Below are positions 1-64,000 of a DNA stretch of 64,000 nt, piece after piece. Location of the stretch: positions 88,721 through 152,720 of the forward strand of contig CBDESZ010000031.1 in NCBI GenBank assembly GCA_965242725.1, read 5' to 3'. How positions within the stretch are numbered: the first letter of the stretch is position 1; each line of letters starts with the position of its first letter. Position numbers and translations under genes: made by a program. The stretch comes from Alkalispirochaeta sp. GTDB taxonomy: Bacteria; Spirochaetota; Spirochaetia; DSM-27196; Alkalispirochaetaceae. The notes beneath the pieces were generated by a model. It ran no database searches. It saw only the letters and a list, made by a program, of their open reading frames with translations, and was not told the DNA's origin.

Positions 1-1
1 C

Positions 2-154
2 ACTCGAGCTCTCGAGCATCTCCGAAATGGCGGTATGTCCGTCGCCGAAGCGGCGGAAGCGGTGGGCATCGCCGACCCGAACTACTTTTCCCGCCTTTTC
101 AAGAAAGTTGTTGGGCATTCACCTCGCAGGTCCATCCCCTCTTCTTTCGGGTAG
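2..154 (+). CDS. AraC-family transcriptional regulator, 3' end (partial)
   Basis: Manual translation ...GMSVAEAAEAVGIADPNYFSRLFKKVVGHSP...* matches the AraC second HTH signature; stop TAG at 152-154. Confidence 0.9.
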   Translation, partial: TRALEHLRNGGMSVAEAAEAVGIADPNYFSRLFKKVVGHSPRRSIPSSFG

Positions 155-177
155 GGAGATGTAATTCTGTGCGAATT

Positions 178-191
178 TGCAAACGTTTCGT
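178..191. promoter_or_regulatory. Putative LacI-family operator TGCAAACGTTTCGT
   Basis: LacI-type AAACGTTT core upstream of the first operon; a similar site lies at 4521. Confidence 0.55.
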
Positions 192-227
192 CCTAACCGG
201 TTTTGTCAGAATGTCGTACAATAGGGT

Positions 228-1253
228 ATGAGCTCGAACGAAGGTCGATTCCAACCGGTTCGTTGGGGGGTGCTGGGAACCGCCAATATCGCACGGGCCC
301 GCGTTGTTCCTGGTATGGTCGCGAGTCCCGCTGCAGAGGTGGTTGCAGTGGCATCCCGGAGTTTAGAAAAGGCACAATCATTCGCCGACGAGTTCGACGT
401 CGAGAGACGGTACGATACGTACGAGGCGCTCCTCAGCGATTCTGATATCGAAGCGGTGTACATTCCTCTTCCCAACCATATGCATGTCGACTACGCCAGG
501 GCCGCCCTTGATGCGGGAAAGCACGTTTTGTGCGAAAAACCGGTAGCTTTGAACGCGGCAGAGGCGCAGCGCCTGGCGGACATACCCGAAGGGTTGCTCT
601 TTGGTGAGGCCTTTATGGTCAGACACAACCCGCAGTGGAAGAAAACCCGTGAGCTGCTGCGGTCCGGTGAATACGGCAAGGCGATGGCGGTGCAGATTAT
701 CCTCGGATTTCACCTCGAAGCGCCGGCGGATTTCCGGTTCCGTCCGGAGTATGGCGGCGGCGCCCTCTATGACCTCGGTTGTTATGCAATCATGAGTTCC
801 CGATACATTTTCGAATCCGAACCGATCCGCGTCTTTGCGTCAATGGACACCGATCCGTCAACCGGTACGGACCGTCTCGTGACGGCCATCCTCGATTTCG
901 GCGACGGCAGATACTCGACGTTTACATCCTGGTTACACGTTGCGGCGATGCAGCGGGTGCAGATCGTCTGTGAAAGGGGTTCCATCGACCTTCCCGCTCC
1001 GTACGTTCCGACTGAGACGTCGCCGGCGGAACTCTATGCGGACAGCCACAACAGTTTTGATGACATCGATCGCCGACGGATCGAGGTATCTCAGGTTGAT
1101 CAGTATACCCAGGAAATTACCGATTTTTCTCGGGCGATTCGTGGAGAGTTTCGGTACGAGTTTGGACTGGACGACGCGATAGCGCAAATGAAAACGATGG
1201 ATGCGATCTTTACCTCCGCGGGTAGCGGTCAATGGGAGGCGGTAGCTCCATGA
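228..1253 (+). CDS. Gfo/Idh/MocA family oxidoreductase
   Basis: WGVLGTANIA Rossmann motif, HVLCEKP, GGGALYDLGCY. Confidence 0.9.
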   Translation: MSSNEGRFQPVRWGVLGTANIARARVVPGMVASPAAEVVAVASRSLEKAQSFADEFDVERRYDTYEALLSDSDIEAVYIPLPNHMHVDYARAALDAGKHVLCEKPVALNAAEAQRLADIPEGLLFGEAFMVRHNPQWKKTRELLRSGEYGKAMAVQIILGFHLEAPADFRFRPEYGGGALYDLGCYAIMSSRYIFESEPIRVFASMDTDPSTGTDRLVTAILDFGDGRYSTFTSWLHVAAMQRVQIVCERGSIDLPAPYVPTETSPAELYADSHNSFDDIDRRRIEVSQVDQYTQEITDFSRAIRGEFRYEFGLDDAIAQMKTMDAIFTSAGSGQWEAVAP

Positions 1254-2416
1254 AAGAGTACGGCATTGCGGTTCTCGGAGCGGGTATGATCGCTGCGGCA
1301 CACGCTGCCGGGTATCATACCTACAGGCATCGCTTTGAAGAACAGGGCGCTAAATTTGCGCTCCGGACGGTGTGCGACATTGAATCATCAGCGGCCGGGA
1401 CACTCGCCCGCCGTTACGGCGTTGAACGGACGGCCGACGACTGGCGCGCGGTGATGGATGATCCCCGGGTGGACATCGTCAGCGTGGCATTACCGAACTA
1501 CGAACATGGAAAGGCTACCGCCGCCGCATTGGACGCGGGTAAACATGTTCTGTGTGAGAAACCGCTCGCCCTGTCCGCCGCTGAGGCGAGAGATATCGTC
1601 GAAAAGGGGAATCGCGCGACCGTCGTCGCCGGGTCGGTATTCAATTACCGTCGCATACCGGCGGTTGCGGAGATTCAAAGAAGAGTTGTCGCAGGCGATA
1701 TCGGTGATCTGATCCACATGACCGCCGAGTATCACTCGGATTACGCTGCAGACCCGTTGGTACCGTATAGTTGGCGTTATGAACGCGCCCGTTCCGGTGG
1801 CGGGGCGCTTCACGACCTGGGGGCTCATCCCATCGATACAGTACGATTTATCGCCGGGGAAGTAACGGAAGTCCTCAGTGCCGCCTCGACGATCACCGTA
1901 CCGGAACGCTATCTCCCCGCAGGGGCTACCCGGGGACATGATCTCGGCGCTCTGAGCAACGAGAAGCGTATAGTGGACAACGACGATATGACAACGGCGA
2001 TGCTTCGAGTAGAAAATGGTGCAACGGTGCACTTCACCGCGAGTCGCGTCACGGTGGGAATGGGAAACACGATGCACCTATGCGCCGTCGGGACAAAAGG
2101 GACAATTACGTTCACCACGGCGCGACCGGGCGAGTACACCATTGCTCAAGTCGGCAAAACCTCGCCGTATCCGTTTCGGACGGTATTGAACCACCCCGCG
2201 TTCCCCCACGTTTCCGAATATGCGCCGGTGCCCCACGATCGCGTTGCCATCGGCTGGGCCGAGAGTTTCGGATACATGATCGCGGAGTTCATGGAAGCGA
2301 TTGCGACCGGCGGCGTATTTACCGGGGGCTCGCTGATCGACGGGCTGCGTGTAGCGGAAATACTCGAGGCGATCCAACGGGCCGCCGACGGGGGCGGTTC
2401 GGTACGGACCGTCTGA
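1250..2416 (+). CDS. Gfo/Idh/MocA family oxidoreductase (inositol/cyclitol dehydrogenase-like)
   Basis: GAGMIA, HVLCEKP, GGGALHDLGAH; ATGA overlap with the upstream stop at 1250-1253. Confidence 0.9.
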   Translation: MKEYGIAVLGAGMIAAAHAAGYHTYRHRFEEQGAKFALRTVCDIESSAAGTLARRYGVERTADDWRAVMDDPRVDIVSVALPNYEHGKATAAALDAGKHVLCEKPLALSAAEARDIVEKGNRATVVAGSVFNYRRIPAVAEIQRRVVAGDIGDLIHMTAEYHSDYAADPLVPYSWRYERARSGGGALHDLGAHPIDTVRFIAGEVTEVLSAASTITVPERYLPAGATRGHDLGALSNEKRIVDNDDMTTAMLRVENGATVHFTASRVTVGMGNTMHLCAVGTKGTITFTTARPGEYTIAQVGKTSPYPFRTVLNHPAFPHVSEYAPVPHDRVAIGWAESFGYMIAEFMEAIATGGVFTGGSLIDGLRVAEILEAIQRAADGGGSVRTV

Positions 2417-2489
2417 TGACGACGCGGAAAATCAGTGAACGGACGGCCCCGGTCGGGGCCGGAATACATACAGGAAGAAGGAGAAGAAC

Positions 2490-3482
2490 ATGATACACGT
2501 AGGACTCATCGGAGCAGGCCGAATAGGGAAAATTCATGCAGGCAGTGTCGGAGGAAGCGGGAAAGCAAAATTGCGGTACGTCTCCGATGTTTATGCTCCC
2601 GCGGCCAAGGAGCTCGCGGCGGCATACGGTGCGGAGGTTGCCACGATAGACCACATCCTTCAGGACCCGGATATAGACCTGGTGATGATCTGTTCAATTA
2701 CCGAGACACATGCCGACCTGATAGAACGCTCGGCGAAAGCGGGGAAAGCAATCTTCTGCGAGAAACCCATCGACCTCGATATCAAGCGCGTACAGGGCGT
2801 GCTCAACGTCGTCAAAGAGACGGACGCCACGTTGATGGTCGGTTTCAACCGTCGTTTTGATCCCAATTTTATGACCCTCAAGAAGAGGCTCGACGACGGT
2901 GATGCTGGAGACGTGGAGTTGGTGACGATAGCTTCACGCGATCCCGGCGCTCCCCCGGTAGAATACATTAAAGGATCGGGAGGACTCTTTCGGGACATGA
3001 CGATCCACGACTTTGATATGGCGCGATGGCTCCTGGGTGAGGAGCCGACTCAGGTATATGCCAGCGCCGCAACGTTGACGGATCCAGAAATCGAAAAGGC
3101 CGGGGACGTCGATACTGCGGTTGTAACGCTCACCTGTCCAAGCGGCCGTATGGCGGTCATCACCAACAGTCGCCGGGCGACCTATGGGTATGATCAGCGG
3201 ATAGAGGTACACGGCAGCAAGGGGATGCTTCAGGCGGGGAACGTAGCGGAACACACCGTTGCCTTTGCCGGCGAGACCGGCATCACGGCGGCGAAACCGA
3301 TGTTCTTTTTCCTCGAACGGTACGCCAAGGCGTATCAGAACGAATTTGCAGCCCTTGTGGACGCTCTGGAAGCGGGCACAGCCATTGGTCCGGGCGGTGA
3401 AGATGGTTTGCGATCACTGGAGCTTGCGGATGCGGCCTTCGAGTCGCTCAAGACCGGTGCATCTGTCCAGGTTGGAAAATAA
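2490..3482 (+). CDS. iolG: Inositol 2-dehydrogenase
   Basis: GAGRIG, FCEKP, GFNRRFDP, SGGLFRDMTIHDFD and YGYDQRIEV are typical of IolG. Confidence 0.88.
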   Translation: MIHVGLIGAGRIGKIHAGSVGGSGKAKLRYVSDVYAPAAKELAAAYGAEVATIDHILQDPDIDLVMICSITETHADLIERSAKAGKAIFCEKPIDLDIKRVQGVLNVVKETDATLMVGFNRRFDPNFMTLKKRLDDGDAGDVELVTIASRDPGAPPVEYIKGSGGLFRDMTIHDFDMARWLLGEEPTQVYASAATLTDPEIEKAGDVDTAVVTLTCPSGRMAVITNSRRATYGYDQRIEVHGSKGMLQAGNVAEHTVAFAGETGITAAKPMFFFLERYAKAYQNEFAALVDALEAGTAIGPGGEDGLRSLELADAAFESLKTGASVQVGK

Positions 3483-3484
3483 GA

Positions 3485-4447
3485 ATGAAAATCGGAATGG
3501 TCACTGACAGTCTCGGCAATCTTGGATTTGACGAGATGCTCGATGTGGCGGCGGAGCTTGGTCTTGAAACGGTGGAATTTGCTACCGGCAACTGGTCGAC
3601 TGCGCCGCATCTGGACCTCGACAGATTGCTGGCCGATGGGAATGCCCGGCGGAATTTTCTCGCGGCGGTGAAAGATCGCGGTCTGGAGATTTCGGCACTC
3701 ACCGCAAACGGCAACCAGCTCCACCCGGCGGCGGAGGGTAGGGACCACGACCGCGTCGTCCGCCGGACAATCGAACTGGCGTCGATGATCGGCCTTGATC
3801 GCGTTGTTCTGATGTCGGGACTTCCCGGGGCTCCAGGTGACTCACATCCCAATTGGATTACCCTCACCTGGCCGCCGGAGACGGTCCGAATCCTGGAGTA
3901 CCAGTGGAACGAGGTTGCAATCCCGTACTGGAAGGACCTTGTAACGTATGCCAAGCGCTATGGAGTCACCAAACTGGCTCTGGAAATCCACGGGGGACAG
4001 CTCGTGTATAACGTACCGTCCTTTTTCCGCCTCCGTGACGCCGTCGGCGAAACGGTGGGCGTCAATTTTGACCCCAGCCACCTGATATGGATGGGGGCCG
4101 ACCCGCTGGCAGCAGTTGATGCGCTGGGCGACGCAATTTATCACGTCCACGCAAAAGACGCGATGATCGTCGAGCGGAATCGGGCGACCAACTCGCTACT
4201 TGAGACGATCCCGCCGACCCACGCCTCAATCCGCGGGTGGAATTACGTGACACTGGGGTACGGCCGGGATGAAGCGTGGTGGAAAAACTTCTGCTTCCGC
4301 CTCAGGACGAACGGGTACGATGATACCCTCAGTATTGAACATGAGGATGTCACCATGTCTCGCATGGAAGGTATGAAAAAATCGGTACACCTGTTGCGGA
4401 GCTGTATGCTTACGGAGCCGTCAGATTACCAGTTACCGGCAATATAG
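3485..4447 (+). CDS. Sugar phosphate isomerase/epimerase (xylose-isomerase-like TIM barrel), probable inosose isomerase/epimerase
   Basis: ALEIH, NFDPSHL, HVHAKD and LSIEHED metal-binding motifs; iol context. Confidence 0.85.
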   Translation: MKIGMVTDSLGNLGFDEMLDVAAELGLETVEFATGNWSTAPHLDLDRLLADGNARRNFLAAVKDRGLEISALTANGNQLHPAAEGRDHDRVVRRTIELASMIGLDRVVLMSGLPGAPGDSHPNWITLTWPPETVRILEYQWNEVAIPYWKDLVTYAKRYGVTKLALEIHGGQLVYNVPSFFRLRDAVGETVGVNFDPSHLIWMGADPLAAVDALGDAIYHVHAKDAMIVERNRATNSLLETIPPTHASIRGWNYVTLGYGRDEAWWKNFCFRLRTNGYDDTLSIEHEDVTMSRMEGMKKSVHLLRSCMLTEPSDYQLPAI

Positions 4448-4459
4448 GCGCTGCCGTCG

Positions 4460-4489
4460 GGCCGCCCGGAAGATCCCGGGCGGCCTTTT
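4460..4489 (+). terminator. Rho-independent terminator
   Basis: GGCCGCCCGG...CCGGGCGGCC stem followed by TTTT. Confidence 0.7.
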
Positions 4490-4510
4490 ACATTCCATCA
4501 AAATATGGTT

Positions 4511-4558
4511 TGCAAAATGATGCAAACGATTGCAAAATGCTCGTTGTCGTAGTAGGAT
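4511..4558 (+). promoter_or_regulatory. Sigma70-type promoter (TTGCAA-N17-TAGGAT) overlapped by LacI operator TGCAAACGATTGCA
   Basis: Near-perfect palindrome at 4521-4534; -35 at 4530-4535 and -10 at 4553-4558. Confidence 0.7.
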
Positions 4559-4578
4559 GACCTGAAAAGGAGAATCCA

Positions 4579-5475
4579 TTGATACGCGTAGCAAACGCGC
4601 CTTGCTCATGGGGCGTCATAGAAAATGTGGAGGGCAGCCGTCTCACCTACGAGAATGTACTTGATGAAATGGCTGCCACCGGATACGCCGGTACGGAACT
4701 CGGTGACTGGGGTTTTATGCCCACAGATCCCGACGTACTCGCGGCGGCGTTGGAGCGACGGAACCTTTCATTGGTAGCTTCGTGGGTATCGGTGTTCCTC
4801 CACGATCCGTCCCTCCTGGACAACAGCATTGCCGAGGCAATCCGCACCGCCCGACTGCTCCGCGCCGTGGGTGGTGAAGAAGCGTTGGTTGTACTCGGAA
4901 ATGATCCCCATACCGACATTATTAGAACCAATAATGCGGGTCGTGTGAGCCCCGAGATGTCCTTGACGGCGGCACAGTTCAACAAATTCACCGACGGAGC
5001 AAACGCGATTGCCCGTGCGATACGAGACGAAACGGGGCTGCGCACCGTCTTTCACCCGCACATCGCTACCTTTGTGGAGACTCCGGCGGAAATCGAGACC
5101 TTTGTCGCAGGTACCGACCCCGACCTCGTTGGTATTGCCTTTGATACCGCCCACATCGCGTACGGCGGGGGAGACCCCATATCGGCATTGCGGAAATATG
5201 CCGATCGGATCCGCCATGTGCACTTCAAAGGATACAGTGAATCGGCGGCGCGAAGGTGTCGGGCAAACAGGATCGACGGGGTTTCAGCCGTGGGCGAAGG
5301 GGTCTTTTGTGAGCTTGCTGAGAGTGACATCGATTTCTCCAAGGTGCTGTCGGTACTCAAAGACGTCGAGTACGACGGGTGGATCGTCATTGAACAGGAC
5401 GTATTGCCGGGGACGGGAACGCCCCGGGACAACGCCCAACGTAACCGGGAATATCTGAAATCGATCGGCATATGA
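4579..5475 (+). CDS. iolE: Myo-inosose-2 dehydratase-like TIM barrel protein
   Basis: ANAPCSWG, GYAGTELG, FHPH, FDTAH, HVHFK, WIVIEQD; TTG start after AAGGAG RBS; upstream of iolD. Confidence 0.72.
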   Translation: MIRVANAPCSWGVIENVEGSRLTYENVLDEMAATGYAGTELGDWGFMPTDPDVLAAALERRNLSLVASWVSVFLHDPSLLDNSIAEAIRTARLLRAVGGEEALVVLGNDPHTDIIRTNNAGRVSPEMSLTAAQFNKFTDGANAIARAIRDETGLRTVFHPHIATFVETPAEIETFVAGTDPDLVGIAFDTAHIAYGGGDPISALRKYADRIRHVHFKGYSESAARRCRANRIDGVSAVGEGVFCELAESDIDFSKVLSVLKDVEYDGWIVIEQDVLPGTGTPRDNAQRNREYLKSIGI

Positions 5476-5485
5476 TAAGGGGTGA

Positions 5486-7354
5486 ATGATGGAAACGATG
5501 AGACTGACCGCGGGACAGGCACTGGTGAAGTTTCTTGATAATCAATACCTGCAGGTAGATGATCGGGAAATCAAGTTTGTCGAGGGTATATTTGGTATCT
5601 TTGGTCATGGCGTCGTCGTCGGCCTCGGGGAGGCGATCCAGGAGCCGAACCACAACCTGACCTTTTACCAGGGGCGAAACGAACAGGGCATGGCTCACGC
5701 TGCGATGGCGTACGCCAAGCAGAACAATCGACATAAAATCATCGCCGTCACAAGTTCCATCGGACCGGGAGCGCTGAACATGGTTACCGCCGCGGGAACG
5801 GCCACTTCCAACAGGATTCCGCTGCTCCTGTTGCCTGGAGATGCATTTGCGTGTCGGCAACCGGACCCGGTTCTTCAGCAAATAGAACAGAGTTATGACT
5901 ATACCGTCACGGCCAACGATGCCTTCAAAGCGGTAAGCAAGTATTGGGATCGTATCGCCCGACCGGAACAACTCATGACTGCAGCGATAAATGCGATGCG
6001 CGTCCTGACGGACCCGGCGGAGACGGGTGCAGTCGTACTGGCCCTGCCTCAGGACGTACAGGGCGAAGCGTTTGATTATCCTGCCGATTTCTTTGCACGG
6101 CGGGTCCATCGCTTTTCCCGTCGGCCGCTCGCATCGGGTGAGGCGGAGGCGATTGCAGCCGTCATCGCCGGAAAAAAACGACCCATGATAATCTGTGGAG
6201 GCGGTGTTCGGTATTCAGAGGCGGGCAATGCGCTGGCTTCTTTTGCAGAGGAATTTGGGATTCCCATCGGAGAAACTCAGGCCGGCAAGGGTGCTGTACG
6301 GTGGGACCACCCCCAGAATCTCGGCGGCCTTGGTGTAACGGGGACACTCGCCGCCAATCGGATTGCCCGTGAGGCAGATCTCATTCTCGCGGTAGGAACT
6401 CGTCTCAACGATTTTCACACCGCCAGCAAATCGGCGTTCCAGGCCCCGGGGGTTCAAATCGTAACGATCAATGTAAATGCTTTTGACGCATACAAGATGA
6501 ACGCGGCCCCGTATATCGCCGATGCCCGTACCGCCTTGGAAGAGCTTGCGCCCGTTCTGCGAAGGAAAAAGTATGTTGCCTCCTACGGTGGTGACGTCGG
6601 CAAAGCCAAGGCAGCATGGAATGCCGAAGTCGATCGGCTTTTTGCCCTCGACGATACCGACGGGCTTACCCAGACACGGGTCATTGGAATGCTCGGCGAC
6701 TTCATGAGTGAAGAAGATGTCATCGTTTCGGCATCCGGAAGTTTGCCGAGCGACCTTGAACGCCTGTGGCGTCCTGTTTCGCCGGACAATTACCATCTTG
6801 AGTATGGTTTTTCCTGTATGGGATACGAGGTGCCGGGGGCCTTGGGCGCAAAGCTCGCCGTGGGAAAGGATCGTGAAGTATATACCCTCGTCGGAGACGG
6901 CGGATTCCTGATGCTCCATTCGGAACTGATCAGTGCCCTGCAGGAACAGCAGAAGATCACTATCGTTCTTGTTGACAATATGGGATTTCATTGTATCGAT
7001 AATCTACAGGGCTCAAAAGGAATACCTCATTTTGGGTGTGAATTTCGCTACCGGGATGAAACATCCAATACACTCAGCGGCGACGATATCGCGATTGACT
7101 ATGCAATGGTCGCCAAAGGGTACGGATGCGACTCATTTTCCGCGCGCACTGCAAAGGAGCTCAAAGACGCGTTACATGAGGCGCGTAAAAGCATCCGTCC
7201 AGTTCTGATCGACGTAAAGACGGTAAAAAAATCGATGACCGACGGATACGAAGCGTGGTGGCGCGTCGGAATCCCTGAGGTTTCCAATAAAAAAGAGGTA
7301 GTAGAGGCGTACGAGGAGCAGCAGGAGATGCTCAAGAAGGTAAGGCTCTACTGA
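5486..7354 (+). CDS. iolD: 3D-(3,5/4)-trihydroxycyclohexane-1,2-dione acylhydrolase (copy 1)
   Basis: GIFGHG, RQPDPVLQQ, YHLEYGFSCMGYE, VGDGGFLM ThDP motif, WWRVG. Confidence 0.95.
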   Translation: MMETMRLTAGQALVKFLDNQYLQVDDREIKFVEGIFGIFGHGVVVGLGEAIQEPNHNLTFYQGRNEQGMAHAAMAYAKQNNRHKIIAVTSSIGPGALNMVTAAGTATSNRIPLLLLPGDAFACRQPDPVLQQIEQSYDYTVTANDAFKAVSKYWDRIARPEQLMTAAINAMRVLTDPAETGAVVLALPQDVQGEAFDYPADFFARRVHRFSRRPLASGEAEAIAAVIAGKKRPMIICGGGVRYSEAGNALASFAEEFGIPIGETQAGKGAVRWDHPQNLGGLGVTGTLAANRIAREADLILAVGTRLNDFHTASKSAFQAPGVQIVTINVNAFDAYKMNAAPYIADARTALEELAPVLRRKKYVASYGGDVGKAKAAWNAEVDRLFALDDTDGLTQTRVIGMLGDFMSEEDVIVSASGSLPSDLERLWRPVSPDNYHLEYGFSCMGYEVPGALGAKLAVGKDREVYTLVGDGGFLMLHSELISALQEQQKITIVLVDNMGFHCIDNLQGSKGIPHFGCEFRYRDETSNTLSGDDIAIDYAMVAKGYGCDSFSARTAKELKDALHEARKSIRPVLIDVKTVKKSMTDGYEAWWRVGIPEVSNKKEVVEAYEEQQEMLKKVRLY

Positions 7355-7355
7355 G

Positions 7356-8372
7356 ATGGCCTCATTTCCGCTGGCCGTTCCGTCCGGGCGGACACGCGAC
7401 TGTGTCACCTTTGGAAGGGCCAACATGGACCTCTATACCCAGAGTGGTCGCTCCATAGAGGAAACGCCGGTATTTGCCAAATCGGTCGGCGGTACTCCTG
7501 CGAATATCGCCGCGGCGATGGCGCGTCTCGGCATGAAAGTGGGTATGATTACCCGCGCCGCCGCCGATCCCATCGGCCGTTTTGTCGTTGAGTCGCTGCA
7601 GCGGCTGGGTGTCGATACGTCGCACATCGTCTTTGATCACAGCGGCGCCCGCACGAGCATCGCCTTTGCCGAGACGCGGAGCGCCGGTTCAAATACGGTT
7701 CTCTACCGGAATAACGCGGCCGATCTTCTCGTTAACCCGACGGACATTGATGCAGAGTATATCCGGTCAACGGCGATGCTCCTCCTTTCCGGTACGGCGT
7801 TATCTGAGTCCCCGTCGCGGGACGCAGCGATGCTCGCGGTAGGCATTGCCCGGAAAGCCGGAACGCTTATTGCACTGGATATTGACTTCAGACCCTACTC
7901 GTGGCGCAACCGCGAGTCGGCGTCGGTTGCCCTCATGTTTGCGGCGGAATCCTGCGACATCGTGATCGGTACCAGGGAGGAGTTTGACGTACTGGAACTG
8001 GTCTACGGAAATGACGCTATCGCCGACAGAGACCGGGACGCCTTAACCGCGCGGCGCCTGATTGAGGCCGGAAACTCCGTCGTCGTCGTGAAACGGGGAG
8101 AGGATGGATCCACCGCATACACTGCAACGGGCAGGACGGTACAAGGACCGGTGTTTCCCGTCGTCCCGGCAAAGGTGTACGGAGCCGGAGACGCCTTTGC
8201 AGGCGCGTTGCTCGCACGTCTCCTAGTTGGTGCTGAACTCGACGAGGCTTTGACGGCGGGAGCGGCAAACGCTTCAATAAATATTTCCAGAACCCGGTGC
8301 GCCGAAGATATGGCCACATGGGAAGAACTTGTACAATTCATCAAGGAGAAGAACTATGCCGTATCACATTAG
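7356..8372 (+). CDS. iolC: 5-dehydro-2-deoxygluconokinase (PfkB family)
   Basis: GRANMDLY, GGTPANIA, YRNNAAD, LDIDFRP, GAGDAF. Confidence 0.9.
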   Translation: MASFPLAVPSGRTRDCVTFGRANMDLYTQSGRSIEETPVFAKSVGGTPANIAAAMARLGMKVGMITRAAADPIGRFVVESLQRLGVDTSHIVFDHSGARTSIAFAETRSAGSNTVLYRNNAADLLVNPTDIDAEYIRSTAMLLLSGTALSESPSRDAAMLAVGIARKAGTLIALDIDFRPYSWRNRESASVALMFAAESCDIVIGTREEFDVLELVYGNDAIADRDRDALTARRLIEAGNSVVVVKRGEDGSTAYTATGRTVQGPVFPVVPAKVYGAGDAFAGALLARLLVGAELDEALTAGAANASINISRTRCAEDMATWEELVQFIKEKNYAVSH

Positions 8373-9201
8373 GCCTTATAACAATGAGAACAGGCCGGTT
8401 ATCGATGTAGACAACAACTGGACGCCCCTGATCTATTTCAACGACATACGTCTTGCTTCGGGTATGTCCTATTCCCATCGCCTGGAAGAACACGAGTCTG
8501 TCTGTGTGGTTGTATCGGGTACGGTACATATAGAGGTTGAAGGCGTCAGATTTGAAAGTGTGGGAAAGAGGGAACATCTCTGGGCCGGCAAGCCTGATTC
8601 GGTATATGTACCGCCCGGGTTCAAAGCGACAATCACCGCGGCGGGTGACGGCGCCGAGGTCTTCGTTGCCGGCGGGCAAACGGGAGGTGGCAAAGAACCA
8701 TTTCGGGTTACACCTGATGATGTCGATACCGTCCAATATGGAAGCGACGACACCAAGACGCACCGTCGTATTTACCACATCCTCGGAAAAAACGTTGAAG
8801 GGCACACGGGGAACCTTCTTGTAAGTGAGCTTTTTACCGTCGGAGCGGGAGGGTGGTCGGGATTTCCGCCGCACAAGCATCACATCGAACGACCGCCGGT
8901 GGAAAGCGATTTTGAGGAGGCATTTCACTACCGCTTTAACCCTGATCACGGATTCGGTGCGCAGTTTGCGTATATCGGCGATGACGATTTCGGGCCTGTA
9001 TACCATGTAAAACACGGGAGTACCATTCTGCTTGATAAGAGTTACCATCCCTCCGTTGCAGCGCCGGGCTATGAGATGTACTACTTTACGATCCTTGCGG
9101 GACGTAACCGACGCTCCCTGATTCAATATTTCCACCCCGATCATGAGTACCAGGTCCATACCATCCCGGGGCTCAAAGACATGATCGCAAAGTTCAAGTA
9201 G
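8356..9201 (+). CDS. iolB: 5-deoxy-glucuronate isomerase (copy 1)
   Basis: KduI/IolB cupin: WSGFPPHKH, EEAFHYRF, YHPSVAAPGY; start set at ATG 8356 after RBS. Confidence 0.85.
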   Translation: MPYHIRPYNNENRPVIDVDNNWTPLIYFNDIRLASGMSYSHRLEEHESVCVVVSGTVHIEVEGVRFESVGKREHLWAGKPDSVYVPPGFKATITAAGDGAEVFVAGGQTGGGKEPFRVTPDDVDTVQYGSDDTKTHRRIYHILGKNVEGHTGNLLVSELFTVGAGGWSGFPPHKHHIERPPVESDFEEAFHYRFNPDHGFGAQFAYIGDDDFGPVYHVKHGSTILLDKSYHPSVAAPGYEMYYFTILAGRNRRSLIQYFHPDHEYQVHTIPGLKDMIAKFK

Positions 9202-9217
9202 TAAAGGAGACAACGAT

Positions 9218-10231
9218 ATGCAGGAAGTCAGACTCGGAATCGTCGGCCTCGGTCGACTGGGCAAACGGCACGCGGAAAACCTGCGTTATCGCGTACCGGG
9301 AGCACAACTCGTTGCGGCGTGTAGCGTCGTACCTGATGAACTCGATTGGGCGAGAACCAAACTGGGTGTGAAAAAGACTTACGATTCCTACGACGAAATG
9401 CTCGGCGACGATGAGGTTGATGCGGTCTTTCTCGTCTCTACCTCGAGCGTCCATGCAGAGCAGATTATGGCGGGACTCGCGGCGGGAAAACACGTTTTTT
9501 CGGAAAAACCGATGGGCGTCACTATCGAGGAGTGCCTCGAAGTGGAACGGGCCGTCGCCTCGGCTCCCGAGCTCCATTTCCAGCTCGGTTTTGTCCGCCG
9601 CTTTGATCCGAGCCTCGCATACGCCAAGCAAAAGATTGACGAGGGCGCTATCGGTGAACCCTTCCTCGTTCGGGCCCAAACGGTCGATACAGATGAATTT
9701 GCTGAGTTTCAGATAAAATTTGTACCCACATCGGGCGGAATCTTCATGGACATGAACTCCCACGACATCGATCTTGCGCGCTGGTTCATCGGGGCGGAAA
9801 TAAAGAGCGTCTACGCGATTGGCGGGAGCTATGTGCATCGAGGTTTTGCAGAGGTGAACGACGCGGACAACACCGTTGCGCTCTGCCGGTTTGAAGACGG
9901 GAAGATGGCCGTCATTTCGGCGAGCCGTACCGCGTTTCACGGCCACGATACGCACACCGAGATAACCGGTTCCAAAGGAATTCTCAAGATCGGTATGACC
10001 CCTTCAAAAAATCGCGTGGAAATATTTGATACTGAAGGCGCGCGTGTCGAGTGCGTCCAGGACTTTTTTGAACGATTTCACGAGGGGTTCCTTCTGGAAG
10101 CGCAGAGTTTTGTAAGCGGAATCATGAACGGAGTCAAGCCCTCGATTTTTGCGACCGACGGGACAAAGGCGACGGAAGTGGGGTTTGCCCTGACAAAATC
10201 ATTCAAGGAGAACAGGGTCGTCGAATTGTGA
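9218..10231 (+). CDS. Gfo/Idh/MocA inositol dehydrogenase (IolG/IolX-like)
   Basis: GLGRLG, VFSEKP, GFVRRFDP, SGGIFMDMNSHDID. Confidence 0.88.
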   Translation: MQEVRLGIVGLGRLGKRHAENLRYRVPGAQLVAACSVVPDELDWARTKLGVKKTYDSYDEMLGDDEVDAVFLVSTSSVHAEQIMAGLAAGKHVFSEKPMGVTIEECLEVERAVASAPELHFQLGFVRRFDPSLAYAKQKIDEGAIGEPFLVRAQTVDTDEFAEFQIKFVPTSGGIFMDMNSHDIDLARWFIGAEIKSVYAIGGSYVHRGFAEVNDADNTVALCRFEDGKMAVISASRTAFHGHDTHTEITGSKGILKIGMTPSKNRVEIFDTEGARVECVQDFFERFHEGFLLEAQSFVSGIMNGVKPSIFATDGTKATEVGFALTKSFKENRVVEL

Positions 10232-11259
10232 CACTGAAAGATATTGCACAACTCGCAGGAACCAGTGTTGCCACCGTATCGCGCAGTCTGAATGACAGCC
10301 ATCTTGTCGCGGATGAGACGAGGCGAAGAATCAAGGCAATAGCGGCAGAACATGGCTTCGAGTTCAATGCAAGTGCCCGCGGCCTCGTTACGAGAACGAC
10401 CGGTACGATCGGCGTTATTCTCCCTGAGAACTACGACCGATTTGATGTATTGCTCTACCATGCGGCGCTGCATAACGATTTCCGGATGAGTCTGGAACGG
10501 GCAGATAAGGATATGATTGTCGCGTTTCTGACGAATCGTTTCAGCGGGCTTCGGAACGTTGAAAAACTCGTTATGCGCAAGAAAGTAGACGGGCTGATTA
10601 TCGTTCAGTCGGCCATTGATCAGGAGACGGTGCGGTATCTCAGGCGACGGAACGTACCGTTCGTCATGACCCAGTATCCTCCCGCCGAACCGGATCCGGA
10701 CTACGACGTGGTCTATTCCGACAACTGGACGGGGGGCAAGCTGGTTGCCGACCACTTTATTGAACGAGGCTTTTCCTCATGTGCATGTATCACCGGCGGT
10801 GACGAGGCGCAGTCACGGCAGCGTCTCGCCGGCTTTCTGGACACCATGTCCGCCCACGGAATCACCGTTCCCGATGACCTGATTCTGACCGGAGACTTTC
10901 AGAGCGATACGGCGGTACGTCTGGTCAGAGAACATCTCGACAAACTACAGGGAGTTGAGGCACTTTTTGCGGTCAATGATCTTATGGCGTTTGGCGCGAT
11001 GCAGATACTGCAGGCGTCGGGGCGGCGCGTACCCGACGACATCGCCGTCGTCGGGTATGACGATACGCCCCTCGCGGAAATCACGTTACCCGGTCTTACC
11101 TCTGTTCACCAGTCCCGGGAGGAGATCGCGTTACTCGCGTGTCAGCTCCTCCTTGAGCGCGTCGAGGAGTATGTGGACGAACCTGCCCGGTATCACGAGC
11201 ACCGGGCGATTGCGATCCAGCCGCGCCTGATCGTCCGGGAAAGCTCGCACGGACGATAA
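10228..11259 (+). CDS. LacI-family transcriptional regulator
   Basis: TLKDIAQLAGTSVATVSRSLN HTH; VPDDIAVVGYDD; LIVRESS C-terminus. Confidence 0.95.
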   Translation: MTLKDIAQLAGTSVATVSRSLNDSHLVADETRRRIKAIAAEHGFEFNASARGLVTRTTGTIGVILPENYDRFDVLLYHAALHNDFRMSLERADKDMIVAFLTNRFSGLRNVEKLVMRKKVDGLIIVQSAIDQETVRYLRRRNVPFVMTQYPPAEPDPDYDVVYSDNWTGGKLVADHFIERGFSSCACITGGDEAQSRQRLAGFLDTMSAHGITVPDDLILTGDFQSDTAVRLVREHLDKLQGVEALFAVNDLMAFGAMQILQASGRRVPDDIAVVGYDDTPLAEITLPGLTSVHQSREEIALLACQLLLERVEEYVDEPARYHEHRAIAIQPRLIVRESSHGR

Positions 11260-11296
11260 GGAACGGATAGCTCGATCCTTCGCCGCCAATCGTTCA

Positions 11297-12286
11297 TCAT
11301 AGATTTGCCTCCGACAGGGCGGCCAGACCGGATGCGGTTAATCCGTTCTCCTTGAGGAGGAATGCGTGGTCGCCCAGTTTCTGGAACTTGTCGCCCAGAC
11401 TTGCCATGACCTGTCGGGGTGCATTGGAGAAACCCGCCTTGTACTCGGCGACTGCGCTGCCGAGTCCACCTATGGGTGAGTGCTCCTCAACCGTTACAAC
11501 GAGCCTGTTTTCCGCAAATACGGAATCGAGCATGTCGGTATCCAGAGGTTTTACCGTGTGCATATCGATTACACGTGTCGAAATACCCCTGGACTCAAGG
11601 ATCTCCGCCGCGCCGACGGATTCAGACAGGAGAGAGCCGCAGGAGATCAACGCGACATCGGTACCCTTTCGGTATTCGATAGCTCTTCCTATTTGAAAAT
11701 CAAAATCGTCCTGGTACATCACCGGAAAGCCGGGTCCTCCGGTCAGTCGGATATATACCGGTCCATCGTGATCGGCGGCGGCACGTAACGCTTTGTGAAC
11801 CGTCAGCGGATCAGACGGCGCAATGACGGTAAAGTTGGGAATTGCCCGGGTCACAGCTATGTCATCCATCGCATAGTGTGTATTGCCAAGAGGGCCGAAG
11901 CGGACACCCGCCTCAATCGAGACAACTGTGGCTTTCAGATTCATATAGGCGAGGGTGTCCCGCATCTGCTCGGCAGTGCGCATAGGCACGATCGCCGCGA
12001 GGGCAACGGCAAACGGCAGTATTCCCTCGACGGCGAGGCCCGCGGAAAAATCGATAAGGTTTTGCTCTGCGATACCGACGTCAAAAAACCGATCAGGATA
12101 GGTGTCTCTGAATCCGGTGAGTCTGGCGGTAGGGGTGAGGTCGGCCGTTACGGTGACCATTTCCGGCCGTTCAGCGGCGAGCATCACCAGGGTGTCGCCC
12201 AATACATTTCGATGGCCCAGGCGGGACCACTCCTGCAGTTGTTCTGCAGACACCTTTGTCATAGCAGCTTCTCGGCCGTCATTCAT
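11297..12286 (-). CDS. Split transketolase, C-terminal (pyrimidine-binding) subunit
   Basis: DVGIAEQN, GPVYIRL, VKPLD, VEEH; non-canonical GPLGNTHY in place of GEDGPTHQ. Confidence 0.92.
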   Translation of the reverse strand: MNDGREAAMTKVSAEQLQEWSRLGHRNVLGDTLVMLAAERPEMVTVTADLTPTARLTGFRDTYPDRFFDVGIAEQNLIDFSAGLAVEGILPFAVALAAIVPMRTAEQMRDTLAYMNLKATVVSIEAGVRFGPLGNTHYAMDDIAVTRAIPNFTVIAPSDPLTVHKALRAAADHDGPVYIRLTGGPGFPVMYQDDFDFQIGRAIEYRKGTDVALISCGSLLSESVGAAEILESRGISTRVIDMHTVKPLDTDMLDSVFAENRLVVTVEEHSPIGGLGSAVAEYKAGFSNAPRQVMASLGDKFQKLGDHAFLLKENGLTASGLAALSEANL

Positions 12287-13115
12287 CGTTGAGCTCCTTC
12301 ATCGCCGTCTCGTAAAATTCTTTTGGTAATGATCGGGCATGCCATTCCAGGCTGTCCTCCATAAAGGAGATTCCTTTACCTTTTGTGGTGTCGGCGATAA
12401 TCACACGGGGTTTTTCACTTACTGCGTCTCTCATTTTCCTGAGAGCATCGATAACGTCGGACACCGAGTTTCCATGGCGTACTACCAGAACATCCCAACC
12501 GGCTGCGCCCCAGAGCGCCTCGATATCGATGTTCATGATTTCCTTTGTCTTACCGGCCAGTTGAACACCATTGCGGTCAACGATCGCTACCAGGTTGTTC
12601 AGCTCATTCTTTGCGGCGTTCATCGCCGACTCCCAGACGAGGCCCTCGTTGCATTCTCCGTCGCCGACAAGACAAAAGATGTTGTGCGTTTCACCTTTCA
12701 TCTTCGCCGCTTTTGCCATTCCGCAGGCGACGGAAAATCCGTGTCCCAGAGATCCGGAGGAGATTTCGATACCGTATTGCACGTTGCGGCTCGGGTGTCC
12801 TGATAGAAAACTGCCGTCGGCCTTAAAGGTGTACATTTGCTCCCTGGTGATATATCCGCTTTCCACCAGTGCGCTGTAGTAGGAAAGACATGCGTGTCCT
12901 TTGCTTTGGACAAACCGATCCCGTTGCGGCCACCGGGGATTCCCGGGATCGTGGTTCATAATGCCAAAAAAAAGTCCGGCTACAATCTCAATACTGGAGA
13001 GGGCGGGTCCAAAATGGGCTCCCCGGTCGCCGGCGACGTAGCCCATTTCAATGACGTTCCGACGCATCTTCCGTGTAATGTCTTCAATCCGTGTAATCGT
13101 CGCTTGATCGACCAT
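12279..13115 (-). CDS. Split transketolase, N-terminal (ThDP-binding) subunit
   Basis: HFGPALS, RDRFVQSKGHA, SGSLGHG, GDGECNEG, KGKG..ME...WH. Confidence 0.93.
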   Translation of the reverse strand: MVDQATITRIEDITRKMRRNVIEMGYVAGDRGAHFGPALSSIEIVAGLFFGIMNHDPGNPRWPQRDRFVQSKGHACLSYYSALVESGYITREQMYTFKADGSFLSGHPSRNVQYGIEISSGSLGHGFSVACGMAKAAKMKGETHNIFCLVGDGECNEGLVWESAMNAAKNELNNLVAIVDRNGVQLAGKTKEIMNIDIEALWGAAGWDVLVVRHGNSVSDVIDALRKMRDAVSEKPRVIIADTTKGKGISFMEDSLEWHARSLPKEFYETAMKELNDE

Positions 13116-13137
13116 TATATGATTCTCCTTGTTTCGT

Positions 13138-14028
13138 TTATCTTTGTTCCGCAATGGTGTAGAGATGCCCGCTGTAACGTCCCATTGGTATCACTCTGGC
13201 TTGTTCCCGGGCGAGTTCAATCAACCGGGGGACAGCCACCCCTGTGGTGTAGCCCATTTCCGACAACATGAATGCGAGGTCTTCTGTCGCCAGGTTTCCC
13301 GACGCACCTGGCGCAAAGGGACATCCTCCCAGCCCGCCTAATGTGGACTGGACCTTTCGGACGCCCCGTTCAATTGCGGCGAGGGTATTGACCATTCCCA
13401 TGTTGCGGGTGTCGTGAATATGAATCTGGAGATCCAATGACGGGTACTCCGCCTGGAGTGCGTCGATCGTTTCTCGCACCTGGGCGGGGTTTGCGATGCC
13501 GATCGTGTCGCAGAGCGTTACCGACGTGATCCCGCTTTGCACGTACGGCTTAAGAAAGGGTATGACGTCTTCAGGACCCTTTTTCCCTTCAAAGGGACAA
13601 CCGAATGAGGTCGCCAGGTCGAGTCCGACCTCGAGATCGGGGAGGGTGTCCCGTATCCCCGACAGTTCCGCGAAGGATTCCCCATGGAATCGCCGGGTAT
13701 TGGCGCGATTATGACTTTCACTGACGGATACGACAAAGGAAACCCATCTCATGCCCGAATCCCACGCCGCCTGTGCTCCCCGCAAGTTGGGAACCAGGGC
13801 AAACAGGTCGGCATCGGGATATTTTTCGATACATCTTTCCGTCAGCTCCCGGGCGTCTTTCATCTGGGGAACGGCCCTGGGGCTCACAAAGGAGGTGATT
13901 TGAAGATGTTTCAATCCGGAGGCGATCAGCCCGTCGATTATGCGAAGCTTGGTTTCCAGTGGAATGTATTCATCAACGTTCTGGAATCCGTCGCGGGGTC
14001 CGACTTCATAGAGTTCGACCGTCTTCAT
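13138..14028 (-). CDS. Hydroxymethylglutaryl-CoA lyase family protein (DRE-TIM)
   Basis: EVGPRDGFQN, HIHDTRNMG, GLGGCPFAPGASGNLATED. Confidence 0.93.
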   Translation of the reverse strand: MKTVELYEVGPRDGFQNVDEYIPLETKLRIIDGLIASGLKHLQITSFVSPRAVPQMKDARELTERCIEKYPDADLFALVPNLRGAQAAWDSGMRWVSFVVSVSESHNRANTRRFHGESFAELSGIRDTLPDLEVGLDLATSFGCPFEGKKGPEDVIPFLKPYVQSGITSVTLCDTIGIANPAQVRETIDALQAEYPSLDLQIHIHDTRNMGMVNTLAAIERGVRKVQSTLGGLGGCPFAPGASGNLATEDLAFMLSEMGYTTGVAVPRLIELAREQARVIPMGRYSGHLYTIAEQR

Positions 14029-15490
14029 TCCGTTTCTCCATCATCGATCCACTCTCCTTGAGTCTCCGGTACCAGGCAAAGGCTTCTTCCGGAAGCTGTG
14101 GGTGGTGGCCGCCACAGTGTCGGCGGGCATTCTGAAGGTACGACGACAATTGATCGCGGTACGAGTCGGAAGCACATCGTGCAATAATCGCGTCCGATCG
14201 CTCGTGGTCATCCAGGCCGCGCAGATCCGCCACGCCATTCTCGGTTACGACGATATCGACGTCGTGCTCACCGATATCCTGGTGGGATACCATGGGCACG
14301 ATATTGGAAATCGCACCGCCTTTTGCCGTGGAGGGAATGAGAATTACCGAGAGAGCTGCGTTCCGGGCAAAGCCCGCTCCGCCGCCGATGCCGTTCACCA
14401 CCCGGCTGCCGGCGATATGACTCGAGTTTACGTTCCCATAGATATCAATTTCGATACCGGTATTAAGGGCAACCACGCCGAGGCGACCGACGACCTCCGC
14501 ACTGTTGGTGATATCGCCATTGCGAATTACAAGGTGGTTGTGAATTTCCGGTATGTCCCGGAGGATTTCTTCAACCCGTTCGCTCATTCCCAGCCCACCG
14601 GTAGAAAGGGCGGTTGCCTTTCCCGACGCCAGAAGTTCCATAACCGGCTCAGTAATTCCGCCACAGAAAAATTGCAGGTCATGGAACGCCGATTGACGGA
14701 AGGCATCGACAACGGAATCGGCGATACTCCCGAAACCGGTCTGAATCGGCGGAAGGGTATTGCCGAGATTCCGGTATTCTCCTTCCAGGAAGGTGAAGAG
14801 ATGATCGGCGATACGCTTTGTGAGGGAAGTACCCTTCGGGGGCGTTCCCAGGCGTTCCGGTATGTTGGTTTCCACGACATGGGAAATCCGGTTCCAATCA
14901 ACCGGAATTCCACCGCTGCCGATGCGCTCATTGACTCGGGTAAGAGGAATCGGCCTGGTGTACGGCGGTGCCAGGGGAATGTACACGTCATGTAACGATT
15001 TGAGCTTCTTCGGCTGTGCCGCATTTATTTCGACGATAATCTCATCCGCCGCCGCGGTGAGGTAGTGCGTCATGCCGACGGAGCTGGTCGGGATCAGGTT
15101 GTTCTCGTCGTCAAAGCCCAGGGCTTCGACGACGGCGATATCTATTCTGCCGAAGTTGCCGTCCCGGAGCATTCGCGGCATGTTACACATCTGCTGCTCC
15201 ACGTACCGCACCGATCCTCTGTTTGTCTGAGACGCCAGTGTCTTGTCGGCGACCATCGGCGTCCGTCGTGCGATAATTTCCGCCGCGGCGAGTTTTTCAT
15301 CGAGCCAGGGTACGTTGGCACCGGTAAGGAGATTGATAGACAGCTCTTCTCCCCCCTTTTTTCGTGCCGTCAGTTCCTCCACAACTGCTTTTGGATAACC
15401 GGCCATGGCGTAACCACTCATCGCGACGGTCATTCCGCTTCGGATGGTTGCGACGGCCTCCTGTGCGGTCGAAATATCTATATTCCTCAT
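14006..15490 (-). CDS. Acetyl-CoA hydrolase/transferase family CoA-transferase (succinate CoA-transferase-like)
   Basis: AGYPKAV, EIDIYGNVNSSH, NGIGGGAGFARNA, IVPMVSH, VVTENGVADLRGL, GHHPQ. Confidence 0.9.
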   Translation of the reverse strand: MRNIDISTAQEAVATIRSGMTVAMSGYAMAGYPKAVVEELTARKKGGEELSINLLTGANVPWLDEKLAAAEIIARRTPMVADKTLASQTNRGSVRYVEQQMCNMPRMLRDGNFGRIDIAVVEALGFDDENNLIPTSSVGMTHYLTAAADEIIVEINAAQPKKLKSLHDVYIPLAPPYTRPIPLTRVNERIGSGGIPVDWNRISHVVETNIPERLGTPPKGTSLTKRIADHLFTFLEGEYRNLGNTLPPIQTGFGSIADSVVDAFRQSAFHDLQFFCGGITEPVMELLASGKATALSTGGLGMSERVEEILRDIPEIHNHLVIRNGDITNSAEVVGRLGVVALNTGIEIDIYGNVNSSHIAGSRVVNGIGGGAGFARNAALSVILIPSTAKGGAISNIVPMVSHQDIGEHDVDIVVTENGVADLRGLDDHERSDAIIARCASDSYRDQLSSYLQNARRHCGGHHPQLPEEAFAWYRRLKESGSMMEKRNEDGRTL

Positions 15491-15510
15491 GGGTACCCTT
15501 GGACGATTTC

Positions 15511-16923
15511 TCACGACCGCGGCGTGAACCCGGAGAACAGCTCTTCATCCGATGGTTCGTGGTTGGGTATTTCCCGGATGACCCATGTATTGTTCATGTA
15601 ATGTTTGAGAGCAATGTTCTCCGACGCGATGTTTCCGCCCCAGGTGCCGCAACCAAGGGAACTGGTAAAGGGCATTCCGCTGACCCAACTCCCCGTATTG
15701 GTCGCGCCCTGGGGCAGGTTCACGACGACACGAGTGGTATAGGTTCTTTCTGCGACTTTCGTCACGTTCTCCGTGGTATTGGAAAATATTCCGCACGAGT
15801 GGCCGGCCCCTGAAGAGGCGTGATTCTCGTTTATTATTCGTATTGCATCGTCGATTCCCGTGCTTTTGTAGACAGTCGTGACGAGACTCATTTTTTCTCC
15901 GGCAAACGGAGTTGAATCGCCGGTAACGTCCTCTTCGACCAGCAGAAACGATGTCCCTTCGGGAACGTCAATACCTGCAATTTCCGCGATATTCCTGACC
16001 GACGATGCGACGATATCGCGATTTATGACGCGACTATCAGGCCACTCGGGCCAGATTGCCTTTTTCAGTTTTTCTTTTTCATCCGAATTCAGGAGGTGGG
16101 CGCCGACCTTTTTAAACTCACCGAGCATGTCGGTGTACACTGATTCGTCGATGACGACGCTGTTATCGCATGAACAACCGGCGGCGAGGTCAAATGTCTT
16201 GCTGATCTTGATCTTGGCCGCAGCATCTGCGAGGTCCGCCGTCCGGTCAACCACGATGACGGAATTGCCGGCACCGACTCCGAATGCGGGTGTGCCTGAG
16301 CTGTAGGCGGCACGGACCATCTGGGCACCGCCCGTCGCCATAACCAAATCACACTGTTTCATGAGTTCGCCGGTTATCGGGACCGAAGGTTCTTTGATGG
16401 TTATGAACAGATCTTCCGGAGCGTCATACTTTTTCATCACGCCTCGAATGAGGTCAACGGTCTTGGTGGCGGTACCTTTGCTTCGCGGATGCGGTGAGAA
16501 GATTATGGCATCACGGGCCTTTACGGCAAATATCGCCTGTATGAGAGGATGCATCTCCGCCTGGGTACTTGGAACAAGTGAACCTATCACTCCCACCGGT
16601 TTTGTCAGTCTGACGAGTCCGCGCTCGGGTATCTCTTCTACAATGCCGACCGTCCTGACGTTCTTCACATCGTAAAAGACGCCGCGACATTTCACGGAGA
16701 CCTTGGTGAATTTTGACTGAACGTCACCGAGCCGACACTCCTCATAGGAGTACTCGGCAAGCTCCCTGACCAAGTTATCGTTGGCCGCAATTTCCCAGGT
16801 GATGGCTGCGGCAAGTTCATCCACCTTTGCCTGTGAGAATGTTTCAGCAATACGTTGCGCCTTCCGTGCCCGTTTCATCAACGCCGATACTATTGCCGCA
16901 GCGTCTGCTCGGTTTTGTTCCAT
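15511..16923 (-). CDS. CoA-acylating aldehyde dehydrogenase (ALDH-1)
   Basis: PVGVIGSLVPST, ATGG, GVGAGN, SKTFD...C, GEKMS, GHSCG, LGCGTWGGN. Confidence 0.9.
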   Translation of the reverse strand: MEQNRADAAAIVSALMKRARKAQRIAETFSQAKVDELAAAITWEIAANDNLVRELAEYSYEECRLGDVQSKFTKVSVKCRGVFYDVKNVRTVGIVEEIPERGLVRLTKPVGVIGSLVPSTQAEMHPLIQAIFAVKARDAIIFSPHPRSKGTATKTVDLIRGVMKKYDAPEDLFITIKEPSVPITGELMKQCDLVMATGGAQMVRAAYSSGTPAFGVGAGNSVIVVDRTADLADAAAKIKISKTFDLAAGCSCDNSVVIDESVYTDMLGEFKKVGAHLLNSDEKEKLKKAIWPEWPDSRVINRDIVASSVRNIAEIAGIDVPEGTSFLLVEEDVTGDSTPFAGEKMSLVTTVYKSTGIDDAIRIINENHASSGAGHSCGIFSNTTENVTKVAERTYTTRVVVNLPQGATNTGSWVSGMPFTSSLGCGTWGGNIASENIALKHYMNNTWVIREIPNHEPSDEELFSGFTPRS

Positions 16924-17012
16924 TTCTGCCTCCAACTTCCGTAAAGTACGAATTATGAAATTTCGTTCGAAGCGATATAGGCATCATATAGCTTTCTATC
17001 GGAATAGTAAAG

Positions 17013-17031
17013 TTTCGATTATATTTCGATT
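17013..17031. promoter_or_regulatory. Direct repeat TTTCGATT x2 (11-bp period), putative DeoR operator
   Basis: Lies in the AT-rich divergent intergenic region between ALDH-1 and DeoR. Confidence 0.45.
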
Positions 17032-17067
17032 GAAGAATATTAGGTTATGTTGTATCGTGTATATGCT

Positions 17068-17838
17068 ATGAAAGCTCAATCGATGAACCGGGTCGAAGAG
17101 ATCAGGACCCTTTTAAAGAGAAACGGTAAGGTCTATGTCGCGGACCTGAGCGCAGAGTTGGGTGTGAGCGAAGTATCAATACGGAAGTATCTGTCCAGAA
17201 TTGAACGGGAAGGGTTTGCAACACGATTTTATGGGGGTGCGGCGCTGAAAGATCCCGCTCCCGCAAACAACGCCTTGCAGGAAATCTACGATGATCCAAT
17301 TCGAACGGCCCTTGCCCGGGCAGCACGTAACCATGTTGTAGACGGTGATTCCATATTTGTCGGTTCCGGTAGGTCGTGTTGCGCCCTGGCCCACGAGCTG
17401 ACCGGGTTTACCGACCTGACCGTATTCACAAACAATATTACTGCCCTTCCGGAGCTTATTACCAACGCCTCACGGGTATATCTGATCGGCGGGGAAGTCA
17501 CCAGCACCGACAATCATACTTTGTTTTCGAGCTGGGAGTCGCCGCACGCACAAATGGAAAATATCTTCGTAAACAAGGCGTTTACAAGTGTGTCCGGAAT
17601 TGACCTGAAAGCGGGACTGACCGTTGATTCCGTTATCAGCACCCGTATTTTCAAACAGATACCCACGATGGCGCATCGCTGGTATTTGATTGCCGATGTA
17701 AAAAAGTTTGACAAGATTTCGATTTATCCCGTCGCGGAGCTCGAACAAATACACACATTAATCACCGACACACTCCCGGACCACTATGCAGAAAGACTTC
17801 GTGCGATTCGCGTCGAAATCGTTCAAAGTCCACGGTAG
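17068..17838 (+). CDS. DeoR/GlpR-family transcriptional regulator
   Basis: VADLSAELGVSEVSIRKYL HTH, YGGA, IFVGSG, VFTNN, KKFDK. Confidence 0.93.
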   Translation: MKAQSMNRVEEIRTLLKRNGKVYVADLSAELGVSEVSIRKYLSRIEREGFATRFYGGAALKDPAPANNALQEIYDDPIRTALARAARNHVVDGDSIFVGSGRSCCALAHELTGFTDLTVFTNNITALPELITNASRVYLIGGEVTSTDNHTLFSSWESPHAQMENIFVNKAFTSVSGIDLKAGLTVDSVISTRIFKQIPTMAHRWYLIADVKKFDKISIYPVAELEQIHTLITDTLPDHYAERLRAIRVEIVQSPR

Positions 17839-17851
17839 AAACCTCTTTCGT

Positions 17852-17898
17852 TTGACAGCTCCAGATTCCATGGATACAATGTTCTTATTATCAGACAA
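17852..17898 (+). promoter_or_regulatory. Sigma70 promoter TTGACA-N17-TACAAT followed by operator-like TTATTATCAGACAA
   Basis: -35 at 17852-17857, -10 at 17875-17880; the 14-mer at 17885-17898 recurs inverted at 23671-23684. Confidence 0.75.
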
Positions 17899-17939
17899 AT
17901 ACGACTCGTCGCTCGGGCGGTCGTACTTGAGGAGGCGTT

Positions 17940-18794
17940 GTGATCATACGGAGGAATGGGGAACCCTTTTCCCTTGGATATACTTCAATAACCGAGTTGG
18001 ACGGGAAAAACGGCGACATGCTCATGGACTTTGGTATTCTCAAACTCGCCGGCGGCGAATCCGTTTCCAGCGATGACCAAAAAGAACGGGCTTTCCTGTT
18101 AATGACCGGGAATGTCCGTTTTCAATGGAGCGACCCCGACGGACATCAGTCGGTTCAGATTACACGGAACAGCGTCCTCGATGAAGAGCCGACAGCCTTG
18201 CACGTGCCTGCGGGTGCCGACGTGACGGTGACGTGTATCGACGGGGAGGCAGAGATCGCGATACAGAAAGTCAAGAACTCCAAATCCTTCGCGCCCCGTC
18301 TCTGGCGTCCCGGAGACTACCGTTCAGACCGTTTTGGTGAAGGAACGCTTCAGGACACGAGCACCCGTACCGTTCGGACGATATTTGACGCTGCGACTGC
18401 ACCGGAAAGTGAAATGGTGCTGGGTGAAGTGATAAACCATCCCGGCAAGTGGTCCAGTTATCCGCCCCACGACCACGCCCAGCCGGAAGTGTATCACTAT
18501 CGGTTTTTTCCGAGTCATGGATGGGGCCACGCCGAGCAGGAAGATGATGTCTTTAAAGTCAAAAACGGCGACAGTTATGCTATTCCGCCAGGTGTGACCC
18601 ATTCGCAGTGTGCCGCTCCGGGATATACAATGTACTATATCTGGATGATTCCGCACCTTCCCGACGACCGTTTTGGTCCCGACTCGCGGATTTTTCGCAA
18701 GGAACACATGTGGGTTATGGATGGGGACGCTCCGATTTGGCCGGATGCGCCTCTCGAGACGGTTCTTGCGTATCAAACGAATCTTAAACGATAA
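17940..18794 (+). CDS. iolB: 5-deoxy-glucuronate isomerase (copy 2)
   Basis: GEVINHPGKWSSYPPHDHAQPEVYHYRF, HSQCAAPGY; TTG start after GAGGAGG. Confidence 0.85.
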   Translation: MIIRRNGEPFSLGYTSITELDGKNGDMLMDFGILKLAGGESVSSDDQKERAFLLMTGNVRFQWSDPDGHQSVQITRNSVLDEEPTALHVPAGADVTVTCIDGEAEIAIQKVKNSKSFAPRLWRPGDYRSDRFGEGTLQDTSTRTVRTIFDAATAPESEMVLGEVINHPGKWSSYPPHDHAQPEVYHYRFFPSHGWGHAEQEDDVFKVKNGDSYAIPPGVTHSQCAAPGYTMYYIWMIPHLPDDRFGPDSRIFRKEHMWVMDGDAPIWPDAPLETVLAYQTNLKR

Positions 18795-18815
18795 CATTGA
18801 CAAGATGAGGAGTAA

Positions 18816-20723
18816 GTGAAGGTGAAAACGGTACGATTGACGACCGCACAGGCGTTATTACGCTTTCTGGATAATCAGTATATCGAGGTTGACGGCGAAG
18901 AGACCAAATTTGTCGAAGGTATTTTCGGGATATTTGGCCATGGTAATGTCGTCGGCTTTGGCGAAGCAATTGTCGAGACAGAGCATAATTTGATATTCCG
19001 CCAGGGAAAGAATGAGCAGGCTATGGCGCACGCTGCCATTGGGTTTGCAAAGCAGAATAATCGGCGAAAAATCTATGCGGTTACCAGTTCGGTTGGTCCC
19101 GGTGCCTTGAATATGGTGACCGCCGCAGGGACCGCGACGGTGAATCGAATACCGGTCCTCTTTCTTCCCGGCGACACATACGCGGACCGACAGCCTGATC
19201 CGGTTCTTCAACAGGTAGAGCATGGGAACAATCCCAATATCACGGCGAATGATGCGTTTCAGGCGGTGAGTACCTATTGGGACCGCGTATCCCGTCCTGA
19301 ACAACTCATGAGTTCTCTGATTAACGCCATGCGTGTACTGACCGACCCGGCGGAAACCGGCGCGGTGACGATCGGCCTTCCTCAGGATGCCCAAGCGGAA
19401 AGTTACGACTATCCTGAAGAATTCTTCCGAAAACGCGTTCACCATGTCGAGAGGCGCCCGCTGACCGACAATGCGATCCAGCGGGCGGCGGAACTCATTG
19501 GAGCAAGCAGGAAGCCAATTATGGTCTGCGGCGGCGGTGTTCGCTACTCCGAAGCCGGCGATGTGTTTGCGGCGTTTGCGGAGGAGTTTGGTCTTCCTTT
19601 CGGTGAAACTCAGGCGGGGAAGGGCACCGTATCGTGGGATCATCCGTGGAATCTTGGTGGTATCGGCGTTACCGGCGGCGAGGCCGCCAATGTGATTGCG
19701 AAGGACGCCGATCTTCTTATAGCCGTGGGTACCCGTCTCGGTGATTTTACCACGGCAAGTAAGGGAGCTTTTCAGAACTCAGATTTAAAAGTGCTCACTA
19801 TCAATGCAAATAGATTTGACTCATATAAGATGGATGCAGAACCATTTGTGGCCGACGCCCGTATGGCGTTGACGCAGCTCGCTGAAGCCCTGAGGCACAA
19901 GAAGTACACCAGCGGATATTCCGATGAAGTACGCAAGGTTCGTGAAGCATGGAACGCTGAAGTCGACCGTCTCTATACAACGGATGATCCCGGTGGACTG
20001 AGTCAGACCCGCGTTCTGGGAGAGTTGAACGAGAAATTGCTGAATCCGGACGATGTGGTCGTCAGTGCTTCGGGCAGCCTTCCCGGAGACATGCAGCGCG
20101 TCTGGCGGCCTCGCCAACGCGATACCTATCATATGGAGTACGGTTTCAGTTGCATGGGATATGAGGTAAATGCCGCATACGGCGCCCAGATCGCAGCCCC
20201 CGACCGGAATGTGTACGCTCTTGTCGGCGACGGCGGATTTGTCATGCTGCACAGTGAATTACTCTCCGCGGTTCAGGAGGGCATTCCATTTACCATTATC
20301 CTCTTTGACAACCATGGCTTTCAGGTTATCGATAACCTGCAAACCAACCAGGGAATATCCAGTTATGCCAATGAGTGGCGGAAACGGACCACCGATGCGG
20401 TGAAATCGACAGTTCCACCCTACGGAGGGCACGATAGAAAGCTTCTGGGCGAGTATCTGGAAGTTGATTACGCCGGAATCGCGGCAGGATATGGTGCCAT
20501 CGGCATCACGGTTCGAACAATTGAAGAGCTTGCCGAAGCGATCAGGTCAACCCGAAACGTCGGACGACCGGTGTTGATTGATGTGAAAGTCACACAGAAA
20601 TCGATGACTCACGGCTACGAAAGCTGGTGGCGCGTCGGCGTACCGGAAGTATCGGCAAGTACCAAGGTTCAGGAAGCCCGCAAGGACCTGGACGACCATA
20701 TGGAGACCGCCCGGAAGTTCTGA
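18816..20723 (+). CDS. iolD: Trihydroxycyclohexanedione acylhydrolase (copy 2)
   Basis: GIFGHGNV, RQPDPVLQQ, YHMEYGFSCMGYE, WWRVG; clear paralogue of 5486..7354. Confidence 0.95.
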   Translation: MKVKTVRLTTAQALLRFLDNQYIEVDGEETKFVEGIFGIFGHGNVVGFGEAIVETEHNLIFRQGKNEQAMAHAAIGFAKQNNRRKIYAVTSSVGPGALNMVTAAGTATVNRIPVLFLPGDTYADRQPDPVLQQVEHGNNPNITANDAFQAVSTYWDRVSRPEQLMSSLINAMRVLTDPAETGAVTIGLPQDAQAESYDYPEEFFRKRVHHVERRPLTDNAIQRAAELIGASRKPIMVCGGGVRYSEAGDVFAAFAEEFGLPFGETQAGKGTVSWDHPWNLGGIGVTGGEAANVIAKDADLLIAVGTRLGDFTTASKGAFQNSDLKVLTINANRFDSYKMDAEPFVADARMALTQLAEALRHKKYTSGYSDEVRKVREAWNAEVDRLYTTDDPGGLSQTRVLGELNEKLLNPDDVVVSASGSLPGDMQRVWRPRQRDTYHMEYGFSCMGYEVNAAYGAQIAAPDRNVYALVGDGGFVMLHSELLSAVQEGIPFTIILFDNHGFQVIDNLQTNQGISSYANEWRKRTTDAVKSTVPPYGGHDRKLLGEYLEVDYAGIAAGYGAIGITVRTIEELAEAIRSTRNVGRPVLIDVKVTQKSMTHGYESWWRVGVPEVSASTKVQEARKDLDDHMETARKF

Positions 20724-20911
20724 CGATGTCCGGTAACCCCTGATCCCGTCCCGGGTCGGAACGGTGGCGGGGAGGGGGGCACGTATCTACGACTGAAATT
20801 GCCGACGTTTTATCCGGACGGTCAAGCTGGTATCGGATTCTCCGACGTCGGGGCGAACCAATACGGGCACAAAACGCACCCGCCCACCACATTTCCCACA
20901 ATAACAAAAGA

Positions 20912-20947
20912 AAAGGCGTCGCACCTGTATCAGGTTACGACGCCTTT
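20912..20947. terminator. Probable bidirectional terminator
   Basis: AAAGGCGTCG-ACCTG...CAGGT-CGACGCCTTT hairpin between convergent genes. Confidence 0.75.
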
Positions 20948-20974
20948 GAATATCTGTGGTCTAGGGTATTCAGA

Positions 20975-22357
20975 TCACTTTCCGTACGTTTCCCAATGTT
21001 TCCCGAATATTTTGTTTTCGTCGGGGATTACCGGAGGTATTGGTTTTGAAACCCACGTTACATTACGGAAGTGCCAGTACGATATGTTCTCTGAGGTGAT
21101 ATTTCCTCCCCATGAACCACATCCAAGGGTGAGTGAAAAGGGCATACCGTTGTCGTAGTTGCCGCTATTGGCCGCACTTTGGGCCTGGCGTACCATGATA
21201 CGGCTCACCGGAGCTTTCATTGCGAGTTCTTCCACTCGATCGTCCCTGGTTGTGTGAATACCGCATGAATGGCCGTAGCCGGAAAACCCGGTGATGTCCT
21301 TGACGTACTGGATCGCCTTTTGAAAACCGCTGTACTTCCAGAGGGTCATCACGACCGAAAGTTTCTCACCGGCAAAAAGCTCGTCTGGACCTACTTCTGA
21401 TGCCTCCACCATGATAAACCGTGTTTCGGGCGGCACGGAAAATCCGGCAAGTTCCGCAATTTTGGGCGCCGGTTGCGCAACGATCGCCCTGTTGAGCGCG
21501 TGCCCGTCTGGCCACATGGTGCGTTTCAGTTTTTCTTTTTCCTCGGGGCTGCAGAGATATCCATTGAGCTTCCGGAACTCCTCGAGCATTGTATCGTAAA
21601 TGGTCGATTCTATGACGACCGAATTTTCGCTGGAGCAGCTCGTGGCGTTGTCAAAGGTTTTACCCAGAAAAATTTTCTTTGCGGCATCTTCCAGGTCCGC
21701 CGTTTCATCGACAATAACCGTGGCGTTACCCGCGCCGACGCCATAGGCTGGTGTACCGCTGGAATAGGCCGCCTTGACCATACCGGGGCCGCCGGTGGCG
21801 ACTACGAGGTCAACGGCCGCCATCAATTCCTGGGTCAGTTGCACTGAGGGTTCCTCAATCCACTGTACCAGGTCTTCCGGGCCACCCATTTTTCTGATAC
21901 CGTCCCGGAGTTTCTGCGCTGCGAGACCGGAACAACCCTTACCGCTCGGATGCGGCGCAAAAATCACGGCATTTCGGTTTTTAAGGATCGACAGTCCGTT
22001 ACAACCAACTGATGAAGTGGGATTTGTGACCGGAATGAGCGCACCGACGACACCAACGGGCTTGATTACCTTCATGAGTCCCTTTTCGGGGATTTCCTCA
22101 AGAATACCGACAGACTTTACGCCGTCGAGATCCCGCAGTGTTCCGAGAATTTTCTTCTGATGCTTGAGCAGTTTATCTTCGTATACGCCGAGCTTTGTCT
22201 CTTTATGGGCGAGGGTTGCACATTCAACGGCGCTCTCCTTTTTGTAGACTTCCCAACCCGCTGCCGCAACGAGCTCGTCGATTTGTTCCTGCGACCAGGA
22301 ATCCACTATTTTCTGGGCCGCCCGGGCGCGGGCCAGTTTTTCCTGAATGATACTCAT
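20975..22357 (-). CDS. CoA-acylating aldehyde dehydrogenase, SauS (sulfoacetaldehyde dehydrogenase)-like (ALDH-2)
   Basis: PVTNP, GVGAGN, KTFDNATSCSSENS, GEKLS, DNGMPFSLTLGCGSWGGN. Confidence 0.9.
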   Translation of the reverse strand: MSIIQEKLARARAAQKIVDSWSQEQIDELVAAAGWEVYKKESAVECATLAHKETKLGVYEDKLLKHQKKILGTLRDLDGVKSVGILEEIPEKGLMKVIKPVGVVGALIPVTNPTSSVGCNGLSILKNRNAVIFAPHPSGKGCSGLAAQKLRDGIRKMGGPEDLVQWIEEPSVQLTQELMAAVDLVVATGGPGMVKAAYSSGTPAYGVGAGNATVIVDETADLEDAAKKIFLGKTFDNATSCSSENSVVIESTIYDTMLEEFRKLNGYLCSPEEKEKLKRTMWPDGHALNRAIVAQPAPKIAELAGFSVPPETRFIMVEASEVGPDELFAGEKLSVVMTLWKYSGFQKAIQYVKDITGFSGYGHSCGIHTTRDDRVEELAMKAPVSRIMVRQAQSAANSGNYDNGMPFSLTLGCGSWGGNITSENISYWHFRNVTWVSKPIPPVIPDENKIFGKHWETYGK

Positions 22358-22441
22358 GTTCATACTCCTCAATAACACGCGCGCGACCGGCTGCCGATGG
22401 CGACAAATCGCGAGCGTTCATAATCCTATTGCGTTATCCGG

Positions 22442-23530
22442 TTATTTGTCCGGATTTGGAACCATAAGGTCACGGATGATACGGCAGAGTTCGTCGTACC
22501 CGCCGATGAACTGTCTGAGCGTACGCGCCGTTGCACCATACGAGTCAAATTCTTCCGGTTTCATACCGTCCGGTTCATATGCCCGTCGGAAGTCGACAAA
22601 CTTCTTAGAGAGTTCTTTCACGATCGCCGGGTCAACCGGAGTGTGAATCCGGTCCCTGCGGTCCTTTACGGTCACATCGGATTCGTTAAACCGTTTTGCC
22701 CATTTGTACGGGATTGTACAAACGACGTCACCACCGATGAACTCTGACCAGTGATAGTGGTTGCGATATGCAGCCGCCAATAGACGTGTGCGATATCCGC
22801 GCTCTTCATATATCCGGTACGCGTTCTTGAACACCGCAACACCCGCCCACTCCAGGTAGTCCGCGTTGGTGATAATATTTTCCTTATTGGCAATTACTTT
22901 CAGCCAATCGTCCGTGCGTCCGACCATAATTGTACACACCGGCGCCATCGTTGAGATGTCGTGTCCGTCCGCTTCTCGGCGCGTTAATCCCCGTTCCACC
23001 GCTTCGGCGACGGCAATCGCCTGAGGCGCGGTAAATGACACCGTCGCGTTTACGCTCACTCCGTAATACGTTGCCTCTTCGATAGCTTTTACACCCGCCT
23101 CGGTGACCGGCATTTTCACGTTGAGATTAGGGATGACCTCGGCAAAATGGAGAGCCTGTTTTACCATTGCGTCGGCGTCACGGTAAAACTTGGCGTTGGT
23201 TTGCATGGAAAGTCGGCCTTTTTTGCCGTTTGTTGCCTTGAATGTCGGCTCCAGGAGCTTTGCCGCTTTCACGGCCATCTCGTCTATCAACTTCCAGGCA
23301 ATGTCGTCTTCCGTTGCGGTGGGCATTTCCGTGATAAGATCCCGGATTCTGCCCTCCCAGGCGGCGTAGTCTTTTTGAAGCACATTTACCACAATCACGG
23401 GATTGGTCGTAGCCCCTACCGCGCCATGTTCAATTCCATATTCCAGTTCGGAAATAGAACTGGAATCATTCCAATAATCGGTCGGTGTGGTCTCGCTCAT
23501 CTCGTGCAGCGGACTTTTAAAGTCGCCCAT
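22442..23530 (-). CDS. Transaldolase-family protein (WNDS-type)
   Basis: YWNDS, GATTNP, NVKMPVT (Schiff-base Lys), VNATVSF, MVGR. Confidence 0.88.
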   Translation of the reverse strand: MGDFKSPLHEMSETTPTDYWNDSSSISELEYGIEHGAVGATTNPVIVVNVLQKDYAAWEGRIRDLITEMPTATEDDIAWKLIDEMAVKAAKLLEPTFKATNGKKGRLSMQTNAKFYRDADAMVKQALHFAEVIPNLNVKMPVTEAGVKAIEEATYYGVSVNATVSFTAPQAIAVAEAVERGLTRREADGHDISTMAPVCTIMVGRTDDWLKVIANKENIITNADYLEWAGVAVFKNAYRIYEERGYRTRLLAAAYRNHYHWSEFIGGDVVCTIPYKWAKRFNESDVTVKDRRDRIHTPVDPAIVKELSKKFVDFRRAYEPDGMKPEEFDSYGATARTLRQFIGGYDELCRIIRDLMVPNPDK

Positions 23531-23724
23531 AAACTCTCCTCCGTGGTCTGTTTATACACTGAACCGGAACGTCAGTATAAAATTATAAGAAAAACCGTTG
23601 ATCAGACAAAAGAATTATATCATATCGCGTTGGCGTGTCAACAAAATTAGCTGTTGTTCAGTTAATCACATTGTCTGATAATAACAGACCGTTCGAAAAA
23701 ACCAGTCTAAGGTCTCGTTGAGGA

Positions 23725-24420
23725 GTGACGTGCGACAAATCGCGAAGCAGTTCAGCACATGAATTCATACGGGAGCAAGTCTCTTTCGCGGTGGTGAAGA
23801 ACGCGTCAATCAACAACATGACAAGGGAAAGCTCACCGCCCGGGAGCGGTATCACCTCATTTCGGTACGCTACGAAGCAGGAATGTATGGACGGTGTCCG
23901 GCGCCTCCTATCGTATATTCCTTCCTCAAACCAGGAACAACTACCCATTGTGCCCACGGAAGATTCCGTTGATCGAACCACGCCTGAATTGTTGGAAATG
24001 GTACCGGACGAGGAGCGACGCGGTTATGACGTCCGGAATGTAATTGCATCGGTCTTTGATCGTGAGAGCTTCATGGAGGTCCATCGAGACTATGCACCAA
24101 ATGTGGTTATTGGATTTGCCCGTCTGGCAGGCCGAACGTTGGGGATCTTTGCAAATCAACCGAACCTGCTTGCGACTGCGCTGGACATCAACTTCAACGA
24201 TAAAAGCGTCCGTTTTATCCGGTTCTGAGACGCATTCAACGTTCCGATCATTTCCCTTGTCGACGTTCCCGGTTTTCTGCCCGGTATCGGCGGACATTGC
24301 CGTGATGGGTGCCGAAGGTGCTGCCGATATACTCTTTCGGCGGGAAATCGCTGATGCGGAAGATCCGGAAACGACCAGGGCGGAAAAAATACGGGAGTGT
24401 AAAGAGGAGGTGTTGGATAC
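23725..24420 (+). pseudogene. Decayed acyl-CoA carboxyltransferase (MmdA/PccB-like)
   Basis: Fragments GGEERVNQQHDKGKLTARER / VRRLLSYIP...YDVR...GFARLAG...ANQP...RFIRF*DAFNVP..LVDVPGFLPG / IAVMGAEGAADILFR in different frames; two large deletions and a TGA at 24226. Confidence 0.9.
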
Positions 24421-24435
24421 GTCTTTCTCACCTCC

Positions 24436-24540
24436 GGGGCTGGAATGAGCGTCGTGTTTTTCGAATTGATTTTTCTACGTTTCATGATGCTGATGATTCG
24501 GATCATATGTGCCGATCGCCCTGCCGATCGCCCTGGCGGT
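24436..24540 (+). pseudogene. OadG/MmdD-like (decarboxylase membrane anchor) remnant
   Basis: GAGMSVVFFELIFLRFMMLMIRII resembles the GMxVVF transmembrane motif; follows the carboxyltransferase remnant. Confidence 0.5.
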
Positions 24541-24701
24541 CGGTCACACCGGGAACAGAGTAGTGTATCTCAATGAAGAAGAAGGGCTGCGCGCCCCAGC
24601 GGCATCCCCTGGGTTACCCGCCGAATTGGACAGTGAGGCGAAAAGAGAAACTTTGAAACGGGAATTACGTTTCAGGTCGGTGACCGTGAGGTTACCGTAG
24701 A

Positions 24702-24800
24702 ATGATAGGGGGCGGTGTACTTCTGGCCTTTTTAGGGATTGCACGCAAGTATGAACCACTGCTCCTTGTACCTATCGGATCTGGCCCGCTCCCTGCCAGG
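24702..24800 (+). pseudogene. Na+-translocating decarboxylase beta subunit (OadB/MmdB) remnant
   Basis: Manual translation MIGGGVLLAFLGIARKYEPLLLVPIGSG matches the YEPLLLxPIGFG family signature. Confidence 0.8.
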
Positions 24801-24997
24801 CCATATACCTTTCTCCTCGGCGCGGCGTATCGTTATTAGGCCTTTGTCCCGGTCATACAACCACCGATTATCAAGTTGCTGACGACTGCGGAACAGCGAA
24901 AAATCGTCATGGGTGATGTCACCATCATGCGTGGCGGTCACGAAAGTGAAGATCGTACCGGGAGCGAAAAACCACCACGCTCCCGGTGACGCACCGT

Positions 24998-26059
24998 CTA
25001 CGTAAGCTCTTCATCAAAGACGACGGCGACCTTGCCGCATTTTCCCGTCGCCATGAGGGAGTACGCCTCATCGGCCTTTTCAAGAGGAAAGCGGTGGGTT
25101 ACCAGGTCTTCGGGATGAATGTTCCACCGAACCAGCCGTTCCACGAGGTCTTCCATACGGCCGATTGAGGTGACCCAGGAGCCGTAGATCGTTTTCTGGT
25201 CGTGAATGATGTCGGGGCTTGGGTTGAATTTGACTTCACCGCCTTCACCGATGAAGACGATTTTCCCCCATTGCCGGGCGGCCCGGATCGCCAGCGCTCT
25301 TCCGTCGGGATGGGCGGAACAGTCTACGGTCTTTTCAAAACCCCGTCCGCGGGTCAGCTTTTTCACCGCTTCAAGGGCGTCCGGGCCGGCTTTGACGATA
25401 TGGTCGGCGAGGCCCGTCTCCCTTGCGATCTCTATACGCCGGTCGTTCACCTCCACGCCGACGAGCTGGTTTGCCCCCATCGCCCGCGCCAGCATGAGCG
25501 CCGCGAGCCCTACAGGTCCAAGGCCGACGACGAGTACCGCGTCGTTACCCGATATACCTATTTTTTCCAGCCCTTCATAGACCGTCCCAAAACCACATGC
25601 GACTTGTGCGCCGTCGGTATAGGTGAGTTCCTCCGGCAGCTCGACAAGATCCTTCTCGTCCGCCAGAAGATAACTCGCCATGCCTCCGTCACGTTGCCAG
25701 CCGTATGCAGCCCGCAGGGGACTGCTGCATGAGATCATATACCCCTGCCGGCAGTCATGACATACGCCGCATCCGGAAATGTGGTAGACGATAACCCGGT
25801 CTCCCTCCTTGAACCGTTTGAGTCCGGGGCCGATCGCAACGATCTGCCCCGCAGGTTCATGACCGGCAATGACATTCTGATACGCTTCCGGTCCCTTGCC
25901 GAGATGTTCCCGGTATATCGCCCTGATGTCTGAACCGCAAATTGTAGATGCTTTCACCTTGATCAGGGCCTGGCCGTGGCCGGGGGTTGGTACGTCAAAT
26001 TCCTTGAATTGTACGGTACTGTTCCCCGGGAGAACGGCGCCGATCATCGTACGTTCCAT
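24998..26059 (-). CDS. Zinc-binding alcohol/polyol dehydrogenase (MDR)
   Basis: [29 protein letters not shown]. Confidence 0.93.
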
Positions 26060-26122
26060 AGTTACCTTCTCTCCCTTGTTAAGTATTGCTCGATTGCCCT
26101 GTCAACGGCCCGCGCCGGGAAG

Positions 26123-26920
26123 TTACCAGGCGCAGTACCCGCCGTCTATCAACATGTCCGCACCGGTCATATAGTCGGAAACCTCCGCAGCGAGATAGAC
26201 CGCCGCACCCTGAAGATCTTCCGTTGTCGCCATGCGCCCCATGGGGATGCGCTCAAGCCACTTGGGAAGCATCGACTGTCCCTCGGGACTTTCAAGGAGT
26301 TTTTCAACCAGTGCGGTTTTTGTGTACCCCGGGCTGATGCTGTTGACCCGAATCCCCCGGTCGGCCCACTCCGCGGCAAGGCTGCGTGTCATGTGAAGCA
26401 CCCCCGCTTTCGTTGCGTTATAGGCGACCTGTTTCTGCGGCGTATTGGAGATGTGGGCGGACATTGAGGCGGTATTTATCATCTTGCCGTATCCCGCCTG
26501 GAGCATGACTTCACTTTCCGCCTGGGCACAGAGAAACACGCCGTTGAGATTGAGATCGACAATCTTTTTCCATTCTCCGTAGTCCATCGTTTCCGCGGGT
26601 CGCCACAGTCCCATGCCGGCGTTGTTCACCGCAATGGTGAGGGTGCCCCACGTTTCCATGACCGTCTGCACCATCTTTTTGACATCGTCCTGATTGGTAA
26701 CGTCGGTGACGATGGAGATCGCGTCGATACCTTTGTTTGCGAGTTCATTGACGACCGTTGAAGCCGATGCCTCGTCGCGATCGACGACGGCGATACGTGC
26801 TCCCGCTTCTCCGAGGGCGTGACAGAAACTCCTTCCGATACCTTGCCCGCCACCCGTCACCAGGGCGGTTCTCCCATCGAGGCGAAACCTGTCGAGAATA
26901 CTCGTGCCTTCTCTCTCCAT
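26123..26920 (-). CDS. SDR oxidoreductase (polyol dehydrogenase/ketose reductase-like)
   Basis: [30 protein letters not shown]. Confidence 0.92.
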
Positions 26921-26996
26921 CAAATCTGCTCCTTTCGTTATGCGTGCATCCGCTTCCTGAATACGCGGCCGGACGGTACCGGGCCGTGTCTTCCCA

Positions 26997-28487
26997 CTAT
27001 AAACCCGATTTCAGTATTTGGCGGATCGTCTCCCGGGGACCCTGCCGGCGAAGACCGTGAAACCACTTGTCCACTTCCTTCCTGAATCCTTCACTCAGCC
27101 GCAGCGCAGCAGGGAATATGCTTTCCTGTTCGAGAAAGGGGGCGACCGACTGCTCACATTTCCCGGCGGCAGCCTGGATGGCGGAGGCGTTTGGATCCTT
27201 TACCGGTATGACGGCGCCGTTGTCGTCGGTACCCTGGAGAAAGACGATCCATGAGGCGACCGCAAAAGCTGCATGGGGATACGCCTTCCCTTCACGGTGA
27301 AGTTCAGCAACGGGATCAAGGATCATATTTGGGATTTTGCGAGACCCGTCCTCGCACAGCCGCAGGACCTGATCCCGGATGGCGGCGTTGGAAAACCGTT
27401 CGACCAGTTTGTTCTGGTACTCCCGGAGATTGACCCCTGGAACTGATCCGACGGTCGGTTCAATCTCCTTCATGTATCTCCGTACATAGTTATTCACATC
27501 ATTGTCGGCCATCGCGTCGTCGACGGCGCGAAAGCCGAGAAGGTAGGAAATATAGGCGAGGGCTGAATGTGATCCGTTGAGCAATCGAATTTTCATGCGC
27601 TCAAAGGGCGTTACGTCGGCTACCATGACCGCCCCTGCCTCTTCCCATCGGGGCCGGCCGTCGGAAAAGTCGTCTTCAATAAACCACTGGATAAAATCCT
27701 CACACATGACGGGCCACCCGTCACGTATACCCCACGTCACGGCGACATATTCCCGATCCTTGTCCTCCGTTCCGGGCGTGATTCGGTCTACCATGCAGTT
27801 GGGAAACTTCCCTATTTCCCGCAGTCGATCGGAGACCGAAGGATCGACTCTGTCGCTGTACTGGAGTACCAGTTTGCGGAGAATTGACCCGTTGTGGGGC
27901 AGGTTGTCGCAGGAAAGGAAGGTCGGGAGGGTTTTTCCGCCCTGGATTCTCAGCTGAGCGATGCGAAAGAGGCATCCAATGACCGTTCCCGGGTTCTCCG
28001 GATTCTCCACATCCCGGATGATTGCGGGATCGGAAAAATCGAGATTCCGTTCATCTCCGACATAATGGTATCCGTTTTCGGTCACCGTCATGGAGACAAT
28101 ATGAAAGTCCCCGTCGGCAACCGCCTTGCACAGGTTGCCCGCACCGTCGGGAACATGAAAGTAGTCCGTAATGGAGCCGACCACGCGGGCTTGTTCCTCC
28201 CGCGGGCCCCTGGCGACCATTGTATAGAGGCCGTCCTGGGAGTCCAGCGTCTCCGCCATCGTACGATCCCGTTCCGTGAGTCCGACACCGTTAATGACCC
28301 AGTCGCCGATCCCTCTGTTGAGAAGCTCGTCGGTGTAGACGGCCATATGGGCACGGTGAAATCCGCCGACACCGATGTGGAGGATCTTATGTGTCGAATC
28401 CTTGCGATTGTACGTCGGTACGGGCAGACGTTTTCCGATTTCCCGCAGTGTCGACGAGTTGAGGGGTAGTGTCGATCCATCTTTCAT
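26997..28487 (-). CDS. Mannitol dehydrogenase family protein (long-chain polyol dehydrogenase)
   Basis: [40 protein letters not shown]; start moved to ATG 28487 by RBS. Confidence 0.93.
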
Positions 28488-28521
28488 CACGTTCCTCCTG
28501 TGTGCTTCAATTGCGCCAATT

Positions 28522-29967
28522 TCACCCGTCCTCGTAAGGGACGGGACGTTTCTCCGAGGTGTAATTTTCATAGACACCGGCTCCGACGCCGGCGATGATC
28601 GCCGCACCGACGGCCGCCTCTTCCTTGTTTACCGGGTGCAGCACGGAAAGCCCGAGCTCATCTTGAAGAATTCTCTTGAGCAGCGGGTTTCTTCTGAGCG
28701 CGTTTCCAACACCGACAATATTTGTGTATTGATTCCGCAGCTCCCGCGGCAACTCCTGAAAAAACCCCTTGAGCTCACCGACAATCCCCCTGAGGAATCC
28801 CTCAACGAGATAGTCAGGGGTGAGGTTTGATTTTCCGATTCCGGAAATCCGGCCGCGGGCGTCGGGATTCTGTCTCGTCCCGAGAAACTGCGTCTCCACG
28901 GTCAGTTTTTGGGCGTCCTGAAGGGAGTCGTAGGGTATTGAATTCATCTTCTGGAAAATATTACCCGGGTCTTTTCCGCCGTAGGTTATGCATATGTTCC
29001 TGAATAACTGCTCCAGAAGCTTGTATGAACTGCCTCCCGCGATGGAAGCGCCGGATATCAGCGTTCCCCCTCCCGGGAACGGGCGGAGTTCGAGCGGCCC
29101 CAGCCACCCCGTATAGCGACCGGTGGAACGGTCGCGCAGCGTGTCAGCCCCATCCCTGGAGTAGACGCTGATCTGTGCAGAGGTACCGATGCCCACGAGG
29201 TATGACGAGTCAAAACTGCGGATCGCGCCGATACAGCTCGCCTGGTTGTCTCCGACGGCGGGAAAGATCGGTATGCCCTCCCGGGTGGTACCGATCGTCT
29301 CCCGGGACGGCGTGACGACGGGCAGGACGTCCTTCGATATTCCCAGACGATCAAGCGCCGCGACGTCGAACGTGCCGGAAGGTAAGTCGAAGCAGCCGAG
29401 GGAGTGGGCGTCCGTTGCGTCCAGACGGGGGATTTTGGAGCCGCTCAGGCGCATTGAAAGGTAGCCGAGAATTGTGGTGAGAAACGCGGCTTCCCCGGGT
29501 ACTTTGTGTTCAAATTCATTGATTCGATGGGTTAAAAACCCGTAGCCGGGAGGAACGTACGAACCGGCGGCACCGCTCGCCCAGCGGGACCAGCTGCCGC
29601 CTGTTCCATCGAGGCCATTGTCGAGCCTTCCCCTCGTGTCCTGCCACGTATAGAGGGGACTCACATGTCGTCCCGTGTCGTCGACGTACACTATTCCGTG
29701 GACCTGTCCGGTGACCGATATCGCCCCGACATCTCCGCCAGGACCTCCCGCGTTCTGTTTCTCCTTCGCGGTACGCACGAGGGTAGAGACGATACCCAGT
29801 GCCGTCCCGACAATACGTTCAGGATCCTGAAGGTCTTCCTCCGTATAGTCCGACGGAATCCGCGCCTGGTGTTCCTCACTCACCAGGGCTTCAAGCTCAG
29901 CAGTTACGCTGTTGAGAAGGACGCCGGAAATTGAAGTCGTTCCCGCATCAATTCCGATAAGCCTCAT
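28522..29967 (-). CDS. FGGY carbohydrate kinase, sedoheptulokinase-like
   Basis: GIDAGTTS, TGQVHG, LYTWQD, GDNQAS, GTSAQIS, ELRPFP, GNALRRN. Confidence 0.8.
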   Translation of the reverse strand: MRLIGIDAGTTSISGVLLNSVTAELEALVSEEHQARIPSDYTEEDLQDPERIVGTALGIVSTLVRTAKEKQNAGGPGGDVGAISVTGQVHGIVYVDDTGRHVSPLYTWQDTRGRLDNGLDGTGGSWSRWASGAAGSYVPPGYGFLTHRINEFEHKVPGEAAFLTTILGYLSMRLSGSKIPRLDATDAHSLGCFDLPSGTFDVAALDRLGISKDVLPVVTPSRETIGTTREGIPIFPAVGDNQASCIGAIRSFDSSYLVGIGTSAQISVYSRDGADTLRDRSTGRYTGWLGPLELRPFPGGGTLISGASIAGGSSYKLLEQLFRNICITYGGKDPGNIFQKMNSIPYDSLQDAQKLTVETQFLGTRQNPDARGRISGIGKSNLTPDYLVEGFLRGIVGELKGFFQELPRELRNQYTNIVGVGNALRRNPLLKRILQDELGLSVLHPVNKEEAAVGAAIIAGVGAGVYENYTSEKRPVPYEDG

Positions 29968-29994
29968 GGTCGACCCCTTGCCAAAAAATTTTCA

Positions 29995-30040
29995 TTGACG
30001 AATAATTAATTCAATGTAACAATACACTGGATTAAGTAAT
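29995..30040. promoter_or_regulatory. Divergent promoter with imperfect palindrome (putative ROK operator)
   Basis: AATAATTAATTCAATGTA-acaa-TACACTGGATTAAGTAAT (14/18 arm match); TTGACG at 29995. Confidence 0.65.
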
Positions 30041-30139
30041 CCCGCAAGGGTGATTTTTCAGGGGAGTCAATGGGACTTCATAAGTCAGGTGGTTAACGGT
30101 TTCGTCGAAACCGTAAATATTTTTTACAAGGAGGGTGAG

Positions 30140-31522
30140 ATGAAAAATATCTCTACCAAAGCTGTCTGGTCACTGATGCTTGTTGTCTTTCTCGTGACGG
30201 GTGCACAGGTATTCGCCGGGGGACAGGGAGAACAGGCGGCAACGTCGGGCGGGCCGGTGACGATCAACATCGCCTTGGCAAACAACCCGCTTTCACAGGC
30301 ACTCTCGAGACTCGCCAACGAGTACTACGAGGAAGAAGGGGTTACGGTCAACATCGCTGTTCTGCCGGAGAACGACCTTCGACAGAGACTGACGACGGAA
30401 GCTTCGACGGGCGGTACGACCTACGACATGTTCTACGTCGGTCCCTATGAAGCCAACAACTGGGCCCGGAACGGCTGGCTTGAAAACCTGGAACCCTATT
30501 TTGACGCCATGTCCGCCGAGGAACGGGAATGGTATGATGCAGATGATCTGATCCAGGGTATGGTGGACTCCCTCTCTCTTGATGGTGAGCGATACGGTCT
30601 GCCCTTCTACGGTGAAGCGTCTTTCATCATGTACAACAAGGAACTCTTCGAGCAAAACGGTCTGACCATGCCGGAACAGCCGACGTGGGAAGAGATCTAT
30701 GATCTCGCGGTACAGATCCACGATCCCGCAAACGGCGTTGTCGGAATGACGATGCGCGGCGCACCCGGATGGGGTATGAGCGGTGCACCATTTGTAACGA
30801 TGGTAAACGCCTTCGGCGGCCGGTTCTACGACATGGACTGGAACGCAACGGTGGACACTCCCGAGCAGCGCGCCGCCTGGCAGATGTACAAGAACATTCT
30901 CCGTGACGCAGGCCAGGAAGACATCCTTTCCTATACCTACAACGAGTGTATCGCTCTCATGCAGTCAGGTGGTGCCGGTATGTACTATGACGCCACTTCC
31001 ATCGCGCCTCCTCTTGAATCCGACGAGTCGGCCATTCAGGGAAAGGTCGGATATGCATTGCCGCCGGTACAAGTAAAAGAAGGGAATACGTCATGGCTGT
31101 GGAACTGGGCGATGGGCATCAACCCCAACTCAACCCAGGCCAAGAAAGAAGCGGTCTTTGACTTCATGCTCTGGGCGACGTCCAAAGAGTACATCAACCT
31201 TTCCATGGAAGTTGATCCCACCGGTGCAAGCACGCCGCCTGCTTCCCGTTCTTCCACGTACGAGCATCCGGTGTACGCCGACGTGCCCTACGCCGACATG
31301 ACCCTGCGGACCCTGGAGTCAATTGACTTCACCGATCCGACTGTTGATCCCGTACCGTATGTCGGTCTGCAGTACATCGCGATTCCCGAATTTGCAAACG
31401 CCGGAACTCAAATGACCGAGTGGCTGGCAGCATACGTGGTTGACGAAATGAGCCTCGACGAAGCGATTCGTCGCACCAATGACCTCTTCAACCAGGTCGC
31501 GGTCGACGGTGGTTACCGATAA
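30140..31522 (+). CDS. Sugar/polyol ABC transporter substrate-binding protein (SmoE/MtlE-like)
   Basis: Signal peptide ending FAGGQGE; LPENDLRQR, PFYGEAS, MRGAPGWG, WLWNW, PVPYVGLQYIAIPEF. Confidence 0.9.
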   Translation: MKNISTKAVWSLMLVVFLVTGAQVFAGGQGEQAATSGGPVTINIALANNPLSQALSRLANEYYEEEGVTVNIAVLPENDLRQRLTTEASTGGTTYDMFYVGPYEANNWARNGWLENLEPYFDAMSAEEREWYDADDLIQGMVDSLSLDGERYGLPFYGEASFIMYNKELFEQNGLTMPEQPTWEEIYDLAVQIHDPANGVVGMTMRGAPGWGMSGAPFVTMVNAFGGRFYDMDWNATVDTPEQRAAWQMYKNILRDAGQEDILSYTYNECIALMQSGGAGMYYDATSIAPPLESDESAIQGKVGYALPPVQVKEGNTSWLWNWAMGINPNSTQAKKEAVFDFMLWATSKEYINLSMEVDPTGASTPPASRSSTYEHPVYADVPYADMTLRTLESIDFTDPTVDPVPYVGLQYIAIPEFANAGTQMTEWLAAYVVDEMSLDEAIRRTNDLFNQVAVDGGYR

Positions 31523-31548
31523 TCCCGGATGCCGTGGTATCATATACA

Positions 31549-31573
31549 CTCCCCGATCCTCTGGATCGGGGAG
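31549..31573 (+). terminator. Intergenic stem-loop after the binding-protein gene
   Basis: CTCCCCGATCC-tct-GGATCGGGGAG perfect stem. Confidence 0.65.
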
Positions 31574-31602
31574 GCTCATCTTTTCAAGGGGGTGGCTGAA
31601 TC

Positions 31603-32493
31603 ATGATAAAAAAGAAACATGATGGGGCTTTTATCATTCCGGCAATTGTAATCGTCGCCGTGATGACGCAGGTGCCGTTTCTCCTCACCATTATCTATTC
31701 CACGTTGCGATGGAACCTTGCGCGTCCCGACCTCCCGATACAGTTTACCGGCCTTGACAACTACATCCACTTTTTTGAAGCGCCCTATTTCCCTGAACTC
31801 CCGGTACTGTACCATGTTGTATGGCAGACAATTGTGATGACCGGCGGCGCACTTGTCCTCTGTACCGTTATCGGTTTCCTTCTTGCCATTCTGCTGGATA
31901 ACGAAATTCCCGGTATCAACCTGGCCCGGACCCTCATACTCGGCCCATTTTTCGTCATGTCAACGGCGAGCGGGGTTATATGGAAGACGACGATCTTCAA
32001 TACGACCTTCGGCTGGTACGGGGTAGTGGCGCGGGCATTCGGCGTCCAGCCGGTTGATCTGCTGAGCAATTTCCCGATGGCCGTCATTATCCTGCTCTTT
32101 ACCTGGCGATGGATGCCCTTTTTCGTGCTCATCATGCTGGCGGGGTTGCAGAGTATCTCCGAGGATCTCATAGACGCGACAAAGATCGACGGTACCAACT
32201 GGTTTCAGGCAACCTTTTTTGTGAAGCTGCCGGTTATCAGTAAGCATGTGACCGTCGCGGTCATGCTTGGTCTCATTTTCATCGTGAAGGAGTTTGGTCT
32301 GATCCTTGTCACAACGGCGGGCGGACCGGGTACGAGTTCCTATAACCTTCCCTTTGCGGTATACATGCAGGTCTTCAACGCCTCCAACGTCGGACGCGCC
32401 GGGGCGCTTGCAACGTTGACGGTAATTCTGAGCCTCTTTGCGGTGAGCATGGTATATCGGCTGCTCAAGAAGCAGAGCGCCATTTATGACTAA
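31603..32493 (+). CDS. Sugar ABC transporter permease
   Basis: Multiple TM segments; LAGLQSI...DATKIDG (EAA loop); TAGGPG. Confidence 0.93.
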   Translation: MIKKKHDGAFIIPAIVIVAVMTQVPFLLTIIYSTLRWNLARPDLPIQFTGLDNYIHFFEAPYFPELPVLYHVVWQTIVMTGGALVLCTVIGFLLAILLDNEIPGINLARTLILGPFFVMSTASGVIWKTTIFNTTFGWYGVVARAFGVQPVDLLSNFPMAVIILLFTWRWMPFFVLIMLAGLQSISEDLIDATKIDGTNWFQATFFVKLPVISKHVTVAVMLGLIFIVKEFGLILVTTAGGPGTSSYNLPFAVYMQVFNASNVGRAGALATLTVILSLFAVSMVYRLLKKQSAIYD

Positions 32494-32508
32494 TTCGAGG
32501 AGAGCGTT

Positions 32509-33378
32509 ATGAGTAACGAAACCGTTGCGATGAAGCAACACCGTATAACCATGTTCAAGAGGCTGTCCAGAAAAAGCATTCTCACCATCATCATATTCGG
32601 CGTGGCGATTCTCTATTTTTTTCCAGTGCTCTACATGTTTCTGACGGCATTCAAGACTGAGGCGCAGGCTGCCACTCCGGCGCTTACATTTGATCCTACC
32701 CTGCAGACGATCAGAAAGGTACTGGGCGACCGGAATATGCTTGGATTCCTGAGGAACTCCCTCTTTCAGGTCGTGGCAGGTACCTTTTTCTGCCTCCTCC
32801 TGGGCATACCTGCGGCGTTTGCCCTCGTATTCGGGCAGTTCAAGAAAAAGACGACAAATGAAAAGCTCTATGTATGGTTTATAACCACCATTCTCCTGCC
32901 TCCCGTGGCGGTCATCATACCCCTCTACACGTGGTTTCAGCAGTTTAATCTCATCGGAAGTCCCCTGGGTCTTCTGCTTGCATACATCGGATTTCATGTG
33001 CCCATTGTGGTATGGATGCTTCACTCCTTCTTTGCGGACGTTCCGAAATCGGTGATCGAAGCGTCCGAAATAGACGGCTGCAATCGCTTCCAGCAGCTGA
33101 TACTTATTGCGATACCTCTTGTACGGGTCGGTATATTCTCCGCAGGACTTCTTGTGGCCGTCTTCATATGGAACGAGTTTTTTCTCGCCTTTAACCTGAC
33201 GGGAAATACCACGGCCACCCTGCCGGTATATATGGCGCGATTCAGGGAACAGCAGGGTATGTTCACCGCCCAGCTGTCCGCCGCCTCGACGGTGGCGATA
33301 TTACCGCCGGTGATATTCGGGTGGCTTACCCAGAAATCCCTCGTAAAGGGCCTGACCCTCGGATCGGTGAAAGGATAG
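32509..33378 (+). CDS. Sugar ABC transporter permease
   Basis: EASEIDG loop, WNEFF, LVKGLTLGSVKG end. Confidence 0.93.
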   Translation: MSNETVAMKQHRITMFKRLSRKSILTIIIFGVAILYFFPVLYMFLTAFKTEAQAATPALTFDPTLQTIRKVLGDRNMLGFLRNSLFQVVAGTFFCLLLGIPAAFALVFGQFKKKTTNEKLYVWFITTILLPPVAVIIPLYTWFQQFNLIGSPLGLLLAYIGFHVPIVVWMLHSFFADVPKSVIEASEIDGCNRFQQLILIAIPLVRVGIFSAGLLVAVFIWNEFFLAFNLTGNTTATLPVYMARFREQQGMFTAQLSAASTVAILPPVIFGWLTQKSLVKGLTLGSVKG

Positions 33379-33511
33379 GGAATAGACGATATACTGCCCG
33401 TTACGAAAACAGCTTTTGTTGTGCTGCAGTCGTTTCGGTTGCTGCGTTGCGGCAACCGGAATCACGAAGATATCCGGCTGACGCCGCCTATTTTCGTAGT
33501 AGGGAGGAATA

Positions 33512-34705
33512 GTGTATCTGGTTGAAGGTTTGAATCAAAAACGGGCGCAGGTTCTGAACCGCTCGTTGGTGCTCAACATTCTGCGTCAGGCCGGGGTCTG
33601 TTCCCGGGCGGATCTCGCCCGGCGGGCAAATCTGCGGCAGGCGACGATCACAAATATCACCAAGGAGCTCATCGCCCTGGGGTATATCAGGGAAACGGGG
33701 TATCTGCCGGGAAACAGCGGGCGTCGCTCCGTCGGCCTCGCCGTAGACGAGACGCGGCACCGCATCATTGCCGCACGTCTCACCCGACAGCACTTCACGG
33801 TCGGTCTCTTTACCGTCCTCGGTACGGAGCTGAGTGAAGAACGGGAAAAGATCAGCGTAAACGACGGTATAGAAAACGCCCTTGACCGCATGGCCGAGGT
33901 TGTCAATCGCATGGTCAATAGTATCGGCCGGGAGCAGATACTGGGCCTCGGTCTCGGTGTGCCGGGACCGTTTATCCGCAATGAGTCACGGATAGCCCTT
34001 GTTACGGGCTTTCCGGGGTGGTCCCACATCTCCCTTCGCGATGAAATCGAGCAGCGTATCGACCTGCCCCTGATTCTGGAGCACGATGCAAATGCCGGCG
34101 CCGTGGCGGAATGGTGGATCGGCGCGGGAAGTACCGGTGAATACAATTCGATGGTCTATTTTGTCGTCGGTCAGGGCGTAGGGGCAGGTATCATTCACAA
34201 CGGAAGGCTCTTTCGGGGCGCCCTCGGCACGGCGGGGGAGGTTGGCCATCACACGATCCGGTATGACGGTCCCCAGTGCGAGTGCGGCAACAGGGGCTGT
34301 CTGGAACTTTACTGTTCCAGCAGGGCGATGACGGGCAACTACCGCACCGAGCTGGAACGACGGGACGGCGTACCGTTGAATCGTGAAGTGACCTTTGACG
34401 ATCTCGTATCAGCCTACAACGACAACGAACCGACCGCCCGGGGGGTGGTGGACGCGGCGGCGGGCTTCATGGCCGTCGGTCTTGCAAACATCGTAAACGT
34501 ACTGAATCCGAATATGATCGTCATCGGCGACGAAATCCCCGCCTTTGGTGACGATCTGGTCAATTCGGTGAGGGAAAAACTCGAGCCGCTGCTGGTTCGG
34601 GACATGTACGACGGTGTCGACATTCGCAGATCGTCCTTTGGGGACGACGCGACGATTCGCGGTATGGCAATGATCGTGGCAGAGGAAACGCTGTCGCTTG
34701 AGTAA
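33512..34705 (+). CDS. ROK-family transcriptional regulator
   Basis: SRADLARRANL HTH, GEVGHH, CECGNRGCLE. Confidence 0.93.
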   Translation: MYLVEGLNQKRAQVLNRSLVLNILRQAGVCSRADLARRANLRQATITNITKELIALGYIRETGYLPGNSGRRSVGLAVDETRHRIIAARLTRQHFTVGLFTVLGTELSEEREKISVNDGIENALDRMAEVVNRMVNSIGREQILGLGLGVPGPFIRNESRIALVTGFPGWSHISLRDEIEQRIDLPLILEHDANAGAVAEWWIGAGSTGEYNSMVYFVVGQGVGAGIIHNGRLFRGALGTAGEVGHHTIRYDGPQCECGNRGCLELYCSSRAMTGNYRTELERRDGVPLNREVTFDDLVSAYNDNEPTARGVVDAAAGFMAVGLANIVNVLNPNMIVIGDEIPAFGDDLVNSVREKLEPLLVRDMYDGVDIRRSSFGDDATIRGMAMIVAEETLSLE

Positions 34706-34745
34706 CGGACACATACCGAAACATCGAGGAAAGGAAGGAACAGCA

Positions 34746-35534
34746 ATGAAATTCGAGGGAAAAAATATTCTCGTCACCGGAGCGGCGGGAGACATCGGTT
34801 TTGCCGTGGCGGAGCGCTTTGCCGCGGAAGGCGCGCAGGTGCTGCTCACGGATCTGCAGGAAGAAAAGCTGCAGAGCCGTAAAGAGCAGATCCGGGAAGC
34901 CGGCGGTTCGGCAAAAACATATATCGCCGATGTCACCGATATGGATTCCCTAACCGCGATGGTTCGGGACATCGAAGACGCCCGATTGCGTATCGACTTT
35001 CTCTTTAACAATGCAGGGTATCAGGGCGCCTTTCAAAAGACATTCGAGTATCCCCCCGAGGATTTCAAGAAAGTTATAGAAATCAATCTGATCGGGGCTT
35101 TCAACGTGCTGCGGATCGTCTCGGAACACATGGTCCGGCACGGCGGTGGATGCATCGTCAATACGGCGAGTATGGCCGGGGTGGAAGGGCCGCCCAACAT
35201 GATCGCCTACGGGGCGAGCAAGTTCGGCGTCGTTGGCATAACCGAGAGCGCCTCCAAAGACCTTGCTCCCTACAACATTCGCGTCAACGCGATCTCTCCC
35301 GCCTTTATGGGACCGGGCTTTATGTGGGAACGGCAAGTGGAGCTGCAGGCGAAGGCCGGCTCGCAGTACTTTGATTCAAACCCGGACGTGGTCAAGAAAC
35401 AGATGATCGGCTCGGTGCCGATGCGGCGCTACGGCGACCTGCGGGAAATACCAGGCACGGTGGTGTATCTCATGAGCGACGATGCGAGCTACGTGACGGG
35501 CGTCAACATTCCCATCGCCGGCGGTATCCTCTAG
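34746..35534 (+). CDS. SDR oxidoreductase (polyol dehydrogenase-like)
   Basis: TGAAGDIG, NNAGYQG, YGASK, VNAISP. Confidence 0.9.
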   Translation: MKFEGKNILVTGAAGDIGFAVAERFAAEGAQVLLTDLQEEKLQSRKEQIREAGGSAKTYIADVTDMDSLTAMVRDIEDARLRIDFLFNNAGYQGAFQKTFEYPPEDFKKVIEINLIGAFNVLRIVSEHMVRHGGGCIVNTASMAGVEGPPNMIAYGASKFGVVGITESASKDLAPYNIRVNAISPAFMGPGFMWERQVELQAKAGSQYFDSNPDVVKKQMIGSVPMRRYGDLREIPGTVVYLMSDDASYVTGVNIPIAGGIL

Positions 35535-35541
35535 AGGGCGT

Positions 35542-36600
35542 ATGGCACATATTGCGATTGTCGGAGCGGGGCTGATGGGAAGCGCCGTGGCGTGGCCGCT
35601 GTCCGATAACGGGCATACCGTCTCCCTGGTGGGTACGCACCTTGATGGAGATATCATCGATCAGGCCAGGAAGTCCGGTTTCCATCGGACCTTGCGGCGG
35701 CAGCTGCCGCCGAGGGTGACGCCGTATGGGATTGAGGAGATTGAAAAGGCTGTCGAAACGGCGGACCTCGTCGTCTCGGGGGTGAACTCCTGGGGAGTTG
35801 AGTGGATCGGAGAAACCCTCTCCCGTGTCCTGAAACGGGGCCGTGACGTCATCGCCGTGACAAAGGGACTCAAGACAACCGACGACGGATCGGTGCAGAT
35901 CTTTCCCGACGTGATTGCCGCGTATCTGCCGGAGGCGGTGCGGGAGTCGAGCCATTTCATGGCCATCGGCGGACCGTGCATCGCCGGGGAACTTGCCGGC
36001 AGAAGACCGACCTGTGTCCTGTTCGGGGCGAGGGATGGAGCGGCGGCTCGCCGGACGGCGGAGCTCTTCCGGACCGACTATTATCACATCTGGCCGACGG
36101 CGGACCTGTGGAGTCTCGAGCTGGCGGTGGCTCTGAAGAATGCCTACGTCCTCGGCGTGGGAATCGCAAACGGCATGCTCGAGGCGGCGGGCGGTGAAGA
36201 CGGAGCGGGGGCGCGCATGTACAACTCCGCGGCGGCGACCTTCGCCCAGGGGTTGTACGAAATGGAGCAAATCCTCACCGCTCTGGGCGGGAACGGAGCG
36301 TACGCCCACAGCCTGCCCGGGGCGGGAGACCAGTACGTGACCGCCATGGGAGGCCGGACGGTGCGTCTGGGGACGCTCATCGGACGGGGCTACCGCTATA
36401 CTGAAGCGCGGGCCGAGATGGCGGGCGAAACGCTTGAAAGCACGTCGATCATTGAGGCGATGGGGCGCCTCTATCCCCGCCTTCGGGACAATCGGGACAT
36501 ACGGGACGGTTCACTTCCACTTCTTGAAACGCTCATCGCGGCGATTGTAGGGAACGAGCAGGTGAAACTTCCTTTCGATCGATATTTTTCTTCACTGTGA
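35542..36600 (+). CDS. NAD(P)H-dependent glycerol-3-phosphate dehydrogenase family paralogue
   Basis: GAGLMG, AVTKGL, GGPCIAGEL, ALKNAY, GAGDQYVT. Confidence 0.85.
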   Translation: MAHIAIVGAGLMGSAVAWPLSDNGHTVSLVGTHLDGDIIDQARKSGFHRTLRRQLPPRVTPYGIEEIEKAVETADLVVSGVNSWGVEWIGETLSRVLKRGRDVIAVTKGLKTTDDGSVQIFPDVIAAYLPEAVRESSHFMAIGGPCIAGELAGRRPTCVLFGARDGAAARRTAELFRTDYYHIWPTADLWSLELAVALKNAYVLGVGIANGMLEAAGGEDGAGARMYNSAAATFAQGLYEMEQILTALGGNGAYAHSLPGAGDQYVTAMGGRTVRLGTLIGRGYRYTEARAEMAGETLESTSIIEAMGRLYPRLRDNRDIRDGSLPLLETLIAAIVGNEQVKLPFDRYFSSL

Positions 36601-36672
36601 TGTGACGAACGGGGTGATTCCGGACAGGCACCGTATGGAAGAGGGACGGTGCCATACCATAAGGAGGAAACG

Positions 36673-37518
36673 ATGCAATTTGGTGCTCACGCCTTTGTGT
36701 GGGAAGGTGAATGGAACCGTGAGGCGGCAAAACGGGTCATAGAAGGAGCCGCCGGCGCCGGCCTTGATTTTGTCGAGATACCGCTCCTCCGGCTCGATAC
36801 CTACGATCCGGCCGAGACAAAGCGTATGCTCGAGGCAAACGGCCTGTACGCAACATTCTCCCTCGGTCTCCCCGCAACGGCGAGCCTTCCTGAAAACCCC
36901 GTCGGAGCGGAACGGTTTCTCACGGAGGTTCTCCGGAAAGTCGCCGAAACCGGCTCACAGACGCTGACGGGAGTCATTTATGGAACCCTTGGTGAACTTC
37001 CAGGCCGACGTCCAACTGAAGGGGACTACGAGACGATCGCAGGGGTCCTCGGAAAGATTGCGGGAGAGGCGCGCTCCCGGGGAATCCGTATCGGAATAGA
37101 ACCTGTAAACCGGTACGAGACGTTCCTCGTCAACACCGCCGCCCAGGCGATCGATCTCATTGAGCGGATCGGTGCGGAGAACGTCTTTGTTCACCTCGAT
37201 ACCTACCACCTCAACATCGAGGAGACCTCATTTGGTGACGCAATCCGGACCGCCGGATCGAGAATGGAGTACATCCACCTCTCCGAGAGTCATCGCGGGA
37301 CTCCCGGCACCGGTACCGTCAATTGGGACGACGTCTTTCAGGGGCTGAAGGACATAGAGTTCCCCGGTGCGCTCACCATGGAATCTTTTGTAAAACTGAA
37401 TCCCGACATCGCCCGGGCGACGTGCATGTGGCGGGATATCGTCAGGGATCCGAAGAAGCTCGTTCAGGACGGCGTGGCCTTCCTGCGCGGTAAAGCGGAG
37501 GAGTACGGTCTTCAATAA
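36673..37518 (+). CDS. D-psicose/D-tagatose 3-epimerase family protein
   Basis: IEPVNRYET, HLDTYHLNIEE, HLSESHRG, MESF. Confidence 0.9.
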   Translation: MQFGAHAFVWEGEWNREAAKRVIEGAAGAGLDFVEIPLLRLDTYDPAETKRMLEANGLYATFSLGLPATASLPENPVGAERFLTEVLRKVAETGSQTLTGVIYGTLGELPGRRPTEGDYETIAGVLGKIAGEARSRGIRIGIEPVNRYETFLVNTAAQAIDLIERIGAENVFVHLDTYHLNIEETSFGDAIRTAGSRMEYIHLSESHRGTPGTGTVNWDDVFQGLKDIEFPGALTMESFVKLNPDIARATCMWRDIVRDPKKLVQDGVAFLRGKAEEYGLQ

Positions 37519-37889
37519 CGGGTCGGGTCGGAAATGTCGTCTATCCCCTTCGGACGGCCGAGAATCTCCTTCATGACGATCGCCCGCTGCAACGGCGGAT
37601 AGCGATCGAACCGTTTCAGCGAGGCCGCTTCGGTGGTACCGGAAGAGACGGATGCCTCGACAAGCGGTCTGTATTCCCCACCGGCGGGGAAATTGGAACT
37701 GATCTGCGAAAAGCGGTCCGCCCCGTGCCCAACCCGCCGACCACGTAGAACGTCGCTACGACGGTCCGACTCCTGCGTATATTGCATCCGCGCCGCCCGT
37801 CGGCGCCTGCGGGAGCGCATGACCAGGAGATAGAGCGGAAGGGATGCGAGAAAGAGCGCCCCGATCAGCTCGAGGAGGGAATCGATCAT
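37512..37889 (-). CDS. Hypothetical membrane-anchored protein (YqfB-like position)
   Basis: N-terminal TM segment; C-terminal [16 protein letters not shown] motif typical of genes downstream of floA. Confidence 0.7.
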
Positions 37890-38917
37890 TGACCGGATTC
37901 TCCTCCGGAGGGCGATCCATCCTCGCCGCCGATGGCGTTGCGCATCTGGGTATCCGCCTGGACGTTCCGCAGGCGATAGTAGTCCATAATTCCAAGATGA
38001 CCTTCCCGGAACGCCTCGGCGATGGCGGTAGGAATTTCGGCCTCCGCGAGGACAACTTTGGCGCGGTTCTCCTGAACCTGGGCGCGCATCTCCTGTTCCT
38101 TTGCCTCCGCAGCGGCGCGTCGCTTCTCCGCTTCCGCCTGAAAACGTCGCTTGTCCGCCTCCGCCTGGTCCGCCTGCAGCTTGGCACCGACGTTCTGGGC
38201 GACATCGATATCGGCTATATCAATGGACAGAATCTCAAAGGCCGTCCCCGCGTCGAGCCCTTTTTCCAGGACACGTCGGGAAATGAGATCAGGGTTCTCC
38301 AGGACTGCTTTGTACGTCTCGGAAGAGCCGATGGTGGTGACGATGCCCTCGCCGACACGGGCGATGATCGTTTCCTCGGTGGCGCCGCCGACGAGGCGTT
38401 CGATATTTGCCCGGACGGTGACACGGGCCTTCACCCGTAGCTGAATGCCGTCTTTGGCCACCGCCTCGATCGCCTCCTTCCCCTTGGAAGGATCGGGACA
38501 GTCGATAACCTTTGGATTGACGCTTGTTTTCACCGCGTCGAGTACGTCGCGCCCCGCCAGGTCGATTGCCGCGGACCGCTGAAAGTTCAACGGAATATTC
38601 GCCTTGCTCGCCGCCACGAGGGCCTGGCTTACTCGGGGGACATCGCCCCGTGCGAGATAGTGTGTCTCCAGAAGATCGGGGTCCATGGGAATCCCCGCCT
38701 TCACCAGGACAATACGACTGTCGACGATCACCGACGGATTCACCTTACGGAGCCACATGCCGATGATGCGTGTGATCGGTACCGGCGCACCCGACAGGAG
38801 CGCCCTGAACCACAGTCCGAAAAAGCGTACAAAGACGAAAATGACGCCCACCGCCAGCAGCCCGAGCACGACATAGAGAATAATCATCTCAAATCCCAGA
38901 TTAAGACCCATCTTCAT
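37886..38917 (-). CDS. floA: Flotillin-like protein FloA (YqfA)
   Basis: [56 protein letters not shown]. Confidence 0.93.
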
Positions 38918-39383
38918 ACCTCCTTACGACGATCCGGGCGCCTTCCACGGCGGTCACCACGACGGGTGTCCCGGATTCCAGAAACTCACCGGCTGTCACG
39001 ACACTCACCCGGCTTCCGGAGAAATCGGCGGTGCCGCCTGGATGCAGAGTCGTCAGCGACCTGCCCGTGGCACCTACACTGACGGCGTTGTCTTCTACTC
39101 CCGGTGATGTGGACTGATCCGTTGCGAGAATCATTCGTCTGCCGAAGAAACTTCTCGGAAATCGCCGGAAGCCGCCAAACACCACCGTCGGTACCACCAC
39201 AAGGGCGGCAAGAAGGAGCACCGTTCCCCATGGTTCGGGATGAGACCGGAAACCGTGAACCACCGCGCCGACCACCGTCGCCAGACCGGCGACGCCGACG
39301 ATGCCGAAGGCGGGGATGAAAAACTCCCCGAGAATCGCGACGGCGCCGACTACAATCAGCACAAAGAGTCCCCAGATCGGCAC
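38901..39383 (-). CDS. Short NfeD-family protein (TM + OB fold)
   Basis: [10 protein letters not shown] region; TTLHPGG...VVTAGEFL...VEGARIVVR. Confidence 0.85.
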
Positions 39384-39384
39384 A

Positions 39385-40893
39385 CTACACCTCCCGTACC
39401 ACCATACGGTTGCCGTCGAGACGGACGACGCGCACTGCCGTACCGGCGGCGATGTATCCCCCTTCGCTCTCCGCAGGAAGTACCTCATTGTCCAGACGCA
39501 CCTTCCCCGACGGCCGCAGCGTCGTCTCGGTGACGCCTTCCCGATTGATATAGCGTTCCACCATCGTTGAAGCCTGAACGGTGAAACCCTCGGTGGTCTC
39601 CTGCGTATTTGAGAGGGTGAGACGGGAGAAGAGCGTGGTATTTTTTACCGCAATCGCCAGACCGAAGGAGGCGACCACCGCCGTCACCACCGTACCGCCT
39701 ACAATGAGAATATTTCGTGCCAATATGTCCCACTGGTAGTCGGACTCGGGAATAATAAATCGCTGGAGTGACAGGACCAGGGCGATTCCCATGGCGAGGA
39801 GCCCGGTTACTCCCGCCACGCCGAAACCTGGGATGACAAAGAGTTCGAAAATAAGCAGTCCCACCCCCAGGACGAAGAGAATGATCTCCAGGGAGCCGAC
39901 GCGTCCGAGAAGAAGGTTTGAGGCGAAGAGGGTCGCAAATGCCGTGAGTGCCACCGCACCGGGCAGGCCGAAACCGGGACTGGTGATTTCAAGGAAGAGC
40001 GCCAGAAGCCCGGTAAGAATCAGAATGGTGGTAAAACCGGTACCCGTCAAAAGCGATACCACTCCATCCATTGACGACGCCTCAAAGCGCTCGAGACCGG
40101 TAACACCCAAACTGTCGGTGAGTTCCCGAATCGACCGGGGCGTTCCCCGGGAGATGCCGTAGCGCTCCATTTCTCCCGCGGTAAGGGTCAGGAGACTTCC
40201 TTCACGGGATACCGTCTCCAGTACGGTGATTGACCGCTCATTCCGCGCCGCCACCGCATCCGCTTCCTCCCTCGTCAAAAGGAGCACCTCCCCATCCACA
40301 TCCGCCGCGACGACGACGATCGATGCGTCCACCATCGCCCGGGCAACGGCGGGTGGATGGCCGTTCCGTTCCGCCAGCGCCGCCATCTGACCGCGTACGG
40401 CGCTCACCGTCTTTTCCCCCGCCGGTTCCGACCCCTGGGGCCCCTGAAGAACCGGCGCCGCCGCCCCGATGGAGGTGCCCGGAGCCATGTATATTTCATT
40501 GGCTGCCAGCGCAATCAGGGCGCCTGCGGACCAGCTGACACCGCGGGTATCGGGCGCGTTACCGACATAGGCGACCGTTGTAACAGCGCCGGCGGAGCCC
40601 AGTATTCCCGCGATTTCCAGCGCCGCATCCACCCGTCCACCGAAGGTATCGATATCGATAACGAAATGGCTGAATCCGCCCGTAACGGCGCGGTCCGTCG
40701 CCCGCTGAACCATTACCGTCTGGAATCGGTCTATGGGGCCGTGGATCGGCAGGAGCAACGCCTCCTGGGCCGCAATCGCCGTCGCAGGGATGAGAAACGC
40801 AGAAAGGACGGGGAGGAGCAGGGTAACGATACGAGCGTACCGGTGGCGCCTTCTCAGGGGAACGGATCTGTCACCACCGCCTTTTGCAGCCAT
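39385..40893 (-). CDS. Long NfeD-family membrane protease (ClpP-like domain + TM + OB fold)
   Basis: IDTFGGRVD, WSAGALIA, IGAAAPV, TTLRPSGKV. Confidence 0.9.
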   Translation of the reverse strand: MAAKGGGDRSVPLRRRHRYARIVTLLLPVLSAFLIPATAIAAQEALLLPIHGPIDRFQTVMVQRATDRAVTGGFSHFVIDIDTFGGRVDAALEIAGILGSAGAVTTVAYVGNAPDTRGVSWSAGALIALAANEIYMAPGTSIGAAAPVLQGPQGSEPAGEKTVSAVRGQMAALAERNGHPPAVARAMVDASIVVVAADVDGEVLLLTREEADAVAARNERSITVLETVSREGSLLTLTAGEMERYGISRGTPRSIRELTDSLGVTGLERFEASSMDGVVSLLTGTGFTTILILTGLLALFLEITSPGFGLPGAVALTAFATLFASNLLLGRVGSLEIILFVLGVGLLIFELFVIPGFGVAGVTGLLAMGIALVLSLQRFIIPESDYQWDILARNILIVGGTVVTAVVASFGLAIAVKNTTLFSRLTLSNTQETTEGFTVQASTMVERYINREGVTETTLRPSGKVRLDNEVLPAESEGGYIAAGTAVRVVRLDGNRMVVREV

Positions 40894-41164
40894 CGCACCT
40901 TACAATATGGCGTATTTTTTTCGCGTCGTGTAGGACGATTCCGTGAATCGGTGCTGAACCGCTCGTGCGGCGGACATGACTCAATCGTCGGCATTTGTTT
41001 TCCCGATCAAAAAAGGTCGAACGCGAGGCGTCGCAGCAGGCCCGGACGACCGCAACCGTGCAGCCGCTCCCGATCCAATGAGATAGTTCCCAAAAGGGTA
41101 ACCGTGATACCATAACGGTGCATCGCGCCGTCGACGCGCATGGAAATACAGCACGGGAGACCGC

Positions 41165-43549
41165 ATGGCACTCAAAAAATCACAACTTTACAGCTCCCTC
41201 TGGGCCAGCTGCGACGAACTTCGCGGCGGCATGGACGCTTCCCAGTACAAGGACTACATCCTCACGCTGCTCTTCATGAAGTACGTTACCGACAAGGCGG
41301 CGGTGGACCCGACCTTCCTGATCGACGTACCTGAGGGCGGCAGCTTTGATGACATGGTCAGACTCCGGGGCAAGACCAACATCGGTGAGGGGATCAACAC
41401 GATTGTCGCCCGTCTCGCCGAGGCCAACGACCTCAAGGGTGTCATCGACCAGGCGGACTTTGACGACGCCGGTAAGCTTGGCAGCGGTAAGGAGATGCAG
41501 GACCGCCTTTCCAAACTCATCGGCATCTTCGAGAACATCGACCTCCGTGCCAACCGCGCCGAGGGTGACGACCTTCTCGGCGACGCCTATGAGTACCTCA
41601 TGAAAAATTTTGCCACCGAGAGCGGCAAGAGCAAGGGGCAGTTCTACACCCCCGCCGAGGTCTCCCGGATCATGGCCAAGGTGATCGGCCTCGGCGCGCA
41701 TACCACCCCGCAGGAGACGATCTACGACATGGCCTGCGGCTCCGGCTCCCTCCTTCTCAAGGCCGCCGATGAGGCTTTCGGCAACATCACGATCTACGGC
41801 CAGGAGATGGATGTCGCCACCTGGGCGTTGGCGCGAATGAACATGATCCTTCACGGCCACCCGGACGCGGAACTCTGGCGGGATAACACGCTCGCCAATC
41901 CCCCGTTTTCCACCAAATCCTGGACAAGCGGCGTGGACCCCGTTCATGACCCCTTCAACCGGTTCGTCTACGGCGTACCTCCCGCCAAGAACGGCGACTA
42001 CGCCTTTCTCCTCCACATGCTTGCCTCCCTCAAGAGCACCGGCACCGGGGCGATCATCCTCCCCCACGGCGTCCTCTTCCGGGGCAACAAGGAGGCGGAT
42101 ATCCGCCGCAACCTCGTCACGCGCGGCTTCATCAAGGGGATCATCGGCCTCCCGGCCAACCTCTTCTTCGGAACCGGTATCCCCGCGGCGATCATCGTCC
42201 TGGACAAGAGCGAAGCGGCTTCCCGGGACACCGTCTTCATGATTGACGCCAGCAAGGGTTTCATTAAAGAGGGCCCCAAAAACCGCCTCCGCTCCCAGGA
42301 TATCCACCGCATTGTGGACACATTCACCAACGGTCGGGAGATTCAGCGCTATTCCCGTACCGTTCCCATCGCGGAGATCGCGGATTCCGCCAACGACTAC
42401 AATCTCAACATCCCGCGCTATATAGACTCCTCCGAGCCGGAGGACCTCCACGATCTCACCGGCCACCTCGCCGGCGGCATCCCCACCGTCGACGTCGACG
42501 GCCTCCAGCGCTACTGGCGCGTCATGCCGGGCCTGCGCAGTGCGCTATTTGAGCCCGGCCCTCGCCCCGGTTACAACACCGCCGTCGTCCCTCCCCGGGA
42601 GGTCACCGCCGCCATTACCGCCCACTCGGAGTTTGTCGCCTTCGCCGACCGCGTCCGCGCCGCCTCAGAAGCCTGGGCCACCGCCCACCGGCCCGCCCTC
42701 ACCGCGATCGCCGTCAACGACCGCCCCCGGGAGCTCATCGACGCCCTCTCGGAAGACCTCCTCACGCGCCTTGCGGACCTGCCTCTTCTGGACTCCTACG
42801 ACGCCTACCAGTGTCTCATGGACTACTGGGCACAGACGATGCAGGATGACGTCTACCTCATCGCCGCCGACGGCTGGGTCGCCGCCGCTCGTCCACGCCC
42901 CATCATTGAGGACAAGGAACGCAAGATCAAAGAGACCGCCGACCTCACCGTCGCCAAGAAGAAGTTCAAGATGGACCTCATCCCGCCGTCCCTGATCGAA
43001 GCGCGCTTCTTCGCCGACCGCGCCGCCCACCTCGCCCAACTCACCGCCGCCGCCGACACCGCCGAGGCGCACCTCACCGAATACGTGGAAGAGCACTCCG
43101 GTGACGAGGGGCTTCTCGCGGACGTCGTCAACGACAAGGGCAAGATCGTCAAAGGAGACCTTAACGCACGCCTCAAAGCCGTTTCAGACGATCCGGATTT
43201 TGAGGACGAACGCGAGGCGTTGCGCCGGGCCCAGACCCTCGCAAACCGTGCAGCCGCTACCGGCAGAGAGGTGAAGGAGGACCGAGCCACCCTGGACCGC
43301 ATGATTCTGGAGCGCTACGGAAAACTCACCGAGGAGGAGATCAAGAGCCTCGTCGTGGACGACAAGTGGCTGTCATCAATCGCCGCAGCGATCGACCGGG
43401 AGGTCCATCAGATCGCCCGTCGCCTTGCGGACCGCGTCAAGGACCTCACCGAGCGCTACGCGACGACGCTCCCCGAATTAGAAACGGAGGTGGAGACACT
43501 GAACGCCAGGGTTGAGGGCCACCTCAGGAAGATGGGGGTGGAATGGTGA
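41165..43549 (+). CDS. hsdM: Type I restriction-modification methyltransferase (apparent in-frame deletion before motif IV)
   Basis: LWASCDELRGGMDASQYKDY, GQFYTP, YDMACGSGS, NPPF, YNLNIPRYI. Confidence 0.95.
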   Translation: MALKKSQLYSSLWASCDELRGGMDASQYKDYILTLLFMKYVTDKAAVDPTFLIDVPEGGSFDDMVRLRGKTNIGEGINTIVARLAEANDLKGVIDQADFDDAGKLGSGKEMQDRLSKLIGIFENIDLRANRAEGDDLLGDAYEYLMKNFATESGKSKGQFYTPAEVSRIMAKVIGLGAHTTPQETIYDMACGSGSLLLKAADEAFGNITIYGQEMDVATWALARMNMILHGHPDAELWRDNTLANPPFSTKSWTSGVDPVHDPFNRFVYGVPPAKNGDYAFLLHMLASLKSTGTGAIILPHGVLFRGNKEADIRRNLVTRGFIKGIIGLPANLFFGTGIPAAIIVLDKSEAASRDTVFMIDASKGFIKEGPKNRLRSQDIHRIVDTFTNGREIQRYSRTVPIAEIADSANDYNLNIPRYIDSSEPEDLHDLTGHLAGGIPTVDVDGLQRYWRVMPGLRSALFEPGPRPGYNTAVVPPREVTAAITAHSEFVAFADRVRAASEAWATAHRPALTAIAVNDRPRELIDALSEDLLTRLADLPLLDSYDAYQCLMDYWAQTMQDDVYLIAADGWVAAARPRPIIEDKERKIKETADLTVAKKKFKMDLIPPSLIEARFFADRAAHLAQLTAAADTAEAHLTEYVEEHSGDEGLLADVVNDKGKIVKGDLNARLKAVSDDPDFEDEREALRRAQTLANRAAATGREVKEDRATLDRMILERYGKLTEEEIKSLVVDDKWLSSIAAAIDREVHQIARRLADRVKDLTERYATTLPELETEVETLNARVEGHLRKMGVEW

Positions 43550-43678
43550 GTCTTATGCACGGGGCGCTTCATTATGGAGATGGAGCGCGGGTCATACGTA
43601 AGCGGTTCCATAATAAGGAGCTGGTGACGGGGCCATATTTCCGGCTGGATATAACAAGGAAGAGGAAAGGGGCGTCGT

Positions 43679-44917
43679 ATGAGCGGTGAGCGACAGCACG
43701 AGACCTTTCCGCCGGGATACAAAATGACCGAAGTGGGGGTGATTCCGGAGGATTGGGGGGTGCGAAAGGTCGCGGACTTGGCCAAATTTCGTTCTGGTGA
43801 GTCCATCTCCCTTGTCGCCTATTCGCACCGTCCCAACGACGGGACGATCCCGGTTTTCGGAGGGAACGGTCATTCAGGTTTTGCTGACCGCAACAACGCA
43901 TCAGATCCAACGATCGTTATTGGTCGTGTTGGTCAGAAATGCGGCGTTGTCTACCAAACAACCGGGCCAGTCTGGATAACTGACAATGCGTTGTATGCAT
44001 ACCAGCTGAGTGGGTCGGTATCACTCGATTTCTTTTCGCGCGCCCTCGAATCATATCGACTCAATGACGATCGCAACAGGAATGATCTGCCGCTCATAAC
44101 TCAAGGAATTCTCGGCGCCGTACCTATTCCCATACCACCTCTCCCCGAACAACGCGCCATCGCCGATGCGTTCTCCGACGTGGACAGCCTCCTCTTCGCC
44201 CTGGACCGGCTCATCGCCAAGAAACGTGCCGTCAAGCAAGCCGTCATGCAGCAGCTCCTCACCGGAAAAACCCGCCTGCCCGGTTTTGCAGGGGAGTGGG
44301 AGGAGACTCAGATAGGAGAAAAAGTTTCATTTCTTTCGGGAGGAACCCCGCCCAAAGGAGATGATACCTTCTGGACCGGTCCGATACCCTGGATTAGTGC
44401 GTCAACTCTCAAAAAAGCAGAGGTAAACGACTCGGATCAACACATAACGAAGAACGCAGCCGCGAAATACAGCCAAATGGCTCCTCTTGATAGTACACTT
44501 GTGCTTGTTCGCGGAAGCGCGCTGTACCACCATTTCCGTGCGGGCTTGGTCGTGAAACCAGTGGCTTTCAATCAAGACGTAAAGGCGTTGATTCCCGACA
44601 AGAGTCTTTTCCCTCAATTCCTTACCTACGCTTTGCTCGCGCAATCAAACAAACTTCTCGGTCTGGTCACCTCTGCAACGAACTCGGCAGGCGTATTGGA
44701 TACGAAGGTACTGAAAGCTCTCGAGATCCTTGTTCCTCCTATACCAGAACAGCGCGCTATCGCCGAGGTTCTCTCCGATATGGACAACGAGATTACCGCC
44801 CTTGAGAAACGTCGTGACAAGACGCGGCAAATTAAAGAGGGGATGATGCAGCAGCTGCTGACGGGGCGGGTTCGGCTGGTGCCTCCCGCCGGTACACGCG
44901 ATCAGGGGGCTATATAA
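43679..44917 (+). CDS. hsdS: Type I restriction-modification specificity subunit
   Basis: GVIPEDW, two PPxPEQRAIA conserved regions, MQQLLTG twice. Confidence 0.95.
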   Translation: MSGERQHETFPPGYKMTEVGVIPEDWGVRKVADLAKFRSGESISLVAYSHRPNDGTIPVFGGNGHSGFADRNNASDPTIVIGRVGQKCGVVYQTTGPVWITDNALYAYQLSGSVSLDFFSRALESYRLNDDRNRNDLPLITQGILGAVPIPIPPLPEQRAIADAFSDVDSLLFALDRLIAKKRAVKQAVMQQLLTGKTRLPGFAGEWEETQIGEKVSFLSGGTPPKGDDTFWTGPIPWISASTLKKAEVNDSDQHITKNAAAKYSQMAPLDSTLVLVRGSALYHHFRAGLVVKPVAFNQDVKALIPDKSLFPQFLTYALLAQSNKLLGLVTSATNSAGVLDTKVLKALEILVPPIPEQRAIAEVLSDMDNEITALEKRRDKTRQIKEGMMQQLLTGRVRLVPPAGTRDQGAI

Positions 44918-45843
44918 TGAGCAACTACTACCGTGTCATGCTGGGAAAAGGCGGCATGTACCTCGATCAGTGTCTCGCGGAAAACGTGATCGGGGTCTAT
45001 GGTCTAAACAGGGACGTGAGCGGTTACCTCTCTGAGGATTACCGCGACTTCAACCGTGAGTTCATCCCCCAGTACCGGTCCGAAAACCCCGACAAGACAA
45101 AGATCGCAGCGGGTCTGGCGTGTGGGGCGATCTGGACGATGGGCAAGGGTATCCAGACAGGCGACGTCGTCTTCTGCCCCGACGGAAACGGCCGGTATTG
45201 CATCGCCGACGTGGTCGGAGATTACGCGTACAACCCCGACTTCGTTCTCCCTCATCAACGGCCGGTGGTCTGGCGTGATCAGATTATCGAACGTAGTGAG
45301 ATGAGCGAAGCCTTCCGAAATTCCACCGGAAGCCTCGTCTCCGTCGTCAATCTGGAGAAGTACGCGGGGGAGATCGAGTCCGTTCTCACCGGAGGAGTCC
45401 ACCAACCTGCGATTGTTGTGACCGAGGAGGGCGTAGAAGATCCCGTCACCTTTGCGATGGAGTCCCATCTCGAAGAGTTTCTGGTCCGTAATTGGAGCGC
45501 GACCGCCTTTGGTCAGGACTTTGACATCTACACCGAGGATGGTGAAGTCAGAGGACAACAGTACCCCACCGATACCGGCCCCCTGGACATCCTGGCGGTG
45601 AGTAAGGATAGGGCACGCCTCCTGGTGGTGGAACTCAAACGCGGTCGTGCAAGTGATGTCGTCGTAGGACAGATTTTGCGTTATATGGGCTACATCCAGG
45701 ATGCTGTCACTGAGCCCCATCAGACGGTGGAAGGCGTAATAGTCGCGTCGGAACCTGACGAGCGTATACGCCGGGCTCTCCAGATGGTGCCCGCCGTTCG
45801 ATTTGTCCGTTATGAGATCGATTTTCGATTGGTGGAAGAATAG
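44917..45843 (+). CDS. PD-(D/E)xK endonuclease (NucS/DUF91-like C-terminus) with N-terminal putative DNA-reader domain
   Basis: ESHLEEFL...LDILA...VVELKRG...GQILRYMG; TAATG coupling to hsdS. Confidence 0.85.
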   Translation: MSNYYRVMLGKGGMYLDQCLAENVIGVYGLNRDVSGYLSEDYRDFNREFIPQYRSENPDKTKIAAGLACGAIWTMGKGIQTGDVVFCPDGNGRYCIADVVGDYAYNPDFVLPHQRPVVWRDQIIERSEMSEAFRNSTGSLVSVVNLEKYAGEIESVLTGGVHQPAIVVTEEGVEDPVTFAMESHLEEFLVRNWSATAFGQDFDIYTEDGEVRGQQYPTDTGPLDILAVSKDRARLLVVELKRGRASDVVVGQILRYMGYIQDAVTEPHQTVEGVIVASEPDERIRRALQMVPAVRFVRYEIDFRLVEE

Positions 45844-45927
45844 AAGCGATCCATATGAATGAGATGCGGCGGCGCGAAGGTCCGAGGCTTTCTCGATTGT
45901 ATAACATTGAGCCGCCCGAAATTCTGC

Positions 45928-46686
45928 TCAAACATACATTGCTTCAAGCTCCTGAATAACTTCTTCCTGTGTCCGTGTTGTGATTCCCATAGCAGCCATG
46001 GCTATCGGTTCACTGCGGAGTATTTTCAGCGCATGAACCATATCGCCTTTGATCCTTTCTGACAGCCGAACAGTTTGGCCAGGTTCGAGTATGGTGAAGA
46101 GACGGAAGATATCGTTCCGGTGCTTCTTTATCTGGGTGCTGCTTACATGTGATCCCGATTCATTTCGTGCCCGGAGATTCATCCAGGCTTGCGCCTTGAG
46201 GACGATTAAGTGACTCGCCGCGACGATTGGAACGCCATTTATCTCGATAGTCCCTGCCCGCAGAAAACGAAAAGACTCCTCGTCAAGTAAAATGGCCGAA
46301 AGACTGGAAATCTCAGGATCATCAACCGGGAGCGGAACGGTTTCGCCTTGAATGTGCTCACCCTCGAGATACTCCGGTCTTCGAGAAAAAAGTTCAATCA
46401 TGTGGGGAAACACGGAACTCGACGGTCGTTCAAACCGATACGCCCGTGGCTTTGTTGAGGTTTTCTGCTTCCTTGTGTATCCCCCTTGGCGGATGTAGTC
46501 CCAGAAATGTCGGGCGAACTCAGGTTCTACTGCATCGACCATGAGGACGACGTCCAGATCCTTCGTTGCTCGAAACGACAGCCCCGCCTCGTCGAGAATA
46601 AGATCACACGCAGTCCCCCCGATTACTACGTAATGATCCTTGTACGGGCTGAACCAATCTCGAAAGTGTTCTAATCCTCTTACCAT
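45928..46686 (-). CDS. Nucleotidyltransferase-like protein (AbiEii/type IV toxin-like)
   Basis: IGGTAC...RATKDLDVV, LKAQAW, KKHRNDI. Confidence 0.7.
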   Translation of the reverse strand: MVRGLEHFRDWFSPYKDHYVVIGGTACDLILDEAGLSFRATKDLDVVLMVDAVEPEFARHFWDYIRQGGYTRKQKTSTKPRAYRFERPSSSVFPHMIELFSRRPEYLEGEHIQGETVPLPVDDPEISSLSAILLDEESFRFLRAGTIEINGVPIVAASHLIVLKAQAWMNLRARNESGSHVSSTQIKKHRNDIFRLFTILEPGQTVRLSERIKGDMVHALKILRSEPIAMAAMGITTRTQEEVIQELEAMYV

Positions 46687-47663
46687 GGGAAGCGCTCCAG
46701 CAGGCGTTCCAGTGCTCCCTGGATCCGTTCATCCGGTGATTCTCGCAGAGAGAGATAGAGCGATAGAGGATCAACGGTTTCACCCCACCTTTTAGGTGAG
46801 TATTTCCACACTTCCACTACTGTTGCGATTTCCTCCGTCGGAGGGACCTCTTCCAGGGCACTTTCGTGGTGTATACGTCTCCACTGATCCTCGTCGACCG
46901 CGACCGTTTTCCGGTTCGGTTCAGATAGGTCGCTCCGGTGAGCGAGGGCCGATATACCGGAAAGGGGGAGTTCTGATTCAGGCTCCTTGAGAAAGACAAT
47001 CGTTTCCGTCCGTTTTACCGGAGTTGAAAGATACGGTATTGCATGATTCCACAACGCATGACGATCAGCGCCCGACAGTCGGAGTAACCGCCTGCGTCCG
47101 GCGGTGATTTGGTCGCCAAAAGAGATAGATTCCAACTCCTTGAAGACCCGCGAGAGAGTCATCGTCGAGTATCCAAGCATTTCTGCAAGAAACGAAGGTG
47201 AGTATTCATCCTCACGAAAGTCGGGGGACAGGAGCGCAATGATAGTGCGCTGTGTAGCGGGTTGCACTGTTTGTACGTTGGGAGTCAACCTGCGGCTGTG
47301 CTCTCGGAAATCGATTCCAAGAGGGGCCAGGTACATCTGTTTCCCGGGGACGATGAATGATACTCCCCGTTGTACCAGCCGTTGTCGGTTATAGGCCGAG
47401 AGCGATGAGAAAATGACAATGGGTTCCAGGCCGGTGCGGTCACGTACGATCCCACTTTGTTTTGCGACCATTCCGGGGCTCGGCGGTTCAGGAGCACGTA
47501 CAATCATGAAGAGAACGTCACGACCGTGAATGGTACCCAGCCGATACTCGTACGGTTCTCGGAGATAGAGCGGTAACAACCTGTCGTCCTGCCATGGAGC
47601 AATAACGGGCTCCTCACCAAGATTTTCATGTATGTACCCGACAACCCGTTCTGCCACTGTCAT
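46680..47663 (-). CDS. Winged-HTH protein, putative antitoxin/regulator (AbiEi-like)
   Basis: RQRLVQRGVSFIVP, LAEMLGYSTMTLSRVFKEL HTH, SGISALA, VDPLSLYLSL, DERIQ; overlaps the NTase start. Confidence 0.7.
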   Translation of the reverse strand: MTVAERVVGYIHENLGEEPVIAPWQDDRLLPLYLREPYEYRLGTIHGRDVLFMIVRAPEPPSPGMVAKQSGIVRDRTGLEPIVIFSSLSAYNRQRLVQRGVSFIVPGKQMYLAPLGIDFREHSRRLTPNVQTVQPATQRTIIALLSPDFREDEYSPSFLAEMLGYSTMTLSRVFKELESISFGDQITAGRRRLLRLSGADRHALWNHAIPYLSTPVKRTETIVFLKEPESELPLSGISALAHRSDLSEPNRKTVAVDEDQWRRIHHESALEEVPPTEEIATVVEVWKYSPKRWGETVDPLSLYLSLRESPDERIQGALERLLERFPW

Positions 47664-47670
47664 TTCGTAT

Positions 47671-47713
47671 ATGATAACATACTTTTGCACAGTAACACAG
47701 TCAATGTTATCGT
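47671..47713 (-). promoter_or_regulatory. Promoter TTGACT-N17-TATGTT flanked by inverted repeat GATAACAT/ATGTTATC
   Basis: IR arms at 47673-47680 and 47704-47711; -35 at 47699-47704 and -10 at 47676-47681 (minus strand). Confidence 0.65.
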
Positions 47714-47892
47714 GCATAACCGCGTGATTTATGTTTGCCTTATGTTTCCATTGTCGTCTAATTGGTCCGGAACATAACGGTCATTTTCGCTCTGCTCCGA
47801 CGTTGTGCCCTGCCGAATCGGTTGCTATGATAGAGGTGTGCTTATTTTGGGAGATTTGGTATGAAAAGTGAAGAAATAAACTCAACAAGCTT

Positions 47893-50800
47893 ATGACCAA
47901 AATCGGCGAAATCGAACGGCGGACGCAGAACAGAGTGGTTTCTTTTCTTGAAACTCTTCCCGGCTACTCGTACCTGGGAAACTGGCAGGACGCGCCCCGA
48001 TCCACCAACGTTGAGGTGAAAATTCTCACCGACTGGCTCCGCTCCCGGGGACACGACGGTGAGGTGGTCCGAAAGGCGATTCGGCAGCTCTCCAGAACCG
48101 CAGCCCTCGGTGGCGCACGGACACTTCCTGAGGTGAATCGTGCCGTCTACGATCTCCTGCGTTACGGGGTGAAGGTAATCCCCCATGCCGGTGCACAGAC
48201 GGTGACGGTACCGCTTGTGGATTGGGCCAATCCGCAAGCCAACCGGTTCGGCATAGCGGAAGAGGTGACCGTGACCGGGAAGGCGACCAAGCGTCCTGAC
48301 ATCGTCATCTACCTCAACGGAATTGCCGTCGCAGTGATGGAACTCAAGCGCGCATCGGTCTCGGTGACCGAGGGGATTCGCCAGTCCCTGAGCAACCAGA
48401 CGTCCGATTTCATCGAACCGTTCTTTACCACCGTCCAAATGGTGCTCGCCGGGAACGAAACGGAAGGGGTGCGCTACGGCGTCATCGGTACTCCCGAGAA
48501 GTACTGGCTCCGGTGGACCGAAGAGCGACCAGACGGGGAAGGAATGGTGTATCCGGAGAGCATTCTTCTCGATGAGCTGTATTCACTGCTCAGGCCGGAG
48601 CGCCTATTGGCAATGATTCACGACTTTACGGTCTTTGACTCAGGGGTCCGCAAGATCTGTCGCCACAATCAGTACTTTGGTGTCCAGGCGGCACGGGAGT
48701 TTGCACGGCGACGGGAGGGTGGGGTGATCTGGCACACCCAGGGGAGCGGAAAGAGCCTTACCATGGTATGGCTGGCACGGTGGATCCGGGAGAATATCGA
48801 CGGCGGCCGGGTACTCATCATCACCGACCGCAGCGAGCTGGACGAACAAATGGAGACGACCTTCATCGGTGTACGTGAAGTCATCCATCGCGCTACGAGC
48901 GGAAGTGACCTCATTTCGGTTCTTGGGAACAGCAAGGAGTGGCTCGTCGGGAGCCTGATTCACAAGTTCGGCCGTGCAGATGGAGCCGATTCCGACGGCG
49001 TAGACGACTATCTTGCCGAACTCACCCGGAGCGTCCCGGCGGACTTTGCCGTCAAGGGCGACCTCTTTGTTTTTGTAGACGAGTGCCACCGCACACAGTC
49101 GGGTAAGCTCCACGAAGCAATGAAGAAGATCATGCCCGACGTGACGATCTTCGGATTTACCGGAACGCCCCTGCTCAAGAGTGACAAGCGTCGCACCATA
49201 GAGACGTTCGGCCCCTACATCCACTCCTACAAGTACGACCAAGCGGTACGGGATGGAGTCGTCCTGGATCTCCGATATGAAGCGCGGGACATAGACCAGC
49301 GCATCACCAACCAGGCTTCCGTGGACCGCTGGTTTGAGGCGAAGACGGCTGGTCTTACCGATATAGCAAAGGCGCAAATCAAGCGGCGCTGGGGCACGAT
49401 GCAGAGCGTCCTGAGCTCCAGAGAACGATTGGAAAAGATTGTCGCCGATATCCTCCTTGATATGGCTACCAGAGACCGATTACGAAATGACCGGGGGAAT
49501 GCACTCCTCGTTTCGGACAGCATTTACTCGGCGTGCCGTTTTTACGAGATGTTTCAACAGACCGAACTGGCGGGGAAATGTGCGATCGTCACTTCCTACA
49601 AACCGAGCCCGCACGACATCGCCGGAGAAACCACCGGCGAGGGAGTGACGGAAAAGTTGAACCAGTACCGAATCTATCGACAAATGCTCGCCCGCCACTT
49701 CCGCGAGGGTGAAGATGCCGCGATGAAGAAGGTTGATACCTTTGAGACGGAGGTGAAGCGCCGCTTTGTGAAGGAGCCTGCGCTAATGAAACTCCTCATT
49801 GTCGTGGATAAGCTTCTCACCGGATTTGACGCTCCTCCAGCCACCTACCTGTACATCGATAAACAAATGCAAGACCACGGACTCTTTCAGGCGATCTGCC
49901 GTGTGAATCGGCTTGACGGAGAGGACAAGGAATATGGCTATATCGTCGACTACAAAGACCTCTTCCGCTCCCTGGAACGTTCCATCAAAGACTATACCGG
50001 CGGCGCATTTGACGCCTATGATGCTGCAGACGTGAACGGTCTTCTCAAGGACCGCCTCACCGCGGGACGCCGGAAGCTCGAAGACGCCCGGGAGGCGCTC
50101 CGGGCTCTCTGTGAACCGGTGGAACCGCCCCGGGATCTCGCCGCATACCGACGCTACTTCATTTCCGAGATGTCCGGTGACCATGGAACGATAGCCGGCA
50201 ACGAACCGAAGCGCCTCACCCTCTACCGTCTCGTGTCGACGCTGGTGCGTGCATTCGCGGATTTGGCCAACGAAATGGCCGCCGCCGGGTATACCCCGGA
50301 CGACGCAGAGGCGATCCGTGTGGAAATTGCCGACTATGAACAGCTGCGAAAGGAGATAAAAATCGCCAGCGGCGATTATGTGGACATGAAAGTCTACGAG
50401 CCGGCGATGCGACATCTCCTGGATGCATATATCCGTGCCGAAGACTCCAAAGTACTCTCCACCCTCGACGACTTGCCTCTGATCGAGCTGGTGATTGAAC
50501 GGGGCGCGGGAAGCCTGGAAGCGCTGCAGGACGACCTGGGAGGTAATGAAGAGGCGATGGCCGAGACGATAGAGAATAACGTCCGCCGCCTCATCATCGA
50601 CGAGATGGAAGTGAACCCGAAGTACTACGAGCAGATGTCACATCTGTTGGATGCTCTCATTACGCGGCGCCGTCAGAATGCGATCTCCTATCGGGAGTAC
50701 CTGGAAGAAATTGTCGAGTTGACCCGAAAGGCGGCACAGGCGGGCGTCGACGGAACAATCCACGACGGGACGAATGGCCTCCCGCGTACCGCAGCTGAAC

Positions 50801-51057
50801 AGGCGCTTTATGACAATATTCCCGCAATTATGGGCGATACCGTGGCTGACGATTCTACCACAACGGCGTATCTCGCCGGGCGGATCCACAGGTCCGTCGC
50901 CGCGGGACATAAGGCGGACTGGCGCGGCAATACGATGAAGGAGCGCCATGTGCGCAGACTGATTGAAGCTGCAATCGTGGAGGAAACCGGTACCTCCGCC
51001 GATCCTGAGGTGATCGAGAATATCTTTCGAATCGTCAGGAATCAACGTGCCTACTGA
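47893..51057 (+). CDS. hsdR: Type I restriction endonuclease subunit R
   Basis: RPDIVIYLNG...ELK, HTQGSGKS, DECH, FTGTP, LLTGFD, QAICRVNR. Confidence 0.96.
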   Translation: MTKIGEIERRTQNRVVSFLETLPGYSYLGNWQDAPRSTNVEVKILTDWLRSRGHDGEVVRKAIRQLSRTAALGGARTLPEVNRAVYDLLRYGVKVIPHAGAQTVTVPLVDWANPQANRFGIAEEVTVTGKATKRPDIVIYLNGIAVAVMELKRASVSVTEGIRQSLSNQTSDFIEPFFTTVQMVLAGNETEGVRYGVIGTPEKYWLRWTEERPDGEGMVYPESILLDELYSLLRPERLLAMIHDFTVFDSGVRKICRHNQYFGVQAAREFARRREGGVIWHTQGSGKSLTMVWLARWIRENIDGGRVLIITDRSELDEQMETTFIGVREVIHRATSGSDLISVLGNSKEWLVGSLIHKFGRADGADSDGVDDYLAELTRSVPADFAVKGDLFVFVDECHRTQSGKLHEAMKKIMPDVTIFGFTGTPLLKSDKRRTIETFGPYIHSYKYDQAVRDGVVLDLRYEARDIDQRITNQASVDRWFEAKTAGLTDIAKAQIKRRWGTMQSVLSSRERLEKIVADILLDMATRDRLRNDRGNALLVSDSIYSACRFYEMFQQTELAGKCAIVTSYKPSPHDIAGETTGEGVTEKLNQYRIYRQMLARHFREGEDAAMKKVDTFETEVKRRFVKEPALMKLLIVVDKLLTGFDAPPATYLYIDKQMQDHGLFQAICRVNRLDGEDKEYGYIVDYKDLFRSLERSIKDYTGGAFDAYDAADVNGLLKDRLTAGRRKLEDAREALRALCEPVEPPRDLAAYRRYFISEMSGDHGTIAGNEPKRLTLYRLVSTLVRAFADLANEMAAAGYTPDDAEAIRVEIADYEQLRKEIKIASGDYVDMKVYEPAMRHLLDAYIRAEDSKVLSTLDDLPLIELVIERGAGSLEALQDDLGGNEEAMAETIENNVRRLIIDEMEVNPKYYEQMSHLLDALITRRRQNAISYREYLEEIVELTRKAAQAGVDGTIHDGTNGLPRTAAEQALYDNIPAIMGDTVADDSTTTAYLAGRIHRSVAAGHKADWRGNTMKERHVRRLIEAAIVEETGTSADPEVIENIFRIVRNQRAY

Positions 51058-51790
51058 ATCGAGTTATTACACGCTCATTATTTCCGACATTCCGGTGGTC
51101 GTTCGCCACAGGGAGATAAAGAATCTCCACGTCGGTGTATATCCCCCAGATGGTCGAGTCCGTGTTTCAGCCCCCCTTCACCTCGACGCAGACGCGGTCC
51201 GTCTTGCCCTCGTTTCCCGGGTTTCCTGGATTCGCCGTCGTCGCGAAGAGTTTTTGTCGCAGGAACGACAAACGGCCCGAGAGTACATATCCGGTGAGAG
51301 TCACTATTTTATGGGAAAGCGATATCGCCTCGACGTAGTTATGAAAGAATCATCCTACCGGTCCATATCGGTTGCCGTCCGGGGCAACGACGTCATTAAA
51401 CTCTACGTACCCGCCAACACCGACCGTGCTACACGTGAACGAGCAATGGCACGATGGTACCGCGGTCAACTCAAAGACCTCGTGCCACCGTTACGTGAGC
51501 GTTGGGAACGGGAAATCGGCGTGGCTGCCGATGAGGTGCGTATCAAAAAGATGAAGACAAAATGGGGTAGTTGTAACATCGACGCGAGACGCATCTGGCT
51601 CAACCTTGAACTTGTAAAAAAGCCATACCGATGCATTGAGTATATTCTCGTACACGAACTGGTCCATCTATTGGAGCGCCGTCACAACGACCGCTTCCGG
51701 TCGCTCATAAATATGCATCTCCCGGACTGGCGTCTGCGACGGGAGGAACTGAACAGCGCCCCCCTCGCCCATGAGAAGTGGGATTATTAG
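51047..51790 (+). CDS. M48/YgjP-like (SprT/DUF45) metal-dependent hydrolase
   Basis: MKTKWGSC, HELVHL...H zincin motif; common downstream of hsdR. Confidence 0.9.
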   Translation: MPTESSYYTLIISDIPVVVRHREIKNLHVGVYPPDGRVRVSAPLHLDADAVRLALVSRVSWIRRRREEFLSQERQTAREYISGESHYFMGKRYRLDVVMKESSYRSISVAVRGNDVIKLYVPANTDRATRERAMARWYRGQLKDLVPPLRERWEREIGVAADEVRIKKMKTKWGSCNIDARRIWLNLELVKKPYRCIEYILVHELVHLLERRHNDRFRSLINMHLPDWRLRREELNSAPLAHEKWDY

Positions 51791-51802
51791 ATCCACCCGA
51801 GC

Positions 51803-51840
51803 AAAAAAAGACCGTGAGTGAATATACCCACGGTCAGTTT
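51803..51840 (-). terminator. Terminator hairpin downstream of the tRNA
   Basis: A-run followed by GACCGTG...CACGGTC stem. Confidence 0.65.
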
Positions 51841-51848
51841 CATTTATT

Positions 51849-51922
51849 TCGGGCTGGGCGGATTTGAACCGCCGACCCCTTGTCCCCCAGACAAGTACGC
51901 TAAACCCCTGCGCTACAGCCCG
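51849..51922 (-). tRNA. tRNA-Pro (GGG), CCA not encoded
   Basis: Reverse complement CGGGCTGTAGCGCAG...CTTGT-CTGGGGG-ACAAG...GGTTCAAATCC GCCCAGCCCGA folds as a cloverleaf. Confidence 0.96.
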
Positions 51923-52005
51923 TTTTTGTTGAGAAAAAAACCTACCACGAGGGGCTCACCGGTGTCAATGTTGCGACGACAGAAAGGAGGCGATACAGTT
52001 ATCCG

Positions 52006-52854
52006 ATGAAGCGGACAGAGGTGGAGCCGGCTGCGCTGCAACGGCAAATTCGCGAGCGGGAAAAAGAGCTGGATGGTCTGTATCGGCTTGCGACACTTTT
52101 CTCTCAATCCGAATACGACGCGCACACCCTTCTCCGGGATACCGCCGAAGTTCTGCGGCGTTCGATGGAATGGCCTGAGGAGGTATCGGTCGCCCTGTCG
52201 GCGGAGGACGTGATGGTTTCCATCGGGCAAACGGGAGAAGTGCGTGATTCGTACCGCGTGGTTCATCCGTATGGGGAGGACGGGCGTGTGGAGATCGACG
52301 TATCGATATGCGGCGAGAGGGCGATTACGGTCTCGCCCCGGGAGCGGGCGTTTATCGATTCCACCGCGTCCCTTCTGGCTGATGTCCTCCTCCGCCTTGA
52401 AACGAGGGAGGCGTTGCGATCCGGAACGGCCGAACTGGAGAGGAAAAACATCGCCCTCAGGGAAATTCTTCATCAGATTGAATTGGAGAAGCGGTCGGCG
52501 ATGGAGAATGTGAAGGGGTATGTGGAGATGTTTGTCCTGCCCCATCTCCGCGATCTTGTCCGCGGCGGAACGCTCCGGCGGGAGGAGCTATTGCGGGTCA
52601 CCCAGGCAGAAAACGCCCTGAAAGGGCTCATCGCCGCCGATCCGGAGCATGTTGTCTCGTCGCTCCGGAAGCTCACGCCCCGGGAGGTTGAGATAGCCGG
52701 CCTCGTGCGCAACGGCATGACCACCAAAGAGATCGGCGAGTATTTCCATATTGCGGCTACCACCGTTGAACGGCACCGCAATAACATCAGAAAGAAACTT
52801 GGTCTGGCCGGCGGTGACATGCACCTGGCGGTCTATTTGCGTTCCCTCCATTGA
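52006..52854 (+). CDS. LuxR-type HTH transcriptional regulator
   Basis: LTPREVEIAGLVRNGMTTKEIG...TVERHRNNIRKKLG; N-terminal EREKEL coiled/GAF-like part. Confidence 0.9.
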   Translation: MKRTEVEPAALQRQIREREKELDGLYRLATLFSQSEYDAHTLLRDTAEVLRRSMEWPEEVSVALSAEDVMVSIGQTGEVRDSYRVVHPYGEDGRVEIDVSICGERAITVSPRERAFIDSTASLLADVLLRLETREALRSGTAELERKNIALREILHQIELEKRSAMENVKGYVEMFVLPHLRDLVRGGTLRREELLRVTQAENALKGLIAADPEHVVSSLRKLTPREVEIAGLVRNGMTTKEIGEYFHIAATTVERHRNNIRKKLGLAGGDMHLAVYLRSLH

Positions 52855-52955
52855 CCACGACATGTACATACCATGTAGAAATTCTGCACGTTTAATCGGG
52901 ATTGTTCCCTCACGACGCCGTCCCTATGATGGTCCGATCATTGCAGGGGGAAGCT

Positions 52956-53417
52956 ATGTCGGCAAAACGAATCATCTTGACTCAGGAAGACCACCAGCGG
53001 CTGGGCGGTATTGTCGCGGCTCATAAACGGAACCATCGCGTGCAGATTCCCCAGTTTCGACGATTTGTCCGGGAACTGGAGCGCGCCATCGTCCTGGAGC
53101 CCGGCGAGTTTCCCGACGATATTGTCACCCTTTTCACCCGGGTAGGATATTCACTGGAGAACTCCGATGAGGAACGTCATGTGACCCTTGTTTTTCCCGC
53201 CCAGACGGGGGAAAATAAGGAGAATATTTCTATTCTTTCGCCGTTAGGGTTGGCCTTGATCGGCGAGCGAAAGGGAGCGGAGCTGGAATACCTTGCCCCC
53301 GGCGGCTCGTTCCGCCTGACGGTAAGATCAGTGGAACACCTCCATGCGGAAACAGGCGTACGACAGGTCGGAAGAGGAGCTTTTATCACGGATACGACCG
53401 GTTATTTACGCCGGTGA
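52956..53417 (+). CDS. GreA/GreB family elongation factor (Rnk-like)
   Basis: ELERAIV, DIVTL, TLVFP, ISILSPLGLALIG. Confidence 0.85.
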   Translation: MSAKRIILTQEDHQRLGGIVAAHKRNHRVQIPQFRRFVRELERAIVLEPGEFPDDIVTLFTRVGYSLENSDEERHVTLVFPAQTGENKENISILSPLGLALIGERKGAELEYLAPGGSFRLTVRSVEHLHAETGVRQVGRGAFITDTTGYLRR

Positions 53418-54327
53418 AGATGGTGACCTGTCTTCCACATTTCACGTCATGGAGGAGAATATCCGCCACCTTTCCGACGCCTTCTACGGGTATCCGTCCA
53501 TCCTTGATCCCCGGGGAAGCGGGGAGGAACGCCAGTCGGTACAGACACTGGTGGAGACGCTCTTTCACGGCGGGATCGATCACACGGTCCTGTTGCCCAC
53601 CAAGGTGGTTGTAGGCCGGAGCTTCATGATAGCAAAGTTCAACCTCTTTGGATTTCTCCGGAAGCTCTGTGACCGGTGGGACCGGTGCGACGACATTCGC
53701 GACGCGCTGCAGCGCCACTGGGAGCGGATCATCTTTTCACTGCTCCTGGAGGATGTCTATCAGGTGATTATTGAGCGCGTCGACTACGATGAAGGAATAC
53801 GCCGTCGCGCGGCGATCGACCTGATCAACCTCTGGGAACACCGTTTTGAAGGGAAGGTGACGGAGTACGCACCGACGCTCGTTGACTTGTGGTCGGTGCG
53901 GCGGCGGATCACGCCCGTCTTTGGAACGATGATGGGTACGATGGAGCTTATGCGCCTCTCCAGCGTCCTGCCCGACCGGTGGCACCGCTTCATGGCGCGC
54001 CACGTGGAAGATGAAGAGGTGGTTTACGCCCTGGAGGAGTTTCTCTTCGGTCTTGCCTACGAGGATCTTCTCACCGTCCGGGAGGAGATGAGCAGGCGCC
54101 GCGTCTCGGTGATCGACAGGGCGGAGCTTGCCCGGATTCCCGGGATCGACATGATCGGCGATGAGGTGACCAACGTGGACCCCCGGGAAATGTACCGCTT
54201 TTACCAGGACCGTACGGCCCGGGCGGGGAGACGCCGTATTTCGGGAAAGGCCGGTCCGACGCGGACACTTGAGGAGTTGCTCCTGATACATATGCTCCGG
54301 GAGCAGATGGAGGATGCCTCTCAGTGA
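53344..54327 (+). CDS. Hypothetical protein
   Basis: 327-aa ORF in the operon orientation; no motif recognised. Confidence 0.75.
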   Translation: MRKQAYDRSEEELLSRIRPVIYAGEDGDLSSTFHVMEENIRHLSDAFYGYPSILDPRGSGEERQSVQTLVETLFHGGIDHTVLLPTKVVVGRSFMIAKFNLFGFLRKLCDRWDRCDDIRDALQRHWERIIFSLLLEDVYQVIIERVDYDEGIRRRAAIDLINLWEHRFEGKVTEYAPTLVDLWSVRRRITPVFGTMMGTMELMRLSSVLPDRWHRFMARHVEDEEVVYALEEFLFGLAYEDLLTVREEMSRRRVSVIDRAELARIPGIDMIGDEVTNVDPREMYRFYQDRTARAGRRRISGKAGPTRTLEELLLIHMLREQMEDASQ

Positions 54328-54462
54328 CCGGAGAGGGCCGTACCGGCCGGGCAGGGCGCGTGGGCCCATCTCGCGGGAAGACGCACGGTGCGACACCTGG
54401 TGTTCGATATGGAGAATAAATTTTTTCTTGCCAACCCGTAGCGGGTGGCGTAGTTTGGTATC

Positions 54463-55467
54463 ATGGCAGTTGATATTTCGACGACATATATGGGGCTGGA
54501 GTTGCCGTCGCCGGTGATTGCGGGAAGCTGCGGTGTTACCGGAAAGCGGGAGAACCTGCAGGCGCTGGAAGCGGCGGGGGCGGGAGCGGTGGTGCTGAAG
54601 TCGCTCTTTGAGGAGGAGATCCTCGCCGAGGTCGCCCGTACGGAGCAGGTGATGCAGCGACCGGGGCCCGTTTTTCCGGAAACCGCTGATATGGATGATC
54701 TCATTGACGATGACAGCGGAATGTCGTCCTATCTTCAGCTCATCTCCGATGCGCGAAAATCACTCTCCATTCCGGTTATCGCCTCCATCAATTGCTTTTC
54801 TTCCCGGGCGTGGCCGTCCTACGCCGCAATGCTTGAGGAAGCGGGAGCCCATGGGCTGGAGCTGAACGTCTTTCTCATGCCCACCGATATCTCCGCCAAT
54901 GATGTGAACGCATTTGAGGCAACCTATCTGGAAATCGTTGATGCCGTGCGAAGTCACATCCAGATTCCCGTTGCACTGAAGGTGAGCTCTCATTTCACCC
55001 TCCTTGGGTTGACTCTCAGGCGGTTTTCCGAGGCCGGTATCGCGGGGCTCGTTCTCTTTAACCGTTTTTTTCACCCCGATTACGATCTGGAGACGCTCTC
55101 GGTTGTTCCCACAAACGTGCTGAGTACCCCCGATTTGCTTCACCTCTCCCTGCGGTGGGTCGCCCTGATGTCCGGCCGTGTTGCCTGTGACATCGCCGCG
55201 TCCACCGGCGTTCACGACGGCGACGCCGTCATTAAACAGCTCCTTGCCGGAGCACAGGCGGTGCAGGTGGCGTCGGCGTTGTACCGCCAGGGCAGCGATG
55301 CCATTACGGCAATGAACACCCGGCTGCGGTCCTGGATGGAAGAACGGGGATATGAAGATCTGGAGGCGTTCAGGGGACGCATGGCGGCCATCCGTATGGA
55401 AGATCCTGCGGTGTACGATCGCGTGCAGTTTGTCCGGAACTACCGGGGTATGCGCTCGGACGTGTGA
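54463..55467 (+). CDS. Dihydroorotate dehydrogenase-like flavoprotein
   Basis: GAGAVVLKSLFEEE, ASINC, LELN, PVALK, LFNRF, ASTGVHD, LLAGAQAVQVAS. Confidence 0.9.
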   Translation: MAVDISTTYMGLELPSPVIAGSCGVTGKRENLQALEAAGAGAVVLKSLFEEEILAEVARTEQVMQRPGPVFPETADMDDLIDDDSGMSSYLQLISDARKSLSIPVIASINCFSSRAWPSYAAMLEEAGAHGLELNVFLMPTDISANDVNAFEATYLEIVDAVRSHIQIPVALKVSSHFTLLGLTLRRFSEAGIAGLVLFNRFFHPDYDLETLSVVPTNVLSTPDLLHLSLRWVALMSGRVACDIAASTGVHDGDAVIKQLLAGAQAVQVASALYRQGSDAITAMNTRLRSWMEERGYEDLEAFRGRMAAIRMEDPAVYDRVQFVRNYRGMRSDV

Positions 55468-55544
55468 AATGGAGCGTGTGGTGCCGGGGTATGGTGCGGG
55501 GTACCGGGAGTATGGTGCCGGGGCACGAGGCGCGGAACCGCCGG

Positions 55545-56111
55545 TCACGCTTCGATCGCCGGATATCCCCGGAAGGAGCGCCACTCCCGCTGGAGGAGGG
55601 ACATCACCATGAGGTCGAGATAGATCCCTTCCCGGTAGACGTCCTCCCTGAGGATTCCGTCCTCATGAAAGCCCAGTGTGCGATACAGGCTGACGGCGGG
55701 ATCGTTGCGTACAAAAACCTGGAGCCAGATTTTATGCAGGTTGAGGCGGAAAAATCCGAAGTCAAGGAGAAGCTCCATCGCCTCCCGGCCGTATCCTTTG
55801 CCGCGGTTGGCAGGGTCGGGAATGACGATGGCGAGGCACGCCTGACGGCTTGAATCCGATGAGGTCCTGAGGTCCGCCTGGCCGATATACGCCTCCGTCC
55901 CCCGATCGGCGATGATCATGTAGTGGCCGGGCATCTTGCCTTTCACGACGTTGTCGAAGAACTCCCGTGTCATTGCCTCGCTCTGGACGCGATCAAAGAT
56001 GGGACTCATGTTTGCAGTCTCGTCGGGGTTGTTGATCCATCCCCGGAGGGAGGGAAAATCCTCTTCCCGGTACTCCCTGAGGAACAGTCGCTTTCCATAA
56101 ATATGGGGCAT
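55545..56111 (-). CDS. GNAT N-acetyltransferase (RimJ/RimL, SpeG-like)
   Basis: RGKGYGREA, LNLHKIWL, AVSLYRTLGF..DGILR. Confidence 0.9.
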   Translation of the reverse strand: MPHIYGKRLFLREYREEDFPSLRGWINNPDETANMSPIFDRVQSEAMTREFFDNVVKGKMPGHYMIIADRGTEAYIGQADLRTSSDSSRQACLAIVIPDPANRGKGYGREAMELLLDFGFFRLNLHKIWLQVFVRNDPAVSLYRTLGFHEDGILREDVYREGIYLDLMVMSLLQREWRSFRGYPAIEA

Positions 56112-56173
56112 ACAGACAGTATGCCCCCGCCGGCAAGGGGCGTCAATTATCGGTGCAGGGCGGTGGTGTACCT

Positions 56174-56611
56174 TTACGCTCCGGTACGACGGACCTCTCC
56201 GCTTGCAACGAGGCGGACTCCCAGGTCGCGCCAGTTTTCGACGATTACGTCTCCCACGTGAACGGGCGCCTCCACCTCTATCTTCCGGGAGTCCCGGGCA
56301 AGCTCGAGAAGCAGCTCCCTTGGCATCGGCTCAGGTGTCCAGACCGGTACGAGCGGGCGCTCGCCGGAACGGACGCGTACCGTTGTGGGCAGTACCCGTC
56401 GCGGGTCACGGATTTCCTGTTCCACGTATTCCCGTCCCAGTTTGCAGCGATTTCCGTCGATTTCGAGTATCTCATCGTTGGCGCCGAGGAGGGTCCGAAC
56501 TTCGCACCCCTGGGGGCAGCGAAGACAGATGTCCCTTCGCCTGCGGTAGTTTCCCTCACGTGTTTCCATGGGTCTGGTGTTTTCCGTATTGTCCCGCTTT
56601 GTCTCCGCCAT
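56174..56611 (-). CDS. DUF1667-type small metal-binding protein
   Basis: CLRCPQGC, GNRCKLG, PRRVLPTTV, APVHVGDVI. Confidence 0.85.
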   Translation of the reverse strand: MAETKRDNTENTRPMETREGNYRRRRDICLRCPQGCEVRTLLGANDEILEIDGNRCKLGREYVEQEIRDPRRVLPTTVRVRSGERPLVPVWTPEPMPRELLLELARDSRKIEVEAPVHVGDVIVENWRDLGVRLVASGEVRRTGA

Positions 56612-56642
56612 TTTTCTTCCTCTCTTTTCGGCGCGGATATCT

Positions 56643-58010
56643 CTATGTGATGTCGACGACGAGCTCGTCCGCGGCGCTATCCCGCAGTTTTTCTCCATCA
56701 CGCGCCTTGAGCTCACGGATGATCATTTCCGCCGGTCTGGCGTAGGGTTCCCGGAACGCCATGATGTCCGTGTCCGCCTCCCGGGTATGAAGGTGAACCT
56801 TTACCATCTGTTCCAGGAGTGCCGACGGACGAAGCAGGAGGTGGGTTTTCCTCGGGGATTCCTGTGCGCCCGGCGTGTCCTGCGGCGTGTCCTGCGGCGC
56901 GTCCGGCGGCGCGGTCGTTTTGCCTCCCGGCAGGTCGTCGACGTGGAGATACTGAGGTATGACGACGCCCACATGGTCCCCCGGTACGAGGCGAATCGTC
57001 CGTCCGGTACGCGCGGGATCGGCGTTGTCGGCGTTACCGGCGAAGCGTGCCGCCTCGGAGCCGGCAACCTCACCGGCCTTGCTGACGTAATCAACGAGAT
57101 CGTAAATGGCGGTGACGTTTCCGGCGGCAAAGATGCCTGGTACAGTGGTGGCCATACGGGAGTCGACGACGGGACCGTTGGTAACGGGGTCGAGCTCTAC
57201 CCCCGCCTTGCGGGAGAGCTCGTTTTCAGGAATGAGACCGACCGAGAGGACGAGGGTGTCGCAGGGAATGTACTCGTCGGTTCCCGCAATCTGGTTGAGG
57301 TTTTCATCAACCCTTACCGTCTCGATACCTTCCACCCGCTTTTCACCGAAAATCCGTTTCACGGTGGTACTCAGGTGGAGGGGTATGCTGTAGTCCTGAA
57401 GACACTGTACGTAGTTGCGTCTGAGACCGGTGAGGTAGGGGAGCAGTTCCATGACACGCAACACCTTGGCGCCCTCGATGGTGAGGCGACGCGCCATGAT
57501 CATGCCGATGTCACCGCTGCCGAGAATGACGACGCGGTTGCCCGGCATATATCCCTCGATATTGACGAGGCGCTGAACCGTTCCCGCCGTGTAAATGCCG
57601 GCGGCTCGCGTTCCGGGCAGACGGATCTGTGCGCGGGTACGTTCCCGGCAGCCCATGGCGAGGACGACCGCCCGGGGGCGGAAGTGAAGGTATCCGTCGG
57701 TGCTGTTCATGGCGTAGACGTCCAGTGCTGTGGTGAGGTCCAGCACCATCGTATCCAGGAGGATGTCTATCGGCAGAGTCCGGAGTTCCTGTTCGTACCG
57801 CCATGCGTACTCGGGGCCGGGAAGATCACTGCCGAAGTTGATCGCCCCGAATCCGTTGTGTATGCACTGGGGAAGGATACCTCCGAGGCTGTCGTTTCGT
57901 TCGATTACCAATACCCTGGAGCCGTTGGTACGGTGCGCCTCGATCGCCGCGGACATCCCGGCGGGACCGCCGCCGATGACGATGACGTCGTATTCCGTAT
58001 TGATCTCCAT
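56643..58010 (-). CDS. FAD-dependent pyridine nucleotide-disulfide oxidoreductase
   Basis: GGGPAG, LGGILPQCIHNGFG, AMGCRER, GSGDIG, LSVGLIPENEL, FAAGN. Confidence 0.92.
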   Translation of the reverse strand: MEINTEYDVIVIGGGPAGMSAAIEAHRTNGSRVLVIERNDSLGGILPQCIHNGFGAINFGSDLPGPEYAWRYEQELRTLPIDILLDTMVLDLTTALDVYAMNSTDGYLHFRPRAVVLAMGCRERTRAQIRLPGTRAAGIYTAGTVQRLVNIEGYMPGNRVVILGSGDIGMIMARRLTIEGAKVLRVMELLPYLTGLRRNYVQCLQDYSIPLHLSTTVKRIFGEKRVEGIETVRVDENLNQIAGTDEYIPCDTLVLSVGLIPENELSRKAGVELDPVTNGPVVDSRMATTVPGIFAAGNVTAIYDLVDYVSKAGEVAGSEAARFAGNADNADPARTGRTIRLVPGDHVGVVIPQYLHVDDLPGGKTTAPPDAPQDTPQDTPGAQESPRKTHLLLRPSALLEQMVKVHLHTREADTDIMAFREPYARPAEMIIRELKARDGEKLRDSAADELVVDIT

Positions 58011-59489
58011 CTATATCACTTCCTCTTTGGTGCGGCGGTAGAGAAATACCGATCCCGGTCCCTTCTTGGTGATGTCCGTCATGGAGACGCCGAGTTCCCG
58101 GGCCAGGATCTCCATCGTTCTGGGATAGTCGAAACTTCCCTGACACCGTCCGGCTCCAAGCCATGTGCGTCGTTTGATCGCGTCATATGAAGTTGCCGGG
58201 ATGGGCGAGTGTATCGCCTCGACGATTTCCCCTTCCGTAACCTCTTCACACCGGCACACGATGCGTCCATAGGCTGCATTGGTTGCGATGATCTGTGCCC
58301 GTTCCTCATGGTTCAAATCGCGGAATCGGACGATCCGGCGCCGTCTCGGGTTCCAGTCGTCCTTGGGGATGAGTTCAAGGCCGGCGTCGCGGAGGAGACC
58401 CAGCGTGTATTCCGCTACCGCCGGAGCGGAGGCGTAGCCGGGCGACTCGATACCCGCCAGATTGAGCAGCCCCCTGACATTCTGTGAGACCTCGATGAGA
58501 AAGTCGCGGCCGTGGCCGTCGGGATGGTAGTTGCCGCTCGCACGGAGTCCTGCAAAGGTGGCTATCACATCCCGGGGGGACGCGGCGGGCACGAGTTTGG
58601 CGGCGCCCGCGACGATTTCCCCCATTCCTTCGGCGGTCACCGCGTGGTCTTCCTTGTCCTCCACAAAGTCGGAATTGGGACCGATCATGGTGTTGCCGTG
58701 GGTGGTGGTTGTGACGAGTATTCCTTTGCCCTTCTTCCCGGGAATGGGGAAAAGAACGGAGTTTATCCGGAACTTGCTGTCGTCGAATACGAAGTATTCG
58801 CCCCGCCGGGCGGATATCCGGTAGTCACGACGATCTCCGGCGAGATGCATGATTTCATCGGCATAGATGCCGGCAGCGTTGATGAACCACGTGGCGTGTA
58901 TAGTTCCCTCTGTGGTCTCAATGGCGGTAAGGGTACCGTCCTCGACGATGGCGCTGTGAACCTTTGTATTGAGGAGAAATTCCACCCCGTTGCGGGCGGC
59001 GTTTTCCGCGGGACCAAGGACGCCCTGGAACGGATCGATCACCGCCGCGGTTGGAGTCAGGAGGGCACCGGACACGTCGGGGTTGAGGTGCGGCTCGCGC
59101 TGGAGCGCTTCCCGGGCGGTGAGGATCTGCAGTCCCTCCACTCCGTTTTCCCGGCCTCGTTCAAGGAGCTCCGGAAGATGGTCCGCTTCTTCACCACCGA
59201 CGGCGACAACAAGCGCCCCCGTGTCCTTCAGGGGGATATCGAGGTCCGGCGCTATGGCATGCCACAACTCATTGCCCCTGACGTTGAGGCGAGCCTTGAG
59301 CGTTCCCGGTTCCGGATCGTGCCCGGAATGGATGATTGCGCTGTTGGAGTTGCTCTGTCCCATTCCGACATCGCTCTCTTTTTCAACCACGGCAACAGAG
59401 AGGCGATAGCGTGATAATTCCCGGGCTACCATGGAACCGATAACTCCGGCTCCGATGATAACGACGTCGTAATAACGGCGTTCCGTCAC
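58011..59489 (-). CDS. FAD-dependent oxidoreductase with BFD-like [2Fe-2S] domain (glycerol-3-phosphate dehydrogenase GlpA-like)
   Basis: GAGVIG, NSAIIHSG, AGIESPG, VCRCEEVT...GRCQG; GTG start after AGGAG. Confidence 0.88.
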   Translation of the reverse strand: MTERRYYDVVIIGAGVIGSMVARELSRYRLSVAVVEKESDVGMGQSNSNSAIIHSGHDPEPGTLKARLNVRGNELWHAIAPDLDIPLKDTGALVVAVGGEEADHLPELLERGRENGVEGLQILTAREALQREPHLNPDVSGALLTPTAAVIDPFQGVLGPAENAARNGVEFLLNTKVHSAIVEDGTLTAIETTEGTIHATWFINAAGIYADEIMHLAGDRRDYRISARRGEYFVFDDSKFRINSVLFPIPGKKGKGILVTTTTHGNTMIGPNSDFVEDKEDHAVTAEGMGEIVAGAAKLVPAASPRDVIATFAGLRASGNYHPDGHGRDFLIEVSQNVRGLLNLAGIESPGYASAPAVAEYTLGLLRDAGLELIPKDDWNPRRRRIVRFRDLNHEERAQIIATNAAYGRIVCRCEEVTEGEIVEAIHSPIPATSYDAIKRRTWLGAGRCQGSFDYPRTMEILARELGVSMTDITKKGPGSVFLYRRTKEEVI

Positions 59490-59629
59490 TGAAGACTCCT
59501 TCAATTGCATTGCTTTTCCGTTTCTATCACCATAGTGGGTGCATGAACGAATGTCAATCATGAATATAACAAATATAACACCACGGCGGGAACGTTGAAA
59601 AAAACGCCGCTGCGCCGCAGACTGTCGGT

Positions 59630-61132
59630 ATGGACAAGAAGTACGTAATGGCATTTGACGCGGGTACGACAAGCAACAGAGCGATTCTCTTTGATCATTC
59701 CGGCGGCATCGTCGCGGTGGCGCAGCAGGAGTTTCCCCAGATCTACCCCCGGCCGGGGTGGGTGGAACACGACCCGATGGATATCTGGTCGACCCAAAGC
59801 GGCGTTGCCCGTCAGGTGATTGAGAAGGCGGGCATCACACCCAATGAGGTGGCGGCGATCGGTATCACAAACCAACGGGAGACTGCAATCGTCTGGGACA
59901 GGAAGAGCGGAAAACCGATCATGAACGGGATCGTGTGGCAGGACCGCCGGACTGCGGGTATGTGCGACGAGCTGAAACGACGCGGACTCGAGGCGTACAT
60001 ACGGGAAACCACCGGCCTGGTCATCGACGCCTATTTCTCCGGGACAAAGATCGCATGGATGCTTGAAAATGTTGCCGGCGCACGGGAAGCGGCCGAGAAG
60101 GGGGAGCTCCTTTTCGGGACGGTGGACACCTGGCTCATCTGGAAACTTACCGGCGGCGCGGTTCACGTAACGGACTACTCCAATGCGTCACGTACGATGA
60201 TATATGACATAAAGAGCCTCGATTGGGATGACCGTCTTCTGAAGGAACTCGGGATTCCCCGGGCGATGCTGCCGGAGGTGCGGCCCTCCAGCGCCGTGTA
60301 CGGACGCACCGATTCCAAAACATTCGGCGGTGCGGAGATACCCGTCGCTGCTGCGATAGGTGACCAGCAGGGAGCACTCTTCGGTCAGGCGTGTTTCCGC
60401 AAGGGAATGGCAAAGAATACCTATGGTACGGGATCGTTCGTACTCATGAACACCGGCGAGGAGCCGGTCACATCGAAGACGGGACTGCTCACGACCATCG
60501 CCTGGGGACTCGATAACAGGGTTGAGTACGCCCTGGAAGGGGCCATCTTTGTCACCGGCGCCGCCGTCCAGTGGCTGCGGGACGAGCTGTGGGCGATCCA
60601 TGACGCCGCTGATACCAACTACTTCGCCTCCAAGGTTTCCGACACGAACGGAGTCTATATGGTGCCGGCATTTGTCGGCCTCGGCGCACCCTACTGGGAC
60701 CAGTACGCCCGGGGAGCCATCGTCGGTCTTACCCGCGGAGCCAATCGGGACCACATCGTCCGGGCAACTCTCGAGTCCATCGGGTATCAGACACGGGACG
60801 TCGTTGAGTGCATGGAAAAGGATTCCGGAATCGAAACGACGGAGCTGAAGGTTGACGGGGGCGCCTCGAACAACGATTTCCTCATGCAGTTTCAGGCGGA
60901 CATTCTCGGTGTACCCGTGCTGCGGCCGAAAATTGTGGAAACCACCGCCCGGGGATCAGCATTCCTTGCAGGCCTGGCCGTGGGTTTCTGGAGTACACAG
61001 GACGAGCTGAACGACGCCTTTGAGCTTGAACGGCGGTTTTCCCCGACCTTTGATGAGGGACACCGGGAAACGCTCTATCGGGGATGGAAAAAGGCGGTGG
61101 AGAAAGCGAGGGATTGGGAGGAGCACGCGTAG
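59630..61132 (+). CDS. glpK: Glycerol kinase
   Basis: [48 protein letters not shown]. Confidence 0.97.
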
Positions 61133-61136
61133 ATCC

Positions 61137-62990
61137 TCACACCCGTCCGATCAGTCGATCCAGCTGGAGTCGGGTGAGCTCGATCCACAGGGGACGACCG
61201 TGAGGGCAGCGCGGCGGTTCGAGGCGAAGGGTTTTTCGTGCAAGTTCCAGGGCGGTCAGATTATCGACGAAATCGCCGCCCTTGACGGCGGCCTTGCACG
61301 CTACCTCCGCGACGATCTGCCGATCAAGTTGTTCCTGTAGCCCCTCCAGCTCGGCGACCATTTCTACAATCACCTCTGCGTCGTCCCGATAGAGGTCGGG
61401 GACGGCGGTCAACTGCCAGGTGAGACCGTCGACATGTTCAAGGCGTATGCCGATTTCCCGATACTCATCGACGTGAGCGGAAAGACGGGCGTGCTGATCG
61501 TCGGTAAGGTCAAAGGTTTCCGGAATCAACAGGGACTGGGACGAGCGTTTTTCCCGGAAATAGTCATACAGCAGACGTTCATGGGCGGCGTGCTGGTCGA
61601 TGAGAAAGAGCCGTTCTTCCCACTCCGCGACGATGTAGGTGCCGAAGACCGTGCCCCGGACGGCAAGTTCTTCCGAGTCGGCGGCACGCAGGGGGTAGCG
61701 GTCGTCGCCTGGGAGCGTGTCGTCATCGGACGGCACGGCACGAACTCCCGGTTGAAAGGAAGGCTTCTCGGCCACGTGGCGAACGGGGAGGTCCGCAGAT
61801 CGGGTTGATCCGTAGGATGCCCGTGGTACGGTGAACCCACCGTGATCCCGACGTCCGGGACCGCCGACGGCTCCGCGATTGCCTTCGGCCGGAGGGCGTT
61901 GCATTTCCTGATGAAGAGGACGTCCCGCATCGGCGTCCCGTCGGGTGAAGGGGGAGTCGGGAAACTCCCGGTCAAGCTGAACGGCCCGAAGGGCGTAGGC
62001 TTTGAGAAAGGATCGCATGATTTCGACGAGGCGGTGGTGCAACTCTCCCGACGGCCTTATGCGTACCTCCCGTTTTGCCGGATGAATGTTGAAATCTATG
62101 AGTTCCGGATTGATATCCACGAGGACGGCCGCTGCGGGATACATGCCGCCGTGCTGTACGTCCTGATAGGCGTACTCCACCGCCTGTATCAGCCCATATT
62201 CCCACACCCGTCGATTGTTTACGAATACTCTGATATACCGCCGGTCCCGGCGGACTATTTCAGGTTCCGCGGCGACGACGGTAATGGAAAAGCCGTCTCC
62301 GCTCCCGCGGATCTCCCTGAGGGAGTGGACCGGCACGGCGGAACCAAAGACTTCAGCGGTGCGCTCGGTAAGACTCTGTCCCGGAAGTACCGTGCGCTTT
62401 CCCCCCTCCGACTGAAAGGAGAATCGGATATCCGGGAAGGGAAGCGCCTTGTCCATGATAACGTTGCGTATTGCCGTCGTCTCAGCTTGAGGACGGGAAA
62501 GAAAGCGACGCCGGGCAGGCAGATTGGCGAAGAGACGGTGTACCTCTACCGTTGTGCCCGGGGTGGGCGGCGCCGGATCAACGCTGCGCAGCGTCGCCTG
62601 GTCCACGACAAGACGGTGCCCTTTCTTCGCGTTCCGACCGGTGGTCGTTACGGTAAGGGCGCTGACTGCGGCGATGCTGGCAAGAGCTTCTCCCCGGAAA
62701 CCGAGGCTTTTGCTGTGTTCGAGGTCTTCAAGGGTTCGGATTTTGCTTGTTGCATGGGGCTTCCAGCATAATTCGAGGTCCCGGCGGTCCATGCCGAAAC
62801 CGTTGTCGTGAACGCGCAGGAGCTCCGCACCGCCGCCGCTCCAGGAGACGTCGATTTTGTCCGCGCCGGCATCGATACTGTTGTCAATGAGTTCCCTTAT
62901 CACCGACGCCGGCCGCTCGATCACTTCTCCCGCCGCGATGCGGCGGGAGACCTCGGGGGTGAGAATTTCTACCGGTTGGCGTTGCTCCAT
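61137..62990 (-). CDS. mutL: DNA mismatch repair endonuclease MutL
   Basis: IAAGEVIERPAS, GFRGEAL, NIHPAKREV, DQHAAHER, ACKAA, CPHGRP. Confidence 0.97.
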   Translation of the reverse strand: MEQRQPVEILTPEVSRRIAAGEVIERPASVIRELIDNSIDAGADKIDVSWSGGGAELLRVHDNGFGMDRRDLELCWKPHATSKIRTLEDLEHSKSLGFRGEALASIAAVSALTVTTTGRNAKKGHRLVVDQATLRSVDPAPPTPGTTVEVHRLFANLPARRRFLSRPQAETTAIRNVIMDKALPFPDIRFSFQSEGGKRTVLPGQSLTERTAEVFGSAVPVHSLREIRGSGDGFSITVVAAEPEIVRRDRRYIRVFVNNRRVWEYGLIQAVEYAYQDVQHGGMYPAAAVLVDINPELIDFNIHPAKREVRIRPSGELHHRLVEIMRSFLKAYALRAVQLDREFPDSPFTRRDADAGRPLHQEMQRPPAEGNRGAVGGPGRRDHGGFTVPRASYGSTRSADLPVRHVAEKPSFQPGVRAVPSDDDTLPGDDRYPLRAADSEELAVRGTVFGTYIVAEWEERLFLIDQHAAHERLLYDYFREKRSSQSLLIPETFDLTDDQHARLSAHVDEYREIGIRLEHVDGLTWQLTAVPDLYRDDAEVIVEMVAELEGLQEQLDRQIVAEVACKAAVKGGDFVDNLTALELARKTLRLEPPRCPHGRPLWIELTRLQLDRLIGRV

Positions 62991-62997
62991 GCCATGA

Positions 62998-63999
62998 CTA
63001 GAACCCGATCCGCGTTTGAATTGCAAGTACCGATGCCGTCTGTGGCGCGCCGTCTTTGCTGTAGACGATATTTCCCTGACTATCCCTGACGACCGCAGTG
63101 GAGTAGCGCGCTTCAAGAGCAACGATTTCGGAGAGGGGATATCGTGCAAAGGCGTCCAGTCGGGTGTAGGCGTCAAAGAGGTGCGCCTCGTCGTAGCCGT
63201 CCCAACCGGCGACGGTGGCGGCGAAATGGGTGCGTCGGTACTCCGCCCCGGCGGTTATGCCGAAGGGAAGCAGTCCATCCTGGGCGGTGACGCCAACCAG
63301 CAGCTCATCGTCGGATCCTCCGCTCCAGTTGCCTGCGTCATCGATCTCCCACGGCCAGGCGTATCCACCGGTTAGACGAAGAAGATTCGCGATCGATGCA
63401 GATACTTCTCCCGCGACGGCAAGGGTTCGGTTCTGGTACTCCTCCGCAGTGGTGTTGACGAGGTAATTCACCGTATCGATTGCATAGGCACTTCTTGTCC
63501 GTTCATAGGTGGGCCCATAAAAGGCGGGTCGGAATATGCCGTCGTATCCCCGCGCTTCAAGACGGTAGTCTGCAATCAGGAGGTTGCCCCGGGTACCGAC
63601 GGTCCAGCCGAAGTTCTTGAGATCTCCTGAAGAAAAATCGACAAGTGCGCTGGTCTTCAACCCTGCTCGCACCGACTCCGTTCCGATCGTCGTCTTCTGC
63701 CGCAGATAGGGAATGAATCCCCCCGCTTCGGCAAAACCGATCAATGAGAAAATTTCCCTGTCCACAATCGGTACTTCCAGGTCCATGGCGACATTGAGAA
63801 AGAGAGGTTTTCCCTCCTTTGTCGCTTCAGCGAGGGTCAGTATCGGCTGGTCCAGAGGCGTACCGTCCTCGTCCGCAAGGGCAATGGTCGTTGCGGGGTA
63901 GAGGTCGGTAACGGCGCTGATTCCAACTGCGGCGGGAATGACGGGAGCGGCGGGACGGAAGAAAATACGTCCGCCGTAAATTTCCGGCGCGGCGAGGTC
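62998..63999 (-). CDS. Hypothetical outer-membrane (beta-barrel-like) protein, 5'-truncated by the window edge
   Basis: Frame stays open to the window end (DLAAPEIYGGRIFFRP...); amphipathic strands; C-terminal Phe. Confidence 0.7.
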   Translation of the reverse strand, partial: DLAAPEIYGGRIFFRPAAPVIPAAVGISAVTDLYPATTIALADEDGTPLDQPILTLAEATKEGKPLFLNVAMDLEVPIVDREIFSLIGFAEAGGFIPYLRQKTTIGTESVRAGLKTSALVDFSSGDLKNFGWTVGTRGNLLIADYRLEARGYDGIFRPAFYGPTYERTRSAYAIDTVNYLVNTTAEEYQNRTLAVAGEVSASIANLLRLTGGYAWPWEIDDAGNWSGGSDDELLVGVTAQDGLLPFGITAGAEYRRTHFAATVAGWDGYDEAHLFDAYTRLDAFARYPLSEIVALEARYSTAVVRDSQGNIVYSKDGAPQTASVLAIQTRIGF

Positions 64000-64000
64000 G

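Follow-up and report, generated by a model that had tools for sequence, protein, structure and literature searches.

Inositol breakdown usually ends with a kinase, an aldolase and a dehydrogenase, encoded by iolC, iolJ and iolA. Our literature searches found no description of a transketolase-CoA-lyase inositol route. In a proposal for tartaric acid synthesis, a transketolase splits 5-keto-D-gluconate to tartaric semialdehyde, which then enters a step resembling succinate-semialdehyde dehydrogenase (PMC7970118). The sulfo-TK route, which the initial annotation had cited as processing ketose acids, has sulfosugars as its substrates instead (PMC9594981). For the CoA lyases, a further paper states that CitE-type enzymes use the (S) forms of citramalyl-CoA and malyl-CoA, along with (R)-HMG-CoA, and that TIM-barrel lyases use (S)-HMG-CoA (PMC6689899).

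A five-gene operon among iol genes

We analyzed a 64,000-nucleotide stretch of Alkalispirochaeta sp. DNA (the window). ORF listing and Pfam/NCBIfam scans of 26 ORFs confirmed every gene named earlier, including the set of four enzymes divergent from a DeoR gene and a second iolB-iolD pair. On the minus strand lie genes for the transketolase C-terminal subunit (Pyr and C domains; 11297-12286; PF02779 98 bits, PF02780 89 bits), the TPP-binding N-terminal subunit (12279-13154; PF00456 153 bits), an HMG-CoA-lyase-family (HMGL-like) lyase (13138-14028; PF00682 127 bits; NF004283 252 bits, cut-off 246), a class I CoA-transferase of the succinyl-CoA:acetate type (AcetylCoA_hydro; 14006-15514; NF053853 (ScpC) 486 bits, cut-off 500) and a CoA-acylating aldehyde dehydrogenase, ALDH1 (15511-16935; NF047625 (SauS) 459 bits, cut-off 600). 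These five genes (11297-16935) overlap by 4 to 23 bases and therefore form one operon. For ALDH1 the likely start codon is the ATG at 16923, with GGAGG lying 5 nt upstream of it.

The operon is divergent from DeoR-iolB2-iolD2 and adjoins a LacI-controlled iolG-E-D-C-B-G operon. The divergent control region (16924-17046, 123 bp) holds two direct repeats of about 30 nt, candidate DeoR operators, whose cores are also kept in two relatives, G411 and G407. The DeoR-family regulator (17047-17838, plus strand; PF00455, PF08220), with orthologues of 67-70% identity at the same position in both relatives, would act at these repeats to control the operon together with iolB2-iolD2. On the same strand, iolB2 (17940-18794) encodes a divergent KduI/IolB-family isomerase (PF04962 180 bits; TIGR04378 90 bits, cut-off 205), a distant paralogue 27% identical to IolB1, and iolD2 (18816-20723) encodes a second ring-opening hydrolase (TIGR04377 899 bits, cut-off 715) 60% identical to IolD1.

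The left-hand iol operon, also on the plus strand, comprises iolG1 for inositol 2-dehydrogenase (2490-3482; TIGR04380 430 bits, cut-off 355), an iolE-like inosose dehydratase gene (4579-5475; PF01261; TIGR04379 202 bits, below the cut-off of 290), iolD1 for the ring-opening TPP hydrolase (5486-7354; TIGR04377 911 bits, cut-off 715), iolC for 5-dehydro-2-deoxygluconokinase (7356-8372; TIGR04382 334 bits, cut-off 300), iolB1 of the 5-deoxyglucuronate isomerase family (8329-9201; PF04962 238 bits; TIGR04378 170 bits, below the cut-off of 205) and a gene for an iolG2-like dehydrogenase (9218-10231; TIGR04380 326 bits, below the cut-off of 355). Its LacI-family regulator follows (10228-11259; PF00356, PF13377). 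Convergent to iolD2, and absent from the initial annotation, are minus-strand genes for a second acylating aldehyde dehydrogenase, ALDH2 (20975-22378; NF047625 542 bits, below the cut-off of 600), and a divergent transaldolase-like protein (22442-23530; PF00923 154 bits; NF002881 119 bits, below the cut-off of 367). Their pairing is conserved, 32 of the 99 genomes in the order have homologues of the transaldolase-like gene, and ALDH2 may belong to a separate system.

The lack of iolJ and iolA noted earlier for the iol region extends to the window and to the entire genome (91.8% complete); iolC is retained although iolJ was not found. The genome gave no MMSDH match at cut-off for IolA and no DUF2090, and its one class II aldolase is on another contig. 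G411 has an iolJ-like aldolase gene between iolB1 and the iolG2-like gene, whereas the window has only a 16 bp gap there, and its genome holds no homologue of that aldolase.

Recurrence of the operon beside iolD and iolB

The five-gene operon occurs in the same gene order, at 57-80% identity, at 14 loci from several phyla, in spirochaetes, Acidimicrobiia, Gemmatimonadales and others. Flanks were usable at nine of these loci and lacking at five. At eight of the nine, an IolD and/or IolB homologue lies within about 12 kb, a count that takes in kin (three loci from one genus, a fourth from the same order) and spans at least four lineages: the window, G411, G407, G452, L011, the Sphaerochaeta contig L012/L182, L093 and L097. 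The initial annotation had made its scheme depend on such linkage in other genomes, and the neighborhood survey found it.

In the relative G452, iolE-iolD1-iolB1-ALDH1-CoA-transferase-lyase-transketolase lie on one strand, with 88 bp before ALDH1 and no iolC. The first three genes are 68-76% identical to the window's first set, and the operon occupies the usual position of iolC, iolJ and iolA. G452, L093, L011 and the Sphaerochaeta contig also carry genes for IolE-type dehydratases together with the operon; the IolD-like gene beside the operon in L011 (Acidimicrobiia) is read in three frames. Searches of five other genomes bearing the module gave IolD-family matches in all five, four of them over cut-off and the fifth a frameshifted copy adjoining the module. 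IolC over cut-off was absent from three of the five (G452, G497, G498), DUF2090 from all five, and a class II aldolase match from three. IolA was found in none of the four spirochaete genomes, the window's own among them. Elsewhere (L013/L094/L096 and L127) ALDH1, the CoA-transferase and the lyase occur without the transketolase, together with an iron alcohol dehydrogenase as well as a TRAP carrier; there an aldehyde acid from another source would feed the same three downstream enzymes.

A proposed route from DKG to acetyl-CoA and glyoxylate

We tentatively propose, at somewhat less than an even chance, that the operon encodes a phosphorylation-free lower branch of inositol (cyclitol) catabolism following IolD and IolB, with all its substrates and products inferred. 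It would probably replace the usual kinase, aldolase and dehydrogenase. IolD and IolB would yield 5-dehydro-2-deoxy-D-gluconate (DKG), which shares its D-threo ketol end with xylulose 5-phosphate and has a carboxylate in place of the phosphate. The split transketolase would pass C6-C5 of DKG on to an aldose, with glyceraldehyde 3-phosphate as the probable acceptor, and would leave D-malate semialdehyde, a carboxylate look-alike of glyceraldehyde 3-phosphate. With CoA, ALDH1 would convert the semialdehyde to (R)-malyl-CoA, in which the thioester is at the carboxyl adjoining the hydroxyl, and the CoA-transferase would shift the CoA to the other carboxyl, via free D-malate or via acetate. The lyase would then split this 3-hydroxyacyl-CoA to acetyl-CoA and glyoxylate, the latter probably being reduced to glycolate. 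At L097 a true IolC-family kinase (363 bits, cut-off 300) is part of the same operon, which counts against the scheme: 6-phosphorylated DKG cannot donate to a transketolase, and the kinase is therefore not required.

Alignment of the transketolase shows catalytic residues kept and a changed phosphate site. The TPP motif (GDG...N) and the conserved catalytic histidines are kept, and the N-terminal subunit is predicted to be catalytically intact. The distal anion-binding site of the C-terminal subunit is rebuilt. In every one of 12 orthologues, other residues stand in place of a conserved Asp and of the two conserved phosphate-site residues, His and Arg (Glu, Leu and Gly for canonical His, Asp and Arg), and new arginines appear. 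In contrast, the genome's two canonical transketolases keep all three positions. The lost Asp is the one that reads the aldehyde partner's 2-hydroxyl; as an alternative, its absence could mean an aldehyde partner without that hydroxyl. The genome also holds transketolase-paralogue clusters on contigs C6, C11 and C14.

The downstream enzymes are consistent with a four-carbon acid. The transketolase-linked lyases (13 of 13) group as a single clade with SH-like support 87. It lies inside a clade of 33 rows (support 95) that also contains lyases with class III CoA-transferases, di/tricarboxylate carriers and aconitase-like genes as neighbors. Across 21 aligned orthologues the Arg-Asp, His-x-His and Cys positions do not vary; they presumably match the catalytic residues of the human enzyme. 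The operon's enzyme is a predicted (R)-malyl-CoA lyase. Applying the priority rules ourselves, we derive that (S)-HMG-CoA corresponds to (R)-malyl-CoA, and the family would take the series (S)-HMG-CoA, (R)-citramalyl-CoA and (R)-malyl-CoA; also by our derivation, transketolase cleavage of DKG leaves the (R) configuration that the family would take. Among solved structures, ALDH1 matches AdhE (276 bits) and SucD 8cei, an acylating succinate-semialdehyde dehydrogenase (275 bits), and the CoA-transferase matches 2g39 (375 bits) and AarC 4eu3, a succinyl-CoA:acetate CoA-transferase (312 bits). The succinate-semialdehyde dehydrogenase and the succinyl-CoA:acetate CoA-transferase are both enzymes of the C4-dicarboxylate skeleton. 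A point against the transfer step is that no transferase other than one of class III is known to shift CoA between the carboxyls of one dicarboxylate, and the present family is class I. Glyoxylate-reductase-type genes near the lyase in G452 (GhrA-like, 311 bits), L011 and L013 are a possible glyoxylate sink. None adjoins the operon in the window, a point against the scheme; in its genome no malate synthase was found, and the 16 D-2-hydroxyacid-dehydrogenase matches over cut-off are all unlinked to the operon.

Relatives carry what appears to be a sister route behind iolB2-iolD2. In G411, G407 and G471 a second split transketolase is accompanied by a type II GAPDH (416 bits, cut-off 185) and a paralogue of PGK, together with one or two tartrate/D-malate dehydrogenases (472 and 491 bits, cut-off 470); in G411 and G407 the array comes directly after DeoR-iolB2(-iolD2). 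Likewise, in Sphaerochaeta a GAPDH 76% identical to that of the sister route follows iolG-iolB2-iolD2-iolE. This phosphate-dependent array is what one would expect for the breakdown of a C4 semialdehyde acid resembling glyceraldehyde 3-phosphate, and it points to malate or tartrate rather than citramalate. Together the iol linkage, the operon's position in G452, the stereochemistry and the sister route favor the core of the scheme first put forward, but not its extension to C-methyl-inositols.

Alternative readings

The operon might be a general sugar-acid module without a role in inositol breakdown, acting on a different ketose acid that arises in the breakdown of uronates, aldonates or deoxy-sugar acids, and found near iol genes through clustering of carbohydrate islands. 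L010 suggests this, having no iol gene in its 7 kb flank but genes for a lactonase, a kinase of xylulokinase-like type and an ABC carrier for sugars, as do the rhamnonate-dehydratase-like, DHDPS-family aldolase and SDR genes near L097, the place of IolB in the KduI family of uronate isomerases and the transketolase-paralogue clusters elsewhere in the genome. We consider it unlikely given the linkage at eight of nine loci in at least four lineages, the operon directly behind iolB in G452 and the IolD-family genes in six of six module-bearing genomes; we know of no role for IolD outside cyclitol ring opening.

Quite unlikely, too, is that the same enzymes, by the same logic, act on a non-deoxy 5-keto-aldonic acid: 5-keto-gluconate made by IolD2/IolB2 from a doubly oxidized inositol, or a sugar acid taken up. 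The transketolase would yield tartrate semialdehyde, ALDH1 tartryl-CoA, and the lyase glycolyl-CoA and glyoxylate; no CoA shift would be needed because tartryl-CoA already bears a 3-hydroxyl, and the CoA-transferase would only recover CoA. This reading has the tartaric acid proposal as precedent and would account for the presence of a second IolB/IolD pair. The window's many Gfo/IolG paralogues and a Zn-dehydrogenase that scores best as scyllo-inosose 3-dehydrogenase (167 bits, cut-off 450) are consistent with it. The sister-route dehydrogenases score as tartrate dehydrogenases; tartrate dehydrogenase also decarboxylates D-malate, so this match does not discriminate. The IolE-type dehydratases that accompany the operon, however, point to the dehydrated deoxy series, and IolD2 has a full IolD score.

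It is improbable that ALDH1 and/or ALDH2 alone serve inositol, replacing IolA after IolC and an unidentified aldolase and converting malonate semialdehyde to malonyl-CoA or acetyl-CoA, with the other enzymes in another process. Both score best on the sulfoacetaldehyde dehydrogenase model, and sulfoacetaldehyde has the shape of malonate semialdehyde; IolA is missing from the four spirochaete genomes, both the window and G411 retain iolC, and the iol operon of G411 includes the iolJ-like aldolase. Yet three of the five overlapping, co-conserved genes would then lack any role, G452, G497 and G498 combine the operon and IolD with no IolC match over cut-off, and the G411 aldolase has no counterpart in the window's genome.

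The most improbable substrates are C-methyl-inositols (laminitol, mytilitol), whose methylated transketolase product would pass to an (R)-citramalyl-CoA lyase releasing pyruvate: that lyase belongs to the family, and aconitase-like, PrpF and PrpD genes beside some neighboring-clade lyases fit citramalate-type substrates, but the operon of G452 is fused to an iolE-iolD1-iolB1 set of canonical type, tartrate/D-malate dehydrogenases form the end of the sister route, we found no methyl-specific enzyme and no sequence feature that demands a methyl group, and the diverse hosts have no evident tie to algal or mussel cyclitols. The dedicated, divergent IolB2/IolD2 pair, which the initial annotation had explained in this way, needs no methyl substrate.

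If the proposed cleavage of DKG to acetyl-CoA and glyoxylate is true, the operon would represent an undescribed end route of inositol breakdown.

Gene content of the inositol region

Genes were assigned from the ORF list and from family scans of 26 ORFs, with Pfam run on 54 ORFs of the window in total. The results confirm the initial annotation's observation as a whole, and its gene content for the operon and for the DeoR-iolB2-iolD2 unit is borne out by the ORF list and the 26-ORF scans. The left-hand, LacI-controlled iol operon (2490-11259, + strand) holds, by family scans, iolG1, a TIM-barrel gene, iolE, iolD1, iolC, iolB1, an iolG2-like gene and the LacI regulator. On the - strand, at 11297-16935, lies the five-gene operon considered here (the module), encoding in transcription order an acylating aldehyde dehydrogenase (ALDH1), a succinyl-CoA:acetate-type CoA-transferase of class I, a lyase of the HMG-CoA-lyase family, and the N- and C-terminal halves of a split transketolase; neighbouring genes overlap by 4 to 23 bases. 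DeoR, iolB2 and iolD2 (+ strand) diverge from ALDH1 over 123 bp, and the ALDH1/DeoR control region carries two direct repeats of ~30 nt, whose cores are kept in two related genomes.

The window encodes homologues of IolG, IolE, IolD and IolB, which make up the upper canonical pathway, and of IolC too. IolG1 is over its cut-off (430 bits against 355). Both IolD proteins, 60% identical to each other, clear the family cut-off of 715 in full, IolD1 with 911 bits and IolD2 with 899. IolE (202 bits) and IolB1 (170 bits) fall under their NCBIfam cut-offs of 290 and 205 and are clear Pfam members; IolB2, with 27% identity to IolB1, is only distantly related within the family. Convergent to iolD2 are a second acylating aldehyde dehydrogenase gene (ALDH2, 20975-22378, - strand; its product shares 45% identity with ALDH1) and a divergent transaldolase-like gene (22442-23530, - strand).

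To the left of the window the inositol region goes on along the same contig (~69.7-86.3 kb). It includes there one iolG-like and two more iolE-like genes (the latter at 57% and 46%), as well as a GntR regulator that shares 54% identity with its counterpart adjoining the operon in G452, a genome of another family in the same order. Two PF01039 carboxyl-transferase fragments (23725-24448, + strand; out of frame, 124 and 31 bits) are probably a decayed gene between the transaldolase-like gene and a polyol/sugar cluster; an intact enzyme of this type could decarboxylate malonyl-CoA. The polyol/sugar cluster itself (24998-33378) encodes a Zn-dehydrogenase, an SDR, a mannitol-dehydrogenase-family enzyme, an FGGY kinase and an ABC carrier, and the best model for the Zn-dehydrogenase is scyllo-inosose 3-dehydrogenase, at 167 bits against a cut-off of 450. 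A type I restriction-modification system, made up of HsdM, HsdS, a NucS-like gene and HsdR, occupies 41165-51057; two ORFs without a family assignment run on the other strand at 45928-47717.

Canonical lower enzymes and the linkage of the operon

The lower half of bacterial inositol catabolism is taught as a single route through IolC, IolJ and IolA. The region had been described as an iol region without iolJ or iolA, and indeed neither was found, but iolC, which that description missed, is there (334 bits, cut-off 300). Within the genome that carries the window (91.8% complete), all 10 IolA matches stay under the TIGR01722 cut-off of 448.5, the best of them with 327 bits, and the search for IolJ yields one PF01116 match, on another contig, and no DUF2090. 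G411, a genome of the same genus, carries a class II, iolJ-like aldolase gene between iolB1 and iolG2 (locus L178, 4384-5199); the window has 16 bp at this place (9201-9218), and no homologue of that aldolase was found in its genome. Close relatives differ in keeping the canonical aldolase.

Among the genomes bearing the module, IolA is missing in all four from spirochaetes, including the window's own. IolD-family matches were found in all five other module-bearing genomes searched; four exceed the cut-off, and the remaining one comes from a copy next to the operon that reads in three frames. Three of these five have no IolC over the cut-off, three of five have no class II aldolase match, and DUF2090 is missing from all five. 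Altogether, in 6/6 module-bearing genomes searched IolD is present and the canonical lower enzymes are partly or wholly missing.

Relatives of the lyase were gathered from species genomes, metagenomes and the window's order, and the window proteins were then mapped onto each locus; genes in these loci were assigned by a Pfam scan of all long ORFs, the choice of the longest ORF being spurious in GC-rich loci. The species-genome and metagenome listings, of 80 loci each, consist mostly of distant lyases at 38-47% identity and contribute at least 10 module loci. Overall, the five-gene order is kept in at least 14 loci at 57-80% identity, from assemblies named as Gemmatimonadales, Acidimicrobiia and Sphaerochaeta, from three more genomes of the window's order and, for the rest, from metagenome contigs. 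Among the module loci listed, five are too short to show neighbours, and eight of the nine others carry an IolD and/or IolB homologue within ~12 kb, a count that contains kin (one genus supplies three loci, and its order a fourth; about six independent lineages). Thus the operon is linked to iol genes elsewhere too, which the initial annotation had singled out as the point to check, and homologues detached from iol genes, which would have spoken against its scheme, are not the rule. The exception, L010, has in its 7 kb upstream flank a sugar ABC carrier, a lactonase and a xylulokinase-like kinase and no iol gene; its genome encodes IolD on another contig. Annotated neighbours at the nine flanked loci are without exception genes for sugars, cyclitols or CoA transfer.

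G452 is the most telling example: there iolE, iolD1, iolB1, ALDH1, the CoA-transferase, the lyase and the transketolase run on one strand, the operon beginning 88 bp after iolB1. This run has no iolC, and the operon occupies the usual place of iolC, iolJ and iolA. On the Sphaerochaeta contig, iolB2-iolD2-iolE-Gfo-iolE-ABC leads into the five-gene operon. At the locus L097 a true IolC-family kinase lies inside the same operon, which sits poorly with a branch free of phosphorylation; the kinase may serve a parallel canonical route, or supply the 6-phosphate inducer known from B. subtilis, where 5-dehydro-2-deoxy-D-gluconate (2-deoxy-5-keto-D-gluconate, DKG) 6-phosphate induces iol according to PMC3176187.

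The operon is rare and patchy. At E <= 1e-60 no lyase orthologue was found among 400 other genomes sampled from the phylum; within the window's order 8 of 99 genomes match at this threshold, the own genome included, four of them at 71% identity or more, and the operon itself is present in 4 of the 99. Because of this rarity, phylum-level counts gave no co-occurrence statistics. Public data hold at least 119 clusters of lyase relatives at 67% identity or more, and the branch is therefore unlikely to be a curiosity of one genome.

The enzymes and a proposed chemistry

The canonical IolG, IolE, IolD and IolB steps yield DKG, as described in PMC3176187. Read from its keto end, DKG would show the D-threo ketol arrangement of xylulose 5-phosphate with a carboxylate replacing the phosphate; the aldolase-cleavable DKG 6-phosphate implies the same configuration. 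The best-supported reading, which we put forward tentatively when stated in full, is that the operon encodes a new transketolase and CoA-lyase lower branch for this IolD/IolB product; greater confidence is due to the simpler statement that the operon takes part in cyclitol catabolism. The transketolase would cut unphosphorylated DKG between C4 and C5 to give a C2 ketol and D-configured 3-hydroxy-4-oxobutanoate, which ALDH1 would oxidise with CoA to (R)-malyl-CoA, with the ester on the carboxyl next to the hydroxyl. The CoA-transferase would move CoA to the other carboxyl of the malyl skeleton, a step that gives the transferase a role, because the lyase family needs a 3-hydroxyacyl-CoA. The lyase would then split this malyl-CoA into acetyl-CoA and glyoxylate.

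The transketolase halves keep the GDG...N TPP motif and the conserved histidines of the N-half, which we take to be catalytic by likeness to E. coli transketolase, in 13/13 module orthologues (22-sequence alignment). The canonical sugar-phosphate site is rebuilt in all 12 module orthologues compared: one Arg is kept, Ser is replaced by Thr, His by Glu and Asp by Leu, and the second Arg by Gly with a one-residue insertion. Both canonical transketolases of the own genome keep all of these residues, and against them the module enzyme reads I-E-A-G for T-H-D-S, G-P-L-G for G-E-D-G and L-T-G-G-P for L-T-R-Q, with new arginines elsewhere. The lost His and Arg are presumably phosphate binders, and the lost Asp presumably reads the aldose 2-hydroxyl, as in the E. 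coli, yeast and human enzymes; its absence could mean an aldehyde partner that has no 2-hydroxyl.

The best solved relatives of ALDH1 are AdhE and an acylating succinate-semialdehyde dehydrogenase (8cei), and both ALDH1 and ALDH2 score best on the sulfoacetaldehyde dehydrogenase model. Those of the CoA-transferase include succinyl-CoA:acetate transferases; at 486 bits on NF053853 (cut-off 500) and 496 on TIGR03458 (cut-off 659) it lies under the equivalog cut-offs, a close relative of AarC/ScpC/Cat1 that just misses the threshold.

The lyase is a member of the HMG-CoA lyase family (PF00682, 127 bits; NF004283, 252 bits, cut-off 246), and HMG-CoA lyases in the PDB match it at 154-215 bits. An Arg-Asp pair, a His-x-His motif and a Cys are invariant in 21 orthologues, at positions that we take to be the catalytic residues of human HMG-CoA lyase. 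CitE-type lyases are described in PMC6689899 as acting on (S)-citramalyl-, (S)-malyl- and (R)-HMG-CoA, and the TIM-barrel family is set apart there as (S)-HMG-CoA lyases. The priority rules make (S)-HMG-CoA the spatial match of (R)-citramalyl- and (R)-malyl-CoA, so that the lyase family fits the enantiomer that the transketolase would deliver. On genomic context and this stereochemical reasoning, the enzyme is predicted to cleave (R)-citramalyl-CoA or (R)-malyl-CoA; for (R)-malyl-CoA lyase activity we know of no described enzyme.

A FastTree phylogeny of the 162 lyase homologues collected unites all 13 transketolase-linked lyases in a single clade with SH-like support of 87, which lies inside a larger clade of 33 supported at 95. 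Some other members of this larger clade have as neighbours a class III CoA-transferase and a carrier of the citrate, DASS or TRAP type, joined in some cases by aconitase-like, PrpF or PrpD genes; a class III CoA-transferase lies within 4 kb of the lyase in 72 of the 162. Next to further members lie an iron alcohol dehydrogenase, a TRAP carrier and counterparts of both ALDH1 and the CoA-transferase, and this transketolase-less variant suggests that dehydrogenase, transferase and lyase form a unit taking an aldehyde acid from different sources. Two gut or rumen Clostridiales loci (L013 and L127) show the trio in this form, with the iron alcohol dehydrogenase and TRAP carrier; L013 has a glycerate kinase and a 2-hydroxyacid dehydrogenase as well. 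The trio there could be a route for a dihydroxy acid, e.g. 3,4-dihydroxybutyrate; its iron alcohol dehydrogenase reaches 227 bits on the 4-hydroxybutyrate dehydrogenase model (cut-off 500). Less in keeping with the scheme, no malate synthase that could act as a glyoxylate sink was found in the own genome, and no glyoxylate reductase beside the operon in the window; glyoxylate-reductase-type genes occur near the lyase in G452, in an Acidimicrobiia locus and in L013.

The upper part of the system is the same as in the canonical iol pathway of B. subtilis (IolG, E, D, B, C, J, A). The canonical route phosphorylates, then cuts C3-C4 with an aldolase to give DHAP, acetyl-CoA and CO2, whereas the proposed branch would cut C4-C5 with a transketolase, with no phosphorylation, to give a C2 ketol, acetyl-CoA and glyoxylate. 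Chloroflexus has an (R)-citramalyl-CoA lyase with a succinyl-CoA:D-citramalate CoA-transferase, a likeness by description in that an HMG-CoA-lyase-family enzyme splits an (R)-2-hydroxy-dicarboxylyl-CoA supplied through a neighbouring CoA-transferase gene. Here, in contrast, the transferase is of class I (AarC/Cat1 type), the predicted substrate has no methyl, and the acid would reach the transferase with CoA in place, bound to the wrong carboxyl. The succinate/4-hydroxybutyrate enzymes of Clostridium kluyveri are Cat1, SucD and 4HbD; ALDH1 resembles the acylating succinate-semialdehyde dehydrogenase and the CoA-transferase the succinyl-CoA:acetate transferases, but here the direction would be oxidative, and the extra lyase is sensible only if the C4 skeleton is hydroxylated (malate, not succinate).

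In the sulfo-TK route as set out in PMC9594981, a split transketolase (SqwGH) takes ketol units off a sugar with a non-phosphate anion end and passes them to glyceraldehyde 3-phosphate, and in some clusters the leftover aldehyde is oxidised via a CoA ester. The module shares with it, by description, the split transketolase and the predicted oxidation through a CoA ester; it differs in its predicted anion, a carboxylate, in the one cut that is expected, and in having a CoA-transferase and a lyase where the sulfo-TK route has a CoA ligase. For tartaric acid formation, PMC7970118 gives a proposal, stated as unconfirmed, in which transketolase splits 5-keto-D-gluconate into C2 and a C4 semialdehyde acid that is oxidised by a succinate-semialdehyde-dehydrogenase-like enzyme. 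Unlike the housekeeping enzyme of that proposal, the transketolase here is dedicated, with a rebuilt site, in a catabolic operon and with a 2-deoxy predicted substrate. As far as these accounts go (PMC9594981, PMC7970118), the sulfo-TK route and 5-keto-D-gluconate cleavage are precedents for the proposed logic, and the proposed route would be a new variation on known catabolic logic.

A sister route, alternative substrates and implications

In G411 and in G407, another relative, the DeoR-iolB2(-iolD2) unit, 77-84% identical to that of the window, runs on into a second enzyme array. This array encodes a second split transketolase, 33-38% identical to that of the module, then a type II phosphorylating GAPDH (bacterial, archaeal-type; 416 bits, cut-off 185) and a PGK paralogue, within which the G407 contig stops; in G411 only, it ends with two tartrate/D-malate dehydrogenases (472 and 491 bits, cut-off 470). 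The same transketolase-GAPDH-PGK-dehydrogenase array is found in G471, from another family. The three arrays span 4506-14322 of L177, 269-5585 of L181 and 3-5034 of L201, directly behind iolB2(-iolD2) in two genomes. The Sphaerochaeta contig carries the same GAPDH (76% identical) after iolG-iolB2-iolD2-iolE, on the strand opposite to the run leading into the operon. The sister array was not found in the own genome. A transketolase, GAPDH, PGK and D-malate-type dehydrogenase are the chain one would expect for a glyceraldehyde 3-phosphate look-alike that ends as D-malate.

The own genome has more clusters of non-canonical transketolase paralogues, on three contigs. On C11 the paralogue adjoins a second transaldolase-like gene (57% identical) and on C14 a tartrate-dehydrogenase-like gene; within 30 kb of C6 lie a transketolase, a dehydrogenase and a type II GAPDH-like gene (38%).

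Transaldolase-like homologues occur in 32 of the 99 genomes of the order. The pair they form with ALDH2 is far commoner than the operon, usually with its own GntR regulator: ALDH2 lies directly beside the transaldolase-like gene in 9 of 11 other loci fetched, five of which have a GntR regulator. The pair could cleave DKG in a second, transaldolase-type way, releasing malonate semialdehyde; it could also serve another sugar acid instead.

As to the substrate of the operon, most of the evidence would also agree with a non-deoxy compound, from which a tartrate skeleton would arise. The suggestion of the initial annotation that C-methyl-inositols feed the operon has no support: nothing requires a methyl, the G452 operon is fused to a canonical-type iolE-iolD1-iolB1, and the sister route ends in malate/tartrate enzymes. 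A role in sulfoquinovose breakdown is rejected, since Pfam finds no sulfoquinovosidase, sulfoquinovose isomerase or SqwI/RpiB-type isomerase, that is, no sulfoquinovose-specific gene, in the 54 window ORFs.

Returning to DKG as the substrate, the operon and the sister array may be read jointly as a shadow pentose-phosphate pathway and glycolysis running on carboxylates, an account that we regard as rather unlikely when all its parts are taken together. DKG would stand for xylulose 5-phosphate and D-malate semialdehyde for glyceraldehyde 3-phosphate; dedicated transketolases, perhaps with the paired transaldolase-like enzyme, would handle DKG; and the semialdehyde would be oxidised either by the type II GAPDH and PGK paralogue, giving ATP and D-malate, or by the CoA route to the (R)-malyl-CoA lyase. 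If this is true, there would be two new inositol lower pathways needing neither IolC, IolJ nor IolA. Among open-access papers and bioRxiv preprints we found no published link of a transketolase or a CoA lyase to inositol catabolism.

Inositols and the products of phytate breakdown are abundant carbon sources in soils, sediments and guts. Module-bearing genomes would be rated by pathway-prediction tools as non-users of inositol. Should the proposed branch prove true, it would add a transketolase that takes a carboxylate sugar acid and an (R)-malyl-CoA lyase activity, and glyoxylate or glycolate would be a fermentation product of inositol.

Follow-up and report, generated by a model that had tools for sequence, protein, structure and literature searches.

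In Alkalispirochaeta sp., a TAL-family gene (product P0002) and the gene of a CoA-acylating aldehyde dehydrogenase (ALDH1, product P0001) form a two-gene unit on the minus strand, convergent to the adjoining iolD2 (Table 1), as judged from the open reading frames of the window, by which we mean the whole 64,000-nucleotide stretch of DNA that was analyzed. Both reading frames and their convergent neighbor are present as stated in the original prediction. The promoter-like site on the 5' side of the TAL gene matches the consensus at 12 of 12 positions, but its placement is only suggestive, since shuffled sequence would be expected to contain at least as many such sites as the region does. The ALDH1 reading frame opens with GTG, but translation probably begins at one of the ATG codons that lie 15-21 nt 3' of it; the alignment of ALDH1 to the solved structure 8cei begins at residue 10. 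A DeoR-family regulator separates iolB2-iolD2 from a five-gene operon that includes a second aldehyde dehydrogenase, ALDH2, and a split transketolase, and a divergent DeoR is likewise found in many metagenome loci.

Table 1. Features of the window discussed in the text, with coordinates in the window.
Feature	Coordinates	Strand	Remarks
iol cluster 1	228..11259	+	without iolJ, iolA
Cluster 1 extra genes: three GFO/IolG-like, sugar-phosphate-isomerase-like TIM gene, fourth GFO, LacI regulator	228..11259	+	
iolE	4579-5475	+	
iolD1	5486-7354	+	
iolC, full	7356-8372	+	TIGR04382 333.8 bits, cut-off 300
iolB1	8329-9201	+	
Five-gene operon: ALDH2, CoA-transferase, HMG-CoA-lyase-like, split transketolase	11297..16935	-	
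Split transketolase, two genes	12279-13154, 11297-12286	-	
HMG-CoA-lyase-like gene	13138-14028	-	
ScpC-like CoA-transferase	14006-15514	-	
ALDH2	15511-16935	-	45% identical to ALDH1
DeoR-family regulator	17047..17838	+	divergent from ALDH2-transketolase operon, 5' of iolB2-iolD2
iolB2	17940-18794	+	PF04962 180 bits; proposed DKG supplier to TAL
iolD2	18816-20723	+	TIGR04377 899 bits, cut-off 715; proposed DKG supplier to TAL
Terminator-like hairpin and T-run	20914..20926	-	just 3' of ALDH1 stop; weak 5-pair stem
ALDH1 (P0001), CoA-acylating, SauS/SucD-like	20975..22378	-	proposed malonate-semialdehyde dehydrogenase, to malonyl-CoA
TAL/FSA-family enzyme, Gln/Met type (P0002, 362 aa)	22442..23530	-	PF00923; proposed DKG transaldolase
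Sigma-70-type promoter-like site, TTGACA-16-TATAAT with TG	23614..23641	-	~85 nt 5' of TAL start
Decayed carboxyltransferase (MmdA-type alpha)	23790..24418	+	residues ~21-44, 223-371, 426-469 of 516, three frames
Decayed OAD_beta (Na+-pump beta subunit) fragments	24702..24920	+	

What might perform the lower part of inositol catabolism in this genome? A scan of 55 ORFs of the window found neither a PF01116 aldolase nor MMSDH, in line with the claim that the window holds no iolJ or iolA, and a genome-wide search of the assembly, which is 91.8% complete, likewise gave no iolJ or iolA. The one PF01116 gene of the genome is a class II FBA on contig C12, in a housekeeping setting away from the iol genes; the best TIGR01722 match, for IolA/MMSDH, reaches 326.7 bits against a cut-off of 448.5; and the fused IolC-aldolase (DUF2090, PF09863) has no match in the 91.8% complete genome. 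A full IolC is retained, and so the TAL route is not forced in this genome. Both iolJ and iolA are also reported missing from Dysosmobacter welbionis in the accessible part of PMC13311982; the word transaldolase does not occur in the proteome table among the supplements of that paper, and as far as that table goes, the TAL route is therefore no obvious explanation of the D. welbionis case. A full-text literature search limited to non-subscription journals found nothing linking a transaldolase to 5-dehydro-2-deoxy-D-gluconate (DKG), iolD or malonate semialdehyde, and the full texts searched held no link between a Na+-pumping decarboxylase and inositol catabolism.

P0002 is a member of the PF00923 TAL_FSA family, whose model it matches across residues 20-313 with 153.7 bits (cut-off 27), and it has the 'WNDS' motif at residues 20-23. 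Asp22, Asn43, Gln110, Lys139, Thr163, Met202, Arg205 and Arg256 are invariant in all 74 members of its subfamily. In alignments to 3r5e and 3clm, Lys139 falls on the K of 'IKIPAT', as expected of the Schiff-base lysine, and the donor-pocket Asp, Asn and Thr are represented by Asp22, Asn43 and Thr163 in 74/74 members. The roles of the equivalent FSA residues (Lys, Asp, Asn, Thr, Gln59 and the Tyr131 proton shuttle) are described in the accessible part of PMC13259622. Compared with E. coli FSA and transaldolase B, the fold and the active-site Lys, Asp, Asn and Thr are kept and Gln occupies the position of FSA Gln59, but Met202 replaces the Tyr and the TAL Glu is missing, which amounts to a third active-site make-up. 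The subfamily does not have the signature of a classical transaldolase (EC 2.2.1.2), since Gln110 and Met202 stand in 74/74 members where the true transaldolases that were aligned all have Glu ('S-x-E-V') and Phe ('F-V/I-x-R'), and the canonical TALs of four other genomes have Glu/Phe in the same alignment. Nor does it have the signature of FSA, because of Met202 at the Tyr131 position; an FSA-type sequence of genome G001, with Gln/Tyr in the same alignment, provided a positive control. As both known acid/base residues are absent, the transaldolase competence of the Gln/Met subfamily is putative. The structure of sulfofructose transaldolase, 8bc3, aligns with no more than 67 residues of P0002 (E 6.7e-6), so that assignment also fails.

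The claimed SauS-type motif of ALDH1 proved to be real: the KTFDNATSCSSENS string is present, and the best NCBIfam match is SauS (NF047625). The score, 541.7 bits, is under the cut-off of 600, so ALDH1 is not assigned as a SauS equivalog, and its TAL-linked orthologs score 523-577 bits, all under the same cut-off. The closest solved structure is 8cei, the acylating succinate-semialdehyde dehydrogenase (SucD) of C. kluyveri (336 bits, residues 10-443), and alignment of 'SCSSENS' with 'ICSSEQS' of 8cei places ALDH1 in the acylating group of AdhE N-domain, EutE, PduP and SucD. The Cys of the CSSE motif is presumably catalytic. The known relatives use short anion-tailed aldehydes (an omega-carboxy aldehyde for SucD, the sulfo analog for SauS), as is proposed for ALDH1, and we count this in favor of a malonate-semialdehyde role; unlike SauS and SucD, ALDH1 is found in the context of iol, TAL and decarboxylase genes and not of sulfoacetate or succinate/4-hydroxybutyrate genes. 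Class-III aminotransferases adjoin ALDH1 orthologs (66-67% identity) in all three loci examined, which fits malonate semialdehyde formed from beta-alanine, although these orthologs could equally be succinate-semialdehyde dehydrogenases. It is very improbable that the pair belongs to the sulfoquinovose (sulfo-TAL) pathway, as a sulfofructose transaldolase with a sulfoacetaldehyde or sulfolactaldehyde dehydrogenase. SauS is indeed the best NCBIfam match, and sulfo-TAL provides an example of transaldolase action on a non-phosphorylated ketose, but the SauS score is under the cut-off, the solved 8bc3 is of a short, ~220-aa type that P0002 matches only weakly, the window scans contained no sulfoquinovosidase-like or sulfonate-exporter-like Pfam family, and elsewhere TAL accompanies IolA and iol genes.

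The subfamily is recurrently associated with inositol genes in other genomes. IolD is near TAL in 37 of 80 TAL-subfamily loci, and the 48 loci that span 15 kb or more include 31 with it; by comparison, IolD is present in 9/201 and 12/201 sampled genomes of two phyla, so the arrangement is far beyond chance. Operons of iol genes with an embedded TAL are found in Acidobacteriota, Chloroflexota, Bacteroidota, Spirochaetota, Thermodesulfobacteriota and one Bathyarchaeia MAG, and TAL-iol operon synteny thus extends to at least six phyla. TAL lies between iolB and iolD in L052, L059 and L072, is in one operon with GFO-iolB-iolD-iolE in L025, and is operonic with the iolB2/iolD2 types in L012, L025 and L038. 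In a quick tree of the subfamily, the 52 of 73 TALs whose neighborhood includes iol genes, IolA or a SauS-like ALDH are scattered across the whole tree. IolA/MMSDH is near TAL in 25/80 loci, and all four TAL-linked IolA proteins tested are above the TIGR01722 cut-off (559-706 bits against 448.5); a SauS-like ALDH takes the place of IolA in 5/80. TAL is followed by an ALDH1 ortholog in L010, L015, L089 and L228-L231.

Could TAL be an ordinary pentose-phosphate transaldolase of Gln/Met type that merely lies near sugar genes, with ALDH1 acting on another aldehyde, such as succinate semialdehyde? SucD as the closest structure would suit this, as would the aminotransferases beside ALDH1 orthologs, which could be GABA transaminases, and this genome lacks a Glu-type TAL. 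Inositol specificity is further challenged by three Spirochaetota genomes that have the TAL subfamily without IolD, two of them in housekeeping surroundings, and by the absence of IolD from three of five TAL+IolA genomes. We nevertheless consider a pentose-phosphate role improbable, given the recurrent synteny with iolB, iolD, iolE or IolA across at least six phyla and the retention of the TAL-ALDH1 pairing in 4 of 20 ALDH1-ortholog loci as well as in L010, L015, L089 and L188. A separate TAL-family gene is present in five of five TAL-iol genomes (of Glu/Phe type in four and of Gln/Tyr, FSA type in one), so the iol-linked copy there is an extra, specialized paralog, and this genome too has a second Gln/Met TAL paralog, which adjoins a transketolase and in that position also counts against inositol specificity of the subfamily.

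We propose that TAL and ALDH1 probably constitute a lower branch of myo-inositol (cyclitol) catabolism that needs no kinase; support for this reading is comparative-genomic throughout. IolG, IolE, IolD2 and IolB2 would make DKG. DKG is a ketose with the C3/C4 configuration of fructose and a carboxylate where fructose 6-phosphate has its phosphate. On the basis of context and family chemistry, Lys139 of TAL would form a Schiff base at the keto group and cleave the C3-C4 bond, releasing malonate semialdehyde; fructose 6-phosphate would form by transfer of the dihydroxyacetone unit, still bound to the enzyme, to glyceraldehyde 3-phosphate. A single enzyme would then stand in place of IolC and IolJ, much in the manner of sulfofructose transaldolase in sulfoglycolysis.

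The replacement of IolC/IolJ implied by the original prediction gains comparative support from the iol-operon TALs across phyla, from the five TAL-iol genomes, none of which has an IolC above cut-off, and from the 12 Acidobacteriota with IolD, of which three have TAL, three have IolC, none has both and six have neither. A gene like the window IolC occurs in only 2 of 80 TAL loci. The Spirochaetota profile is uninformative on TAL/IolC complementarity, because a single genome (G000) has IolD and TAL together, the remaining IolD-containing genomes being of IolC type. Malonate semialdehyde as the product is likewise favored by the true IolA/MMSDH found beside TAL. The alternative formulation, in which TAL cleaves DKG-6P as an aldolase, is disfavored by the missing kinase in TAL-iol genomes and by the free hydroxymethyl end that TAL/FSA chemistry requires. 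It is also rather unlikely that TAL is an FSA-like aldolase converting DKG to malonate semialdehyde and free dihydroxyacetone, to be phosphorylated or reduced elsewhere. Gln110 at the Gln59 position, in place of the transaldolase Glu, is what such an aldolase would have, and the genomic context that points to DKG and malonate semialdehyde fits it equally; however, every one of the 74 members has Met202 where FSA has its proton shuttle Tyr131, the Gln/Met paralog beside a transketolase suggests transferase use, and the annotated ORF clusters found in at least four TAL loci include no recurrent kinase family.

In the third step of the proposed kinase-free branch, ALDH1 would, judging from its context, produce malonyl-CoA by oxidizing malonate semialdehyde, with CoA and NAD(P)+ as cosubstrates, and in the fourth a biotin-dependent Na+-translocating (methyl)malonyl-CoA decarboxylase would convert malonyl-CoA to acetyl-CoA. 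With such an ending, the decarboxylation energy wasted by IolA would be conserved. The decarboxylase remnants noted earlier beside the pair are genuine: carboxyltransferase (CT) and OAD_beta fragments with stops and frame changes are all that the window contains of a Na+-translocating decarboxylase, and no match to two biotin carrier queries was found between them. In a congener, G578 (L228), an intact CT-BCCP-OAD_beta operon is divergent from TAL-ALDH1, and the window remnants are its orthologs, with 72% amino-acid identity for CT and 85% for OAD_beta (residues 161-193 of the G578 protein). The same three genes are divergent from iolB-iolD-TAL-ALDH in L089 (Pelolinea), and single operons combine ALDH-CT-TAL in L012 and TAL-ALDH-CT in L017. 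The CT alpha, biotin carrier and OAD_beta genes beside TAL-ALDH in L089 and G578 resemble MmdABCD-type Na+ decarboxylases, of which the window keeps only pseudogene fragments. Malonyl-CoA as the second product, also part of the original prediction, is thus supported by the linkage of ALDH to CT or a Na+-decarboxylase in L012, L017, L089 and G578. Against a Na+-pump step, CT is the sole decarboxylase subunit beside ALDH in L012 and L017, and the decarboxylase beside TAL-ALDH1 is dead in this genome. An intact set (CT, OAD_beta) sits on contig C2 and would have to serve, the adjacent operon being decayed. ALDH1 could instead be a functional analog of IolA that yields acetyl-CoA and CO2 directly, with no free malonyl-CoA. 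ALDH1 holds the position of IolA, the decay of the adjacent decarboxylase implies that it is dispensable in this genome, and there is no CT in the available DNA of L010 and L015. Direct decarboxylation is unlikely all the same, as ALDH is found repeatedly with an mmdA-type CT or a full Na+-decarboxylase (L012, L017, L089, L228, L242 and L244), and SucD, SauS and AdhE are established to release intact acyl-CoA.

The proposed branch is reminiscent of the sulfo-TAL system (SftT/BmSF-TAL, 8bc3), in that a dihydroxyacetone unit would be transferred from a non-phosphorylated, anion-tailed fructose analog to glyceraldehyde 3-phosphate and a C3 acid-aldehyde released without a sugar kinase. It differs in the length of the enzyme (~360 aa in the P0002 subfamily against ~220 aa), in the carboxylate rather than sulfonate tail and in the Gln/Met active site. 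With the canonical lower pathway (IolC, IolJ and IolA/MmsA) it would share the DKG skeleton, the C3-C4 bond that is cleaved and the route from malonate semialdehyde to acetyl-CoA. Unlike in that pathway, DKG would remain unphosphorylated, Schiff-base transfer would replace metal-dependent aldol cleavage, the triose would enter as fructose 6-phosphate instead of DHAP, and a non-homologous acylating ALDH and separate decarboxylase would take over from IolA. In soil and guts, myo-inositol derived from phytate and plant matter is a major source of carbon, and the textbook pathway serves to predict inositol users. If the proposal is true, such predictions would change, and an IolC/IolJ bypass would account for the 'incomplete' iol clusters of Acidobacteriota, Chloroflexota, Bacteroidota, Verrucomicrobiota and Spirochaetota. 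The malonyl-CoA/Na+-pump ending would give anaerobes extra energy from the C3 half. Enzymology would gain a catalyst that has the transaldolase fold but neither of the known acid/base residues, and its acceptance of a carboxylated ketose would be of interest for biocatalytic C-C bond formation.

A broader and distinctly tentative view is that the TAL-like proteins of Gln/Met type form a third catalytic class of the transaldolase/FSA superfamily, with no Glu/Tyr acid/base, in which the substrate's own carboxylate perhaps helps catalysis and which may be in wide use to cleave acid or neutral ketoses without a kinase. TAL and transketolase might then head a bifurcated, kinase-free, energy-conserving inositol fermentation in the spirochaete lineage, in which malonate semialdehyde would be converted to malonyl-CoA and its decarboxylation would power a sodium pump. 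The five-gene ALDH2-transketolase operon is a possible second branch. It might follow either of two schemes, the first from DKG to 3-hydroxy-4-oxobutanoate, malyl-CoA and finally acetyl-CoA and glyoxylate, the second starting with the KduI product. A bifurcated sulfofructose transketolase/transaldolase pathway is described for Faecalicatena in the accessible part of PMC11659671, and the resemblance lies in the coexistence of transaldolase and transketolase modules, which in the window are the TAL pair and the split-transketolase operon that flank iol genes; a difference is that the transketolase operon of the window is mostly away from IolD in other loci. Of the 41 metagenome loci that reach 9 kb, 28 keep the ALDH2-transketolase unit, and just one (L182) has IolD near the operon; in L010, the unit lies 3' of iolD-iolB. 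The relatives of the HMG-CoA-lyase-like gene in the phylum sample are only 34-40% identical to it, 23 of the 24 come from one family, and they are presumably housekeeping HMG-CoA lyases.

What might take the place of IolJ, the class II aldolase, and IolA (MMSDH), the decarboxylating dehydrogenase, in an inositol pathway? For the window, the original prediction was that a transaldolase-family gene, here TAL, followed by a SauS-type aldehyde dehydrogenase gene, here ALDH1, adjoins iolD2, and that the pair forms a route from 5-dehydro-2-deoxy-D-gluconate (DKG) to malonyl-CoA. The arrangement was confirmed (see table), and the reading of the pair is supported by context. About 85 nt ahead of the TAL gene is a TTGACA-16-TATAAT site that matches the consensus at 12/12 positions, and downstream of ALDH1 there is a weak hairpin plus T-run. 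TAL is 81% identical to its counterpart in Alkalispirochaeta americana, which marks the organism as a spirochaete. The iolD2 product reaches 899 bits (cut-off 715). ALDH1 contains the KTFDNATSCSSENS string; of the NCBIfam models it fits SauS best, with 541.7 bits and thus under the cut-off of 600, and the acylating succinate-semialdehyde dehydrogenase SucD from Clostridium kluyveri is its closest solved structure (8cei, 336 bits).

Gene features of the window around the TAL-ALDH1 pair
Feature	Position (nt)	Strand	Remarks
iol cluster 1: GFO/IolG-like genes, iolE, iolD1, iolC, iolB1, LacI	228-11259		left of the five-gene operon
iolC, stand-alone, over cut-off	7356-8372
Five-gene operon: SauS-like ALDH2, ScpC-like CoA-transferase, HMG-CoA-lyase-like, split transketolase	16935-11297	-
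DeoR, iolB2, iolD2	17047-20723	+	convergent to TAL-ALDH1
ALDH1, acylating aldehyde dehydrogenase	20975-22378	-	467 aa; 63-nt gap after the TAL gene
TAL, TAL/FSA-family gene	22442-23530	-	362 aa; PF00923, 153.7 bits
mmdA-type carboxyltransferase (CT) remnants	23790-24418	+	three pieces in three frames
OAD_beta (Na+-pump subunit) remnants	24702-24920		pieces
Polyol/sugar cluster	24998-37518		Zn-ADH, SDR, mannitol-dehydrogenase family, FGGY kinase, ABC sugar importer, ROK regulator, SDR, G3P-dehydrogenase-like and TIM-barrel isomerase-like genes
Type I restriction-modification system	41165-51790		HsdM, HsdS, HsdR; between HsdS and HsdR two ORFs that match no Pfam family and a gene for a NucS-like nuclease; YgjP-like metallopeptidase gene after the system

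Neither a class II aldolase nor an MMSDH was found among the window ORFs. The host genome assembly (4.34 Mb, 34 contigs, 91.8% complete) has a single PF01116 gene, on contig C12, far from the iol genes and next to what by eye is a GHMP-kinase-like gene; no MMSDH exceeds the cut-off (top match 326.7 vs 448.5 bits), and a profile search of the genome found no DUF2090. The predicted absence of iolJ and iolA therefore holds for the assembled sequence. The only two IolD genes are both in the window, and three DeoC-family genes are outside it. IolC is present, yet the genome searches turned up no IolJ-type aldolase to cleave DKG 6-phosphate, should any be made. Two further TAL-family genes occur in the genome, neither a Glu-type transaldolase. 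One, a Gln/Met paralog 58% identical to TAL, is located beside a transketolase subunit gene (contig C11:43090-44151, L100) and is possibly the pentose-phosphate enzyme; the other (contig C3, L101) is a divergent 348 aa protein with 'TIQQD'.

Scanning a single genome from each species gave at least 588 TAL relatives; the 80 loci with the best matches (60-83% identity) were retained, and their ORFs were clustered without prior labels. Of these 80, 37 carry IolD, as do 31 of the 48 loci spanning 15 kb or more; one or more of IolD, IolB and IolE can be found in 40, and, with the window excluded, GFO/IolG-like genes in 30, LacI in 29 and IolE in 27. One ORF cluster, made up of classical aldehyde dehydrogenases, is represented in 25 of the 80, and all four members tested are IolA/MMSDH (559-706 bits against 448.5). 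A relative of the window IolC is found in only 2, with a weak PfkB gene in one more. In three loci, from an acidobacterium (L052), a Bathyarchaeia MAG (L059) and an Anaerolinea (L072), TAL is flanked by iolB and iolD, and in a spirochaete (L025) it comes first in a TAL-GFO-iolB-iolD-iolE-GFO operon. When only TALs of 330 aa or longer are counted (73 sequences), iol genes share the locus in 40 cases and IolA is no more than 3 kb away in a further 11; the other contexts are a SauS-like ALDH only (1), SDR only (4) and Zn-ADH only (1), and 16 have nothing recognised nearby, many of them on short contigs. These contexts are scattered across the whole quick tree; iol linkage holds for the copy in the window and for those most closely related to it (L010, L012, L017, L025, L050, L228-L230). 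A tungsten-type aldehyde:ferredoxin oxidoreductase (ORF cluster 22) is encoded near the Gln/Met TALs of L087 and three other SDR-type loci.

None of five genomes with TAL-iol clusters, two of them complete chromosomes, encodes IolC over the cut-off (best 148 vs 300 bits), and all five have a separate TAL-family gene (with the Glu/Phe pair of true transaldolases in 4 and the Gln/Tyr pair of FSA in 1). Among 201 sampled Acidobacteriota, 12 have IolD: TAL occurs in 3 of these (one being the genome on which the sample was centred) and IolC in 3, never together, which leaves 6 that lack the two. Those six (G281, G293, G341, G353, G375, G405) may have a third way of handling DKG or another role for the IolD-like enzyme. 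The TAL family is broader than inositol metabolism, because among 201 Spirochaetota three other genomes with a Gln/Met TAL have no IolD (in two, TAL lies among housekeeping genes), because only 2 of five genomes with a TAL+IolA module and no iol gene in the locus have IolD elsewhere, and because the C11 paralog is transketolase-linked. Modules of TAL and IolA with SDR or Zn-ADH in IolD-free genomes (L018, L046, L048, L067, L069, L073, L084; G408-G410) suggest another ketose source yielding malonate (or methylmalonate) semialdehyde.

How might a transaldolase-family enzyme act on DKG? Read from the C6 end, DKG is HOCH2-CO-CHOH-CHOH-CH2-COO-, with the fructose configuration at both carbinols, which is why its phosphate is cleaved by the FBA-like IolJ. 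If a transaldolase used DKG, OHC-CH2-COO- (malonate semialdehyde) would be set free and G3P would be converted to F6P. Recovery of the triose would still cost phosphofructokinase, so that the gain would be one enzyme instead of two and not an ATP, unless the kinase is PPi-dependent. Direct alignments with solved transaldolases place Lys139 of TAL on the Schiff-base lysine strand, Gln110 at the glutamate of 'S-I/L-E-V' and Met202 at the phenylalanine of 'F-F-V/I-S-R'; the corresponding TalB residues, with the two arginines, are Glu96, Phe178, Arg181 and Arg228. Asp22, Asn43, Gln110, Lys139, Met202, Arg205 and Arg256 are identical in all 74 subfamily sequences. Aligned together with the additional TAL genes from other genomes, the sequences fall cleanly into Glu/Phe, Gln/Tyr and Gln/Met patterns. 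Two arginines bind the distal anion in TalB and both are kept in TAL, which fits a carboxylate-tailed substrate and an acceptor that carries a phosphate. In FSA, according to one study, Lys85 works with Tyr131 as proton shuttle and the catalytic water is held by Gln59, Thr109 and Tyr131 (PMC13259622). With Gln110 and Met202, TAL thus keeps the FSA glutamine and lacks both known acid/base residues; catalytic help from the substrate's own carboxylate is speculation.

A SauS-like ALDH gene lies before or after TAL in 5 of the best 80 loci (L010, L015, L012, L017, L089), and also in metagenome locus L188 and genome G125; all these TAL-linked enzymes score 523-577 bits on the SauS model, under its cut-off. 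The CT gene is in the same operon in L012 (ALDH-CT-TAL) and L017 (TAL-ALDH-CT), and in L089 (Pelolinea) CT, a small ORF, a biotin carrier and OAD_beta are divergent from iolB-iolD-TAL-ALDH. The decarboxylase remnants noted next to the pair are real. In a congener (G578; TAL 87% and ALDH1 91% identical to the window copies) intact CT (516 aa), biotin-carrier protein (BCCP, 247 aa) and OAD_beta (367 aa) genes form an operon divergent from TAL-ALDH1, and the window fragments match it best, in the same order, at 72% amino-acid and 74-78% nucleotide identity; they are the decayed orthologs of the CT-BCCP-OAD_beta operon. Contig C2 of the host genome carries intact CT and OAD_beta genes, that CT being 76% identical to the congener's. 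The putative biotin decarboxylase comes with a sodium-pump subunit in both L089 and G578, and together these links favour free malonyl-CoA being decarboxylated by a biotin enzyme.

ALDH1 has matches at E 1e-110 or better in 118 of 301 genomes of the class. Among the 20 best full-length matches outside the host genome (63-91% identical), TAL adjoins 4 (three congeners and G625) and CT adjoins 3. Of four annotated loci, three have a class-III aminotransferase adjoining the ALDH and one has GntR and CT. The orthologs directly beside class-III aminotransferases (L237, L239, L240; 66-67% identity) may belong to a pathway that makes an acyl-CoA from beta-alanine or GABA, and this evidence is ambiguous because beta-alanine would give malonate semialdehyde but GABA would give succinate semialdehyde.

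In the literature searched, no paper connects a transaldolase with malonate semialdehyde, DKG or iolD, and a conversion of inositol to malonyl-CoA is likewise not described there. A paper on Dysosmobacter reports iolJ and iolA missing and proposes other enzymes, and its proteome supplement contains no transaldolase (PMC13311982). New in the window are an acylating ALDH in place of IolA, the association of this ALDH with a Na+-decarboxylase whose operon has decayed, and the coexistence of TAL-ALDH1 with IolC and the transketolase operon. We consider the full scheme, from DKG through malonate semialdehyde and malonyl-CoA to acetyl-CoA, more probable than not, and place more confidence in the putative kinase-free cleavage of DKG to malonate semialdehyde by a TAL-family enzyme than in the malonyl-CoA step.

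The five-gene operon, widespread in metagenome contigs (L134-L209), keeps the order ALDH2-CoA-transferase-lyase-TK(N)-TK(C) in 28 of the 41 metagenome loci that are 9 kb or longer, and a divergent DeoR frequently accompanies it; IolD is near the operon in only one of the 41 (L182). It directly follows iolD-iolB and abuts TAL-ALDH1-GntR in L010, and abuts TAL-ALDH1 in L188. The operon may represent a predicted transketolase-based route for DKG or a KduI-type keto-uronate; a bifurcated transketolase/transaldolase scheme is reportedly known for sulfofructose.
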